In this document: positions 1-43,786 of the stretch, piece by piece
Numbering within the stretch: position 1 is the first letter of the stretch
How the letters are laid out: every line of letters starts with the position of its first letter
Source of the DNA: Bacteroidales bacterium
GTDB lineage: Bacteria > Bacteroidota > Bacteroidia > Bacteroidales > B18-G4
DNA length: 43,786 nucleotides
Direction of reading: 5' to 3'
Assembly (NCBI GenBank): GCA_030606625.1
Contig: JAUWGC010000002.1
Coordinates: forward strand, 1-43,786
Made by a program: the position numbers and the translations under genes
Notes under the pieces: model-generated
What the model saw: the letters and a program-made list of their open reading frames with translations, nothing else
Told to the model about the DNA's origin: nothing
Databases searched by the model: none

Positions 1-141
1 CAAAATGAGGGTTGGGACGGAACCATTGAAAATGAAATCGTTCCGATTGGTGTCTATGTATGGACTTTATCTTTTAAAGTGGCATTATACAATAGCATTA
101 CTGTTCAAACGAAAAAGGGTGTTGTTATTGTAATTCGGTAA
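1..141 (+). CDS. 3' end of a secreted protein carrying a T9SS type B (gliding-motility-associated, CHU_C-like) C-terminal sorting domain; 5' end cut by the window edge
   Basis: Frame 1 reads QNEGWDGTIENEIVPIGVYVWTLSFKVALYNSITVQTKKGVVIVIR then TAA at 139-141. The WDG...G..VP.GVY.W......KG.V..IR pattern is typical of type B T9SS C-terminal domains. Confidence 0.55.
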   Translation, partial: QNEGWDGTIENEIVPIGVYVWTLSFKVALYNSITVQTKKGVVIVIR

Positions 142-170
142 TGTTTGATTTTAAGCTGAAAAATGAACAC

Positions 171-193
171 CCCCGAAGCAGAGCTTATCGGGG
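171..193. terminator. Hairpin between convergent genes (CCCCGA-N11-TCGGGG); possible terminator for the minus-strand gene 338..2566
   Basis: A 6-bp GC stem at 171-176 pairs with 188-193. On the minus strand it is followed by a T-rich run (tgttcattttt). It lies in the 196-nt gap between two convergent CDS. Confidence 0.4.
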
Positions 194-337
194 TATCAAA
201 AGGAATTTTCAAAATTGTCTTAAAATTGACACAGAGAATCCCGCATGTTTTCTGGCAACCATTGATGGTGAGCAACCATGTGTGTGCCGGGAAATTATTT
301 CTTAAGAAACAAGTCGCTGGAGGCCCGGTGAAGAACC

Positions 338-2566
338 TTACTCATCAACTTTTACAATTTTTAAAACACGGTTTTCCTTTCCCGCCCAAATCCTGATAAA
401 ATAAACCCCGGTTGCTAATCCTGAAGTATCTAATGAAACACCGTGTTCTCCACGCTCCTTCTCTTGACTTACAAGCGTTGTAACCAACTTCCCATGAATA
501 TCGAAAATCTTCACAGATACATATCTTACGTCTGATATCTGATATCTGATTTCTGATATTCCTGAGGCAGGATTAGGCATACAGGAAATGTTAATACTAT
601 TTTCGGTTTTTACTTCCGGTATTTCCGGAACATCAACCATTCCTCCTGTATATGTTTTGAAAATGGTTGCATTGGCACCCAGGACCAAACCTTCGTCAGG
701 TGTAAAGAAACAAAGAGTAAGCATATCGGAAGTACAGGGCGAGAGGATCGGGGCCCATGATTCACCACCATCATCCGACTTCAGGATGCTGATTTCATTT
801 CCGGTTCCGGTGATGTATCCTGTTTCAGGATTGGGAAAATCAACATAGGTAAAATTTATAGATCCGGATACACCACTGGGAATTTCTTCCCAGGTGTTCC
901 CTCCATCAGTGGTTTTCAGGATCAGGTTATATCCTACGGCAAATCCTGTGAGGCCATTGATGAAATGGATGTGGTTTAAAGTCCTGTCTGGAAAAGATAA
1001 TATTTCATACCAATGCTCACCACGGTCTGTAGTCATTAAAACTTTTCCTAAATCGGTATATGAGCCACAAACGGCAAAACCCTTAGATTCGTTGATAAAC
1101 TCCATGTCATGGATGCCAAAATACTCATTGGGCTCCATAATTTGTACACGGTACCAGTTCTCCCCACCATCCATTGATTTATAAATTGATGCGGTGTCAT
1201 AGTAATTAATTTGTCCTCCAACAAATCCGGTTAAGGAATCTATGAACCACAGGCATTGCGGAAAGAATTCATCATAAGTAATAAAATGATATGACCAGGT
1301 TTCGCCTCCGTCGAAAGTCCGGCAAACCTCTGAACAATACTCAGGTCCACATATAAAACCATAATTATTTGTCAGGAAATGAACAGAGCTTATCATCCAG
1401 TAATGAGTAATTCTATACCATGTATTTCCGTAATCAGTGGATTTTAAAACAAACCCACCCACCATATAATATCCACCCGCATAAATAATACTATCGGATA
1501 TTAATTGAGCATCCATAAAGTTAACCCTTGGAGCAAGATTGGTAAATGCCGTGTCCCAGTTTGTTCCCCAATCATAACTTTTAAAAATCTGGCCTTGCCC
1601 TCCCACAATAAACCCTGTTCCTGTTTCCGACATACATATTCCTTTCAAGAACCAATCTCCGATATTGTTTGGATATCCCTGCCAGGATTCACCGCCATCA
1701 GTTGTCCTTAATAAATTATTTGAATACCAAACCACAGGTCCTAAAGAAAAACCTGTATCAGCATTAGGAAAGCAAAAATATTTCGAATAATTTGAATTAC
1801 TAAGATTTACCTGATACCAGGATGTGCCCCCATCGATAGTTTTCAGGATATAATGATATGTATATCCTCCCTGATGCGCATCTCCCCCAAGAAAACCCGT
1901 ATCCTGGTTAATAAAAAAGATATCATTCACATAAAAATTTTCAATAACCGGCTTAACCCGCACTGTATCCCAATTATTGCCTCCATCATCGGTTTGCAAA
2001 TATTTGTCATAGAGATATCCTGTTATGAAACCCTTATACTGGTTAGCGAAACAAATTTGCAGGAGATCATTGTTTGTGCCTGAGTTCACAGTGTCCCATG
2101 TTTGACCACCATCCATGGTTTTTGATACCAGCCCATAGTTTCCTATGCTAAAACCATTCAGTGGACCTGTAAAAGCGATGTCATTAAGGTCATGGCCCGG
2201 ATCGGGGGAAATATCCGTCCAGGAAAGTCCTCCGTTGGTTGTTTTAACAATGGTAGTTTTTTTGCCGCAGGCATAACCTGTATTCGCATCGACAAAGTGA
2301 ACGGCATACAGGTCTCTGCTCTTGTATATCCCACCTGGTGAATAAATGATATGCCAATAGTCGCCATAATCATCAGTATACAGAATGGTTGCATTCGAGC
2401 CAACGGACATGATCCTGTTCGTACCCGGAATAAACGTAATATCATTAAGGGAACTTTCAACGGGCAAGGGATGCATCCTTTCCCAGGCGGGGGTTTGGCC
2501 AGGCGAAAGGTAATGGCAATTAACTGCCAGGATGATAAAGAATAATCTAACGAAGTTGTTTCTCAT
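338..2566 (-). CDS. Secreted BNR/Asp-box (Ycf48/sortilin-like) multi-bladed beta-propeller protein with a T9SS type A C-terminal sorting domain
   Basis: 742-aa ORF with an N-terminal signal peptide (MRNNFVRLFFIILAVNC). It has about 13 S/T-x-D-x-G-x-x-W Asp boxes (TTDGGNTW, STDYGNTW, TMDGGQTW, TIDGGTSW and others). The C-terminus NPASG...VKIFDIHGKLV...GVYFIRI...KIVKV matches the T9SS CTD pattern. Confidence 0.85.
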   Translation of the reverse strand: MRNNFVRLFFIILAVNCHYLSPGQTPAWERMHPLPVESSLNDITFIPGTNRIMSVGSNATILYTDDYGDYWHIIYSPGGIYKSRDLYAVHFVDANTGYACGKKTTIVKTTNGGLSWTDISPDPGHDLNDIAFTGPLNGFSIGNYGLVSKTMDGGQTWDTVNSGTNNDLLQICFANQYKGFITGYLYDKYLQTDDGGNNWDTVRVKPVIENFYVNDIFFINQDTGFLGGDAHQGGYTYHYILKTIDGGTSWYQVNLSNSNYSKYFCFPNADTGFSLGPVVWYSNNLLRTTDGGESWQGYPNNIGDWFLKGICMSETGTGFIVGGQGQIFKSYDWGTNWDTAFTNLAPRVNFMDAQLISDSIIYAGGYYMVGGFVLKSTDYGNTWYRITHYWMISSVHFLTNNYGFICGPEYCSEVCRTFDGGETWSYHFITYDEFFPQCLWFIDSLTGFVGGQINYYDTASIYKSMDGGENWYRVQIMEPNEYFGIHDMEFINESKGFAVCGSYTDLGKVLMTTDRGEHWYEILSFPDRTLNHIHFINGLTGFAVGYNLILKTTDGGNTWEEIPSGVSGSINFTYVDFPNPETGYITGTGNEISILKSDDGGESWAPILSPCTSDMLTLCFFTPDEGLVLGANATIFKTYTGGMVDVPEIPEVKTENSINISCMPNPASGISEIRYQISDVRYVSVKIFDIHGKLVTTLVSQEKERGEHGVSLDTSGLATGVYFIRIWAGKENRVLKIVKVDE
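524..558. repeat. Heptanucleotide tandem repeat (TCTGATA-like, 5 units) inside the CTD-coding part of CDS 338..2566
   Basis: The units read tcttacg tctgata tctgata tctgatt tctgata in strict 7-nt phase. On the coding strand this gives the 21-nt/7-aa pseudo-repeat ISEIRYQ/ISDVRYV. Confidence 0.7.
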
Positions 2567-2597
2567 AAGAATTAAGGATCCCGGAATATTTTATAAA

Positions 2598-2630
2598 GAT
2601 AAAAATAAACCCCGAGCTACGCACGGGGCT
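2598..2630 (-). terminator. Rho-independent terminator after the HipS-like ORF
   Basis: The minus strand reads agCCCCGtgcgtagctCGGGGtt followed by tatttttat. This is a 5-7 bp GC-rich stem, a 9-nt loop and a U tract, placed immediately after the stop at 2637-2639. Confidence 0.55.
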
Positions 2631-2636
2631 AATGAT

Positions 2637-2933
2637 TTACGCACCTATACAATCACGACAGGTGGCCAGCAATAGTCCCATCCGGTCGCGTGCATTGAGC
2701 TTCCAGTTTTTTTCAGCGATATCCAGGAGCCAGCCTTCCGGAATAAGTCCATCGAAAAAAGGGAAAAGTACTTGTCCGTGAAATGCATCCTTTTGCAAAG
2801 GAAGTGTTAAACTCACTGGTTCAGCATCAGGTTCTGCAAGGTATTCTTTACGGTATTGAAAATGATAACCATGCTCATCTTCTGATAAAATACCCGCCCA
2901 TGTATCATGTATATTGACTTTTGCTGCTCTCAT
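2637..2933 (-). CDS. Stand-alone HipA N-terminal subdomain protein (HipS-like); no kinase domain follows
   Basis: The 98-99 aa product has the HipA N-terminal pattern (...VNIHDTWAGIL...GYHFQY...PVSLTLPL...FPFFDGLIPEGW...LLLATCRDCIGA), then TAA. ATG is at 2933, with an in-frame TTG at 2936. The next gene on this strand is the unrelated 338..2566. Confidence 0.65.
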   Translation of the reverse strand: MRAAKVNIHDTWAGILSEDEHGYHFQYRKEYLAEPDAEPVSLTLPLQKDAFHGQVLFPFFDGLIPEGWLLDIAEKNWKLNARDRMGLLLATCRDCIGA

Positions 2934-3150
2934 CAATCAATTTTTTTCTGTCCATGGGCACCGGTCCCAATTCAAATCCAAATAGTACCAATACCTAATT
3001 TACCTTGTCCATTTGAATGGAAGCTTTACCCCGTTCCAGTTCACGTATAAAACGTAAACCTACACCAGCCTTGAAGGCAAGATCTTCCTGGGTCATGGAT
3101 AGTAGCTTTCGTTTTTCTTTTATAAATTGATAAAGATTCTGATAATTCAT
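2905..3150 (-). pseudogene. HipB/Y4mF-like Xre-family HTH gene interrupted by an in-frame TAG (2995-2997); alternatively a truncated 51-aa HTH protein (2995..3150)
   Basis: ATG at 3150 gives MNYQNLYQFIKEKRKLLSMTQEDLAFKAGVGLRFIRELERGKASIQMDKVN, then TAG. The same frame continues VLVLFGFELGPVPMDRKKLIDESSKSQYT to TGA at 2905-2907, overlapping the HipS-like start. From memory, family members read VNQVL at this point, so a CAG-to-TAG change is plausible. The ORF is under 60 aa and so is absent from the ORF track. Confidence 0.5.
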
Positions 3151-3160
3151 AATAATTATA

Positions 3161-3174
3161 TACCCTTACGGGTA
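3161..3174. promoter_or_regulatory. Operator-like inverted repeat TACCCttacGGGTA, copy 1, upstream of the HTH gene
   Basis: The site is 11 nt upstream of the ATG at 3150. The half-sites TACCC/GGGTA are separated by 4 nt. A near-identical copy lies 41 bp away. Confidence 0.5.
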
Positions 3175-3201
3175 CAAAATACAGAACAAGACATCGGTTT
3201 G

Positions 3202-3215
3202 TACCTTTACGGGTA
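3202..3215. promoter_or_regulatory. Operator-like inverted repeat TACCTttacGGGTA, copy 2
   Basis: It matches copy 1 at 13 of 14 positions. The start-to-start spacing of 41 bp is about four helical turns, as expected for tandem HipB/Xre-type operators. Confidence 0.45.
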
Positions 3216-3264
3216 TGCTATCGAGGGATATTTCCAGATCCATCCGGGTTTATAGCTATAACAT

Positions 3265-5706
3265 TCATTGTGTCTTGATTATCTTTTGCGTATGTAAAAG
3301 GTCTTCTCCGAGGATTTCAATAAAATAGAGGCCGGGTTTAAGGGCAGTGAGGTTTATTTGTTCCGATGACTTTCCATTCAATGTTCCCGATGTGATTTTG
3401 GAACCTTTTAAGTCAAAAATATTAAATTCAATAAGTTGACACTCAGGTGCTTCTATGATTAAGTTATCCTTAAAGGGATTTGGATAAACGGACATTTCTC
3501 CTGCCAATGGATTGTTCAAACTTGCCAGGTTGCGTATTTCCGTGAAACAAAATGAAGAGTTTCCAAGCCCGGATCCTGAGAAATAGATAGATGCTAATTC
3601 ATTATACACTTCGTTGACTATGTCATATTCGAAGAGAATCCCATTCCATGAATTGGATGCAATACCATAAAAATTCCCATTAGAAGCTTGCATTATTTTT
3701 CCTTTAGCAAAATAGTCTGAAACGGAAAATTCAAAATGATGTTTTATTACACAAAGACCTGTTTCTGTATCATATTCAAACAGTATTCCTTGGCCATTAT
3801 CTCCTCCTTTTGCGGTTAAACCGTATATTTTATTATTGTTGGCGCATGTTACTATGCCACGATTACTAACTTCACCGAACTGAGTTAATTCGAATACATG
3901 ATTAAATTGATCATTAACAGGATTAAATTCAAAAATATATTCCGGGTCCGGCCCACCACATTTAAAATATCTTTCTACTCCATAGAGATTGCCGTTATCA
4001 GCTAATGCCAGGTTTTTGTAATTACCGAGGGCCAATTTGAAATCATGTACTGATTGAATGGTGTTGTTTTGGGGAATGAACCTGTAAATACCTCCACCAT
4101 GATATGCGCCTCCATTAACAGTTCTGCCATAATAGTTACCATCAGGGCACAGAATTAATTCACCTGTAGGGTAACTTCCGGTAATATCATAATCAAATTC
4201 TGCAACAATGTTAAAATTATATGCGTCAGGATCGAAAACAAAAATGTACCCGTATTTGTTTTCTCCACCCATGGAATTGGTTCCTAAAATCTGTCCCTCA
4301 GGAGTTAGTACCAAACTGAAATAACCACCACCCTTCTCAAAATCAATTATTGGAGTATATATATTTGTAATGGGGTCCAATTTAAAGAGTACACCGTTGT
4401 CAAATTGGCCCCCTCCAATTGTTGTCCCGTAAAATTTGCCATTTTTTGCTTCAGTTAAACAGGAGAAAGGAAACCTGCCTCTGAGGCAGCTACCAAATTT
4501 CATCCTGTTGGTATATTTTTTTGAAAATATATCGAACTCGAATAATTGATGGTTTCTCGTTCCATATAGTTTCCCTTCGGTTGCTTGCATAAGGCTCCCT
4601 TTAATGGTTTTATCGCTAAAGTGGATATGAGAAATAATACTATCATTTGAGGGATTGTATTCAAACAAACATCCCCCACCCTTTTCTCCACCATAGGATG
4701 TCAGGCCATATATTCTTCCATCAGATGCCAGCAATAAGCTTCCTCCCGGATTGGAGCCGTTGACGGAGTCATTTAAGTCTATTATTTTCTCAAAGGTCTT
4801 ATTGAATATATTAAAGCGAAAAAGAACCCCATGGTTAAAGTATCCTCCTTCAAAGGTGAGTCCCAGTAAATTTCCTTTAGAAGTATGTATCAATTTCCCT
4901 TTGGGAAGGGCTCCGTTGACCCCGTCAAAATCAAAAAGTTTTGTAATGATCAAACTTGAAGGGTTAAAACTATATATAACTCCCTTTCCATAATCGCCAC
5001 CTTCACTCGTCATTCCGTAAAATAACCCGTCGGGCCCCTCTATTAACCCATCTTCCGGATATCTTCCATTATTGACATTAAATTTTGCCAATACTGTATA
5101 CTCAAAGCTTTCAGGATTGAGTGAGAAAATAGTTCCGGCATTTTGTCCACCGTTGTTTGTTATTCCGTACAGGAGTCCGTCACTTGCCTTCAACAGGCTT
5201 CCCATAGGATGCTTCCCGTCAGAAAACCCCTGGAAACGATATAGTTCAAGGAACTCACCATTTTGAATGTTGTATTCAAAAATAAAACCTTTATTATTGT
5301 CCCCTGCAAATTGACTGGTGCCATATATCTTACCATTCAGTGCTTGCGTTAATCCTGTCCGGGGGAAACTGCTATATCCGCCTTCAAATTTATACTTTGC
5401 ATCATACGTGCTATTAAAAGGGTCAAATTCAAAGATATAATAATAGTTACCATAGATATTGCAATTGGAGACCAATCCGTATAGGTTTCCGTTGTCAGCC
5501 TGTAATAGCCTGATGCAGCCCGGCACGATACCTGCATCAATTTCAAAGGAAAATATATCCTTCATATTACTTGTGTTAACGTCAACTGTAAATATTTTGC
5601 CATGATTGTTAGTCCCTCCATGGGTACTAATCCCATAAAGGATTGGCTGACCATTCATAACAACAACGATAATCAATGAAATCAGAAGAAGTAATTCTTT
5701 TTTCAT
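3265..5706 (-). CDS. Secreted tandem-repeat (GloVer-type 'choice-of-anchor' repeat) beta-propeller-like protein with a T9SS type A CTD
   Basis: 813-aa ORF with signal peptide MKKELLLLISLIIVVVMNG. It has more than 12 repeats of the form G.LYG.T..GG....G.IF.(F/Y)(N/D)P (LYGITNNGGQNAGTIFSLNP, FYGMTSEGGDYGKGVIYSFNP and others). The C-terminus reads SVYPNPFKDNLIIE...FDLKG...GLYFIEI...KIIK. Confidence 0.8.
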   Translation of the reverse strand: MKKELLLLISLIIVVVMNGQPILYGISTHGGTNNHGKIFTVDVNTSNMKDIFSFEIDAGIVPGCIRLLQADNGNLYGLVSNCNIYGNYYYIFEFDPFNSTYDAKYKFEGGYSSFPRTGLTQALNGKIYGTSQFAGDNNKGFIFEYNIQNGEFLELYRFQGFSDGKHPMGSLLKASDGLLYGITNNGGQNAGTIFSLNPESFEYTVLAKFNVNNGRYPEDGLIEGPDGLFYGMTSEGGDYGKGVIYSFNPSSLIITKLFDFDGVNGALPKGKLIHTSKGNLLGLTFEGGYFNHGVLFRFNIFNKTFEKIIDLNDSVNGSNPGGSLLLASDGRIYGLTSYGGEKGGGCLFEYNPSNDSIISHIHFSDKTIKGSLMQATEGKLYGTRNHQLFEFDIFSKKYTNRMKFGSCLRGRFPFSCLTEAKNGKFYGTTIGGGQFDNGVLFKLDPITNIYTPIIDFEKGGGYFSLVLTPEGQILGTNSMGGENKYGYIFVFDPDAYNFNIVAEFDYDITGSYPTGELILCPDGNYYGRTVNGGAYHGGGIYRFIPQNNTIQSVHDFKLALGNYKNLALADNGNLYGVERYFKCGGPDPEYIFEFNPVNDQFNHVFELTQFGEVSNRGIVTCANNNKIYGLTAKGGDNGQGILFEYDTETGLCVIKHHFEFSVSDYFAKGKIMQASNGNFYGIASNSWNGILFEYDIVNEVYNELASIYFSGSGLGNSSFCFTEIRNLASLNNPLAGEMSVYPNPFKDNLIIEAPECQLIEFNIFDLKGSKITSGTLNGKSSEQINLTALKPGLYFIEILGEDLLHTQKIIKTQ

Positions 5707-6010
5707 AATTTCCTGTATTTAAGTGTGTTCTTTTAAAACTGCTTTATCAATTATAAATGAGTATGTAATTTATATGGATAAATCAATTTGCTATGCTTTT
5801 TCTTTTATATATAAAATTAATTTTACTACTAAATCGTATCTAATATATGTAACTATTGAATTTAAAACAAGAATTTTAAAGTAATCGGCAGTATTCAATC
5901 AGTTAACGGTGTGAATATATTTGACAAAAAACTATATTCAGCCATGGTGGAACCTAATTGTAATTTTTTAATTCCTTATCAGGATTAAAATGAATAACAG
6001 TACAGCCAAA

Positions 6011-6157
6011 TCAAGGCTGCTCAATATTGGCAAATTGAATATGCTTTCCTTCGGAAGCCATATGCCCAACAATATTGGCATCTGTTTTGGCTTGCTGCCC
6101 ATTAGCCATAATGATAATTGCAAAAATAGATATATAGATACATAGTAATCGTTTCAT
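6011..6157 (-). CDS. Possible small secreted peptide (48 aa), below the ORF-track threshold
   Basis: ATG at 6157 gives MKRLLCIYISIFAIIIMANGQQAKTDANIVGHMASEGKHIQFANIEQP then TGA. The N-terminus is hydrophobic and signal-like. It lies in a 740-nt AT-rich gap just downstream of the heptamer inverted repeat. I recognise no family. Confidence 0.2.
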   Translation of the reverse strand: MKRLLCIYISIFAIIIMANGQQAKTDANIVGHMASEGKHIQFANIEQP

Positions 6158-6184
6158 CGGATTACATTTTATCAATTCAAGATG

Positions 6185-6247
6185 TAGAAATTTGAAAATA
6201 GAAATTAGAAATTAAGTCACCATCCGAATTTCTAATTTCTAATTTCA
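6185..6247. repeat. Phased heptamer tract forming an inverted repeat: (TAGAAAT-like)x4, a 14-nt centre, then (AATTTCT-like)x3
   Basis: The units read tagaaat ttgaaaa tagaaat tagaaat taagtca ccatccg aatttct aatttct aatttca. The roughly 20-nt arms (6194-6213 and 6227-6246) are complementary with one mismatch. Confidence 0.75.
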
Positions 6248-6296
6248 TTTTATAATCAGTATATAAAATGAATACTAAATAATTTGAATGACGATA

Positions 6297-6338
6297 TCTC
6301 ATATAATTGATACCGGAAATTCTCCAATGTATATGAGA
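6297..6338 (-). terminator. Hairpin TCTCATATA-N24-TATATGAGA about 110 nt downstream of the purF-like stop
   Basis: It has a perfect 9-bp stem, but the loop is large and the U tract is weak, so the terminator assignment is tentative. Confidence 0.25.
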
Positions 6339-6446
6339 GTGATGAAACCAAGGTAAAACCCAGTAACTATATAAAGAAACTGTGCTTGTTGGATTATCTA
6401 AAACTCTGCCGGGGTATGTTTGTGAGTTTTAAATGGCTTTGGTGCT

Positions 6447-7850
6447 TCAGAAACTACTTTTTCCTTCCCAGCAATGCGTACAAACCCTTTCCCTGGGCAG
6501 GCCGATGGCTTCGATGAGATCTTCCAGTTTCTGGTACTGCAGTGTTGTTACACCGATTCTTTTCCTGATATTTTCGACCATGGCATGGTAACGATCGGTC
6601 CCGGGGGTGGCATATTCTTCCAGGTGCTTGTCTTCTACCCCTTCAAGGTCTTTAATGGTTTTCCGGCCGGCCAGGTCGAGTGTAGATCTTGACCTGGAAA
6701 AGTTTAGAAACTCGCAGGGGTAGATCAGGGTCGGGCAGGCCAGCCTCACATGGACTTCAGCAGCTCCATATTCGAATAGTATAGTGACATTTTCCTTGAA
6801 CTGTGTTCCCCGCACGATGGAGTCATCGCAGAAAACGATTCTTTTTCCTTCGATCACCGACCTGACAGGGATCAGTTTCATTTTAGCAACCAAATCACGC
6901 ATCTCCTGGTTCTGGGGCATAAAGCTTCTGGGCCAGGTGGGTGTATATTTCACATAGGCCCTTTTGTAGGGGATATGTTTTTCATTGGAATAACCGATAG
7001 CATGGGCAATCCCTGAATCCGGGATCCCGGAAACATAATCCACCTCCGCCCTGTCATTCCTGGCCAGAGCGGCACCACAACGGTAACGGCATCCCTCTAC
7101 GTTAATCCCTTCATAGCAGGAACTGGGATATCCGTAATAAACCCAAAGGAAAGCACAGATCTGCATTTTGGCATATGGTTCCTTGCGTTGCTCATATCCT
7201 TCGGCAGTGGCAAAAATTATCTCTCCCGGGCCAAGATCCTTCTCGATGGTAAAGTCAAGATTGGAAAAAGCAGTTGTTTCAGAAGTAAAGGCATAAGCCC
7301 CATCTTTTTTCCCCAGGATGACGGGTGTCCTGCCCACTTTATCACGGGCACCGTATATGCCATCCCTCGTAAGGATAAGCATGGAACAAGAGCCCTTTAC
7401 CATGTCATAAACATGTTCAATGCCTTTCTCAAACGACTCTTCTTCTGCTATCAGCGTGGCAACAAGCTCAGTTGAATTTGTACCTTCCGGGCTTATTTCG
7501 GAAAAATGCCGGTGTAGACTCAGTGCCCTTTCCGTCAGGTCCTCAAGGTTGACAATTTTTCCAACAGTGACGATGGCAAAATCGCCCAGGTGGGAATGTA
7601 CGATTATGGGCTGCGACTCGAAGTCGCTGATCACCCCTATGCCACTCTTTCCATGAAATTCATTGAGCTCCGATTCGAACTTCGTCCTGAAATAGGAGTT
7701 TTCCAGGTTATGTATCCCCCTTTTGAACCCCTGCCCGTTAATCACAGCCATGCCACCGCGCCTGGTCCCAAGATGAGAATGATAATCTGTTCCGTAATAA
7801 AGGTCACTGACGCAATCTGTCTTTGAAATTGTACCAAAAATACCGCCCAT
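6447..7850 (-). CDS. purF: Amidophosphoribosyltransferase-like protein (PurF family) lacking the N-terminal catalytic Cys
   Basis: 467-aa ORF. The N-terminus MGGIFG corresponds to MCGI(V/F)G in classical PurF. The PRPP-binding loop IVFCDDSIVRGTQ is present, and the overall length and layout fit a class II amidotransferase plus a PRTase domain. Confidence 0.75.
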   Translation of the reverse strand: MGGIFGTISKTDCVSDLYYGTDYHSHLGTRRGGMAVINGQGFKRGIHNLENSYFRTKFESELNEFHGKSGIGVISDFESQPIIVHSHLGDFAIVTVGKIVNLEDLTERALSLHRHFSEISPEGTNSTELVATLIAEEESFEKGIEHVYDMVKGSCSMLILTRDGIYGARDKVGRTPVILGKKDGAYAFTSETTAFSNLDFTIEKDLGPGEIIFATAEGYEQRKEPYAKMQICAFLWVYYGYPSSCYEGINVEGCRYRCGAALARNDRAEVDYVSGIPDSGIAHAIGYSNEKHIPYKRAYVKYTPTWPRSFMPQNQEMRDLVAKMKLIPVRSVIEGKRIVFCDDSIVRGTQFKENVTILFEYGAAEVHVRLACPTLIYPCEFLNFSRSRSTLDLAGRKTIKDLEGVEDKHLEEYATPGTDRYHAMVENIRKRIGVTTLQYQKLEDLIEAIGLPRERVCTHCWEGKSSF

Positions 7851-7874
7851 AGTTTTTTGTTTTAAAACTAAGGC

Positions 7875-7890
7875 TTTTATCCGGATAAAA
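7875..7890. promoter_or_regulatory. Perfect 16-bp palindrome TTTTATCCGGATAAAA, 25 nt upstream of the purF-like start and downstream of the helicase stop
   Basis: The palindrome is read directly from the sequence. It could be an operator or a weak terminator, and the sequence alone does not decide between these. Confidence 0.25.
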
Positions 7891-7976
7891 TCAGTATGTT
7901 AATAAAATGTTTAAAATTTTTTGGAAAAATCATGGCAAGTCAAAGTGAAGAGTGACAATGTAAAAATGAAGAGATG

Positions 7977-9182
7977 TTATTTCTTTCTCTTTTTGTGGAA
8001 ATATCTCTTACCGCCCGACCGGGGGGCTTTACCCGGATTATATCCGGGGGCCTGTCCAAGTTGTGCCGGTAATCTGAGTTTCATTACCGATTCTCCCAAC
8101 AATCTTTCTATATCGGAAAACTTGCGTTGTTCTTTTTCATTGATGAAAGTGATGGCCACTCCTTCGGCAGTTGCCCTGGCCGTGCGCCCGATCCTGTGAA
8201 TATAATCCTCGGCATCATTGGGAACATCATAATTGATGACCAGGTCAATGTCTTCAATGTCTATTCCACGCGATAAAACATCCGTTGCCACAAGGATATT
8301 TGCTTTCCTGCTCCTGAAATCCCGTAACACTTTTTCCCGATCAGACTGCTCCAGGTCCGAATGGATCTCTTGGCTTATTATTCCTGTTTTTCTTAGCTCT
8401 TTGTTAAGTTGCTTCACGCTGCTTTTGGTAGAGCAAAAAATAAGTATGCTGCGAAGTTGTTTCCCCTCGAGCAAGTATTTCACCAGGGATACTTTCTGGG
8501 CATCATACAGGACATAGGCCACCTGAAGTACTTTTTCAACCGGTTTGGATATGGCAATACTAATCTCTTCCGGGTCATGCAGCACTTTCTTTGCCATTTC
8601 GCGTATCTTGGCCGGCATAGTAGCGGCAAAGAGGAGGTTTTGCCTTTTGGCAGGCAGGTTTGATATGATCCTCATGATATCTTCATAGAAGCCCATATCA
8701 AGCATACGGTCAGCTTCATCGAGGATCAGGTATTGCAAAGCCGACACCTTGACATAGCCCATGTTCAGGTGGGCAAGTAATCGGCCTGGTGTCCCAATAA
8801 TGATATCGGCACCTTCCGATAAGGCGATCTTTTCCTTTGTGAAAGATGTACCGTCAGTACCTCCGTAAACAGCAATGGAACTGACAGGTGTATAATATGA
8901 AAGTCCTTCCAGCTGCTGGTCTATCTGCATGGCCAGTTCGCGTGTAGGAACGATGACCAGTGCCTGTATATGTCCCTCCTGACCGGAGTTGATGATCTTA
9001 TGAATTACGGGAAGCAGGAAAGCTGCCGTCTTTCCCGTGCCTGTCTGTGCAATAGCTATAATGTCTTTCCCTTCCAGTATGGTAGGGATGGCTTTCTCCT
9101 GTATAGGTGTCGCATCTTCAAAGCCGAAAGATTCTATGCCTTCCAGCAGATGGTTATCAAGGTTAAATTCTTTGAAATTCAA
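7977..9182 (-). CDS. DEAD-box ATP-dependent RNA helicase (RhlE-like) with a basic C-terminal tail
   Basis: Motifs present: Q motif FEDATPIQ, motif I AQTGTGKT, motif II DEAD, motif VI HRIGRTAR, and tail KAPRSGGKRYFHKKRKK. The only start upstream of the Q motif in frame is TTG at 9182, because a TGA lies 10 codons upstream. Confidence 0.85.
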   Translation of the reverse strand: MNFKEFNLDNHLLEGIESFGFEDATPIQEKAIPTILEGKDIIAIAQTGTGKTAAFLLPVIHKIINSGQEGHIQALVIVPTRELAMQIDQQLEGLSYYTPVSSIAVYGGTDGTSFTKEKIALSEGADIIIGTPGRLLAHLNMGYVKVSALQYLILDEADRMLDMGFYEDIMRIISNLPAKRQNLLFAATMPAKIREMAKKVLHDPEEISIAISKPVEKVLQVAYVLYDAQKVSLVKYLLEGKQLRSILIFCSTKSSVKQLNKELRKTGIISQEIHSDLEQSDREKVLRDFRSRKANILVATDVLSRGIDIEDIDLVINYDVPNDAEDYIHRIGRTARATAEGVAITFINEKEQRKFSDIERLLGESVMKLRLPAQLGQAPGYNPGKAPRSGGKRYFHKKRKK

Positions 9183-9386
9183 ATCAATTGCTTCAAATGT
9201 GTGTGAAGGTCATTACAACGATAAAAGTAATATAATTCACGAAAAAGATGATCACACCCATCACCAGGGCACTGGCCAGAAAATTCGCATCTATTTCGAA
9301 ATGATGATCTTTTGCGAGAACATCTGCTTTCCGGCAGGTACACGTAGTAGATACAACCTGCTCTATAGCGGGGCAGGCTTTTTTGA

Positions 9387-9508
9387 TTTACGATACACGA
9401 TCTCCGATATACGATATACGATTTGATTTTCGATTCACGATTCACGAACAAGCGACATTTTGCAACGGCAACGGCAATCAGCTATTAGCAATCTGGTCAC
9501 AGGTCACT
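9387..9508. repeat. Composite phased short-repeat tract in a divergent intergenic region: (TAYACGA)n, (CACGATT)n, (CAACGG)2.5, (GGTCACN)n
   Basis: The first block reads tttacga tacacga tctccga tatacga tatacga tttgatt ttcgatt cacgatt cacgaac. It is followed by caacggcaacggcaa and then gcaatca gctatta gcaatct ggtcaca ggtcact. The tract shares attcacgattcacga with 42907..42997 and ggtcactga with 11487..11549. Confidence 0.75.
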
Positions 9509-9612
9509 GACCATGATTTTTATCATTTGTATTTATCTGAACATAATTATTTTTCATATTTTCGTATACTCAAGCGTATAGCTCCTGTCAAACTTACTGG
9601 AAAAATATATTT

Positions 9613-11469
9613 ATGCATATTTTACCGGAGAAATTCAGCGATATGACTTTAATAGTTTCCCGGGAGAAGAGGGTGTTTTTATTATTATCCCTGATTGTCT
9701 GGGTATATATTTGGTTAAGGGGCGTGAATGTCCCGATCACTATTGATGAAATGGCTACGTTTCTCATGTACGTTCAAACCAATCGCTTTATACCGCCGGA
9801 TATTATGTGGGACGCCAACAATCACTTTCTAAACTCTTTTTTATCTCTGTTGAGCTACCGCCTTTTTGGTTTTTCGGAACTTTCATTACGCTTGCCAAAC
9901 ATCCTGATAGCACCGGTTTATTTTTACTTTGTATATAAGATTGCAAATAGGATTAATCACCTGATACCCCGTTGGGCTTTCCTGCTGGCAATGATAGGAA
10001 CACAATTCATCATCGAGTTTTTCGGTTACACAAGAGGGTATGGCCTATCTCTGGCGTTTCTTACAGGCGCTCTTTACTTTTTATTATCTACATGGCAAAA
10101 GTACCGGTATTCATTTTTCAATTTAACCATTTTATTCATGGTCCTGGCTGTTTTGGCCAACCTTACACTGATTCCCACCGCCCTGATGGTATTCATTCTA
10201 CTGGTTCTCAGCCCTTCTTCCGATTCTGTTGAATCTAATAAAAGACGAAGGTTACTTATACGGACTGGTGTGATGGTTATAGCTGTGATGGTTATAGTAC
10301 TTCTCGCGATTTACTCGTTCAAGCTGCAAAACCTTGGACGATTGTATTATGGAAGCGAGGACGGTTTCCTGACAGTCACTGTGATGACCCTGGCAAAAAT
10401 GGTTGGGTATGAGGCAGGCTTATTATTCGGAGCATTTTTTATCCTGGCTTTTATCACAATAATAGCCGGGGCTATCCGGCTTCTGTTTCTCACGAGGGAT
10501 CAGGGGCTTAGGAGATTTTGCGATTTCCGGTTACTTTTTCCTGTCCTTCTTATTGGAAACATCATAGCCTCCTTGTTATTAAACCAGCTCTGGAATGTAA
10601 ATTTTCAGGAAGACAGGGCTGCTTTATATATGCTGCCGTTGTTTTTTGGTTCGTTATGTATTGTAATGGATGCCCAGGAAGGCAGGAGAAAATACCTTTG
10701 GCAGTATGCAACTCTTCCCTTGTACCTGATTCCCATAATAGGCATATTTCATGTAAGCCTTTATTCCACAGTATATGGCTATAACCAGATGGTGCCGCGA
10801 CAATTCACCAAAACGATCATTAGCGTAATGAATCAAAGGGAAATACCTCCTACCGTTGGAGGTTACCAGACACGCAGACAGCCCTGGGCATTCTATAATC
10901 GCATGGAAGGAGGTTTGTTGAATCCGTTATTCGCAAGTGATTACCCTAACTATTATACTGATTATATGATAATTAATGAGGATGAATTTTCCGACTTCCA
11001 CAATACTCACGAGATCGTAAGTTCGGTTGACAAGCTCCCGCTCCTGTTAATTAAAAGGAAAACAGAGCTTAATAAATTGCTATTGATAAGGAAAACACAT
11101 ATTGAAACACCTGAAAGGCTGGAATATGAATACTATAATCTGTTAGAAGCCGGTGTTGACACCTTGATTGGCAAAACAATATACATTTCACTCGAATTCA
11201 CAGTAGAAGGCAGCGGAACGCCTTTCGAAGGAGTATTTGTAGCATCAGTTTTCGACAGTACCCGGCAAACACTCCGTTACGAGGCAACAGATCTTGATCA
11301 GCTTAAACCAACATGGACACACGAAGAAGGAAATTTCAGGCATGCCATGCTTATCCCCTCCTTACCGGAAAAATCAAATACACTCATCATATATTTCTGG
11401 AACAAGAGAAAAACCGGATATTCATTAAACAACGGAACAATAGAGGTTTTTTGCGTATCGGAAAACTGA
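9613..11469 (+). CDS. Polytopic membrane protein, possibly a GT-C fold (ArnT/PMT-like, GT39-type) glycosyltransferase with a C-terminal soluble domain
   Basis: 618-aa ORF with about 10-12 hydrophobic helices in the first 400 aa, an early DE-containing loop (PITIDEMATF) and a soluble tail of about 200 aa. The family assignment rests on architecture only. Confidence 0.35.
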   Translation: MHILPEKFSDMTLIVSREKRVFLLLSLIVWVYIWLRGVNVPITIDEMATFLMYVQTNRFIPPDIMWDANNHFLNSFLSLLSYRLFGFSELSLRLPNILIAPVYFYFVYKIANRINHLIPRWAFLLAMIGTQFIIEFFGYTRGYGLSLAFLTGALYFLLSTWQKYRYSFFNLTILFMVLAVLANLTLIPTALMVFILLVLSPSSDSVESNKRRRLLIRTGVMVIAVMVIVLLAIYSFKLQNLGRLYYGSEDGFLTVTVMTLAKMVGYEAGLLFGAFFILAFITIIAGAIRLLFLTRDQGLRRFCDFRLLFPVLLIGNIIASLLLNQLWNVNFQEDRAALYMLPLFFGSLCIVMDAQEGRRKYLWQYATLPLYLIPIIGIFHVSLYSTVYGYNQMVPRQFTKTIISVMNQREIPPTVGGYQTRRQPWAFYNRMEGGLLNPLFASDYPNYYTDYMIINEDEFSDFHNTHEIVSSVDKLPLLLIKRKTELNKLLLIRKTHIETPERLEYEYYNLLEAGVDTLIGKTIYISLEFTVEGSGTPFEGVFVASVFDSTRQTLRYEATDLDQLKPTWTHEEGNFRHAMLIPSLPEKSNTLIIYFWNKRKTGYSLNNGTIEVFCVSEN

Positions 11470-11486
11470 ATGAAACCTGTGAAGAA

Positions 11487-11549
11487 GTCGACAGTCGACA
11501 GTCGACAGTCGACCAGCATTCTGGTCACTGATCACTCGTCACTGGTCAC
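11487..11549. repeat. Heptamer tandem tract filling a convergent intergenic gap: (GTCGACA)x4, one linker unit, then (TGGTCAC-like)x4
   Basis: The units read gtcgaca gtcgaca gtcgaca gtcgacc agcattc tggtcac tgatcac tcgtcac tggtcac. Each GTCGAC core is palindromic, so the tract can fold into a hairpin. The last unit contains the stop codon (11546-11548) of the minus-strand CDS. Confidence 0.8.
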
Positions 11550-13612
11550 TTCCTAATTAATATTATCTTCCCCATTCCAACCAGTTCTCCTGCCTGAATT
11601 CTATAGTAGTAAATTCCTGCCGGTAATGCATCAGCGTCCCATTGTATTTGATGCCTGCCTTTTGGCTGAGATTGTTGAATAAGTTCTTCGGCTTGCTGGC
11701 CATTTGAGTTGAATATTTGGATAGTGACGGCTGATTGCCTTTCGAGTTGGTATTCGATGGTTGTTGCGGAGGAAAAGGGATTGGGATATACAAGCAGTTC
11801 AGGTTGTTTCTGTTCAATATCTTCAATATCGACATGATCGGCCACTGTGATGTAATCGACCTTGATCTCGGTCTGACTGTTCGTCCCATCCGAAACAGTT
11901 AATTTCACTGTATATTTTCCTGGTTGTGAATAGAAAAACACCGGGTTTCTGACTGTCGCATCAACCGTATCGTTGTTGTCAAAATCCCACTCCCACGAGG
12001 TGATCAAACCCAGCGACAGATCCGTAAACTGGATTTGAGACAAAGGCTGAACATAAGTAGAATCGGCAATAAAATCAGCATCAATTCCATTATCACCCAG
12101 AATGGTAAATGATTTTGTGGTAATGGCCACAAGAGTATCCGCTCCTTCAACCAGCATGTATTTCAGGAAGCAGTTATTCGTAGAAATGGTTTGGGGAATT
12201 ATCCATTGGTACCGTCCTGAATTTGGTGTGCCTGTGGTCAGTATTATCCATGGCCCGATACTACCCCGGAGTGAATAAGCAATCTTTACTTGTGCACCCG
12301 ATGATTGCGGAACAGCACTGACCCAGTCAGTGAACTGTACCGAACCTTGCCTGAATACTTCTTTCCCTTTTGGGAAAACGGTTTTAATGCTTGACTGTAA
12401 TAATGGCGTTGTTTCTTTAAAACATTTCAAATGGTTTTGGTCGTTGGGCCATGAGCCTTCTTTTTCCACCAGGGTCATGTCAGGAAACCCGTTACGGTCC
12501 ACATCGCCTCCTGCCCTGAAAGCGGCGCAATTGCCATTGTTCGACGTTATAGTATTAAACACCTGTATCCATATTATAAGATCATTGTCATCCAATAAAA
12601 CGCCACGCCATACCGTCAGCGTCGCATTTCCAAAGGCTGCGATATCCATAAAACCATCAGTATTGAAATCGCATAGCTGAACTTCCTGGTAATTTCCTGA
12701 GGATGGCAGGCTTCCGGAATTATCAACCCACAGGTTGTTGATCTCATCAAAAACCCAAACCATGATGCCACCATCCGGGTTAATATAAGCCAGGTCTTTA
12801 CCACCGTCATTATTTACATCCTTCAGGTCGGGCCCGTACATGGGAAAAGAATATTGAGGGAGGTTATAATCTGCATTTGTGAAGTTGCCTGTACCATCGC
12901 CGAAAAATGCTATTCCAGCGTCGTGGGTTACAACAAAGTCGACATTGCCATCTTTGTTGATATCGCCGAACACAAAGCGCATATTGGAATTCCCGGGAAG
13001 GATGCCAAAACTCTGTATCCAGGTTCCATCGCCCTGGTTGATATAAATATGAAGTCCGGAGCCGGATCCGAATGAGTTGGTGCCGATATCAAGATCTCCA
13101 TCATTGTCCACATCAGCAAAATCGGTTCCGAACAAGCCCCAGGTTTCACCGTTCGTGGCCAGGCCATCGTCCCAGGGTGTCCAGTTTACACCGCTGCCGT
13201 CGCCCAGAGCAACTTCAAGAAGCTGGTCGCCAAAGTCGGTTGACGAATAATTGTGATGCATTCCATATCCCACATCCCAATTACCATCATTATTTACATC
13301 GCCAATGGCTATTCCTCCATACCCAAAATTACCTGTCATTTGCACACTCCAGTTTCCAGCTCCGTCGCCAAACCAAACCATGATTCCATGCTCCTGTGAA
13401 TTGATATTCGGGCAGCCATGATCGCCGATAGAAAGAATATCTACAAACCCGTCCATGTCGATATCAGCAAATTCCAGCTCGGTCTTACCACTTTCCCATG
13501 AAGGATAGCTCATGCCGGTTGAACTTTCAATATATTGAAACGAACTTTCGTTTTGACTGTAAGATAACATGCAAAGAAGCAAAATGCCTGAGATTAAGTA
13601 TATTTTTTTCAT
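11546..13612 (-). CDS. Secreted FG-GAP/VCBS-repeat protein with a PKD domain and a T9SS type A CTD
   Basis: There are repeated calcium-binding-like loops (DIDMDGFVDI, DVNNDGNWDV, DVDNDGDLDI, DINKDGNVDF, DFNTDGFMDI). The PKD-like segment is ...WEWDFDNNDTVDATVRNPVFFYSQPGKYTVKLTVSDG. The CTD reads VYPNPFSSATTIEY...IFNSNGQ...GIYYYRI. The likely start is MKKIYLISGILLL at 13612; the ORF extends to 13642. Confidence 0.8.
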   Translation of the reverse strand: MKKIYLISGILLLCMLSYSQNESSFQYIESSTGMSYPSWESGKTELEFADIDMDGFVDILSIGDHGCPNINSQEHGIMVWFGDGAGNWSVQMTGNFGYGGIAIGDVNNDGNWDVGYGMHHNYSSTDFGDQLLEVALGDGSGVNWTPWDDGLATNGETWGLFGTDFADVDNDGDLDIGTNSFGSGSGLHIYINQGDGTWIQSFGILPGNSNMRFVFGDINKDGNVDFVVTHDAGIAFFGDGTGNFTNADYNLPQYSFPMYGPDLKDVNNDGGKDLAYINPDGGIMVWVFDEINNLWVDNSGSLPSSGNYQEVQLCDFNTDGFMDIAAFGNATLTVWRGVLLDDNDLIIWIQVFNTITSNNGNCAAFRAGGDVDRNGFPDMTLVEKEGSWPNDQNHLKCFKETTPLLQSSIKTVFPKGKEVFRQGSVQFTDWVSAVPQSSGAQVKIAYSLRGSIGPWIILTTGTPNSGRYQWIIPQTISTNNCFLKYMLVEGADTLVAITTKSFTILGDNGIDADFIADSTYVQPLSQIQFTDLSLGLITSWEWDFDNNDTVDATVRNPVFFYSQPGKYTVKLTVSDGTNSQTEIKVDYITVADHVDIEDIEQKQPELLVYPNPFSSATTIEYQLERQSAVTIQIFNSNGQQAEELIQQSQPKGRHQIQWDADALPAGIYYYRIQAGELVGMGKIILIRK

Positions 13613-13726
13613 CTGTTTAGAATTTCTTATTAAAATCTTCATGATAGTCTCTCCAGCTGGCGCTTGTTTGTAACGAGCGCCTATTTCCTGCGGGTTTCCA
13701 CTTCATACTATATTAAATAACACGAC

Positions 13727-16300
13727 TCAATAAACACACAATTTCTGTGTATATCGTGTATCAGAAGTAATTATGCTGACAACGTAAATACCCGGAGAGA
13801 ATTTTGAAACATCCACAATTTCCTTATCTGTTCGCATTTCGGAGTTGAACATAAGCTCTCCGTTTATATTTATTATTTGGAAAGTCGCAGAGGTTTGCTG
13901 TTCAGGGTATTCAATGAAAAGATTATCTTTCGCAGGGTTCGGGTATACCTTTAATCCTTCCACATCCAGAGAAGCTATACTTCCTGTATTTTCCACCTCA
14001 ATAATAACTAAGCAGGTATCTGAGAGCCCTTCACCATCAAAAAGCTGATAAGTAAAAAAATCATCTCCATAAAAATCAATATCAGGGGTATATGAAAAAG
14101 ACCCGTCGTAATGCAGATATACATCCCCATGAATTGCGCAATCTGTTATTCCCGCCACCATGGAGTTGCCGTCAATATCATAATCATTATGCATCACACC
14201 TACTTCTTCATCAATAAAAAGTGTAATATTTTGCTTTGTGGAGTATTCATCACAATATGCGATCGGTGGACTATTAAACACATAAAGGGACTCTTCGATA
14301 ACGGCAACACATGCTTTTTCCACTTCTTTAATCTCAGTTACAAAATTCCATGGTTCCCAGGTAAAACGGGTGGAAGGTGTAACACTGTGATGATCATGGA
14401 ATACTGATATTGAAATACCATCAGAGATCGTATCTTCCGTTTCAAATGTATCCCTGTTATCATTCATAACCTTTAAATGGCTGGGATCGACAAATTGGAT
14501 CAAGGACCATGGCAGACGGATATCGATTGAATCAATACCAATGACTACGGCGTCTGTGCTGGAAGGTGGCCAATCAAACCGCCGCACTTTCAAATCACCT
14601 ATGTATTGAATCTCAAAGTCCGGATCACTGTTTTTCCACCGGACGATATCCCAGGGTGCACCATTAGAAGGTATGGAATGATATAACTGGTCGGGGCCTG
14701 ATATTCCATGCCAGATGCCAAAAAGGTCATATGCCCGGGTTACATAAAGCTCTGCGGAATAACTGGTGATCCTCAATGCAAATTCAGCCCTGTTAACTAC
14801 TTGATCCCCCGTTGGTAAAATAGACTCTCCCAGATCTGCAGCATATGTATCTATGGATATCCATATTGTATCCATATCATTCATCTCTTCGCTGAACATC
14901 AATTGAAAATGGAAAAAGTCATAATCCCCGGCAGCATATATTTCCGTAACCGGGCAGGTATCCGGGAATGTATCCCAAAGTTGATATTCAAGAGCTTCTT
15001 TTCTGAAAGCAATCATTCCGAAATTTTGTTCTGCTCCGGTCACATTATGCCAAAGAACCCTGCTTTCAATATTATAATCAATGGGGTCGGTTATCCAGGT
15101 ACGTTTAAACCATTCATCTATCCAGGCAAATTGTATCCCGCCACCACAGCCAACATCCTGAATATTATGGAGCAAGCGGATATAATTCAACCCTTGTTGT
15201 TTTTCATCGAAGCCTCCATGATTCATCCCACTTTGTGCATAATGAGCAACACCCCAGCTTGAAGGCGTGCCGTACTCTGCGATGATCAGCGGAAAACGGT
15301 AGTAATGGTTTTTTAAATCCGTTATGTATCCAAGATAACTATTTGGTCCCAGATAGTCGAAATATGTTTGATATTCGGGGTCTAAACTAACGAAGTCCGG
15401 ATAATAGGGATAACTGTGATAGCTTGCAAAATATCCTGCAGGTGCATTTGTAAACTCCAGATTTGCCAAGTCAATGGAGGCTGTGTCTTCATCGGGAAAA
15501 AGCCCATAAGGATGTTTAATAGGATCAAGTGTAGGCCAGCTGGAAAAGCTTACAGGCCGCTCGGTTTGATATTGAGATCTTTCATAAATGATCAGCTTTT
15601 CAATCCTCTCAGTAATCCAGGTTTCAGCCGGGTTACCTGAAGGTAAGGAAAAAACTTGTCCGAAGTAAGAAGTATCATTTGAATGAAGTAAGTTTGTCTC
15701 TAATACTTCCTGAGGGGATAATTCCCTGCCTATGATATAAGCCATTACCCATTTCGAGACATCTGTATCGTATACTCCGAAAGCTTTACCAAATCTTGGC
15801 TCAATCACCTTGTTCCCATGCATACAATCTATGGTTTCTTCAATTAGAAGATCGAATGTATCAGTCAGAAAATAAAGGTCTTCATCATAATTTTCAAGTG
15901 CTTCTTCGAGCCATACCCCCTGGAAGATGTGAATCGGGTCTTTGGGATGGGCAAGGTTAAACGAATCCAGTACTTCATAAAACCTTGGATAATGCAATGT
16001 ATAAAGCCTGATCGTATTAAATCCTATTTCCCTGATCCTCTTGAGCCATCTGCTGTATTGTTCCCTTGTAGCAGCCAGTTGACCGGGGAAAGTACCTGGC
16101 ACAGCAACCCCAAGATTTATTCCTTTTACAAATACAGGAGTATAATCCACTCCATTCCAGATAGTCAGGTTGTTCTCATTTATGGAAAAAGGAACAGCAG
16201 TATTTGAACTACAAAATAAGTCTTCTGTTTGCGCATTTGATAATGGCAAAATGAAAAGAAGATTAATAAAACATACAATGATTCGTAAAGATATTCTCAT
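13727..16300 (-). CDS. Secreted putative glycoside hydrolase (TIM-barrel-like N-terminal region) with a cadherin/VCBS-like Ig domain and a T9SS type A CTD
   Basis: 857-aa ORF with a signal peptide. The segment FVKGINLGVAVPGTFPG...YSRWLKRIREIGFNTIRLYTLHYPRFYEVL resembles clan GH-A-like barrels. The segment NSPPIA..DEY...NDYDIDGNSM...DGSFSYTP...GDDFFTYQLFDG is Ig/cadherin-like. The CTD reads KVYPNPAKDNLFIEY...GIYVVSI. I cannot assign a specific GH family by eye. Confidence 0.55.
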   Translation of the reverse strand: MRISLRIIVCFINLLFILPLSNAQTEDLFCSSNTAVPFSINENNLTIWNGVDYTPVFVKGINLGVAVPGTFPGQLAATREQYSRWLKRIREIGFNTIRLYTLHYPRFYEVLDSFNLAHPKDPIHIFQGVWLEEALENYDEDLYFLTDTFDLLIEETIDCMHGNKVIEPRFGKAFGVYDTDVSKWVMAYIIGRELSPQEVLETNLLHSNDTSYFGQVFSLPSGNPAETWITERIEKLIIYERSQYQTERPVSFSSWPTLDPIKHPYGLFPDEDTASIDLANLEFTNAPAGYFASYHSYPYYPDFVSLDPEYQTYFDYLGPNSYLGYITDLKNHYYRFPLIIAEYGTPSSWGVAHYAQSGMNHGGFDEKQQGLNYIRLLHNIQDVGCGGGIQFAWIDEWFKRTWITDPIDYNIESRVLWHNVTGAEQNFGMIAFRKEALEYQLWDTFPDTCPVTEIYAAGDYDFFHFQLMFSEEMNDMDTIWISIDTYAADLGESILPTGDQVVNRAEFALRITSYSAELYVTRAYDLFGIWHGISGPDQLYHSIPSNGAPWDIVRWKNSDPDFEIQYIGDLKVRRFDWPPSSTDAVVIGIDSIDIRLPWSLIQFVDPSHLKVMNDNRDTFETEDTISDGISISVFHDHHSVTPSTRFTWEPWNFVTEIKEVEKACVAVIEESLYVFNSPPIAYCDEYSTKQNITLFIDEEVGVMHNDYDIDGNSMVAGITDCAIHGDVYLHYDGSFSYTPDIDFYGDDFFTYQLFDGEGLSDTCLVIIEVENTGSIASLDVEGLKVYPNPAKDNLFIEYPEQQTSATFQIININGELMFNSEMRTDKEIVDVSKFSPGIYVVSIITSDTRYTQKLCVY

Positions 16301-16571
16301 AACTAACTATAAACGGTTATTCATTTGTTAAAAGTATATAATAATAATTAATTTTATGCATCAAATAACAAATTAAATATGCTACTTGCATGATTTTAAA
16401 TAACCTTGTTCTTTTTTGTTCGTATAATCCTCAAAATTATTTGATTAGGATTTCGATTCTTCGAAACCTGTTCAATTAGCTTAAACAATTAGAGTTAAAT
16501 CTCTATCGCACGATAAGTTGTAATCTTCGAATTGCAGCGGGGAGCGGTATAATTTTTAAAGAGAAATATCA

Positions 16572-17723
16572 ATGAATACATTAATGGTGTTAGTTGCTGA
16601 AGCTGATCCATTGGATCGTTGGAAAATTGGAGCGGATCTTGAAAAACTGGGGTTGTCCTGCGAATTTATTCAGATTGAAGATGAATCCCTCGAAGTAATT
16701 CAAGATAAACATTTCGATATGATCCTTGTGGATACTGATGCCACCAAGGTGGATGTCAGTTATATACTCAATAAATTAAAAGATGGGACTAATCAGCCTC
16801 TCAAAAAAATACCTGTTTTTGCCTTGACGGCTGATAAAGACGAAGATCATTTAAACAACTTGAAGGAAAAAGGATTTAATGATTTTCTTTTCAAACCATT
16901 TGACATTGATGAGCTGAAGTCCAAAATAGCCGGCATCTTTCCTCAGATTACTCATTTATCGGGTGATACAAAGGATGAAGATCAAAAACCTGAAATGTCT
17001 GAAGGGACTGTTTATAGCCTGGATTATCTTGAAGAATATGCAAATGGTGATATGGATTTTGTTCATGAAATGGTTCAATTATTTATTGATGAAACACCTA
17101 AAGTTATCAAGGAGTTATTGAAATTCTACAACAAAGGTGACTGGGATAATGTAAGAATGGAAGCCCATAAATTTAGTCCTCAGTTGGCAATTATGGGACT
17201 ATATGGTGGTGTTTCCCTTCTTGAAGAGATCGAAAGAAATGCTAAAACCGGAAAAAACCTTCAAGAAATTCCTGAGTTTATCCATGGTGTGGAAAAAATT
17301 TGTCTGACTGCCATCCAAAAAATGAAATCGGATCTGGTTGATAAGAACAAAAAGATTATCAGGGTTCTGGTATGTGAAGATGACCACATGATGTTGAAAT
17401 TGATTGAGCATAAAATGGCAAGTGAAGGTTATGAAATCATTCTGGCTAAAGATGGTAAGAATGCATCCGAACTCTTAAAGAAAAATGATTACGATCTCAT
17501 TGTTACTGATTTATTGATGCCCTATATGACAGGCTTAGAGCTAATTACACTTGTTCGTTCAAAACTGTCAAAAAACATACCGATTATCGTACTATCAAGA
17601 ATTGGCTTGGAAAACACTGTTCTAAAGGCTTTTGAGTTGGGTGCAGATGATTATATTGTCAAGCCATTCAGTCCGAATGAATTATTAATAAGAGCAAAAA
17701 AATTACTCTCAAAGAAAAAGTAA
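16572..17723 (+). CDS. Phosphorelay protein with REC-Hpt-REC architecture and no output domain
   Basis: The N-terminal receiver shows VLVAEADP...MILVDTD...FALTA...FKPF. The central Hpt-like four-helix segment is DFVHEMVQLFIDETPKVIKELL...WDNVRMEAHKFSPQLAIMG. The C-terminal receiver shows VLVCEDD...LIVTDLLMPYMTG...IIVLS...GADDYIVKPF. The stop overlaps the next start (TAATG at 17721-17725). Confidence 0.75.
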   Translation: MNTLMVLVAEADPLDRWKIGADLEKLGLSCEFIQIEDESLEVIQDKHFDMILVDTDATKVDVSYILNKLKDGTNQPLKKIPVFALTADKDEDHLNNLKEKGFNDFLFKPFDIDELKSKIAGIFPQITHLSGDTKDEDQKPEMSEGTVYSLDYLEEYANGDMDFVHEMVQLFIDETPKVIKELLKFYNKGDWDNVRMEAHKFSPQLAIMGLYGGVSLLEEIERNAKTGKNLQEIPEFIHGVEKICLTAIQKMKSDLVDKNKKIIRVLVCEDDHMMLKLIEHKMASEGYEIILAKDGKNASELLKKNDYDLIVTDLLMPYMTGLELITLVRSKLSKNIPIIVLSRIGLENTVLKAFELGADDYIVKPFSPNELLIRAKKLLSKKK

Positions 17724-19033
17724 TGATACGGACAAATAACAGACGAATTTTTGCGACGGTATTTATCCTGGTGGTTTTTTTTATTACTCCTGATATAGCA
17801 TTATCCCAGGAGAACATTCCACTCGATTCTCTCTTTTTAAAAGCAAGAGACCTGGCTTTCAATAATGAATATAAAGCAGCCAGGGACATATGTAATAACA
17901 TTCTTTCCCAAAATGAACAATACTACGATGCACAAGTTCTTATCGGCAGAACACTCGCCTGGGAAGGAAATTTTGATACAGCACGGAGTGAGTTTAAGGA
18001 AGTGATCACAAAGAAACCAGGCTACCGGGATGCTGTAGATGCGTTGATCGATATGGAATCCTGGGCTGAAAAATTAGATTCAGCACTATATTATTGTGAT
18101 TATGGCTTATCCTATTATCCGAATGATGAACAATTATTGGTAAAAAAAGCAAAGATCCAGATGATGATGGGAGAATTAAATTCATCCCAGCGAACTATTC
18201 TGCAGGTGCTTGATCGCAACCCATCCAATGAACAAGCCAATGAATTGCTTGAAAACATAAAAAGTGTCAATATTTTTAATTATGTTTCAATAGACTATGA
18301 TTTTGAGTTTTATGAAACCCCATGGATCAGGAGATGGCATTTGTTATATTTTTCCTACTTCCGGCAAACATCAATAGGTTCGATTATTGGAAGAGTATAT
18401 CTGGGTGATCTCGTCAAGCAAGAGGAAACGATATTTTCAAAAGAAACCGGTACTGCATTTGAGATTGAGGCTTACCCGATATTTACAAAGAAAAATTATG
18501 CATATATAAACTACATGTATTCGCCTAATGATCTTTTTCCTCGTCACCGGGCCGGCCTGGAAGATTACCAATTGTTACCGTGGACCCTGGAAGTTTCCCT
18601 TGGTGCAAGATATATGTATTTTAAAAACAAAAACGGCTCCAGTGATGATGTATTCATTCTCACAGGTTCTATTGCAAAATATTATAAGAATTATTGGTTT
18701 TCATTCCGGCCTTATATCACGCCTAAATCCAATGGCGTCAGTCAATCTTATCTCCTCAGAATAAGACGATATTTTAATACGGCAGACAATTTTATTCTCC
18801 TCGAGCTTGGAATAGGGAATTCACCGGACGATCCTCTTAACTATCTAGACGATCCAAACAATCCTGATATGTATAAACTACAGAGCTATAATATAAGAAC
18901 TGGTGTTCAGTATCTTATTCTGCCCAGATTATTAACCCGGTTTGAACTGGGATATGAGTATCAGGAATCCATTATTAATGATAAATATCGCAATAATATT
19001 CTCACTAAGATCAGAATTGCGTATTACTTTTAA
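17723..19033 (+). CDS. Outer-membrane protein: N-terminal TPR repeats plus a C-terminal YaiO-type beta-barrel
   Basis: 436-aa ORF with a signal peptide. There are about 4 TPR-like repeats (aa 40-190). The remainder is rich in alternating aromatic and polar beta-strand sequence and ends in ...RIAYYF, a terminal aromatic typical of outer-membrane barrels. The TPR-plus-YaiO layout is recognised from memory of Bacteroidota annotations. Confidence 0.55.
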   Translation: MIRTNNRRIFATVFILVVFFITPDIALSQENIPLDSLFLKARDLAFNNEYKAARDICNNILSQNEQYYDAQVLIGRTLAWEGNFDTARSEFKEVITKKPGYRDAVDALIDMESWAEKLDSALYYCDYGLSYYPNDEQLLVKKAKIQMMMGELNSSQRTILQVLDRNPSNEQANELLENIKSVNIFNYVSIDYDFEFYETPWIRRWHLLYFSYFRQTSIGSIIGRVYLGDLVKQEETIFSKETGTAFEIEAYPIFTKKNYAYINYMYSPNDLFPRHRAGLEDYQLLPWTLEVSLGARYMYFKNKNGSSDDVFILTGSIAKYYKNYWFSFRPYITPKSNGVSQSYLLRIRRYFNTADNFILLELGIGNSPDDPLNYLDDPNNPDMYKLQSYNIRTGVQYLILPRLLTRFELGYEYQESIINDKYRNNILTKIRIAYYF

Positions 19034-19274
19034 TATCTAAAATCGGCGTTCCCCCGAAAAATCCCCGAATAAAACAGTAAAAGAATAAATTCGTCATAAT
19101 ATGAACCAGGCATAATCATAAATTGTGCATAACTAATTAATAAATTCCTCTACTCGTAAGTCTTCCTTAATATTATCATTTTGTATTTTAGGCCGTCCGT
19201 ACTTTTGTGTGTTTGGCATTTTGTATGCATACATTAGCAGGAATGATATTGAAGTTATTATTGATCATAAGATA

Positions 19275-19291
19275 ATCCGTTCATAACGGAT
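19275..19291 (+). promoter_or_regulatory. Hairpin ATCCGTT-cat-AACGGAT ending 6 nt before the start codon of the HEAT-repeat gene; possible translational or processing element
   Basis: It has a perfect 7-bp stem and a 3-nt loop, read directly from the sequence. A TAnnTTTG-type motif (TACTTTTG, 19200-19207) lies upstream in the same 264-nt gap. Confidence 0.3.
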
Positions 19292-19297
19292 GATTTG

Positions 19298-21007
19298 ATG
19301 AAAAATTACCTGATTAGACACAGTATTATTTCGCTTTGCTTAATCATTCCGATAGCAATACGCTTTTTCTTTCCTGCAGGAATGATCGCTCAAAACGACC
19401 AGGGAGCCAAAGAAGAAACTGAATACAAGGTTCAGGTGATGGCAGTATGGAATGAGGCGTATTCTCCACTCCTCATTCAAACTCAATATGAATTAGACAC
19501 CTTGGTCCGGGAGGATTATCATAAGGGCTGGTATAAATATTCAGTTGGGTCTTTTGAGGATTATTGTTCAGCAAGAAATTACAGGGAAAAATTGAGGCGA
19601 GATTACGGGGTGAAAGGAGCGTTTGTTGTATTTTTTTACAAAAACAAAAGAGTTACTACCATTGATTCTGCTGAATATTATGAGGAACAGGCAAAGAAAA
19701 TTGCCTTGCAAAAATTACTGGCATCGTCCGATGAGCAAGTTCGGGATTCACTTCAGTTTGACACCATTATATACCCGAAAGATACAGCCCAGGATGTGTC
19801 ACCTGTTGCAGGAAAGGTTGAAGATGTTGGGCCTGAAGAAGAATCCTCTATCAGAACCGGGAGTTTCAGGACAAGATTAATTAATTTTTTCCACCGCCAA
19901 TTCCCGGTATCCATTTCAATATGGCTGGAAAAGATCGTTAATATAACTTATACCAAGTTAATTGCACTGATCTTTGTTATCCTCATAATATATTTACTCC
20001 TGAATGTTATACTTGTTTCTATTTTTGTTATTATCAATAATATTCGGCGCTCCATCAGGGAAAACAGACAAAAGAAACTCAGGGAACAATATCAGGGTAA
20101 ACTAACGAATTTTTTATTAACTGATGAAAGAACTTTTAAGGAAGTAGTAAATCTGGCCAGGATACAGAAAAGGGAAAAACGTCAAATCCTGATTGGTGAG
20201 CTACTGAATCTTCAGTCCAATGTTTCCGGAGAGGCAAATAAAAAACTTAGTAACCTGTATTATGCACTTCAATTGGATAGAGATTCTTTAAAGAAGCTAA
20301 AACGACTCGACTGGATTATTAAAACAAAAGGACTAAAGGAAATATCCCAGATGGATGTAAAACGTGCAATTCCCCGAATAGATCGTTTTCTAAATGTGAA
20401 AAATGATGTGTTGCGCTCGGAAGCACAATTGGCTTTGGTACGGTTAAATGTAAATGATCCATTTTCATTTTTGGATCGTCTGACAAAATTTTTCACACAA
20501 TGGGAACAACTCCATATCCATACCATAGTAAAAAGGCATAAAATAATTGTCCCTGATTTCAGCCGCTGGTTTGATTCTAAGAATGATTCCGTTGTCATTT
20601 TTGCGGTAAAAATGGCAACAATTTATTATCAGACACATTGTGCCAAAGACTTGGTTGAATTATTATCGCATCCCAACACAGCCGTGCGGAATATTGCTAT
20701 CCAGTCGATCGGCCTGATGAGTTTGCAGGAATTAGATAAACAACTGATGCAGATTTACGCAGACGAAGATTACCAGAATAAATTGGCAATTATTAAGTCA
20801 TTACAGCAGATACCTGATAGCAAGCAGATCGAATTTCTAACGGATGTAATATCCGAAAAGGACTTTAATTTGCAACTGGAAGCCGCCCGGGCTTTATATA
20901 ATATGGGTAAAAGCGGAAGGGAGAGACTGAAAAAAATAGAGATGGAACTCAACGGGGACTTTAAAAAGATTATTAAGCATATCTCTGATAACAGGATTAA
21001 CAAATGA
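19298..21007 (+). CDS. Bitopic membrane protein: signal peptide, periplasmic SPOR-like domain, one TM helix, cytoplasmic HEAT-repeat domain
   Basis: The SPOR-like segment is YKVQVMAVWNEAYS...GWYKYSVGSFEDYCSARNYREKLRRDYGVKGAFVV. The TM helix is LIALIFVILIIYLLLNVILVSIFVII. The C-terminal 330 aa carry HEAT/PBS-lyase-like repeats (...LRSEAQLALVRL..., ...AVRNIAIQSIGLM..., ...LQLEAARALYNMG...). Confidence 0.6.
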   Translation: MKNYLIRHSIISLCLIIPIAIRFFFPAGMIAQNDQGAKEETEYKVQVMAVWNEAYSPLLIQTQYELDTLVREDYHKGWYKYSVGSFEDYCSARNYREKLRRDYGVKGAFVVFFYKNKRVTTIDSAEYYEEQAKKIALQKLLASSDEQVRDSLQFDTIIYPKDTAQDVSPVAGKVEDVGPEEESSIRTGSFRTRLINFFHRQFPVSISIWLEKIVNITYTKLIALIFVILIIYLLLNVILVSIFVIINNIRRSIRENRQKKLREQYQGKLTNFLLTDERTFKEVVNLARIQKREKRQILIGELLNLQSNVSGEANKKLSNLYYALQLDRDSLKKLKRLDWIIKTKGLKEISQMDVKRAIPRIDRFLNVKNDVLRSEAQLALVRLNVNDPFSFLDRLTKFFTQWEQLHIHTIVKRHKIIVPDFSRWFDSKNDSVVIFAVKMATIYYQTHCAKDLVELLSHPNTAVRNIAIQSIGLMSLQELDKQLMQIYADEDYQNKLAIIKSLQQIPDSKQIEFLTDVISEKDFNLQLEAARALYNMGKSGRERLKKIEMELNGDFKKIIKHISDNRINK

Positions 21008-22443
21008 CAGTATCTGAAACTATAACATTTTTCATTGAGAAATTCATTCTATACTATGCAATCTGCATATTGTCCTTTTATGTTATACTTGCAGGGATAT
21101 CGGTATTTGTCCTTAGAAAATATTTGCGGAGAAGAAAATTTGTGGATTACAACCTCATTCTATCTTCTCCTTTTGCTCCCTCCATTTCTATTATAGCACC
21201 GGCCTATAATGAATCAATTACTATTGAGGAGAATATCCGTGCACTTCTATCACTGTTTTATCATAATTTTGAGGTTATCGTGGTAAATGATGGGAGTACG
21301 GATAATTCCATGGAAAAATTAATTAAAACATATGAACTTATACCAGTTGATTTTGCTGTGAATTATAAGATCAAAACACAGGAAATCAAGTGTATCTATA
21401 AATCCCAAAACAAATCATTTAGTAACCTTATAGTTGTCGATAAAAAAAATGGGGGGAAGGCAGATGCATTGAATGCAGGAGTGAACATAGCAAAAAATGA
21501 TTATGTTGTCTCTGTTGATGCCGACTCTATTCTGGCTTCAGACGCATTGTTGAAGCTGGCAAAACCTATACTTGAGGAGAAAAAAAAGAAAGTTATTGCA
21601 GCAGGAGGAGTAGTCCGGATTGCCAATTCATGTCAAATTGAGGGTGGACAAATATTAAAGGTGAATATACCACGAAAGCTTTTGCCCCGCTTCCAGGTGA
21701 TCGAATATACCAGGTCGTTTCTGATGGGAAGGATGGCATGGAGCCAATTGAATGGATTGCTCATTATTTCAGGTGCCCTGGGAGTGTTTGATAAAAAAAT
21801 ACTTATTAATTGCGGCGGATACTTAATAACAACAGTTGGTGAGGATATGGAGCTGGTTGTGCGGATGCGAATGTATTTGGTGGAACAAAAGCAAAAATAC
21901 AAGGTCGTGTACATCCCTGACCCGCTGTGCTGGACAGAAGTACCTGCAAATCTGGTGCAATTAGGCAGACAAAGGAACAGGTGGATTCGCGGAACAATTG
22001 ATACCTTGAAACTGCACAGGAAACTATTCTTTAATCCGCGTTATGGCATCATGGGTATGGTGTCTTATCCTTATTGGTTCTTTTTCGAATGGTTGGCACC
22101 AATACTTGAGTTTCTTGGCATTCTTTATTTTATTATAATTGCCATACTTGGCATTCCCAACTGGTCATTCTTTTTTATCATGCTGGGATTTGTATACTTT
22201 TTCGCCGTTTCCTTTTCCACCTATGCTATCTTATATGAAGAACTAACTTTTCACCAATATGAGAAAAAGTCCGGTCTGTTCAAGTTGTTCATCACAGCAT
22301 GGATAGAACCATTCATATACCATCCCTTGATATTATGGTGGTCTCTCAAGGCAAATTTTGATTATTTTATACTTAAAAAAACAGGTTGGGGATATCTTAA
22401 GAAGAAAGGATTTGTTGAAGGCAATAAAAGAAAGCCCCGGTAA
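21004..22443 (+). CDS. Processive family-2 glycosyltransferase (PgaC/IcaA/NodC/BcsA-like membrane-embedded polysaccharide synthase)
   Basis: There is an N-terminal TM helix. Catalytic motifs present: APAYNE...VVNDGSTDNS, DADS, GEDMEL and the Q-x-x-R-W motif QRNRWIRG. Four or more C-terminal TM helices follow. The start overlaps the upstream stop (ATGA at 21004-21007). Confidence 0.8.
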   Translation: MTVSETITFFIEKFILYYAICILSFYVILAGISVFVLRKYLRRRKFVDYNLILSSPFAPSISIIAPAYNESITIEENIRALLSLFYHNFEVIVVNDGSTDNSMEKLIKTYELIPVDFAVNYKIKTQEIKCIYKSQNKSFSNLIVVDKKNGGKADALNAGVNIAKNDYVVSVDADSILASDALLKLAKPILEEKKKKVIAAGGVVRIANSCQIEGGQILKVNIPRKLLPRFQVIEYTRSFLMGRMAWSQLNGLLIISGALGVFDKKILINCGGYLITTVGEDMELVVRMRMYLVEQKQKYKVVYIPDPLCWTEVPANLVQLGRQRNRWIRGTIDTLKLHRKLFFNPRYGIMGMVSYPYWFFFEWLAPILEFLGILYFIIIAILGIPNWSFFFIMLGFVYFFAVSFSTYAILYEELTFHQYEKKSGLFKLFITAWIEPFIYHPLILWWSLKANFDYFILKKTGWGYLKKKGFVEGNKRKPR

Positions 22444-22460
22444 TCGCCAGGGGCATTTTT
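22434..22460 (+). terminator. Rho-independent terminator closing the REC-Hpt-REC/YaiO/HEAT/GT2 operon
   Basis: GCCCC-ggtaatcgcca-GGGGC is followed by ATTTTT. The stem overlaps the stop codon at 22441-22443. Confidence 0.6.
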
Positions 22461-22741
22461 CGTCTCAGCTAGTATGTTACCAACTACCAGAAATGTATTT
22501 ACATCCAGCACACAGATATCCTTAAACCCTGTACTTGGGAGTTGAGTTGAATCCTCTTGCCAGAGCCAGGTTTTACATCTTCCTATGCATGTAAAATGGT
22601 CCCGAAGAATCTGTTGCTTTTGCCAATAGCCAATAGAAGCATCTTTAAAAGAATATGATCATTATTTGAGTCTCTTTTGTATGCTACAACAGCAAAAATT
22701 ATAAGGATAATCAGTGAATAATTACAAATATGCTTTTACAT

Positions 22742-22749
22742 TATATTTG
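22742..22749 (+). promoter_or_regulatory. Bacteroidota -7 promoter motif TAnnTTTG (TATATTTG) upstream of 22862..24082
   Basis: This is a motif match only, 113 nt upstream of the ATG. Confidence 0.3.
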
Positions 22750-22861
22750 CCTTGGGGGTAATCGGTTTGAAAATTTTTTATCCTTCAGTTGACTGTTGAG
22801 CCAATTTTATATGTATATTTAACATATTCTTATCAAGATTATTAATATAGCTTGTATCATT

Positions 22862-24082
22862 ATGAAAACACGATTATTAATACTCGGAATACTGATATCC
22901 TTCCAGGCTTCTGCCACCTGGCTGCCTTTTGGGCCTGAAGGCATCGTTGCTAACAATGTTTGTTTTGTCATCGACAACATGAACCATTGGGTAATCTGTC
23001 ATGATGAGGGAATATGTATTTATGACCATGTTACCCAAACCTGGACCGACCATCCATCCGACCTGCCCGTACGGGATGCTTATTATCTGGACGGGGACAA
23101 GATCCTCGTGATCATGGGGAACGGCAGTTACTCCGACGGAATTTATGCGTTTAACCCGGCATCCAATCAGTATGAATTGATCAAATACCTTGAAAGCCCA
23201 CAATTCATACACTTCAATGATACTAATCAACAATATTATGTTGGCTACCATCTCGGATTTGTCACTTCGCCGGATGGTTTCATCTGGACAACCATCGAGA
23301 TATTCAACAACAAAAGTATTGTGGCCATGGATACTTATCAAAACCATTTTGTGGTTTCGGAAATGGATAACCAATATGGAATTTGGTATTCTGATGATTA
23401 CGGCAGCACATGGGTAAAGTCTCTGACAGGCTCACCCATGATCAGTTGTTTGGGATTCGATTTTGCTGGTAAACTATATGGAATATATCCTGATGAAAGC
23501 TGGTCATCAGGATTATGGTCTTCCACAGATTACGGACAAATCTGGGAAGTCGAATTCTGGTCGATAAATATGAGTTGTGTTGGTTTTGACGCTATGGCAA
23601 GTGTTTTTGTAGGATGGGGATATAATCCCACAGGAACGGAGGAAGGCATTGCACTTTATATTCCTGAAGATGATTCGCTTCGCTTTTTGAATGAAGGTTT
23701 GCCAAACCTGATCGTCAATAAGATAACACACGATCCCTGGATGAGCGCTATCGCCCTGTTTTGTTGTACTGAAAATGGTGTTTATGTAAGCTACGATTAT
23801 GTTGGTGTTATTGAAAATAAGTATCCTGGAGAAATATGCCAGCTCAATATTATGCCTAACCCGGTTACAAAAACTGCTTTGGTAAATTACTTGTTACCGG
23901 AGCACACTAACCATGCAACCCTGCTGATCTGCCAGCAGGATGGAAAAACAATCTGGGAAAACCAGGTGGATCATCCGGAAGGCAGTCTGAAACTCGATTG
24001 TTCGGATTTCCCTTCGGGAATATATTATGTTATCCTGAGGGGGCGGAATTTCAGTACCTGTAAGAAGATGCTTGTACGATAG
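22862..24082 (+). CDS. Secreted BNR/Asp-box propeller-like protein with a T9SS type A CTD
   Basis: It has a signal peptide (MKTRLLILGILISFQASA), Asp boxes YSDDYGSTW and SSTDYGQIW, and the CTD NIMPNPVTKTALVNY...GIYYVILRG...KKMLV. The gene ends in TAG (24080-24082). Confidence 0.75.
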   Translation: MKTRLLILGILISFQASATWLPFGPEGIVANNVCFVIDNMNHWVICHDEGICIYDHVTQTWTDHPSDLPVRDAYYLDGDKILVIMGNGSYSDGIYAFNPASNQYELIKYLESPQFIHFNDTNQQYYVGYHLGFVTSPDGFIWTTIEIFNNKSIVAMDTYQNHFVVSEMDNQYGIWYSDDYGSTWVKSLTGSPMISCLGFDFAGKLYGIYPDESWSSGLWSSTDYGQIWEVEFWSINMSCVGFDAMASVFVGWGYNPTGTEEGIALYIPEDDSLRFLNEGLPNLIVNKITHDPWMSAIALFCCTENGVYVSYDYVGVIENKYPGEICQLNIMPNPVTKTALVNYLLPEHTNHATLLICQQDGKTIWENQVDHPEGSLKLDCSDFPSGIYYVILRGRNFSTCKKMLVR

Positions 24083-24114
24083 CTGTGAAATCATTAAACA
24101 AAAACCATTGATCC

Positions 24115-26409
24115 ATGAAAAGATATCATCTATTTCTATTTTTTCTAATCTTCATTATATCCAATATTTCCGGACAGGTGAGGGTATACACTCCTGAATT
24201 AATTTTACCTGTGAATGGTGCTGAAGAACAAATGCCCAAAATGCTCTTAGATTGGAATGCCATCTCATCTACCGGAGGACTTCTTGTGTATGAAGTGGAA
24301 TGGGACATTGATAATGGTTTTATCTATCCTGAAAATATAATTACTGATCTAACGGCATTTGAGGTTTCAGAACTCTATTTTGATACCATTTACTTTTGGC
24401 GTGTAAGAGCCATCGAAAATAATGACACTTCCGATTGGTCTGAAATATGGACCTTCCATACAGTAAAAAATATTGAACTGGATGCTCCCTCTAATGGTTC
24501 AACCAGGGATCCTTACTTAAAATTTGCCTGGGATCCAATTGAAGGTGTCAATTTTTACGATATCGTTTATGATACAGCGAATATTTACTGGAATGAGCAA
24601 AAAATCGACCCCGGTGGTGCCACTCTCAGGGACTTGTTCTATATTAATGATACGCTCGGGTGGATCATAGGAGATAATGGAACCATCCTGAAAAAATCAG
24701 GTAATCAATGGATTAGGGCTCAGGAAGAACTCACAAACAAAAATCTATATTCTTTTCATTTCGTTGATGATACATTCGGTATTGCAGTAGGAAATGAGGG
24801 GACCATTCTTTATTATTTCAATGGGATTTGGATGAAAGAAACTCAACAGGTGACCGAAAATAACCTGCGTGGGATTTATTGCTTATCCTGCAATAATGCC
24901 TGGGCAGTGGGAAAAAATGGCACTATCCTTCATTACAATGGTTTAGAATGGGTGCATGATTCAATACCTTGGCCGATACATAGTAATGACATATACATGA
25001 TAAATGAGAATAATGGATTTATAGTTGGAGCTGGCCATATTCTTCATTGGAATGGCATTGAGTGGACCTTATTCCAGCAGATTGATTTTGAGCAATATAA
25101 ATTGTTTTTTCTGAATGATTCCGTTGGATGGACATGCGGGAAAAAAGGAACAGTTTACAAATATAATGGAACTAACTGGGTGCTGGAACATACGTGTACT
25201 GCTTTAAACAGTCATTTTTATGATATTATGTTCATAGACGAGGATCATGGTTCTGCAGTGGGGAATAACAGCCGTCTTTATTTTTACAAGCAAGGTGAAT
25301 GGATTCATATGGAAATGCCTGTAAAATACACCGACTTTTTTGCCTGTTGGCTTTTCACTGATGATTCTATCCATATTGTTGGTGAGGATGGAAAATTTAT
25401 TTATAACGATACCACAACTTTTTCAATTCCGGATACCATTGTGATTAGTGGGGAACATGATTATCAATATATTGATTTGTTTCATTTTGGTACTCGATTT
25501 TATTGGAAAATGAGGGGGCAGCATAATAGAGATACTACGGTTTGGTCTGATACATGGTACTTTAAAATTATAAATACATTGGATCTAAATTATCCTCCTA
25601 ATGGTGAACAATTGGAACATCTTTCAGTCGAACTTCTTCGCTGGGAAGGAATTTCTCACACTATTAATTACGAGGTACAGGTTGATGAAGATTCACTATT
25701 CATCTCACCTTTAAAATATTTTGAGGAATATAATAGCATAATGAATGTTCCATTAAATAAGTTAGGTCAAAAATATTACTGGCATGTCAGGGCCAACCAT
25801 TATACTGATACTTCAGATTGGTCGGAAGTATGGAATTTTTCTACCCCTAATACGGTTAAACTTCGTCTTCCTGAGAATGGTGCATCTGATGTTGCCTTAA
25901 GGCCAAATCTTTCATGGAAGCATATTGAAACTGTTGATTATTATGAAGTCTGGTATGATAGCGATCCTTCCATGCTGAATTGTGGGAAACAACTAATTGA
26001 CGGCTTAGTCAATGCATATATGATCCATCCGGATCTTGAAAATGAGCAAACCTATTATTGGCAAGTCCGTGCTATTTTCAATGCAGATACATCAGATTGG
26101 AGTGAAATTTGGTCATTTACAACTTTATCTCCTCAAGGGGTAAGCATAATGCCACAGGATGCCATATTGATTTATCCCAACCCGGCTAAAGATCATATAT
26201 TGATTAAACTGAAAACAACAACTCCCGTGAAAACAAAGATCCGGGTTATGGATATTACAGGAAAAGAATTTCTAAAACAGTATGCACTTTTTGATCAAAG
26301 ATCTGATGTTCAGTATATAGATATTAAAGAATTAGGCGAAGGTATTTATATCATCCATATTTCATCCGAATATTTTACTATATCCAGGAAAATTTCCATT
26401 ATCAGATAA
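24115..26409 (+). CDS. Secreted multi-domain protein: FN3-like modules plus a Ycf48-like beta-propeller, with a T9SS type A CTD
   Basis: Modules of the form P.NG...L.W......Y.V..D.D......Y.W.VRA...DTSDWSE(I/V)W.F.T recur. The central repeats GW(I/A)(I/V)G.NGTIL... are Ycf48/BNR-less propeller blades. The CTD reads LIYPNPAKDHILIK...GIYIIHI. Confidence 0.75.
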   Translation: MKRYHLFLFFLIFIISNISGQVRVYTPELILPVNGAEEQMPKMLLDWNAISSTGGLLVYEVEWDIDNGFIYPENIITDLTAFEVSELYFDTIYFWRVRAIENNDTSDWSEIWTFHTVKNIELDAPSNGSTRDPYLKFAWDPIEGVNFYDIVYDTANIYWNEQKIDPGGATLRDLFYINDTLGWIIGDNGTILKKSGNQWIRAQEELTNKNLYSFHFVDDTFGIAVGNEGTILYYFNGIWMKETQQVTENNLRGIYCLSCNNAWAVGKNGTILHYNGLEWVHDSIPWPIHSNDIYMINENNGFIVGAGHILHWNGIEWTLFQQIDFEQYKLFFLNDSVGWTCGKKGTVYKYNGTNWVLEHTCTALNSHFYDIMFIDEDHGSAVGNNSRLYFYKQGEWIHMEMPVKYTDFFACWLFTDDSIHIVGEDGKFIYNDTTTFSIPDTIVISGEHDYQYIDLFHFGTRFYWKMRGQHNRDTTVWSDTWYFKIINTLDLNYPPNGEQLEHLSVELLRWEGISHTINYEVQVDEDSLFISPLKYFEEYNSIMNVPLNKLGQKYYWHVRANHYTDTSDWSEVWNFSTPNTVKLRLPENGASDVALRPNLSWKHIETVDYYEVWYDSDPSMLNCGKQLIDGLVNAYMIHPDLENEQTYYWQVRAIFNADTSDWSEIWSFTTLSPQGVSIMPQDAILIYPNPAKDHILIKLKTTTPVKTKIRVMDITGKEFLKQYALFDQRSDVQYIDIKELGEGIYIIHISSEYFTISRKISIIR

Positions 26410-26431
26410 ACAAAGCAAATGATTTCATCAA

Positions 26432-26446
26432 CCACATGCTATGTGG
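26432..26446. terminator. Hairpin CCACAT-gct-ATGTGG between convergent genes
   Basis: A 6-bp stem sits in the 42-nt gap between the stops at 26409 (+) and 26452 (-). Confidence 0.4.
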
Positions 26447-26451
26447 AGTAA

Positions 26452-27168
26452 TTAATTGCTTGCACGGGGTTTTTCGTTATCTGTCAGAATCAATCCGACT
26501 TTTGGAATACACTCGATCTTCACGCTGGGATCATCATTGAGGTATCTTCTTAATTTAGAAATAAAAACATCCAGGCTTCTTCCAATAAAATAATCATCAT
26601 CTCCCCAGACCGACATTAAAAGATCTTCTCTTCTGACAATATTGTTTTTTGATATGCAAAGAAACCTTAATATATTACTTTCTTTGGATGTTAATCTTCT
26701 GGAATTCCCTTTTGAACTTAATAATTGGTTTTTGTAATTAAAGCTGTAATGTCCTATTTTAAATGTTGAATCGGCATTGCCTGAATTAAATCCTTTTGTT
26801 CTTTTCAATATTGCTTTAATACGGTAGAGAAGCTCTTCCTCATCAAAAGGTTTTGTTATATAATCATCAACTCCAATTTTGAAACCTTTGATTTTATCTT
26901 CTTTTAAAGATTTTGCAGTCAGGAATATAACCGGAATTTTTTCATTTAGTTTTTTGATGCGGGCAGCCAGGGTCACGCCATCCATACTTGGAAGCATGAT
27001 GTCAAGTATACAAAAGTCAAAGTGGTTATTCTTAAATGCGTTATAACCTCCTTCGCCGTCCCTGAAAAGCTTAACATCAAAGCCGTTAAACTGGAGAAAC
27101 TCCAGCAGGAGAAAACCCAGATTGATATCATCTTCAACCAGCAGGATATTGTATCTGTTAAGTTTCAC
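26452..27168 (-). CDS. OmpR/PhoB-family response regulator (receiver plus winged-helix DNA-binding domain)
   Basis: Receiver motifs: ILLVEDD...CILDIMLPSMDG...IFLTA...DDYITKPF. The C-terminal winged-helix segment reads ...LTSKESNILRFL......RSLDVFISKLRRYL. The apparent start is GTG at 27168. Confidence 0.85.
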   Translation of the reverse strand: MKLNRYNILLVEDDINLGFLLLEFLQFNGFDVKLFRDGEGGYNAFKNNHFDFCILDIMLPSMDGVTLAARIKKLNEKIPVIFLTAKSLKEDKIKGFKIGVDDYITKPFDEEELLYRIKAILKRTKGFNSGNADSTFKIGHYSFNYKNQLLSSKGNSRRLTSKESNILRFLCISKNNIVRREDLLMSVWGDDDYFIGRSLDVFISKLRRYLNDDPSVKIECIPKVGLILTDNEKPRASN

Positions 27169-27174
27169 AATTTG

Positions 27175-28437
27175 TTAATTAATCTGTGATAACGGAAAAC
27201 TGATTTTAATTGTTGTTCCTTTATCAGGTTTACTGCTGACTTTTATTTTCCCTCCGGCAGACTCAACAACTATCCTGACATAGGGTAATCCTAATCCATA
27301 TCCTTTGACATCATGAACATTGCCGGTAGGCACACGATAGTACTTTTCAAATATGTTTTGCAGGTGCTCTTTGCTAATTCCTATACCATTATCTGTAAAG
27401 GTTACGTATAGATGCGAATTATCACTGTTTGTCCTGACCAGTATTTCGGGAGGTTTCACAGTATATTTCATTGCATTATCCAGGATATTATCAATGGCAT
27501 TCATCATGTGAAATTCAATCCCCTGAATAGTGAATTGAGTAGCTTCCAATTCCATTTTAATATTACCTCCTCTTTCCGTCACCTGGTCTTCCATCGACTT
27601 TAATGATTTAATAATAACCGCATGTATGTCAGTTTGATTCACCGGAGTCTCTTCTAATCTATTTGTGGAAGCGGATACTTTTAAAAACTCATCTATCTGC
27701 ATGTTTAATTTCCTGCTTTCGTTTTCAATGATTTCACAATATCTTTTCAGCCTGCGGGAATCCATGATCTTTTCATCTTTTTTGATCCTGTTATTGGCAA
27801 AAGAAATATTAGCAAGTGGTGTCTTGAACTCATGGGTCATATTATCAATGAAATTTCTTGTGTTTTCGGCCAATCTTCGTTCTTTGAGATAATTCATCAG
27901 TGCTATGATAAATGAAACTGTGATAAGCAGGATGAATATTATTGATATGATAAACATTGGACCTATTTGAGCAAGTACAAATTCCCACTTGCCAGGAAAT
28001 TTAATCTTTAAATAAAGCCCGCTTTGTTGAAGTGCTTTATCCAGGCATTTAAAGTATGAACCATGATTGGATTTAAAAATACTATGTGGCTTTTTAGAAT
28101 GTATAACCTCAAAATCGTATTCCAGATTTATCTCAAAGTACTCTAAATCTTTTCTTATTATAGCATTGATCTTTTCCCAGTCATTGCTGTTCTGCATATT
28201 ATAATAGAAAGCCTGTTCATTTTCTTCCCTGAAACACCTGCAGATATTACTGCACATTAGTTTATCTTTTGAAATGCTTTCGGTAATCTTATATAATGCC
28301 ATATCAACAGTGTTATTGAATTGTTTTCCCTGCATTTCTGCAGCCCTCCATATCCAGACAAATTGAATAACAAGTAATCCTGTTAATAAAGTAAAGGTAA
28401 TAATGACTGTTAAAAGATGCTTTTTTCTTCGGTTCAT
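27175..28437 (-). CDS. Sensor histidine kinase (two TM helices, HisKA, HATPase_c)
   Basis: H box MTHEFKTPLANI, N box ILDNAMKY, G boxes TDNGIGI and GYGLGL. It ends 6 nt upstream of the regulator gene start. Confidence 0.85.
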   Translation of the reverse strand: MNRRKKHLLTVIITFTLLTGLLVIQFVWIWRAAEMQGKQFNNTVDMALYKITESISKDKLMCSNICRCFREENEQAFYYNMQNSNDWEKINAIIRKDLEYFEINLEYDFEVIHSKKPHSIFKSNHGSYFKCLDKALQQSGLYLKIKFPGKWEFVLAQIGPMFIISIIFILLITVSFIIALMNYLKERRLAENTRNFIDNMTHEFKTPLANISFANNRIKKDEKIMDSRRLKRYCEIIENESRKLNMQIDEFLKVSASTNRLEETPVNQTDIHAVIIKSLKSMEDQVTERGGNIKMELEATQFTIQGIEFHMMNAIDNILDNAMKYTVKPPEILVRTNSDNSHLYVTFTDNGIGISKEHLQNIFEKYYRVPTGNVHDVKGYGLGLPYVRIVVESAGGKIKVSSKPDKGTTIKISFPLSQIN

Positions 28438-28477
28438 ACATGCGAAATTACCCGGATTTTCAATTCATTACATAATT

Positions 28478-28505
28478 TTAACATAACATTAACATATCTT
28501 AACAT
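28478..28505. promoter_or_regulatory. Three phased direct repeats TTAACAT (plus one AACAT) in the divergent region between the TCS operon and the Cys-rich gene; candidate response-regulator binding sites
   Basis: TTAACAT occurs at 28478, 28489 and 28499, a spacing of 11 and 10 bp or about one helical turn. This is the arrangement typical of OmpR-family direct-repeat sites. Confidence 0.4.
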
Positions 28506-28575
28506 TGAAATAACCTAATCTTTGCGTACTTAATAATAATTTTATCGAATTAATAATCCTAAAAATAATAATAAT

Positions 28576-28923
28576 ATGAAAAAGTATTTTATTCTGTCAG
28601 GAATCCTTATTGCGTTTATTGCTTTAACTTTCAATTTACCGGCAAAAGTCAATCATAATAATGAACAACTCATCTCCTGGAGTGATGATACAACCAAGGT
28701 TGAAAAAAGCATAAGTGACACAAAAATAGAGCTTTCTGATAAAAGTAGTTCTTCCAAAAACTGTAAGGCTAAATGTGATCCGGCTTGCTGTGAGAAAAAA
28801 TGTGATCCGGCTTGTTGTATGAAAAATTGTGATCCTAAGAAATGTAAAATGACAAAAAATTCCGGTTGCTGCAAAGGCCAGGCACATCAAAAGAACTGTT
28901 GCAAAACTCCTAAAAAGAAGTAA
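28576..28923 (+). CDS. Small secreted Cys/Lys-rich repeat protein (KCDPACC-type repeats); possible metal- or redox-active periplasmic protein
   Basis: It has a signal peptide (MKKYFILSGILIAFIALTF). The C-terminal 55 aa contain 15 Cys: NCKAKCDPACCEKKCDPACCMKNCDPKKCKMTKNSGCCKGQAHQKNCCK. I recognise no family. Confidence 0.55.
   Translation: MKKYFILSGILIAFIALTFNLPAKVNHNNEQLISWSDDTTKVEKSISDTKIELSDKSSSSKNCKAKCDPACCEKKCDPACCMKNCDPKKCKMTKNSGCCKGQAHQKNCCKTPKKK
28771..28851 (+). repeat. Three tandem 27-nt (9-codon) repeats encoding KCDPACCxK units
   Basis: The units are aaatgtgatccggcttgctgtgagaaa, aaatgtgatccggcttgttgtatgaaa and aattgtgatcctaagaaatgtaaaatg. Units 1 and 2 are identical at 24 of 27 positions. 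Confidence 0.8.
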
Positions 28924-31324
28924 CAATAAGTGCTTCAATAGTTTTTTCTATCTCATCAGGAGTAACTGTTTCCAGGATCTTTTGTGTTTTCTTTATTGTG
29001 GATGCAAATTTTTCACCTTCGGCAGCACTTATCCAGGCAAGTTGTAAACGTTCAGTATTAATTCCTTTCTTTTCAAGTTTTTTCCACAATCTTTCAACCC
29101 GCTTTTTAGTTTGGTAATTAGCATCAATATAATGACAATCACCGAGATGACATCCAGCAACAAGGACTGCTCCTGCCCCTCTGCGGAATGCCCGTAAGAC
29201 AAATTCTTCAGATACCCGCCCGCTGCACATTGTCCTGATAATTCTTACACTTGAAGGATATTGCATCCTACTCACTCCTGCAAAGTCAGCGCCGGCATAT
29301 GAGCACCAGTTACAGCAAAATGCAACTATCTTTTTATCGGCATTTTCTTCTGTCACGGCATCGATCTGGGCAATGACCTGCTCATCGGTAAAATGTAACA
29401 TGGTAATGGCATCAGACGGGCATTCTGCCGCGCAAGTACCACACCCTGCACAAGCTGCCTCAATAGTATGTGCCGGTATCTTATTCTTAATATCAATCTC
29501 GATGGCGTGATACGGACAAACTTTTACACATCTGCCGCAAATTATACACTTTTCCTCATCAACAACTGACGTAATAGCTTCGACTTTGATTTTGCCTGCC
29601 TTCATCAGGATACTAGCCCTGGAAGCAGCAGCACTTGCCTGTGTCACACTATCCTTGATATCTTTTGGCCCTTCTGCACATCCGGCAAAGAACACACCTT
29701 GTGTTGGTGCGTCGACCGGTTTGAGTTTGGGATGGGATTCCATGAAAAAGCCATCGGAAGTTTTGGAAAGAGTGAACAGTCGCTGTATGATATCGCTATC
29801 TTTCTGAGGCTCAATACCCACCGATAGAACTACCATATCTGCCTCATGCTCCTGAACCTGTCCCGTGTTAGTATTTTCTGATATAACGAACAGGTTTTTT
29901 GTAACCGGATTTTCCCTTATCTCACCAGGCAACCCTCTGATATACATTACACCTTCGCGCCTGGATCTATTATACAGATCTTCAAAACCTTTACCATAAG
30001 CTCTTATATCGAGATAGAATACTTTAATATCAGTATCAGGCCAGTGTTCCTTGATCAGGAGAGAATCTTTGATCGTATTCATACAACAGACATTGCTGCA
30101 ATAAGGATTACCCTTTTTCTTATTTCGTGAGCCAACGCACTGAATAAAGGCAACAGTTTTGGGTATCTTTTTATCATTGGGGCGTATCAGGTGTCCTCCG
30201 CTGGGGCCACCGGCATTGATTAAACGTTCAAATTCGAGACTTGTGATAACATTCTCGTACCGGCGATATCCGTATTCTGTCATTTCCGTCGGGTCATAAA
30301 CATCGATACCTGTAGCAATAATGACCGTACCTATGTCCAATTCAAGTATCTCATCCTGCATATCAAAATCGATAGCATTCTTTTCACATTTTTCAACACA
30401 TTTATTACAGGCAATCGGAACATAGCCCATGCAGTCGTCCATATTAATTATATATGCTGACGGTACGGCCTGTGCAAAAGGAGTATATATGGCTTTTCTT
30501 GTTGCCAGACCCACATCGAATTCATTAGGCCTGACAACAGGACAAACTTCCGTACAATCGCCACAGGCTGTACATTCCTTTTCATCAACAAAACGTGCTT
30601 TCTTCAGTACCTTTATCTTAAAATTTCCCACGTACCCGCTTACATCGATCACCTCGCTGTTGGATAACAAGGTGATATTCGGATGCCTGCCTGCTTCACT
30701 CATTTTGGGAGCAAGAATACAGATAGAGCAATCCATTGTTGGAAAGGTCTTGTCGATCTGAGCCATTTTACCACCTATACTTGGCTCTTTCTCTACCAGG
30801 AATACTTCATAATCCTGATTTGCAAGATCCAATGCGGCCTGTATACCAGCCACACCACCGCCTATGACAAGAGATCTTTTAGTAATGGGTACCTCAGCTT
30901 CAGTTTGCGGCTTGAGCAACCTGGCTCTGGATACTGCCATATTTACAAGATCTTTTGCTTTTTCCGTGGCATTTTCCTTATCATATAAATGTACCCAGCT
31001 ACATTGGTCCCTGATATTGGCCATCTCAAAAAGATAAGGATTTAAGCCTGCCTCGGCACAGGCTGCTCTGAATGTTGGCTCATGCAGGCGAGGTGTACAG
31101 GAAGCCACAACAACCCGGTTTAGCTTTTGTTCTTTGATATCCCGTTTGATGATTTCCTGCCCGGGATCAGAACAGGTGTACTTGTTGTCGTCGGCCACAA
31201 CAACATCAGGAAGCGTGGAAGCATACTCTCTGACTGCAACACAGTCGACAGAACCGGCAATATTCAGGCCGCAATGACAGACATAAACGCCTATTCTGAG
31301 TTCTTCTTTATTGTCAGTATTCAT
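28910..31324 (-). CDS. HdrA-like flavoprotein/iron-sulfur protein fused to a C-terminal MvhD (methyl-viologen-reducing hydrogenase delta subunit) domain
   Basis: The N-terminus RIGVYVCHCGLNIAG is typical of HdrA. The FAD fold is VIGGGVAGIQAALDL, followed by FPTMDCSICILAP. There are several CxxCxxCxxxC ferredoxin motifs. The C-terminal MvhD pattern is VAFCCNWCSYAGAD...IRTMCSGRV...GCHLGDCHY. The gene overlaps the convergent Cys-rich gene by 14 nt. Confidence 0.8.
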   Translation of the reverse strand: MNTDNKEELRIGVYVCHCGLNIAGSVDCVAVREYASTLPDVVVADDNKYTCSDPGQEIIKRDIKEQKLNRVVVASCTPRLHEPTFRAACAEAGLNPYLFEMANIRDQCSWVHLYDKENATEKAKDLVNMAVSRARLLKPQTEAEVPITKRSLVIGGGVAGIQAALDLANQDYEVFLVEKEPSIGGKMAQIDKTFPTMDCSICILAPKMSEAGRHPNITLLSNSEVIDVSGYVGNFKIKVLKKARFVDEKECTACGDCTEVCPVVRPNEFDVGLATRKAIYTPFAQAVPSAYIINMDDCMGYVPIACNKCVEKCEKNAIDFDMQDEILELDIGTVIIATGIDVYDPTEMTEYGYRRYENVITSLEFERLINAGGPSGGHLIRPNDKKIPKTVAFIQCVGSRNKKKGNPYCSNVCCMNTIKDSLLIKEHWPDTDIKVFYLDIRAYGKGFEDLYNRSRREGVMYIRGLPGEIRENPVTKNLFVISENTNTGQVQEHEADMVVLSVGIEPQKDSDIIQRLFTLSKTSDGFFMESHPKLKPVDAPTQGVFFAGCAEGPKDIKDSVTQASAAASRASILMKAGKIKVEAITSVVDEEKCIICGRCVKVCPYHAIEIDIKNKIPAHTIEAACAGCGTCAAECPSDAITMLHFTDEQVIAQIDAVTEENADKKIVAFCCNWCSYAGADFAGVSRMQYPSSVRIIRTMCSGRVSEEFVLRAFRRGAGAVLVAGCHLGDCHYIDANYQTKKRVERLWKKLEKKGINTERLQLAWISAAEGEKFASTIKKTQKILETVTPDEIEKTIEALIVTSF

Positions 31325-32738
31325 TTTGTTTTAAATAATGATCAATACAATCTGCTGCTTTTTTTGCAGAAATTACAGCTTCAGAGACAGTTGCAGGCCC
31401 ATAAATTACATCACCACCGGCAAAAACGCCAGCCATGGTTGTTTCCATTGTCATTGGATTGACTGCAATAGTCCCGTCATTATTCATCATCACTTCTTCA
31501 GGCAGAAAGTTGACTGATGGTACTTCACCGATTGCTACTATTACCATGTCAGTATCCATTTCAAATTCCGAATCTTTGACAGGAACGGGATGTCTCCTTC
31601 CGGTAAGATCAGTAAGGCCCAATTCGATTTTAAGACATTCGGCCTTTTCAATTTTATCTTTTCCAATAAATTTGCCGGGAACTGTCAGGTAATGGATTTT
31701 TACTCCCTTTTCTTCAGCTTCCCTGATCTCATTTTTATCAGCAGGGATCTCTTTACTCGTCCGGCGATAAAGGACATGTACCTCTTTCGATCCTGATATG
31801 GCTGCTGCAGATGCAGCATCCATAGCCGTATTACCTCCTCCGATTACTAATACCTTTTCAGGCATTTTCTTTATTTTATTATTTTTCAGATCTTCCAGAA
31901 ATAACAAAGTATTTGTAACGCCGGGAAGATCTTCACCCGGAATACCTAATTTTAAGCATTTGTGAGCACCGGATGCTATAAAAACAGCACTGAATCCATC
32001 TTTAAATAGCTGGCCAAATGCCAGATCTTCACCGATCTTAATATTTGTTTTAATCTCAATTCCCTGCTTTTTAATATTTTTTATGTCATTATCAATAATG
32101 GCAGTTGGCAGGCGATATTCAGGTATACAGGTACGAAACATACCTCCGGCATTTGGCTGAGCCTCAAAAATTGTAACATGATAACCTTTATGGATAAGCT
32201 CACAGGCAACAAACAGTCCGGCCGGTCCTGATCCAATAACAGCCACTTTATTGTCTGATCGTGGAACAACTGCCTTTTCTTTTTTGAAGTGTATTTTATC
32301 GAATAGCTTGATCATCGTTTCTTTTTCGAGAGGAATCCTTTCGGGATGAAAACACACCCAGAAAAGACTACCTGGAAAGGGTATTTTTTCGCCGATGATT
32401 TTCATCGTTTTTTCCAGGTTTTCCAGGCCTTTTTCCTTAATTGCTTTTCTTCTTAGTTTTAAAAATATATCGGGTAGTTCTATTCCCTGAGGGCATCTTT
32501 TATTACACTGGTAACACGAAGCACAAAACCAAATATCTTTTTCTTCCAGGACTTTTTCAGGATCGATAAGTAATCTTCCCAGCAGGTGATGAGGATTGAA
32601 ATGCTGAGGGAACATTTCCACTATCGGGCATCCAGCGGTACATTTACCACATTCCAGGCATTCATATGCATTTATGATCACCTCTTCAAAAGAACTATCA
32701 AGCTGGATATCATAATTTGTTTTATTTGTTCCCATCAC
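31314..32738 (-). CDS. Fusion of an HdrC-like 2x[4Fe-4S] domain with a GltD/NfnB-like FAD/NAD(P)H oxidoreductase
   Basis: The Fe-S motifs are CLECGKCTAGCP and CASCYQCNKRCP, about 40 aa apart. The Rossmann motifs are VAVIGSGPAGL and VLVIGGGNTAMD, with GVFAGGD near the C-terminus. It overlaps the hdrA-like start by 11 nt. Confidence 0.7.
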   Translation of the reverse strand: MMGTNKTNYDIQLDSSFEEVIINAYECLECGKCTAGCPIVEMFPQHFNPHHLLGRLLIDPEKVLEEKDIWFCASCYQCNKRCPQGIELPDIFLKLRRKAIKEKGLENLEKTMKIIGEKIPFPGSLFWVCFHPERIPLEKETMIKLFDKIHFKKEKAVVPRSDNKVAVIGSGPAGLFVACELIHKGYHVTIFEAQPNAGGMFRTCIPEYRLPTAIIDNDIKNIKKQGIEIKTNIKIGEDLAFGQLFKDGFSAVFIASGAHKCLKLGIPGEDLPGVTNTLLFLEDLKNNKIKKMPEKVLVIGGGNTAMDAASAAAISGSKEVHVLYRRTSKEIPADKNEIREAEEKGVKIHYLTVPGKFIGKDKIEKAECLKIELGLTDLTGRRHPVPVKDSEFEMDTDMVIVAIGEVPSVNFLPEEVMMNNDGTIAVNPMTMETTMAGVFAGGDVIYGPATVSEAVISAKKAADCIDHYLKQNEY

Positions 32739-32744
32739 TTATAT

Positions 32745-33293
32745 CTATTTTGACTTTTTGAGGCCATAATTGTAACCTGTATGAAAAGCTTTCAGGTTCA
32801 GTTCCTCTGTGCCCACAGGAATGCTGGACAGCAATGCATCTTCCATTGATTTAGTCTCAATAATATCAGTGACCGCTGTGAAAAAACCAAGCATGATAAT
32901 ATTTGCAACGATCTTCCTTCCAATATCCTCAGCAAAACGGGTAGCAGGAATTGAAAAAATTTTGGTCCCCGAAGGAAATTTATTGCTATTTTCCACCATA
33001 TCATCGTCATAGATAAGCATACCATTACTATTCAATCCGGGAACATACTTGTCATATGCTTCTTTTGACATTACTATAAGTATATCGGGATGTAATACTT
33101 CCGGATAATCTATTTCACTATCGGAAATAATGACCTGTGCACTACAGGCCCCTCCCCGTGATTCCGGCCCGTAGCTTTGAGTCAATGTAGCATATTTTTT
33201 ATCATAAATTGTAGCGGCTTTTCCCATGATATACCCTGACAGTATGATTCCCTGTCCGCCGAATCCGCATATTTTAATATCGGTATGTTTCAT
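32745..33293 (-). CDS. 2-oxoacid:ferredoxin oxidoreductase, gamma subunit
   Basis: 182 aa with the motif ICGFGGQGIILSG. It overlaps the beta subunit gene by 4 nt. Confidence 0.8.
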   Translation of the reverse strand: MKHTDIKICGFGGQGIILSGYIMGKAATIYDKKYATLTQSYGPESRGGACSAQVIISDSEIDYPEVLHPDILIVMSKEAYDKYVPGLNSNGMLIYDDDMVENSNKFPSGTKIFSIPATRFAEDIGRKIVANIIMLGFFTAVTDIIETKSMEDALLSSIPVGTEELNLKAFHTGYNYGLKKSK

Positions 33294-34126
33294 TTTTTAT
33301 TTTTTTCTGCCATTGACAACAGGTCTGGCTGTTTATCCAAAAAGGTTGGTTTGTCTATATCAATGAATTTTCCCACAACTATTTTTCCATTCAGGTCTAA
33401 ATCAGTATCTTTAGGATCGATACCGTGACTGATCACGCTGTTTTTCTGGTAATATTTCATTTCTTCGAGTCCGTCTCCGAGTTTATTTCTTCTCCCATAA
33501 CTGGTAGGACATGGGGAGATTATTTCAATAAATGTGAATCCTTTCTTAAGTAATGCTTCTTTGATAGATTTGGTCAGACGTCTGACATGTAAGCTTGTCC
33601 ACCTGGCCACAAAAACAGCTCCACTACCTGCAGCAACATGTACCAGGTTGAACGGATGTTCATAATTACCATATGGAGAAGTTGTTGTAATGGCGTCGAG
33701 TGGAGTGGTAGGACCATACTGGCCACCTGTCATACCATAATTGAAATTGTTTACACAAATAATATTGATATCTACGTTTCTCCTTGCAGCATGGATAAAG
33801 TGGTTACCGCCTATTGCGAACAAATCTCCGTCGCCACTAAATACCGTGACTGTCAGTTCCGGATTTGCTAATTTCAAACCAGTGGCAAATGGGATGGCTC
33901 GTCCGTGTGTGGTATGATAGGAATCGATATTAGTATACCCAGGTATTCTTCCGGTACAACCGATACCAGAGACAATGACACATTTGTCTGTGTCCAGTCC
34001 TGACTGGTCAAGGGCTGACAGAAAACATGAAAAATTGGTCCCTAATCCGCATCCTGAGCACCAGATATGTGGCATCCTATCAGCCCGGATAAGCTTATCC
34101 ATGGGATGTATGTCATTCCGGCTCAT
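33290..34126 (-). CDS. 2-oxoacid:ferredoxin oxidoreductase, beta (TPP-binding) subunit
   Basis: Motifs WCSGCG, GIGCTG and the TPP motif GDGDLFAIGGNHFIHAARRN...NNFNYGMTGGQ. Confidence 0.85.
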   Translation of the reverse strand: MSRNDIHPMDKLIRADRMPHIWCSGCGLGTNFSCFLSALDQSGLDTDKCVIVSGIGCTGRIPGYTNIDSYHTTHGRAIPFATGLKLANPELTVTVFSGDGDLFAIGGNHFIHAARRNVDINIICVNNFNYGMTGGQYGPTTPLDAITTTSPYGNYEHPFNLVHVAAGSGAVFVARWTSLHVRRLTKSIKEALLKKGFTFIEIISPCPTSYGRRNKLGDGLEEMKYYQKNSVISHGIDPKDTDLDLNGKIVVGKFIDIDKPTFLDKQPDLLSMAEKNKK

Positions 34127-35277
34127 GTGTTATTAACCTCCTTAATTACATTTAAAATTTCATATGGTGTATGTATCCTGGCAAGTTTTGGCAGAGAAAT
34201 TATCTCACACCGGCTCTTAGAACAACGTTCCACTTCACGTACAATTTGCCCTTTATTTATTTCCGGAACTATAATTGCCCTTGCTTTTGTTGCTAATTCA
34301 AGTATCTTTTCTTCAGGGAACGGCCAGACGGTTATAATCCGTATAAGTCCGGCCTTGATTCCTTCTTTTCGCGCTAATCTGATGGCTCTTAGTGCTGATC
34401 TTGCCGGAGAGCCATATGCTGCCACTATGATTTCAGCATCATCCAGCTCGCTCACTTCAAACTCAATAATATCATCTTTGTTTTTCCGGATTTTATCACA
34501 AAGTCTTGTAATTAGTTTTTCCTCCGCTTCAGCACTCATATCCGGATAACCTTTCTCATCATGGGTCAGTCCTGTAGCAATGACTTTGTACCCTTCACCG
34601 GCATTGGCCATACAGGGTACCAGGTCTTTTTCAGGCCTGTACATTAAATACTTATCAGGACCTCTCTTGGGCTTTTTCCTGTTAACAATATGAATATCTC
34701 CTTTTTTAGGGATGACAACCTTTTCTGTCATATGTCCCACGATCTCATCGGACATGATCAATACCGGGAGGCGATATTTTTCAGAAAGATTAAATGCTTT
34801 TATTGTATAATCGAACATTTCCTGAGGAGAGCTTGGCGTAAGCGCAATCACTTCGTAATCACCATGAGAGCCCCATCTGGCCTGCATCATATCCTGCTGC
34901 CCAACCATTGTCGGCAATCCGGTGCTGGGCCCTCCTCTCTGGATGTTCACCAGAACACAGGGGATCTCCATCATAATTCCCAGTCCGAAATTTTCCATCA
35001 TCAGGCTAAATCCTGGTCCCGATGTCGCGGTCATTGATTTTACGCCGGCACAGGAAGCTCCCAGAATTGCATTCATGGATGCCAGTTCATCTTCCATTTG
35101 AATGAATATACCTCCTACCTGGGGCATCCTTCTTGATAATGCTTCAGATATTTCAGTGGCGGGTGTGATTGGATAACCGGCAAAGAAACGGCAACCGGCG
35201 GCTATTGCACCCTCGGCGCAGGCAAAATCACCATTCATAAAATGTTCTCCGGTTAAAACCGGTAGTTTAATTTTCAT
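34123..35277 (-). CDS. 2-oxoacid:ferredoxin oxidoreductase, alpha subunit
   Basis: NGDFACAEGAIAAGCRFFAGYPITPATEI is typical of KorA/PorA/VorA alpha subunits. The likely start is the ATG at 35277 (MKIKLPVLTG); the ORF extends to 35352 across the delta gene. Confidence 0.85.
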   Translation of the reverse strand: MKIKLPVLTGEHFMNGDFACAEGAIAAGCRFFAGYPITPATEISEALSRRMPQVGGIFIQMEDELASMNAILGASCAGVKSMTATSGPGFSLMMENFGLGIMMEIPCVLVNIQRGGPSTGLPTMVGQQDMMQARWGSHGDYEVIALTPSSPQEMFDYTIKAFNLSEKYRLPVLIMSDEIVGHMTEKVVIPKKGDIHIVNRKKPKRGPDKYLMYRPEKDLVPCMANAGEGYKVIATGLTHDEKGYPDMSAEAEEKLITRLCDKIRKNKDDIIEFEVSELDDAEIIVAAYGSPARSALRAIRLARKEGIKAGLIRIITVWPFPEEKILELATKARAIIVPEINKGQIVREVERCSKSRCEIISLPKLARIHTPYEILNVIKEVNNT

Positions 35278-35560
35278 GTGGATCTTCTTTTGGTATTGTT
35301 TCTTGCTTGTCTTCAGTAACATAAATAGCAAACTCCGGACAGATAAGTTCACATAATTTACATGCTACACATCCAGCCGGATCTTTTACCTGAGGTGGAT
35401 GATATCCTTTAGCATTAAATTCATCTGAAACTTCCAGCACTTTATTTGAACAAAACTCAATACAAAAATTACAACCTTTACAACGATCTTTTATGATGTG
35501 TATGGTGCCATGAGGAATCTTATACCTGTCAATATCCAGGGGTTTACGCCAGTAGTCCAT
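35267..35560 (-). CDS. 2-oxoacid:ferredoxin oxidoreductase, delta (2x[4Fe-4S] ferredoxin) subunit
   Basis: Motifs CKGCNFCIEFCS and CVACKLCELICP. The likely start is MDYWRKPLDIDRY at 35560; a GTG at 35590 is the alternative. Confidence 0.75.
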   Translation of the reverse strand: MDYWRKPLDIDRYKIPHGTIHIIKDRCKGCNFCIEFCSNKVLEVSDEFNAKGYHPPQVKDPAGCVACKLCELICPEFAIYVTEDKQETIPKEDPHEN

Positions 35561-35681
35561 ACCAGTAGTCCATAACAATACAAATTGCACCTGTTTTTTA
35601 GGCTATAAATGACTTCCCTTATATACTTAAAAATTCAGATGCATTAAAGTGGCACTAAAAATAACACGAAAGTTCAATAAA

Positions 35682-35704
35682 TCAAATATTTTTAATAAAT
35701 ATTT
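35682..35704. promoter_or_regulatory. AT-rich palindrome CAAATATTT-ttaat-AAATATTTG upstream of the kor-hdr operon
   Basis: It has 9-bp perfect arms and lies about 120 nt upstream of the ATG at 35560. The composition is low-complexity, so a chance occurrence is possible. Confidence 0.2.
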
Positions 35705-35821
35705 GTATTTTAAAATGCTATTTTGGTCAAATGGGGTGACGAAAAGACTTCAGTAGCATGGTTTATACCCCCTTAAAGCAATAATACCCTGCAGTAAGGC
35801 CGCATATTGCTCTTTTTAACC

Positions 35822-37876
35822 TCATCTGATCAGCAATACTTTCTGGTTATTGATCCGGTTACCTGAACACAGACGAATGAAATAAACACCATTTGGCAAT
35901 ACGAGATTCTGCTCATTAACTCCATCCCAAGTGATGAGGTGCTTACCTGCAATCATTTGCTTATCCAAGAGAGTAAAGATCTTTTGCCCGTTCAGGTTAT
36001 ACACTTCGATCAAAACACGGTCAGTTTGCTCTAATGAAAAACAAATGTTGGTACTGGTATTAAACGGATTGGGATAAACGGTAAAGTCTCTGACTCTGCG
36101 AGAGAAGGCCTGATCATTAATACTGGAGATCAGCAAACTATCAACCAGTAGAAAGACATTATGTGTTTGCACATCGGTCTCAACAAACAATGTATCTTCC
36201 AGGTACCCTTCAATACTTTCGACAGGCAAGCCCACTACCACAGTCAATATCAGTGAATCACCCGGATACATCAGGTAAGGAAGGGTTATGGTCCAGGGAT
36301 CTATTAACCAGTAAAACTGATCATCTCCTTCAGGATTGATGTAGTTGATATAAACATTGGAGTCGCTTTCATTCCTGATGATCACATCCTGTCCAAGAAT
36401 AGCCTGTTGAGGTTCGTCATAGATAAGCGTATCGGGCCAGACCGTAACATCGGGAAGCGGATAGATCACATTGAAAACATGCGGGTCAGGAGGTCCTATG
36501 TAAGGATGATCCATGCTTCTGCCCGACTCATCAGCCGCATGGAGATAATATGCCATTTCCGAGCCTTCGGGCTGTCCGGGTATACTGCCGGAATAAGTAT
36601 GATCCTCAATAAAAAAAAGAGGAACGGAATAATAAATTCCTCCATCAACACTGTAATAGATCAACAGTGAATCTGAGTACAAGGGTTCCTGGCTGTATGG
36701 AATGATCTCAGCAGTGATCTCAAATTCATCAGCCTGGTGAATATCTCCCAGTAATGGAATATGCCTGATATAAAGCATGCCTAAATCGGCAATACCTTTG
36801 GTACGGCAATGTAATGCATCCGTATTTGCCCAGCTACCAGACATTATACCAAAAATTTCATAACCCGGCATAGCTTCCTCATAAACGTCCAATGCAGCAT
36901 TATCATGCGGACTGCCTGTAATGGGAACAAACACTTTCTTATTCAGGATCAATGAATTTGTATAAGGAGTATAATGGTAATTTCCCGGGGTATAAACTCT
37001 AAAAACCTGGTAAGGTACACTATAAGAACTGATTTGTTCTGCGAAGTAATCGGCAACATATTCAAAGTCATCATACCTTGGATCTGACACAGGAACCTCC
37101 CCGATTAAAACTTTATCAACATCCAGGAACTTCCCCCAGCAATCGATATGTTTTATATATTCACCCAACGGGTCAGGAAGTACATGGTAAGTTTCAATAC
37201 CCAGGTAATTATGTACAAGATTATTGATCTGGATATGTGAAAGTGTGGGGTTTTCTTCCCATACAAGGATAGTTGAGGCAGCTATACCCATTCCATCACA
37301 CATATAATTACCACCGGTATGGATGAGGTTCATTCCGTAAAGCTCAATGTCCAGGTATTCTGCAACCATGATTGGAATATCGTCATCATCGGGACGGGGG
37401 CGGTTGTATGGGAAATTGCAAATACCCACTTCGTTATTGCCATCCACAACAAACCAGGGACCATAATCCCTTGTCCAATGTGTATCGGTTGGTGCATGTA
37501 AAAATTCACAATGGTCCAGGTTCACACCAGCAGCCTGGTACATTGAAATAACCGTATTTTCCTGTGACTGGTTTAAAACAATTGTCAGAACATTACAATC
37601 TTCAGCCATTTCTGCAATAAGGCTAATAGGAATACCAAACGGATAACGAATCAGTATACTCTGCATATGTTCAAATTCGGCAACTTGCCGTACCGGCCAT
37701 GATGGAGGCAACGTGGGATAAAAGTCCTTTCCGATCTCATGTCTTCGCAGTTCCTCCTCAGGGGTCATATGATGTGTCAGCTTGCCCTGTGAGGGACGAT
37801 CATTCTCCTGAGCAAAAGAAACTGTAATAAAAAAGAAACTGTATACAACAAAGATCAGCCTTGTAATATTAATCAT
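35822..37876 (-). CDS. Secreted agmatine deiminase / Porphyromonas-type peptidylarginine deiminase family protein (PAD_porph-like) with Ig-like domains and a T9SS type A CTD
   Basis: It has a signal peptide. Family motifs present: HWTRDYGPWFV, FPYNRPRPDDD, GGNYMCDGMG, HIDCWGKFL and TDALHCRTK (catalytic Cys context). The CTD reads TVYPNPFNTSTNICF...VYNLNGQ...GVYFIRL. Confidence 0.75.
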   Translation of the reverse strand: MINITRLIFVVYSFFFITVSFAQENDRPSQGKLTHHMTPEEELRRHEIGKDFYPTLPPSWPVRQVAEFEHMQSILIRYPFGIPISLIAEMAEDCNVLTIVLNQSQENTVISMYQAAGVNLDHCEFLHAPTDTHWTRDYGPWFVVDGNNEVGICNFPYNRPRPDDDDIPIMVAEYLDIELYGMNLIHTGGNYMCDGMGIAASTILVWEENPTLSHIQINNLVHNYLGIETYHVLPDPLGEYIKHIDCWGKFLDVDKVLIGEVPVSDPRYDDFEYVADYFAEQISSYSVPYQVFRVYTPGNYHYTPYTNSLILNKKVFVPITGSPHDNAALDVYEEAMPGYEIFGIMSGSWANTDALHCRTKGIADLGMLYIRHIPLLGDIHQADEFEITAEIIPYSQEPLYSDSLLIYYSVDGGIYYSVPLFFIEDHTYSGSIPGQPEGSEMAYYLHAADESGRSMDHPYIGPPDPHVFNVIYPLPDVTVWPDTLIYDEPQQAILGQDVIIRNESDSNVYINYINPEGDDQFYWLIDPWTITLPYLMYPGDSLILTVVVGLPVESIEGYLEDTLFVETDVQTHNVFLLVDSLLISSINDQAFSRRVRDFTVYPNPFNTSTNICFSLEQTDRVLIEVYNLNGQKIFTLLDKQMIAGKHLITWDGVNEQNLVLPNGVYFIRLCSGNRINNQKVLLIR

Positions 37877-38013
37877 GATAAAAAGTTTTGTTTTTCACAT
37901 GACAATAGTATTAAAAAAAAAGTTGCATTACAATAATTTATTAAATCCATTAGTCAGTCTCGAATTTACTATTAATTTCTGTCCTTTCATTAAGTCAAAG
38001 ATGAGATTATTAT

Positions 38014-38021
38014 TATATTTG
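38014..38021 (+). promoter_or_regulatory. Bacteroidota -7 promoter motif TAnnTTTG (TATATTTG) upstream of tatA
   Basis: This is a motif match 27 nt upstream of the ATG at 38048. Confidence 0.4.
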
Positions 38022-38047
38022 CATAAGAAACACTAAAACCGGTCAAC

Positions 38048-38263
38048 ATGAATTTATCTATTTTACTAGGTATAATAGGGCCCTGGCAGATCATACTGAT
38101 CATCGTGATCGTGCTTCTTCTATTCGGCGGTAAGAAGATCCCCGAACTCATGCGAGGCATCGGCAAAGGAACCAGGGAATTCAAGAAAGGAATGTCAGGG
38201 GAAGACGATGACGAAAAGGATAAAAAAGACAAAAATGATCAGATAAAAAGTAGTAATTCTTAA
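38048..38263 (+). CDS. tatA: Twin-arginine translocase subunit TatA/E
   Basis: 71 aa: one TM helix (GPWQIILIIVIVLLLFG), then GKKIPELMRGIGKGTREFKKG, an amphipathic helix and an acidic tail. Confidence 0.85.
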   Translation: MNLSILLGIIGPWQIILIIVIVLLLFGGKKIPELMRGIGKGTREFKKGMSGEDDDEKDKKDKNDQIKSSNS

Positions 38264-38298
38264 TGCTACCCTTTCCTTATAAGTCATTTCCTGATATT

Positions 38299-39162
38299 TC
38301 ACTGTATTGGAACATAAATCTCCGTCAGTAGTTTTTCCGGTTTGGTTTTCCCGGGATCATTCCTGTATAATTCAAATGGCGGCAAATCCCGTAATTCATA
38401 GCCGCTTTCGGGCAACCACCTGCGGTATATCTCATCATAGGTTTCCTGAAACTGACTGTAAGGACCAAAATGTTTGAATATAGCATATCGGCCTCCCTCA
38501 ATTGTTTTTACCCCAACTTCACCCTGTGCTTGAATATCCTTAGTAACAGTAAAACATGCATCATACCGAAGCTTTTCTGTCTCAGTGATATTGGGGTCAT
38601 TATGGCTTATGCCGATCGCTTCTGTCTTGAAACCAAACAGTTTGTTTTCTTTGAAAAAGGCACTTAATTTTTCCCAGGTTGGACCAACATCGTTGTAATC
38701 CCCAATAGCCTGAATATAGGCCACCTTTTTGGGCTTCATTGTTTTAATTTGTGGTTTTGACTTCATTTCAGTATATTTTAAATTAAACAATCTATGATCT
38801 TTATGCATTTTCTGATTGCCATTCCTGTTCCTGAATTCACTTGGTGAGATATTGAACTTTTTCCTGAATGCCTTGGTGAAAGACGAAGGAGTTTCATAAC
38901 CAATCTTGAAGGCAATTTCATTTATAGAAAGATCCGTAAACTGCAATAGACTGGCAGCCGTTTCAAGCCGCAACCGGCTGATATACGAACCAATGGATTC
39001 GTGAAGATAAGCCCGCATGATCCGGTGAAAATGAAAGGCTGAAAAATTAGATACAGATGCCAAAGCCTCGAGATCAAGTTTTTCACCTAAATGATTATCA
39101 ATGTAAATCAACACCTTGTTGATCCTTTCATGATAATCGGTAATGGTTTCTTTACTTTGCAT
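38299..39162 (-). CDS. AraC-family transcriptional regulator with a C-terminal GyrI-like effector-binding domain (Rob/SoxS-like layout)
   Basis: The N-terminal double HTH includes FSAFHFHRIMRAYLHESIGSYISRLRLETAASLL...INEIAFKIGYETPSSFTKAFRKKFNISPSEFR. The C-terminal 150 aa are GyrI-like (...GGRYAIFKHFGPY...). Confidence 0.8.
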   Translation of the reverse strand: MQSKETITDYHERINKVLIYIDNHLGEKLDLEALASVSNFSAFHFHRIMRAYLHESIGSYISRLRLETAASLLQFTDLSINEIAFKIGYETPSSFTKAFRKKFNISPSEFRNRNGNQKMHKDHRLFNLKYTEMKSKPQIKTMKPKKVAYIQAIGDYNDVGPTWEKLSAFFKENKLFGFKTEAIGISHNDPNITETEKLRYDACFTVTKDIQAQGEVGVKTIEGGRYAIFKHFGPYSQFQETYDEIYRRWLPESGYELRDLPPFELYRNDPGKTKPEKLLTEIYVPIQ

Positions 39163-39253
39163 AAATGAATATTTTTTACAATAATAGATACACTTTTTCT
39201 AATATAGTTATCCATTCTTGCGAAATATACAATTTCTATTTATTTAATTGTAT

Positions 39254-39342
39254 CCGCTAACGCGCGTCTATGACGCGTGTTTATTTTCTGCTCGCTTGAA
39301 ACGAGCAGGAAGAACTCACGCGTTACAAACGCGCGATAGCGG
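39254..39342. other. 89-nt GC-rich imperfect long hairpin (possible sRNA, attenuator or REP/MITE-like element)
   Basis: The left arm is ccgcta-a-cgcgcgt-ctatg-acgcgtg-tttatttt-ctgctcg. The loop is cttgaaa. The right arm is cgagcag-gaagaact-cacgcgt-tacaa-acgcgcg-a-tagcgg. Four perfectly paired blocks (6, 7, 7 and 7 bp) are separated by symmetric internal loops. The element is embedded in AT-rich intergenic DNA. Confidence 0.6.
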
Positions 39343-39425
39343 GGCGTTTGAGTCGAAGTTCAAGGCTCAAATATTATATGTGCTTATCAAAAAAGCCAAT
39401 GATTTGATCAGAACACAAAAAATAA

Positions 39426-39433
39426 TACATTTG
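39426..39433 (+). promoter_or_regulatory. Bacteroidota -7 promoter motif TAnnTTTG (TACATTTG) upstream of the MltD-like gene
   Basis: This is a motif match 65 nt upstream of the ATG at 39498. Its position argues against the TTG at 39444 being the real start. Confidence 0.35.
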
Positions 39434-39497
39434 CACTCTGTTTTTGCAACAAAAATTGTTAGAACCAAGTTATACTAAAAATAAACCAAAGATAAGT

Positions 39498-41255
39498 ATG
39501 AGAAGTCCGGATTCTAAAGCTGCTATATTTACTGTTATTATATTATTTCTTGTTTTACAAGCACCTGGATCGAAAATAAGCCTTGTAAAAGATATCATTA
39601 AAAAAAATGATGCCACATTCCGGATAAGTAAAATACCGGATACAAGCTCAGCTTTCGTAACTGATACAAACCATCTTGGCCAGGTTATCATCAAGGATTC
39701 CCCGATTATTGCCAATCTCGACAGCCTGGTACATATCAAATACTTCGGGGACTATCAATATAGCACGGATACTCAAATGCCGGACAAAAACAATTTTCCA
39801 GCCGGTTATATCCCACAATATGATGATTCGGTTTACCGGCAACGCATCGAAGCATTGAACCAGGAAACTCCCATAGAGCTGGTTTTCAATAGGCAAGTGA
39901 AAAATTTTATCAATCTGTATGCTGGTAAAAAACGAGAATTGACTTCAAGGATCCTGGGCCTTGCACAGATCTATTTCCCTATGTTTGAAGAGCAACTTGA
40001 CAAGCACGATCTTCCGCTGGAATTGAAATATCTTGCTGTTGTCGAATCGGCGTTGAATCCAACAGCGGGTTCAAGGGCCGGCGCAAAAGGAATATGGCAA
40101 TTCATGTATTATACAGGCAAGGTTTACGGCCTTAAAGTTACTTCCTATGTTGACGAACGTTATGATCCCTGGAAATCCACTATTGCTGCATGTGAACACC
40201 TGCAGGACCTTTATGATATATATGATAACTGGTCACTGGCCATGGCAGCATACAACTCAGGGGCAGGCAATGTCAATAAAGCTATTCGCCGGGCCGGAGG
40301 AGTGAAGAATTACTGGGCTATCTGGCCGTATCTTCCCAGGGAAACCAGGGGATATGTCCCTGCATTTATTGCTGTAACCTATGTGATGAATTATACAGCA
40401 GAACATAATCTATACCCGGTTGACCCCGGTATCCTTTACAATGGCATTGACACCGTGACAGTACATGATGTCCTGTCTTTTGACCAATTGAATGAGATGT
40501 TTGGCATTCCCATGGAGGACATCAGGTTCCTTAATCCATCTTTCAAAAAGGGGGTAATTCCGGTAGCAAAAGATAAAAACTATGTTCTGTGGCTTCCTAA
40601 AACACATATAGGTGATTATATCAACAACGAAAAGGAACTCTATACCTATAAAACTAAGAAAGGTATAAAACGTGAAAAACTTCTTGCTGATATCAAGAAA
40701 GCACAGGAAAGGACTATACATATTGTAAGAAACGGAGAGAACCTCGGGTTGATTGCCCAAAAATACCATTGTTATGTGAACCAGTTAAAGGTATGGAACA
40801 ATATGAGAGGAACTCTTATTCATCCCGGCCAAAGGCTGATCGTTTATCCATCGGCCAAATACAGTCCCAGGCAGACTTCCAGCCAACCCAGAAGCACCAA
40901 AGGCTTAAGCAAGAATTACCATATCGTGAAATATGGTGAAAACCTTGGGCTTTTAGCTAACAGATATCATTGCACTACCAAAGACCTTAAAGGTTGGAAT
41001 AATCTGAAGGGCAATACTATCTTTCCGAACCAAAAACTGATCGTATACCGGCCAAAAGAAGCATCAACTGTCAGAAACGGAACAGGTTCATCAAGTTATA
41101 TATACCATACCGTGAGAAAAGGTGATACCCTTTGGGATATTGCCAAAGAGTATGATGGTGCAACAGTCAGCCAGATCAAAAAATTGAACAACATCACCAA
41201 CGCAAGAAAGCTAAGGCCCGGCCAAAAGATAAAAGTGGGAATCAGCAATTCATAA
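39498..41255 (+). CDS. Membrane-bound lytic murein transglycosylase D-like protein (SLT domain plus three LysM domains)
   Basis: The SLT motifs are LAVVESALNPTAGSRAGAKGIWQFM and AAYNSGAGNV. There are three LysM repeats (HIVRNGENLGLIAQKY..., HIVKYGENLGLLANRY..., HTVRKGDTLWDIAKEY...). The start is taken at MRSPDSKAAIFTVIILF. Confidence 0.85.
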   Translation: MRSPDSKAAIFTVIILFLVLQAPGSKISLVKDIIKKNDATFRISKIPDTSSAFVTDTNHLGQVIIKDSPIIANLDSLVHIKYFGDYQYSTDTQMPDKNNFPAGYIPQYDDSVYRQRIEALNQETPIELVFNRQVKNFINLYAGKKRELTSRILGLAQIYFPMFEEQLDKHDLPLELKYLAVVESALNPTAGSRAGAKGIWQFMYYTGKVYGLKVTSYVDERYDPWKSTIAACEHLQDLYDIYDNWSLAMAAYNSGAGNVNKAIRRAGGVKNYWAIWPYLPRETRGYVPAFIAVTYVMNYTAEHNLYPVDPGILYNGIDTVTVHDVLSFDQLNEMFGIPMEDIRFLNPSFKKGVIPVAKDKNYVLWLPKTHIGDYINNEKELYTYKTKKGIKREKLLADIKKAQERTIHIVRNGENLGLIAQKYHCYVNQLKVWNNMRGTLIHPGQRLIVYPSAKYSPRQTSSQPRSTKGLSKNYHIVKYGENLGLLANRYHCTTKDLKGWNNLKGNTIFPNQKLIVYRPKEASTVRNGTGSSSYIYHTVRKGDTLWDIAKEYDGATVSQIKKLNNITNARKLRPGQKIKVGISNS

Positions 41256-41311
41256 GCAAAATATATTTGTTCAATCATTCGGTTCATTAATAGAATTATA
41301 TTACCTGAATC

Positions 41312-42352
41312 ATGAAAAAACATAAGCTGTTAAGCATTCTGCAAATGATGATCTTCAGCATTGCCGTTGCTTCTATGGTTAGTTCATGCACATGGGACAA
41401 ATCAGGCAAAAAAAGATCCACAGGAAAGACAAATGAGATACTTATAGTCACCAATAATCAGAAACAGTGGGAAAGTCCGGTTGGAGAAACCATCCGGGAA
41501 TTTTTCGAACAGGACATGATTGGATTGCCCCAGCCTGAAGCTATTTTCTACCTGTTCAATATTCCGGAGTCAGCAATGAATAAAATCTTCAGGCGGATAC
41601 ATAATATATTTATTGTTGATATCAATCCTGACATTTCCAAACCACTTATTGAAATAAAACGCAACCTGTGGTCCAGGCCCCAGATGGTCATCAAGATAAC
41701 CGCACCGGATGAAGGTATTTTTATTTCATTGTTCCTGGAAAACAGGGAAAGGTTTCTGAAACTATATAATGACCTGGAAATTCAAAGAACAAATGAATAC
41801 TTCTCAATGGCTAAAAGTTTTTCCCTGACAAGGAAATTGAAAAATAAATTCGACATTTCTCTTGACATCCCCGGTGGTTTTGCAATCGCCTATGAAGATA
41901 AGGATTTTATCTGGCTGCGCCAGACCATGCATAAAGCAAAACAGGATGCTGAACTGGGTATCATGGTGTATACTTATAATTATAATGACACCTCGGCATT
42001 CAGTCCGGAGAATATCATAACAGTCAGGGATTCAATAACAAAAAGGCATGTACCCGGACCAACTAAAGGATCCTTCATGATTGTTTCAGATCAATTCCTT
42101 ACGCCTGTGTTCACAAGGACAAGTGATTTTTCTACTGATCTAGCTGTTGAAACAAGAGGATTGTGGAAGGTCGTTAATGACTTTATGGGCGGTCCCTTTA
42201 TCAGTTACACTTTTGTGGATCCCGAACATGAGCGTGTGATAACACTTGACGGATACGTTTACAATCCCAATGGGTTAAAAAGGAATTTTGTAAGACAGCT
42301 TGAAGCTATCTTTAATACACTGAAATTTGAAGAAAAATCCGGAGATATTTGA
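41312..42352 (+). CDS. DUF4837-like lipoprotein
   Basis: It has a lipoprotein signal (MVSSC). Its length (346 aa) and the N-terminal pattern GKTNEILIVTNN..W.S.VGE.IREFF......LPQPE..F are recalled from DUF4837 family members. Confidence 0.45.
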   Translation: MKKHKLLSILQMMIFSIAVASMVSSCTWDKSGKKRSTGKTNEILIVTNNQKQWESPVGETIREFFEQDMIGLPQPEAIFYLFNIPESAMNKIFRRIHNIFIVDINPDISKPLIEIKRNLWSRPQMVIKITAPDEGIFISLFLENRERFLKLYNDLEIQRTNEYFSMAKSFSLTRKLKNKFDISLDIPGGFAIAYEDKDFIWLRQTMHKAKQDAELGIMVYTYNYNDTSAFSPENIITVRDSITKRHVPGPTKGSFMIVSDQFLTPVFTRTSDFSTDLAVETRGLWKVVNDFMGGPFISYTFVDPEHERVITLDGYVYNPNGLKRNFVRQLEAIFNTLKFEEKSGDI

Positions 42353-42403
42353 TTCTTAAAATATTCCACCTTTGACTTTACGGACAGACACTACTTAATC
42401 ATG

Positions 42404-42814
42404 TTATTCCTTTACATAAATAATAGTGATCGTGCCAATCCCGGTTTTATTAATACTTACCAGTTTACCATCTTTCAATTCACCCAGCTTGTTTGGTTCT
42501 TTTATTGAACTTCCGTCCATCTTGATGTAAACCGATTGATCATCATCCCGAAATTCCCAGGTTCCATCATGTGCTTCACCGGTAGAAACAATCTTCACCG
42601 TATTATCTTCAAGAAAATCGAAATAAACAGATTTATACACATCAATGACCTTTTCCATAACTTCAGGTTTGACGGCATTTGTATCTGAATCAGTTTCAAC
42701 TTTCTCTACTTTCCAAGTGCCAACAATCCGGCTTTCAGGTGATCTGGAACAGGCAGCAATAATCATTACGCCAATAGATATAAACAGAATGTAAACATGA
42801 AGAGTTCTTTTCAT
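42404..42814 (-). CDS. Small lipoprotein, lipocalin-like fold suspected
   Basis: It has a lipobox (IIAAC), and GTWKVEKVE...DGTWEF... is typical of lipocalin-like domains of unknown function in Bacteroidota. Confidence 0.4.
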   Translation of the reverse strand: MKRTLHVYILFISIGVMIIAACSRSPESRIVGTWKVEKVETDSDTNAVKPEVMEKVIDVYKSVYFDFLEDNTVKIVSTGEAHDGTWEFRDDDQSVYIKMDGSSIKEPNKLGELKDGKLVSINKTGIGTITIIYVKE

Positions 42815-42906
42815 TGTATAAGGATTATAGGATTAAAAACAGCGTAAAATTATAAAATCTTTCAGTTAAAACGGTATTCGTCCCTTGATATTTTTATTAT
42901 CATGAA

Positions 42907-42997
42907 GTAGTTAGTAGGTAGTTGTTAGTATTTAGCTGTTAGTGGTGAGAGGTGAATGGAATTTTCAATTCACGATTCACGACCTGTCGGCAGGCAG
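42907..42997. repeat. Phased heptamer tract of 13 units (GTWGTTA-like, GNGGTGA, TCACGAY, then GC-rich units) abutting the tRNA-like element
   Basis: The units read gtagtta gtaggta gttgtta gtattta gctgtta gtggtga gaggtga atggaat tttcaat tcacgat tcacgac ctgtcgg caggcag. The tract shares attcacgattcacga with 9387..9508. Confidence 0.7.
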
Positions 42998-43033
42998 GCC
43001 CACACCCACTCTGGAGTATAGCCCCGCTTGCTG

Positions 43034-43107
43034 CGGGATAAACTCCGTTCGTTTAGCGCGTCCCACCTGTGGTGGGAAGGTCGCAGGTTCAAATCCTACT
43101 ACCCCGA
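43034..43107 (+). other. Degenerate tRNA-like element (74-nt register, tRNA-Thr(UGU)-like), part of a larger three-hairpin structure spanning 43011..43107
   Basis: The T arm is gcagg-TTCAAAT-cctac with one C-A mismatch, preceded by aggtc (variable-loop-like). The anticodon-like arm is tccca-ccTGTgg-tggga. The acceptor pairs cgggata with taccccg at 6 of 7 positions. The D arm is unpaired and U33 is replaced by C, so this is not a canonical tRNA. Confidence 0.3.
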
Positions 43108-43224
43108 CAATCCAAAAAGCCTTTCACGAAAGCGTATAAAAATGAAATCTGTCTTTTCTGTTAACCATGTGGTTTGCAAAGTGTTATTCCGTGCTATCTG
43201 GTTATCTGGTTAGTATTCAGCAAA

Positions 43225-43575
43225 TTATAAAGTCTCGCACTTCCTTTTTAAATAATAATTGAGTGCATTTTCTACATATGTTTCATCTGTAAAAATAATT
43301 TCGATACCTGTTTTTTTTAAATCTGGTATTATTCGTTCGTCAATTATTAATAAAATTACTACGTCACAATCCTTAATTATATTTAAAATATCAGGATATC
43401 TGTCGGGTTTATGCAAAGCATTATTTAATACTTTTTCCTTAGCGGTAAATTTATTTGTACGAAATTCCTGGCTCTTTATCTTGCTTCCTTCAATCTCGAA
43501 AATTGCGAAACCTTTGTTATTAAAAAATTGAGTTGAGATGGTTTCCCAATCATTAGTTGGAATTGCTATTTTCAT
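43225..43575 (-). CDS. NifB/NifX-family (dinitrogenase iron-molybdenum cofactor biosynthesis domain-like) small protein
   Basis: 116 aa with the pattern MKIAIPTND...IS..F.....FAIFEI... and ...CDVVILLIID..... This is typical of stand-alone NifX/NifB-like domain proteins in anaerobes. Confidence 0.4.
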   Translation of the reverse strand: MKIAIPTNDWETISTQFFNNKGFAIFEIEGSKIKSQEFRTNKFTAKEKVLNNALHKPDRYPDILNIIKDCDVVILLIIDERIIPDLKKTGIEIIFTDETYVENALNYYLKRKCETL

Positions 43576-43649
43576 TTTTTAACTCTTCTTTCAAGCAAGT
43601 ATGATACAATATAATATTTCGTATGTCAGAAAATTTGGCGTAATTAATT

Positions 43650-43786
43650 TCAATAGTTAAGAATTTTTTCAACTTCATCCTTATCCATATCCATCAAATA
43701 TTGAATGCCGCTGATCTTGGCTGCGTCCTGAGTTAAGGCCCCGATATCATCACGAGCGATATACTCAAGAGCAAACTTTCGGGACC
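43650..43786 (-). CDS. 3' end of an unidentified CDS; 5' end lies outside the window
   Basis: The open frame reads SRKFALEYIARDDIGALTQDAAKISGIQYLMDMDKDEVEKILNY then TGA (43650-43652). I recognise no family. Confidence 0.3.
   Translation of the reverse strand, partial: SRKFALEYIARDDIGALTQDAAKISGIQYLMDMDKDEVEKILNY

Follow-up and report, generated by a model that had tools for sequence, protein, structure and literature searches.

Do four consecutive genes of a Bacteroidales bacterium, g1 to g4 (Table 1), encode a machinery that makes and secretes a polysaccharide and, if so, how is it switched? They lie in what is called here the window, i.e., the whole stretch of DNA analysed (43,786 nucleotides, contig JAUWGC010000002.1). 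The initial annotation proposed that they form a distinct exopolysaccharide (EPS) system under the control of a His-Asp phosphorelay. Gene order, folds and invariant phospho-residues support this proposal, and each of its refuting conditions that could be checked came out in its favour, the target of the receiver (REC) being only inferred. It seems rather likely that these genes represent a conserved synthase-dependent EPS secretion system of an undescribed type, present in Bacteroidota and Ignavibacteria and switched by a phosphorelay, not by c-di-GMP. No paper on this module was found in a literature search. The module is so far seen only in uncultured MAGs or metagenome contigs, without experimental data, and secretion is inferred.

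Table 1. Features of the g1-g4 locus and of its left neighbour (positions in the window)
Feature	Position	Strand	Residues	Description
Divergent T9SS cargo protein	13727..16300	-	857 aa	Possible accessory gene; Big_9/Cadherin_5, Por_Secre_tail
g1	16572-17723	+	383 aa	REC-Hpt-REC phosphorelay protein
g1 REC1	16572-16946	+	aa 1-125	Response_reg
g1 Hpt	17067-17273	+	aa 166-234	Hpt
g1 REC2	17358-17720	+	aa 263-383	Response_reg
g2	17723-19033	+	436 aa	TPR + YaiO barrel; putative outer-membrane export component
g2 TPR, ~4.5 repeats	17822-18256	+	aa 34-178	TPR_19
g2 YaiO beta-barrel	18278-19030	+	aa 186-436	PF19413; 14-strand (modelled)
Intergenic gap g2/g3	19034..19294	+		262 bp; sequence read
g3	19295-21007	+	570 aa	SPOR-like + TM + HEAT; putative bitopic inner-membrane partner of synthase
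g3 SPOR-like domain	19418-19654	+	aa 42-120	Periplasmic; AF2 fold, SPOR sub-threshold
g3 TM helix	19931-20029	+	aa ~213-245	
g3 HEAT solenoid	20129-20989	+	aa 279-565	Cytoplasmic; HEAT_2
g4	21004-22443	+	479 aa	PgaC-like processive GT2; putative synthase and inner-membrane translocon
g4 GT-A domain	21178-21993	+	aa 59-330	
Intrinsic-terminator-like hairpin	22434..22460	+		Over g4 stop codon; U5 behind

The GT-A domain of g4 carries the motifs DGS96, DAD172, GED279 and QRNRW323 and is flanked by hydrophobic helices at the N terminus and at aa ~359-450, i.e., the full processive-synthase signature announced by the initial annotation. The protein matches the Pfam families Glycos_transf_2, Glyco_tranf_2_3 and Chitin_synth_2. 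Its best NCBIfam match is PgaC/IcaA (129 bits), and its 28% identity to PgaC extends over 331 aa, spanning all four catalytic motifs. The long matches are membrane-embedded polymerising synthases (PgaC/IcaA, the XrtG-associated GT, the QxxRW/TM region of BcsA, Chitin_synth_2), whereas non-processive GT2s align only with the first ~50 residues of the GT fold, which argues against a GT2 of the non-processive kind.

The second gene had been described as combining TPR repeats with an outer-membrane barrel ending in an aromatic residue. Indeed, g2 carries a signal peptide, matches TPR_19 (4.6e-12) and, far above threshold, the YaiO models PF19413 (4.5e-48) and TIGR04390 (7.6e-35) in Pfam/NCBIfam, and terminates in ...AYYF, with Phe as the last residue. 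Its AF2 model (pLDDT 89.2) contains 9 helices and 14 strands. The top PDB matches found by Foldseek are EPS exporters, namely BcsC (9b8a, E = 1.6e-10), PelBC (9h80) and again BcsC (6tzk), with TM-scores of only ~0.35. EPS porins have 16-18 strands; the barrel of g2 is narrower, an observation that counts against the EPS system proposed here.

The description of g3 as a bitopic protein with a SPOR-like domain and HEAT repeats stands for the HEAT part (HEAT_2 in Pfam, 1.6e-12; solenoid pLDDT above 90 in the AF2 model). SPOR itself remains below threshold (16.9 bits vs a cut-off of 21, E 0.008) but is backed by the beta-alpha-beta fold modelled for aa 42-120 and by the relatives of g3, whose periplasmic domain significantly matches SPOR (15/56) or LysM (9/56). 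The protein also has a signal sequence and a disordered linker between the SPOR-like domain and the TM helix. The solenoid is assigned to the cytoplasm because a basic stretch follows this helix. Conserved residues are concentrated at aa 296-430. That the HEAT protein is an activator or a co-polymerase remains an inference.

The REC-Hpt-REC architecture of g1 was recovered above cut-off by the Pfam/NCBIfam profile search, with two Response_reg matches (8e-39) and one Hpt match (25.7 bits, cut-off 24.6); the domain order is therefore D1-H2-D2 within a single chain. REC2 is similar to OmpR/PhoB-type receivers in the PDB. Its residues D270, T312-D313 and K364 do not vary among 33 orthologs, 97% of which also keep Y361; the Hpt residue H199 is the same in all of 24 sequences. 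No output domain accompanies the terminal REC. REC1 is divergent: E10-A11 replaces the ED pair and the MP motif is lacking, and this loss of one acidic-pocket residue counts against the explanation retained here. The fusion is present in three independent assemblies of this lineage, while all the other loci carry REC-Hpt, or Hpt and REC, as separate genes. The Hpt-REC fusion found in the window lineage links both proteins functionally.

The four genes are co-directional and their ORF coordinates agree with the initial annotation, which considered all of them to be joined by start/stop overlaps. Direct reading of the sequence confirms that the start codon of g2 overlaps the stop codon of g1 (TAATG at 17721-17725) and that g3 and g4 overlap (ATGA at 21004-21007), but g2 and g3 are separated by a 262-bp gap. 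The start codon of g3 is TTG, the next ATG being at 19298. Two independent assemblies of close relatives have this gap too, and an Rfam search of it gave no match. The gap includes TACTTTTG at 19200-19207 and TTTG at 19180-19183, 16 nt apart. Judging from the letters alone, TACTTTTG is possibly a Bacteroidetes-type -7 box of an internal promoter; the spacing is below consensus and this reading is unverified. The genes g1 to g4 probably make up two transcription units, and the missing g2-g3 coupling in the window lineage is a point against the favoured explanation. The terminator closing the operon was found by folding as a hairpin at 22434-22454 (-15.1 kcal/mol, z = -2.85) followed by U5. A simple terminator scan listed this hairpin on the opposite strand only.

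Synteny was examined in 38 GTDB species-level genomes of Bacteroidota and in metagenome loci. As expected from the initial proposal, the module, phosphorelay genes included, stays together in the 38 genomes as well as in remote versions. Orthologs of g4 occur in all loci (E = 1e-168 to 1e-214). GT2 directly follows HEAT in every locus whose contig extends far enough, with a spacing of -8 to +10 nt in 41/42 loci. Of 31 species-level genomes, 28 have TPR-YaiO upstream and three have no YaiO there. A single-domain D2-type REC, whose phospho-acceptor Asp and Lys are invariant, is found upstream in 26 of 30 (no REC adjoins the module in the four others), and Hpt or REC-Hpt precedes it in 17 of these 26 genomes. 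The species without an adjoining REC or YaiO count against the favoured explanation. This REC lies immediately 5' of YaiO, often overlapping it, in very distant lineages with wholly different flanking genes.

Remote versions belong to Chitinophagaceae, Cytophagaceae and Ignavibacteria. A Hanamia-like contig and an Ignavibacteria contig encode a complete hybrid PAS-HisKA-HATPase-REC-Hpt kinase followed by REC, (YaiO), HEAT and GT2. The Cytophagaceae version consists of REC, TPR-YaiO, a 634-aa CE4 deacetylase having the size and the position of PgaB, HEAT, GT2 and GNAT. Some remote versions add a sulfatase-type polymer-modifying domain. On a 4.1-Mb contig, a divergent PAS kinase precedes REC-Hpt, REC, TPR-YaiO, HEAT and GT2. 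In the same way, loci of YaiO proteins 27-28% identical to g2 contain REC, YaiO, a HEAT-like protein and GT2. A sensor kinase is thus encoded in the operon of relatives, and none is found in that of the window. The window also has no polymer-modifying or polymer-degrading enzyme, and no hydrolase or lyase gene. The lack of a kinase in the operon and of polymer-modifying or polymer-degrading enzymes in the window counts against the EPS system proposed here.

The initial annotation had noticed no equivalent of PgaB, PgaD, BcsB, PilZ or GGDEF. This holds for the window, with the refinement that some relatives carry a CE4 deacetylase. The domain search detected no PilZ, GGDEF, EAL, PgaD or BcsB in g1-g4 and the other scanned window proteins, and a search for riboswitches found none. 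c-di-GMP is largely missing from Bacteroidota. GGDEF genes are few or absent in Bacteroidetes (PMC7288161). A precedent for post-translational control by a receiver exists in Myxococcus, where phosphorylated EpsW, a single-domain REC, activates the EPS phosphoglycosyl transferase (PMC12802240).

By membership tests, the module falls outside Pga, Bcs and Nfr, yet it is built like a synthase-dependent system. It shares with PgaABCD of E. coli an inner-membrane GT2 with DGS, DxD, (T/G)ED and QxxRW, a small membrane partner gene coupled to the synthase and a TPR + barrel exporter, as well as, in some relatives, the deacetylase at the PgaB position. However, its 14-strand barrel is of the YaiO family and not a PgaA barrel. 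Its partner (360-770 aa) has a TM helix and a HEAT solenoid, with or without SPOR/LysM, and its gene precedes that of the synthase, whereas pgaD comes after pgaC. An Hpt-REC phosphorelay takes the place of a c-di-GMP receptor. With Bcs (BcsA-BcsB-BcsC), the module has in common a processive GT2 with a TM channel, a best structural match of g2 to BcsC and a single-TM partner with a periplasmic glycan-binding domain, analogous to BcsB. Its synthase has no PilZ domain and reaches only 42 bits with the CelA model (cut-off 699), the large domain of the partner is cytoplasmic whereas BcsB is mainly periplasmic, and the barrel has 14 strands vs 16.

The NfrA/NfrB/YbcH system of E. coli has a comparable minimal set, i.e., a GT2, a TPR-barrel outer-membrane protein and one accessory protein, but NfrB is c-di-GMP-gated, and no significant similarity was detected between g4 and NfrB or between g2 and NfrA. 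The proximity of yaiO and the GT2 gene yaiP in E. coli K-12, mentioned by the initial annotation, was verified (order yaiS-yaiP-yaiX-yaiO). This locus of unknown function, interrupted by IS2 in K-12, also links a YaiO-family barrel to a membrane GT2 (YaiP, with 28% identity to g4 across 291 aa) and has its own polymer-modifying genes (deacetylase, acyltransferase). However, YaiO has no TPR domain there, HEAT partner and phosphorelay are absent, and YaiP lacks QxxRW where g4 has QRNRW in the BLASTP alignment. As for EpsW-EpsZ of Myxococcus xanthus, it belongs to a Wzx/Wzy-dependent pathway, receives its input from a chemosensory system and targets a phosphoglycosyl transferase (PMC12802240), whereas the module is synthase-dependent and its proposed target is the HEAT co-subunit or GT2.

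Could the locus be an ordinary, if divergent, Pga system, with g4 as PgaC, g2 as PgaA and poly-beta-1,6-GlcNAc (PNAG) as the product? The PgaC/IcaA match of g4, a weak match of the g2 TPR region to the PgaA model and the deacetylase of the Cytophagaceae relative point that way. Nevertheless, all Pga equivalog thresholds are missed by the module proteins, and widely (129 vs 422 bits for PgaC, 29 vs 367 bits for PgaA), g2 has no BLASTP similarity to PgaA, PgaB and PgaD are missing from the window, and Pga systems have no counterpart of the HEAT partner or the phosphorelay. The sequence cannot tell linkage or sugar either, and this interpretation is judged quite unlikely. Still less credible is a GT2 product that is not secreted (periplasmic glucan, glycolipid or cell-wall glycan), YaiO being an unrelated co-regulated porin. 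The 14-strand barrel, the lack of a hydrolase or lyase gene in the window and the matches of g4 to Glyco_transf_21 (ceramide glucosyltransferase, 21.6 bits) and MdoH (14.9 bits) would fit it, but these matches are sub-threshold or marginal, whereas the long ones include QxxRW and the TM helices. Furthermore, the TPR + barrel protein is kept beside the synthase in most genomes and in remote versions, yaiO is linked to a GT2 gene in E. coli too, and relatives add a periplasmic deacetylase or the sulfatase-type domain.

It is also conceivable, although unlikely, that a polysaccharide is secreted without the phosphorelay gating the enzyme: REC would act on another output (transcription via a partner, motility) and HEAT would have no more than a structural role, as co-polymerase or as peptidoglycan anchor, the latter suiting the periplasmic SPOR and LysM domains. 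Fusions of REC with HEAT or GT2 were not found, no contact evidence joins these proteins, four genomes have no adjacent REC, and an OmpR-type RR/HK pair near the module (window 26452-28437; likewise in L003, L004 and L044) could control transcription. Against this, a REC without output domain, with invariant phosphorylation residues, is maintained immediately 5' of YaiO across very distant lineages, and such tight linkage of a stand-alone receiver with structural genes usually marks a post-translational partner, EpsW being an example. The absence of physical or co-evolutionary evidence that phosphorylated REC binds HEAT or GT2 nevertheless weighs on the favoured explanation.

If the genes do encode a phosphorelay-switched EPS secretion system, g4 would build a polymer from a nucleotide sugar and pass this chain through the membrane by a channel of its own. 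Its obligate, translationally coupled partner g3 would pack its single TM helix against the synthase, bind peptidoglycan or guide the nascent chain with its periplasmic SPOR/LysM-type glycan-binding domain, and offer its HEAT solenoid as a docking platform. The TPR region of g2 would be a periplasmic scaffold and its barrel would carry the polymer over the outer membrane. The last three steps of the phosphorelay would be held by g1: a sensor kinase, encoded elsewhere in this genome, would phosphorylate REC1, from which the phosphate would pass to H199 of Hpt and then to D313 of the terminal REC. Because it has no output domain, the terminal REC is proposed to act by protein contact, switching synthesis on through the HEAT solenoid or GT2. 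It would thereby play the role of the c-di-GMP receptors in Pga, Bcs, Alg, Pel and Nfr. The product is probably a HexNAc-based polymer similar to PNAG or chitin, an identity inferred only from sequence hints: PgaC/IcaA as best NCBIfam match, Chitin_synth_2 over its cut-off, a CE4 deacetylase in one variant and LysM or SPOR on the partner protein.

The T9SS cargo protein encoded to the left of g1 has a 670-aa N-terminal region without assigned domain. It is a possible accessory of the module, although the link is weak: it adjoins the module only in the close relatives of the window and in the remote locus L050, where an 858-aa protein encoded just downstream shares 48% identity with it over the full length.

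The four co-directional genes of the module (g1 to g4, see table) lie exactly where the initial annotation had placed them and encode a phosphorelay protein, a TPR-YaiO protein, a SPOR-like/TM/HEAT protein and a processive GT2. Their anatomy leads us to infer synthase-dependent exopolysaccharide (EPS) secretion with three unusual parts: a YaiO porin, a HEAT/SPOR co-subunit and a phosphorelay replacing c-di-GMP. The proposed linkage of all four genes by start/stop overlaps stands only in part. Direct reading of the sequence gives a TAATG overlap at the g1/g2 junction (17721-17725) and an ATGA overlap at the g3/g4 junction (21004-21007), but none joins g2 and g3, which are separated by 262 bp. 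As this gap is retained in two independent assemblies of relatives that are about 96% identical, g1-g2 and g3-g4 probably form two transcription units. The gap contains a single Bacteroidetes -7-like box, TACTTTTG at 19200-19207, which is weak (spacer of 16 nt). The Bacteroidetes promoter pattern TTTG-N17-23-TAnnTTTG has no match within the operon, sigma-70-type promoters are matched no more often than expected (24 observed versus 26.5) and an Rfam search found neither Rfam families nor riboswitches in the window, the g2-g3 gap included. The terminator predicted at the end of the module is indeed present, as a hairpin overlapping the stop codon of g4 (-15.1 kcal/mol, z = -2.85), with U5 directly after it. 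Among the relatives, a sub-clade with a 780-aa TPR-YaiO protein (loci L020, L022, L023, L031 and L033) has a gap of about 2.1 kb separating YaiO from HEAT. The gap of L020 holds an opposite-strand gene without Pfam match, so that the module is split there into two units, like that of the window.

Features of the window and of related loci (coordinates in nt, each in its own sequence)
Feature	Position	Strand	Description
g1	16572-17723	+	ORF, 383 aa
g2	17723-19033	+	ORF, 436 aa
g3	19295-21007	+	ORF, 570 aa; start TTG, next ATG at 19298
g4	21004-22443	+	ORF, 479 aa
Por_Secre_tail gene	338-2566		
Por_Secre_tail gene	3265-5706		
Por_Secre_tail gene	11546-13642		
Por_Secre_tail gene	13727-16300	-	857-aa T9SS cargo protein, divergent from operon
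Por_Secre_tail gene	22862-24082		
Por_Secre_tail gene	24115-26409		
Por_Secre_tail gene	35822-37876	-	PAD_porph domain protein
Two-component pair	26452-28437	-	OmpR-type response regulator with adjoining HisKA/HATPase kinase
Histidine kinase of this pair	27175-28437		the only one in the window
Redox cluster	28910-35352	-	anaerobic redox genes
L002	2755-5862		CotH gene with Fn3_assoc, CHB_HEX_C_1 and LTD
L003/L004	1908-3715		OmpR-type response regulator and kinase pair
L005/L006	6656-7996		CotH kinase-family gene
L020	3792-5735	-	647-aa gene in YaiO-HEAT gap
L024	5282-6593		gap at CotH position
L044	1738-2442		OmpR-sized REC ORF
L048	9092-12535		GT2 with C-terminal sulfatase/alkaline-phosphatase-type domain (PF00884)
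L050	11842-14418		858-aa protein just downstream of remote module
Hanamia-like contig (L048)			PAS-HisKA-HATPase-REC-Hpt hybrid kinase, REC, HEAT, GT2-sulfatase-type fusion; TPR-YaiO nearby
Cytophagaceae contig			divergent PAS kinase; REC, TPR-YaiO, 634-aa CE4 deacetylase, HEAT, GT2, GNAT
Ignavibacteria contig			hybrid kinase, REC, REC, 257-aa YaiO without TPR, HEAT, GT2
4.1-Mb contig			divergent PAS kinase; REC-Hpt, REC, TPR-YaiO, HEAT, GT2

The synthase g4 fulfils what is expected of an inner-membrane processive GT2 (D, DxD, (T/G)ED, QxxRW and a C-terminal TM bundle). The signature claimed for it is found as DGS96, DAD172, GED279 and QRNRW323, with hydrophobic helices at 9-41 and 359-450. 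Its match to PgaC/IcaA reaches 129 bits (28% identity over 331 aa in BLASTP, all four motifs being aligned); the other long matches are to an XrtG-associated glycosyltransferase, to the QxxRW/TM region of BcsA and to Chitin_synth_2. All are polymerising membrane synthases, and the PgaC, BcsA and Chitin_synth_2 matches span the QxxRW/TM region, whereas non-processive GT2s align only over the first 50 or so residues of the GT fold. The kinship with non-processive enzymes that would have refuted the initial reading is thus not seen.

The g2 protein meets the requirement of synthase-dependent EPS systems for an outer-membrane barrel with periplasmic TPRs, by its profiles, its model and its fold matches. 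It combines TPR_19 with a YaiO barrel, both PF19413 (4.5e-48, 164 bits, cut-off 23.9) and TIGR04390 (7.6e-35, 120.9 bits, cut-off 32) being far above threshold. In its AlphaFold2 (AF2) model (pLDDT 89.2), a signal helix is followed by nine TPR helices over aa 34-178 and by 14 strands over aa 186-435, and its sequence ends in AYYF, so that a TPR protein with a barrel closed by an aromatic residue is confirmed. Among PDB folds, the closest are those of E. coli BcsC (9b8a, E = 1.6e-10), PelBC (9h80) and again BcsC (6tzk), with general porins behind them. As TM-scores are only about 0.35, g2 shares its architecture with BcsC and PelBC without homology being proven. Nor does pairwise BLASTP align g2 significantly with E. 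coli YaiO, and kinship with this protein therefore exists at the profile level only.

The g3 protein, which together with its relatives forms the HEAT family, was described as joining a SPOR-like domain to a HEAT solenoid. The HEAT part is significant (HEAT_2, 1.6e-12), but the SPOR match (PF05036) remains below threshold (16.9 bits, cut-off 21). In the AF2 model (pLDDT 79.5 overall, above 90 in the solenoid), aa 42-120 form a beta-alpha-beta-beta-alpha-beta domain, the order of strands and helices expected for SPOR. This domain follows an N-terminal signal/TM helix and precedes a disordered linker, one long TM helix, a basic stretch and a solenoid of about 20 helices (aa 279-565). A PDB fold search with the HEAT model returned generic alphaRep, armadillo and importin (HEAT/ARM repeat) matches and no EPS component. 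Among 56 long members of the family that were scanned, the periplasmic end carries SPOR in 15 (best E = 1e-12), LysM in nine (best E = 1.9e-25) and nothing that matches a peptidoglycan-binding domain in 32; none of the 56 is a REC-HEAT, REC-GT2, HEAT-GT2 or PilZ-HEAT fusion. SPOR and LysM domains both bind GlcNAc/MurNAc-type glycans, and the periplasmic end of g3-type proteins would therefore anchor the synthase to peptidoglycan or handle a HexNAc polymer. An exhaustive profile search indicates a large family (1,378 clusters at 50% identity, E <= 1e-30), with mostly full-length matches among the best 150 of the 1,378, although some clusters are possibly generic HEAT-repeat proteins. Named hosts belong to Bacteroidota, Hanamia (Chitinophagaceae), Cytophagaceae and Ignavibacteria; metagenome contigs scanned with remote members yielded no confirmed locus.

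In g1, two receiver domains, REC1 and the terminal REC2 (Pfam 8e-39), lie on either side of an Hpt domain (25.7 bits, cut-off 24.6). REC2 and Hpt satisfy what a His-Asp phosphorelay demands (acceptor Asp, acidic pocket and Lys; His of the Hpt). All 33 orthologs of REC2 keep D270, T312-D313 (D313 being the phospho-acceptor) and K364, and conservation of Y361 reaches 97%; H199 of the Hpt is invariant in 24 sequences. REC1 of the window keeps Asp, Thr and Lys, has Ala at one acidic-pocket position and lacks the MP motif; judging from these residues, it may transfer phosphate poorly. REC2 resembles OmpR/PhoB-type receivers, yet has no output domain. The fusion of REC-Hpt and REC in one protein in the window's lineage (three independent assemblies) gives support of the Rosetta-stone type to a functional coupling of the two. 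The operon itself has no histidine kinase, and the only one in the window is paired with an OmpR-type response regulator, whereas in relatives a PAS hybrid kinase heads the operon or is divergent from it. This OmpR-type pair lies 4 kb downstream of the operon. A similar pair adjoins the module in L003/L004, and L044 has an OmpR-sized REC ORF at the same position, its kinase status not being covered. Two roles are conceivable for the pair, transcriptional control of the module or that of the missing kinase, both of them conjectural.

Conservation of gene order carries most of the argument. A word-indexed search provided 32 relatives of g3, and the order REC(-Hpt), REC, TPR-YaiO, HEAT, GT2 is identical in the four contexts examined. 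The scan of one genome per GTDB species gave 38 loci, all from uncultured Bacteroidales/Bacteroidota MAGs, from which a synteny table was built with phmmer. HEAT is directly followed by GT2 in every locus that reaches far enough, and the distance from stop to start lies between -8 and +10 nt in 41 of 42 loci. Of the 31 species whose sequence reaches far enough upstream, 28 have TPR-YaiO ahead of HEAT in the same orientation; a single-domain receiver orthologous to REC2 (E = 1e-29 to 1e-47) likewise lies upstream in 26 of 30. In 17 of these 26 genomes, the receiver is preceded by a stand-alone Hpt, a REC-Hpt or a REC-Hpt protein of about 650 aa; in REC-less loci, housekeeping genes take its place. 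The genes flanking the module vary between loci. YaiO proteins only 27-28% identical to g2 are also found in the order (REC), YaiO, HEAT-like, GT2. The expected conservation of the YaiO-HEAT-GT2 triad across Bacteroidota thus held both in the species-level scan and in remote contexts, and because synteny is conserved, the idea that g1-g4 are two unrelated pairs was rejected. Additional genes occur in some loci. CotH genes lie between YaiO and HEAT in L005/L006 and directly upstream of the module in L002, and may be lineage-specific accessories; L024 has an equal-sized gap at the L005/L006 position, whose gene content was outside the scan. The fusion of the L048 GT2 to a PF00884 domain suggests, by analogy with BcsG acting on pEtN-cellulose, that the polymer may receive a phospho-substituent in the periplasm.

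To our knowledge, the well-studied synthase-dependent EPS systems (cellulose, alginate, PNAG, Pel and Nfr) are all gated by c-di-GMP. The module has no such receptor and carries REC-Hpt-REC instead: PilZ, GGDEF, EAL, PgaD, BcsB and MshEN were found neither in g1-g4 nor in the 18 other window proteins scanned, and the lack of PgaB, PgaD, BcsB, PilZ and GGDEF equivalents noted initially agrees with the domain scans of g1-g4. A periplasmic enzyme modifying or cleaving the polymer is also absent from the window operon; relatives have polymer-modifying parts (CE4 deacetylase, GNAT, sulfatase-type fusion). Membership of Pga, Bcs or Nfr was rejected because thresholds are missed and subunits are missing. 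For Pga, g4 resembles PgaC but is far from the equivalog (TIGR03937, 129.4 bits versus a cut-off of 422.3), g2 matches PgaA (TIGR03939) by its TPR region only (29.3 bits versus 366.65, BLASTP against PgaA not significant), and the operon lacks PgaB and PgaD, Polysacc_deac_1 and PgaD being unmatched in g1-g4. For Bcs, CelA scores 42.5 bits versus 699.1, with PilZ and BcsB unmatched; for Nfr, BLASTP similarity to NfrA and NfrB is lacking. From its sequence, the module thus qualifies as a system of synthase-dependent anatomy outside these three families. A parallel is offered by the E. coli K-12 yaiS-yaiP-yaiX-yaiO locus, whose pairing of yaiO with a nearby GT2 gene was verified (YaiP is 28% identical to g4); YaiO barrels are therefore tied to GT2 genes in Proteobacteria too. 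Unlike the module, this locus has no TPR domain, HEAT partner or phosphorelay. In the literature, we found no description of YaiO tied to a glycosyltransferase or polysaccharide, nor of a YaiO-HEAT-GT2 module, a HEAT co-subunit or a phosphorelay-gated synthase; a systematic survey of synthase-dependent operons (PMC7112194) does not mention the terms YaiO, HEAT co-subunit or phosphorelay gating.

The following mechanism can be proposed. A PAS sensor kinase, encoded in the operon in relatives and, we infer, elsewhere in this genome, would start the phosphorelay, and residue conservation suggests a path from REC1 to H199 and then D313. The terminal receiver has no output domain and so would act by contact: once phosphorylated, it may bind the HEAT solenoid, most plausibly on its conserved membrane-proximal face (aa 296-430), or the GT2 itself, and switch on polymerisation. 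There is a precedent for such control in Myxococcus, where EpsW~P activates an EPS phosphoglycosyl transferase (PMC12802240), and c-di-GMP is largely missing in Bacteroidetes (PMC7288161); the phosphorylated receiver would substitute for it. The GT2 would then polymerise and translocate the chain, the TM helix of g3 probably completing or stabilising the channel as do PgaD or the BcsB anchor, and, judging from the architecture of g2, its TPR domain and its 14-strand YaiO barrel would carry the chain over the periplasm and outer membrane. A HexNAc-based polymer is probable, on evidence that is all circumstantial (similarity of g4 to PgaC/IcaA and Chitin_synth_2, CE4 in one variant, LysM/SPOR on the partner). 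The distinct phosphorelay-controlled EPS system initially proposed therefore has strong comparative support, but secretion, polymer identity and the target of the receiver are unproven. To the broader proposal we give slightly less than even weight: a separate class of synthase-dependent EPS secretion in the FCB group, in which a phosphorylated single-domain receiver, docked on the HEAT co-subunit, replaces c-di-GMP as allosteric on-switch of the processive GT2, YaiO-type 14-strand barrels are a new family of polysaccharide porins and the co-subunit uses its periplasmic SPOR or LysM domain to pass a HexNAc polymer through the peptidoglycan layer.

Bacteroidota are major colonisers of biofilms and particles in guts, sediments and oceans. 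The module offers a concrete and testable answer to how their matrix could be controlled, namely through a phosphorelay that ends in a receiver wired firmly to synthase, co-subunit and porin. Two protein families could also gain a function through it: the YaiO barrels and the large group of "HEAT repeat domain-containing proteins", which counts about 1,400 clusters (50% identity, E <= 1e-30). If the porin proposal is true, the orphan E. coli yaiO-yaiP locus gains a function as well. With only three structural genes, the module is small and thus attractive for reconstitution.

The density of T9SS cargo around the module is unusually high, with seven Por_Secre_tail proteins in 44 kb, most of which have BNR/Ycf48-like, FG-GAP, PKD or unassigned domains. 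The 857-aa protein consists of an unassigned 670-aa N-terminal region, Big_9/Cadherin_5 and Por_Secre_tail; neither PDB sequence searches nor permissive Pfam scanning matched the N-terminal region, so that a TIM-barrel hydrolase there would be a mere surmise. Over its full length, the protein shares 48% identity with the 858-aa protein of L050, a remote version of the module, and no counterpart was found in the other 45 or so loci. It may serve the polymer as accessory enzyme or adhesin; alternatively, the shared position could be coincidental. Another cargo protein of this environmental Bacteroidota genome fuses a PAD_porph peptidyl-arginine deiminase domain (6e-29) to the T9SS C-terminal sorting domain and so resembles PPAD, which Porphyromonas gingivalis secretes. 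Among the products of the redox cluster are 2-oxoacid:ferredoxin oxidoreductase subunits and a delta subunit of the FlpD/MvhD type that carries fused FAD and 4Fe-4S domains; the cluster marks the host as a strict anaerobe.

Follow-up and report, generated by a model that had tools for sequence, protein, structure and literature searches.

A conserved operon linking a four-subunit 2-oxoacid:ferredoxin oxidoreductase to HdrA2 and an HdrC/GltD-type flavoprotein in Bacteroidota, a candidate electron-bifurcating or confurcating unit

What might an HdrA-type flavoprotein accomplish in an operon that encodes a 2-oxoacid:ferredoxin oxidoreductase (OFOR) and no HdrB? The question arises from six co-directional genes on the minus strand (35560..28910) of a 43,786-nucleotide stretch of Bacteroidales DNA, all of which we analyzed (the window). 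In order, they encode the delta, alpha, beta and gamma subunits of the OFOR, a 474-aa protein and the 804-aa HdrA2; the successive junctions are an 11-nt overlap, two 4-nt overlaps, a 6-nt gap and a further 11-nt overlap. The junctions agree exactly with an earlier note that had described a six-gene operon, and Pfam and NCBIfam profile searches show its domain assignments to be correct. Upstream of the delta gene is an AT-rich intergenic region of 231 bp (35591..35821), presumed to hold the promoter; at the downstream edge, a convergent plus-strand ORF runs into the hdrA2 stop, with an overlap of 14 nt. Promoter and terminator prediction around the operon gave no informative signal. An iterated CCG HMM applied to all six-frame ORFs detected no CCG-domain (HdrB) ORF in either the operon or the whole 43.8-kb window, in line with the absence of HdrB that had been claimed. 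Neighboring genes with T9SS sorting domains and an RprY-like regulator fit Bacteroidota, the host that had been deduced.

The tie between OFOR and HdrA is evolutionarily conserved in both directions. In one clade of a neighbor-joining (NJ) tree of HdrA2, OFOR genes flank HdrA in 19 of 29 loci, compared with 0 of 56 outside that clade (Fisher p=4.7e-12). Reciprocally, among metagenome loci whose downstream flank spans 9 kb or more, 21 of 26 close relatives of the OFOR alpha subunit carry HdrA2 (counted at ≥55% identity); the remaining five have no HdrA2 within 10 kb. Because the synteny is conserved reciprocally, the linkage of OFOR to HdrA2 is more than chance. Nor is the cluster confined to this genome; it is widespread: all six genes occur in the same order in Marinifilaceae MAGs and in the cultured Ancylomarina euxinus, HdrB-containing variants are found in Desulfobacterota, and Bathyarchaeia-type contigs contain the same six genes reordered (474-aa fusion–HdrA2–delta–alpha–beta–gamma, with 0–8-nt junctions). 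HdrA2 is conserved at 70–83% identity. Between Bacteroidota and Bathyarchaeia the identity is ~70% for HdrA2 and ~63% for OFOR alpha and beta, from which the whole gene set appears to have been transferred as a unit across domains.

Judged by its sequence, the OFOR is best explained as a catalytically intact 2-oxoacid:ferredoxin oxidoreductase of the KGOR/Oor type, with four subunits. The alpha subunit (384 aa, 34123..35277) contains POR_N and PFOR_II domains and matches NF006412 with 570 bits (cut-off 411); its top PDB relatives are the alpha subunits of a 2-keto acid:ferredoxin oxidoreductase (1yd7_A, E=1e-123) and of 2-oxoglutarate synthase (8ys5_A, E=5.6e-81). The beta subunit (278 aa, 33290..34126; TPP_enzyme_C; 8ys5_C, E=2e-65) is predicted to bind TPP and a [4Fe-4S] cluster: its translation has a GDG-X24-NN TPP motif together with Cys23, Cys26, Cys57 and Cys205. 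The gamma subunit (182 aa, 32745..33293) is a POR domain that scores 234.6 bits with NF006323, at the cut-off of 235. The delta subunit (97 aa, 35267..35560, from an ATG at 35560 in an ORF open to a GTG at 35590) is a 2×[4Fe-4S] ferredoxin-like protein with two CxxCxxCxxxC motifs and a Fer4_7 match; its matches to OGOR_delta/OorD are weak, and homologues of 49–68% identity hold the same position in related clusters. In the NCBIfam search the OorA/KorA-specific models scored below their cut-offs on this OFOR. Pad subunit models were among the weak matches.

HdrA2 (28910..31324) satisfies the NCBIfam model NF040770 with 1284.9 bits (cut-off 1100), and it matches both 5odc_A and 5odc_D. Its HdrA core (aa 7–659, 29348..31306) aligns with the full length of 5odc_A (E=7.8e-261) and comprises a TrxR-like FAD domain, a cluster domain at the N terminus, and ferredoxin domains both inserted and at the C terminus. 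The note had raised the prospect that FAD and cluster ligands might have been lost; our alignment to 5odc_A retains the FAD site and every Fe-S cysteine, in a first set of motifs (VCHCG, C76, C108, DCSIC 199/202, CTACGDCTEVCP and C298/306/309/313) and a second (C396, C409/413/414, C549, CIICGRCVKVCP and CAGCGTCAAECP). In addition, K419 aligns with K409 of M. wolfeii HdrA; a lysine close to the flavin N5 has been named a hallmark of the Hdr-type bifurcating FAD (preprint 10.64898/2026.04.10.717634). The core cysteine motifs and K419 are invariant in the A1 set of HdrA2 sequences, as are Cys670/671/674/700/725/730 of the C-terminal MvhD domain, the [2Fe-2S] adaptor (aa 663–795, 28940..29338; 5odc_D, E=1.1e-46; FlpD at aa 666–785, E=5e-50). 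HdrA2 is thus best explained, from these aligned ligands, as a carrier of a bifurcating-type FAD, six [4Fe-4S] clusters and the fused MvhD [2Fe-2S] cluster. In a Desulfobacterium relative, selenocysteine replaces C202 of the C199/C202 pair.

The 474-aa protein (31314..32738) is identified by profiles, PDB matches and fold as an Fe-S flavoprotein in which an HdrC-type di-[4Fe-4S] domain precedes an NfnB/GltD-type FAD/NADP(H) module. The first of these (aa 18–107, 32418..32687) matches HdrC (5odc_C, E=2.9e-12), TIGR03290 (E=9e-17, aa 26–107) and Fer4_8, although the match spans only residues 25–112 of 5odc_C, which has 184, and HdrC's C-terminal part is missing. Two CX2CX2CX3CP motifs supply Cys27/30/33/37 and Cys72/75/78/82, and these eight cluster cysteines are invariant across 18 homologues. 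We apply the label 'HdrC-type' by sequence profile only, because the fold search also superposes this part of the protein on the NfnL/GltD N-domain. The second module (aa 157–470, 31329..32270; Pyr_redox_2/GltD-like) has motifs that are invariant in homologues (GxGxxG at 169–174, GGGN at 300–303 and Y324-R325-R326). It matches 9n5u_A of NfnABC (E=1.8e-80), 8oh5_C (Stn), 4ylf_B (NfnB) and 5jca_L (NfnL); the latter is also the best Foldseek hit for an AF2 model of the protein (pLDDT 85; E=3.5e-40, TM 0.68). The flavin module thus has its closest solved relatives in Nfn, NfnABC and Stn, namely their NfnB-type modules that bind NADPH; both dinucleotide folds are kept, and a motif suggests a preference for NADPH over NADH.

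Another observation to emerge from the comparison of loci is a swap of modules. In the OFOR-linked clade, HdrA2 is accompanied by HdrC plus HdrB (CCG), by an MvhD-HdrC-HdrB fusion, or by the HdrC/GltD fusion; the last of these and HdrB never occur together in loci of that clade. No CCG ORF lies within up to 10 kb at the fusion-containing loci (the window, L001–L003, L005, L008, L015, L025, L030 and L085–L089); an adjacent CCG protein is present in most HdrA2 relatives. We also noted that the delta-alpha-beta-gamma and fusion–HdrA2 blocks behave as two cassettes: the fusion–HdrA2 pair occurs with no OFOR nearby in L015, which has full flanks, and in L008 and L025, both of them short contigs. 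L015, from an Undinarchaeales MAG, has the pair inside the genes for formylmethanofuran dehydrogenase (Fwd), in the order FwdA-FwdC-[pair]-FwdDB-FwdA-FwdC.

We tentatively favor, at a probability of roughly 0.4, the reading that the six genes encode a single HdrA-type bifurcating or confurcating unit in which NADP(H) stands in for the heterodisulfide, OFOR is the low-potential partner and ferredoxin the third. The probable task of the cluster is to split electrons, or to merge them, among 2-oxoacids, NADP(H) and ferredoxin. We infer that the gene products associate physically: with its HdrC-type di-cluster domain, the 474-aa subunit would dock into HdrA's HdrC branch, which would end at the NfnB/GltD-type FAD, exchanging hydride with NADP(H), rather than at HdrB and a disulfide, such that the high-potential couple would be NADP+/NADPH in place of the heterodisulfide. 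The OFOR, via its delta subunit, would occupy the low-potential branch, a position equivalent to that of Fwd in methanogen Hdr supercomplexes, and the third partner would be a ferredoxin or flavodoxin of intermediate potential. The net, reversible reaction would be 2-oxoacid + CoA + NADPH + 4 Fd(ox) ↔ acyl-CoA + CO2 + NADP+ + H+ + 4 Fd(red). Peptide and amino-acid fermenters could use it for confurcation, in which the very low-potential electrons of the 2-oxoacid pull the oxidation of NADPH, with a 1:1 stoichiometry that would match glutamate dehydrogenase-coupled deamination; in the reverse direction, ferredoxin would drive reductive carboxylation and NADPH formation. The acyl-CoA+CO2/2-oxoacid couple is said to lie at ~-500 mV, ferredoxin at -400 to -500 mV, and NADP+/NADPH reportedly at -320 mV (~-370 mV in vivo); these potentials make ferredoxin a plausible mid-potential partner. 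Fwd works at ~-500 mV or below, and in methanogens it reportedly takes HdrA's low-potential electrons directly (PDB 7BKB); we count the Fwd-embedded pair of Undinarchaeales in favor of OFOR in the low-potential position. Nevertheless, NADP+ (-320 to -370 mV) and OFOR (-500 mV) are separated by a small driving force next to that of canonical Hdr, for which the disulfide is at -140 mV, and so true bifurcation may not be needed.

The variation of cassette order by phylum, and the occurrence of the pair without OFOR in L015, fit two separate, co-transcribed enzymes equally well: the OFOR would reduce free ferredoxin, and HdrA2 and the HdrC/GltD fusion would together act in solution as an Fd:NADP+ oxidoreductase similar to Nfn or FNR, which might bifurcate if it had another partner, with only a ferredoxin pool shared between the two enzymes. 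The pair is movable: in L015 its neighbors are Fwd rather than OFOR genes, the two short contigs have it without OFOR, and in archaea it flanks the OFOR genes on the other side. This is in keeping with the proposal, as are OFOR subunits that look canonical and complete by profile and PDB matches, and the 5 of 26 close OFOR relatives that lack a nearby HdrA2. We nonetheless consider it somewhat unlikely, given the very strong reciprocal synteny across phyla and domains, the junction overlaps of translational-coupling type, the apparent movement of the gene set as a unit, and a full six-cluster HdrA with MvhD that far exceeds the needs of a plain Fd:NADP+ reductase.

If there is one complex, the roles within it could still be dealt differently. 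The window's MvhD domain is homologous to 5odc_D and 7bkb_F, the solved Mvh-Hdr and Fdh-Hdr complexes use MvhD as the adaptor for their donor module, and no other donor is encoded in the operon; OFOR might therefore feed electrons in through the MvhD branch, in the hydrogenase's place, with the flavin splitting electrons 1:1 to NADP+ (HdrC branch) and to ferredoxin (inserted-ferredoxin branch), which could yield ferredoxin of unusually low potential. This arrangement comes closest to that pictured in the earlier note; it is improbable, as both outputs are exergonic from a donor at ~-500 mV, so that obligatory coupling brings no obvious benefit, and both the published tubeworm-symbiont model (OGOR on the acceptor side) and the Fwd-linked relative (low-potential output) point the other way. 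Quite improbable, too, is a non-bifurcating 2-oxoacid:NADP+ oxidoreductase with HdrA2 as the wire from OFOR to the GltD-type FAD, which by itself can convert one-electron to two-electron transfer. OFORs with an extra NAD(P)-reducing flavoprotein subunit have precedent, reportedly in Azoarcus evansii KorABC (2-oxoglutarate:NADP+ oxidoreductase) and PadEFGHI (phenylglyoxylate:NAD+ oxidoreductase), whose function the cluster would resemble, and Pad models are among the weak matches. These enzymes likewise tie TPP/Fe-S 2-oxoacid oxidation to pyridine-nucleotide reduction in one enzyme, but they are not bifurcating and manage with a single small flavoprotein, without HdrA or MvhD; an 804-aa HdrA2 with all the bifurcation hallmarks and such high conservation is hard to explain as a passive wire, and ~150–200 mV would be wasted. 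Finally, the score with the NCBI HdrA2 model, and the CCG protein beside most HdrA2 relatives, would suit a conventional reductase of a heterodisulfide or of protein disulfides, with HdrBC encoded elsewhere in the genome and the 474-aa protein as an accessory NADPH input. That is very unlikely indeed in the face of zero CCG ORFs within up to 10 kb at fusion-containing loci, the mutual exclusion of fusion and adjacent HdrB, an HdrC-type domain covalently tied to a flavin module and short of its C-terminal part, and a host that is not a methanogen.

Several known systems come close to the window's cluster. The methanogen MvhAGD-HdrABC and Fdh/Fmd-Hdr supercomplexes (5ODC, 7BKB, 8RVU) have an HdrA core ~60% identical to the window's, with all cofactor ligands kept, and homologous MvhD and HdrC-type di-cluster domains. 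In 7BKB a CO2-reducing enzyme at ~-500 mV or below is said to be wired directly to HdrA, which parallels the OFOR and Fwd synteny of HdrA2 relatives. In contrast, the window has neither a hydrogenase or formate dehydrogenase donor nor the non-cubane clusters of HdrB, and NADP(H) is the proposed terminal couple on its HdrC branch. The HdrA2B2C2 of Methanosarcina acetivorans (Yan, Wang and Ferry 2017, PMC5296606) shares the HdrA-MvhD fusion and a ferredoxin partner, and window HdrA2 is ~48% identical to that of a Methanosarcina locus (L037). Unlike that system, the window has no HdrB2 or separate HdrC2, its HdrC-type domain is fused to the NfnB/GltD flavin module, and its HdrA2 gene lies in an OFOR operon; F420, CoM and CoB would be unexpected in Bacteroidota. 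Non-methanogen homologues of HdrA2 have been noted before, with speculation that F420H2 and CoMS-SCoB may give way to NAD(P)H and to other acceptors (PMC5296606).

The earlier note was aware of no characterized OFOR-HdrA-MvhD assembly. Biochemically this stands, as we found no characterization of an OFOR-HdrA2 assembly of this type in the literature searched; the linkage itself is not new, since genomics and co-expression had led to a proposed KorABCD (four-subunit OGOR)-HdrA/Flx-Hdr linkage with direct electron delivery in tubeworm symbionts (PMC6315080, PMC11636981). KorABCD of Endoriftia lies between HdrA and HdrBC, and in the published model the low-potential branch feeds OGOR (PMC6315080, PMC11636981). 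This Flx-Hdr rTCA cluster, also found in Thioflavicoccus (Rubin-Blum 2019, PMC6315080; Mitchell 2024, PMC11636981), resembles the window in placing OGOR next to HdrA and includes a GltD-related oxidoreductase; it differs in its FlxABCD (NADH input), HdrB, HdrC, thiol:fumarate reductase and autotrophic rTCA cycle, none of which is in the window, where NADP(H) is instead proposed on the HdrC branch.

In NfnAB/NfnSL, NfnABC and StnABC (4YLF, 5JCA, 9N5U, 9BOV, 8OH5), the NfnB-type part is nearest to the window's flavin/NADPH module in sequence and predicted fold. The window lacks an NfnA-type partner and has HdrA2 as the partner; the N-terminal clusters are HdrC-type, and of the canonical CPxxCExxC cluster motif the 474-aa protein retains only C129-x-H-P. 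We also note a type of HdrA that, like the window, combines HdrA with an NAD(P)H module, here a GltD/NfnB module inserted in its inserted-ferredoxin domain: this module is on the ferredoxin branch and its gene clusters with Mvh and HdrBC, whereas in the window the module stands apart from HdrA, joined to an HdrC-type domain in a subunit of its own, and HdrB is absent. Such an HdrA offers Rosetta-stone-like support for a functional pairing of HdrA and GltD.

The operon reads, 5' to 3' on the minus strand, through the delta (35560..35267; ATG start, in an ORF open as far as a GTG at 35590), alpha (35277..34123; POR_N and PFOR_II), beta (34126..33290; TPP_enzyme_C) and gamma (33293..32745; POR domain) subunits of a 2-oxoacid:ferredoxin oxidoreductase (OFOR), then a 474-aa protein (32738..31314; an HdrC-type N-terminus followed by a Pyr_redox_2 module) and the 804-aa HdrA2 (31324..28910; NCBI HdrA2 model plus an MvhD/FlpD domain). 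From delta to gamma, adjacent genes overlap by 11, 4 and 4 nt; gamma and the 474-aa gene are separated by 6 nt, and the last two genes overlap by 11 nt. The delta-first operon is preceded by a 231-bp AT-rich spacer, and a convergent plus-strand ORF shares the final 14 nt of the 804-aa gene. On account of the tight junctions, the spacer and the convergent ORF, we treat the six-gene block as a self-contained unit. Our ORF calls and translations agree exactly with the six ORFs, positions and junction sizes listed in an earlier note, and profile searches upheld each of its domain assignments. Promoter and terminator scans were uninformative (terminator-like sites occur at chance level, and a search for the Bacteroidetes -33/-7 motif gave zero matches within the upstream intergenic region), so the case for co-transcription is made by gene spacing and synteny. 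At the start of the delta gene there is a 12-nt direct duplication, ATGGACTACTGG, with a 13-nt period (35549-35573, minus strand); its second ATG (35560) alone is in frame with the delta ORF.

The first four genes encode together the alpha (POR_N plus domain II), beta (TPP-binding), gamma (POR) and delta (2x[4Fe-4S]) subunits that define a four-subunit OFOR of the KGOR/Oor type. Alpha scores 570 bits against NF006412 (cut-off 411); the beta translation contains the GDG...NN TPP motif and four [4Fe-4S] cysteines (Cys23, Cys26, Cys57 and Cys205), and delta is a two-cluster ferredoxin. The 2-oxoglutarate-specific equivalog models (OorA/KorA, OGOR-beta and OGOR-delta) match these subunits below their cut-offs, while the generic alpha model is passed; the nearest OFOR structures are the alpha subunit of a P. 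furiosus 2-keto acid:Fd oxidoreductase and a 2-oxoglutarate synthase.

The 804-aa protein scores 1284.9 bits against HdrA2 model NF040770 (cut-off 1100). Its HdrA part aligns end to end with the Methanothermobacter wolfeii HdrA of the crystal structure (5odc_A, E=7.8e-261); the Cys motifs all fall in register, and the cysteine ligands of all six [4Fe-4S] clusters are present. The TrxR-like FAD domain has the C199/C202 CxxC pair and an N5-proximal lysine, K419, at the position of M. wolfeii K409. These Cys motifs, C199/C202 and K419 are invariant in an 11-sequence alignment (A1) that spans bacteria and archaea. The FAD-site and cluster ligands, on which the HdrA assignment had been staked beforehand as a refutation test, are thus all retained, both against 5odc_A and in A1. 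The MvhD part (5odc_D, E=1.1e-46; FlpD, E=5e-50) carries six invariant cysteines ([2Fe-2S]). In Desulfobacterium sp. TRIP AH-1 (locus L016), an in-frame TGA (10595-10597) falls in HdrA2 at the second Cys of DCSIC, which corresponds to C202 in the window: this Desulfobacterota HdrA2 is apparently a selenocysteine protein at that position, which fits a redox-active role for C202.

The 474-aa protein joins an HdrC-type di-cluster domain to a flavin module. Residues 18-107 resemble HdrC (5odc_C, E=2.9e-12; TIGR03290, E=9e-17) and contain two complete CX2CX2CX3CP motifs; residues 157-470 resemble the NfnB-type modules that bind NADPH in NfnABC, Stn, NfnAB and NfnSL (E=1e-64 to 1e-80). Invariant in 18 homologues are eight Cys, GxGxxG (169-174), GGGN (300-303) and Y324-R325-R326, a motif that we take to mark NADPH-type binding, as in GltD and NfnB. 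The NfnB cluster motif CPxxCExxC is shrunk to C129-x-H-P (VC129-F-H-P), with a five-residue deletion relative to 9bov_A. The AF2 model (pLDDT 85, pTM 0.85) superposes along its entire chain, N-terminal di-cluster domain included, on NfnL, NfnB and GltD (Foldseek 5jca_L, E=3.5e-40, TM 0.68), so the predicted structure places this protein in the NfnB/GltD flavoprotein family. We do not take the fold by itself as proof of HdrC origin, given that the N-terminal di-cluster domain of NfnL, NfnB and GltD superposes too: the predicted fold fits both origins, and it is the sequence profiles that point to an HdrC-like domain. A record labelled 'MAG: Bacteroidetes bacterium' contains a version of the 474-aa protein that is 98% identical; databases name this protein 'FAD-dependent oxidoreductase' and its partner 'CoB-CoM heterodisulfide reductase HdrA2'.

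The association of these genes recurs well beyond the source genome. Scanning the HdrA2 alignment against one genome per species gave 80 loci, which were then compared by tblastn with the six window proteins: wherever homologues of the OFOR delta, alpha, beta and gamma subunits (48-79% identity) turned up, the neighbouring HdrA2 shared at least 59% identity with that of the window. By neighbour joining, these HdrA2 proteins fall into a single clade made up of 29 loci and the window, with OFOR genes at 19 of the 29 and at none of 56 loci outside the clade (Fisher p=4.7e-12); most of the ten OFOR-less clade loci are contigs that end within 2-4.5 kb of hdrA2. Reciprocally, when metagenome contigs were scanned with OFOR alpha and loci with at least 9 kb downstream were counted, 21 of 26 had an HdrA2 at least 55% identical. 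The OFOR-HdrA synteny for which the earlier note had proposed a survey therefore recurs in both directions. The cultured Ancylomarina euxinus (L085; GCA_003863355.1, contig QQWG01000019.1) has the exact six-gene arrangement, and so do two MAGs, one of Marinifilaceae (L001) and one labelled 'Bacteroides sp.' (L005), and the metagenome contigs L088 and L089; in Bathyarchaeia-type contigs (L002, L003, L030, L086 and L087) the order is fusion-HdrA2-delta-alpha-beta-gamma, with 0-8-nt junctions. On one of these archaeal contigs (L087, 4598-7301), a class I/II aminotransferase and a D-2-hydroxyacid dehydrogenase lie directly upstream of the cluster on the opposite strand, a setting that fits a role in amino-acid or 2-oxoacid metabolism. 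HdrA2 has thousands of relatives more than 70% identical in Bacteria and Archaea; identities of 70-75% link the Bacteroidota window protein (28910-31324) to records from Bathyarchaeia, Thermoplasmata, Planctomycetota and a Eubacterium-labelled source (P0084, P0036 and others). For 800 residues this is unusually high across domains, and suggests that the cluster spread horizontally not long ago and is under strong constraint. Not confined to its source genome, the cluster is widespread and horizontally mobile, an HdrA-module system as yet uncharacterised in biochemical terms.

Within the OFOR-linked clade, three layouts differ in what accompanies HdrA2. In one (L007, L014 and L027, with L017, L107, L128 and L132 as CCG-containing relatives), delta-alpha-beta-gamma is followed by HdrA2, HdrC and an HdrB with the CCG domain. 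In the commonest, seen in Desulfobacterota and most metagenome loci (L016 4923-9890, L012, L013, L018-L020, L024 and many of L093-L164), delta-alpha-beta-gamma precedes a protein of ~1100-1120 aa (an NfnB-like module with HdrA N-terminal-like and C-terminal ferredoxin-like domains), a ~530-aa MvhD-HdrC-HdrB(CCG) triple fusion and then HdrA2; this cluster also appears to be uncharacterised. In the third, the window's own, the HdrC/GltD fusion is present and a CCG protein is absent. The CCG HMM, run iteratively, matched 60 ORFs beside other HdrA genes and had no match in the window or in any fusion-containing locus. The absence of HdrB proposed earlier thus holds within the window, and fusion and HdrB are, by this test, mutually exclusive. 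Nor was a stand-alone HdrC with the HdrB-clasping C-terminal extension found: residues 25-112 of the 184 in 5odc_C are matched, fused to the flavin module. This exclusivity can be read as an exchange of modules on the HdrC branch, in which an NADP(H) flavin module would replace the disulfide-reducing subunit.

Several loci depart from these layouts, two of them clade members that are OFOR-less despite full flanks. In an Undinarchaeales (DPANN) MAG (JASMDC010000006.1; L015, 5988-16559), the fusion and HdrA2 sit inside the order FwdA-FwdC-[fusion]-[HdrA2]-FwdDB-FwdA-FwdC, every Fwd model scoring above its TIGRFAM cut-off; there, the pair may serve another CO2-reducing enzyme that works at about -500 mV or below. 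In Desulfobulbus rhabdoformis DSM 8777 (L011, 4130-12409), an OFOR-clade HdrA2, with neither an OFOR nor a CCG neighbour, lies downstream of glycine-cleavage P-protein subunits, a lipoate-protein ligase and a radical-SAM gene, which hints at a lipoyl-protein-linked role. In the Thermoplasmata sequence CP070629.1 (L004, 7805-12398), a CCG protein is followed by an HdrA2 72% identical to the window's and by OFOR-type delta and gamma genes; alpha and beta genes were not found nearby, and the OFOR association is partial.

The closest characterised system, M. acetivorans HdrA2B2C2 (PMC5296606), has the HdrA-MvhD fusion in common with the window, which falls short of it in HdrB and HdrC. The closest published idea concerns tubeworm symbionts, in which KorABCD is flanked by hdrA on one side and hdrBC on the other and in which bifurcation was proposed, from synteny and co-expression, to feed OGOR directly (PMC6315080, PMC11636981); the window shares only the OFOR and HdrA components of this KorABCD-Flx-Hdr rTCA cluster, and has no Flx, HdrBC or thiol:fumarate reductase. 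Compared with the NfnAB transhydrogenase, the operon lacks an NfnA-like ORF ([2Fe-2S] + FAD, NAD(H) site) and an intact CPxxCExxC, whereas the 474-aa protein keeps the FAD and NAD(P)H dinucleotide motifs and the overall fold of the NfnB/GltD small-subunit family. HdrA and GltD modules are also combined in type III HdrA, by insertion of a GltD/NfnB-like domain (PMC12054007, PMC9012536); in that protein the module is on the ferredoxin branch and HdrBC is present, whereas in the window it is separate from HdrA and HdrB is missing. In the full text of open-access literature, outside which most subscription journals fall, we found no description of an HdrB-less cluster of OFOR, HdrC/GltD fusion and HdrA2.

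In solved Hdr complexes, electrons reach the HdrA flavin through MvhD; the high-potential electron exits from HdrC to HdrB and the low-potential electron leaves through the HdrA ferredoxin domains, in the 7BKB supercomplex straight to formylmethanofuran dehydrogenase. The relevant potentials are ~-500 mV for acyl-CoA+CO2/2-oxoacid, -400 to -500 mV for ferredoxin, and -320 mV (~-370 mV in vivo) for NADP+/NADPH. We tentatively propose, with a probability of about 0.4, that NADP(H), the OFOR and ferredoxin are three terminals of one HdrA2 unit: NADP(H) would stand at the end of the HdrC branch, a ferredoxin or flavodoxin would be the third, mid-potential partner, and the OFOR would occupy the low-potential branch, as might Fwd in L015 and as OGOR does in the published tubeworm-symbiont model (PMC6315080, PMC11636981). 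Given the potentials, a balanced and reversible reaction would be 2-oxoacid + CoA + NADPH + 4 Fd(ox) <-> acyl-CoA + CO2 + NADP+ + H+ + 4 Fd(red). Forward, this would be confurcation: the excess driving force of 2-oxoacid oxidation would lift NADPH electrons to the level of ferredoxin, with a 1:1 stoichiometry that would match amino-acid deamination coupled to a transaminase and NADP-GDH and would suit peptide-fermenting Bathyarchaeia and Marinifilaceae. Backward, oxidation of ferredoxin to NADP+ would help to push reductive carboxylation. Sequence and comparative genomics support the operon interpretation as far as they can reach; the physical complex, its direction and bifurcation are put forward as proposals.

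In the main rival to the three-terminal model, the OFOR is one enzyme and the fusion-HdrA2 pair another, co-transcribed and communicating through free ferredoxin alone; this view is favoured by the pair's behaving as a cassette, and we consider it unlikely, if still a serious contender. Electrons might instead be donated by the OFOR to the MvhD branch and be accepted jointly by NADP+ and Fd, an arrangement that we judge improbable; that the operon encodes a plain 2-oxoacid:NADP+ oxidoreductase seems to us decidedly improbable. No locus bearing the fusion has a CCG match, and a hidden HdrBC partner encoded elsewhere in the genome strikes us as very improbable indeed. Two further schemes were rejected. 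One, with NADPH as donor at a bifurcating NfnB-type FAD and the MvhD [2Fe-2S] as NfnA stand-in, was set aside as lead because the operon offers no terminal high-potential acceptor; in the other, NADPH and Fd(red) would be confurcated to drive carboxylation, and their mean of ~-435 mV is too positive against ~-500 mV.

HdrA modules are among the few known engines of flavin-based electron bifurcation, and to our knowledge each characterised one ends in disulfide reduction of the HdrB type or, in class II benzoyl-CoA reductase, in the HdrB-like BamD. It is possible, if rather doubtful, that the window encodes the first HdrA-type bifurcating enzyme to work without thiol/disulfide chemistry: the HdrC-NfnB fusion would put NADP+/NADPH in place of the heterodisulfide, and the low-potential branch would be hard-wired to a TPP-dependent 2-oxoacid oxidoreductase, all in one soluble complex that would convert 2-oxoacid + NADPH reversibly into four reduced ferredoxins. 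Amino-acid fermenters such as Bathyarchaeia and Marinifilaceae could then reoxidise NADPH to the ferredoxin/H2 level, and the reverse reaction would power reductive carboxylation. A conserved HdrB-less, NADP(H)-referenced, OFOR-tied version would, if true, extend HdrA chemistry to central carbon and amino-acid metabolism, in carriers (Bathyarchaeia and sediment Bacteroidota) that are very abundant and poorly understood. Two long-standing questions of electron balance would be touched: by what route fermenters with H2 as sink reoxidise the NAD(P)H from oxidative deamination, and how Bacteroides, Prevotella and other anaerobes drive reductive carboxylation of acyl-CoAs at ~-500 mV. The fusion-HdrA2 pair would, on the bifurcating reading, be a portable 'NADP-referenced bifurcation cassette', and in some archaea formylmethanofuran dehydrogenase would be served by it as well. 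There is also an annotation problem, in that the NCBI rule gives the name 'CoB-CoM heterodisulfide reductase HdrA2' to proteins of organisms that make neither coenzyme. Since an identical operon is carried by the cultured Ancylomarina euxinus, the hypothesis is directly testable.

Neighbouring genes in the window encode T9SS cargo proteins, two-component systems, an AraC regulator, a glycosyltransferase and a helicase; no functional link to the operon was found among them. Their T9SS sorting domains and an RprY-type regulator assign the window to Bacteroidota. The plus-strand ORF that converges on hdrA2 with a 14-nt overlap (28576-28923) encodes 115 aa without a Pfam or NCBIfam match. Its product has a signal-like hydrophobic segment at the N-terminus and a Cys-rich tail composed of KCDPACC(E/M)K(K/N)C repeats, and may be a secreted metal-binding or Cys-rich peptide.
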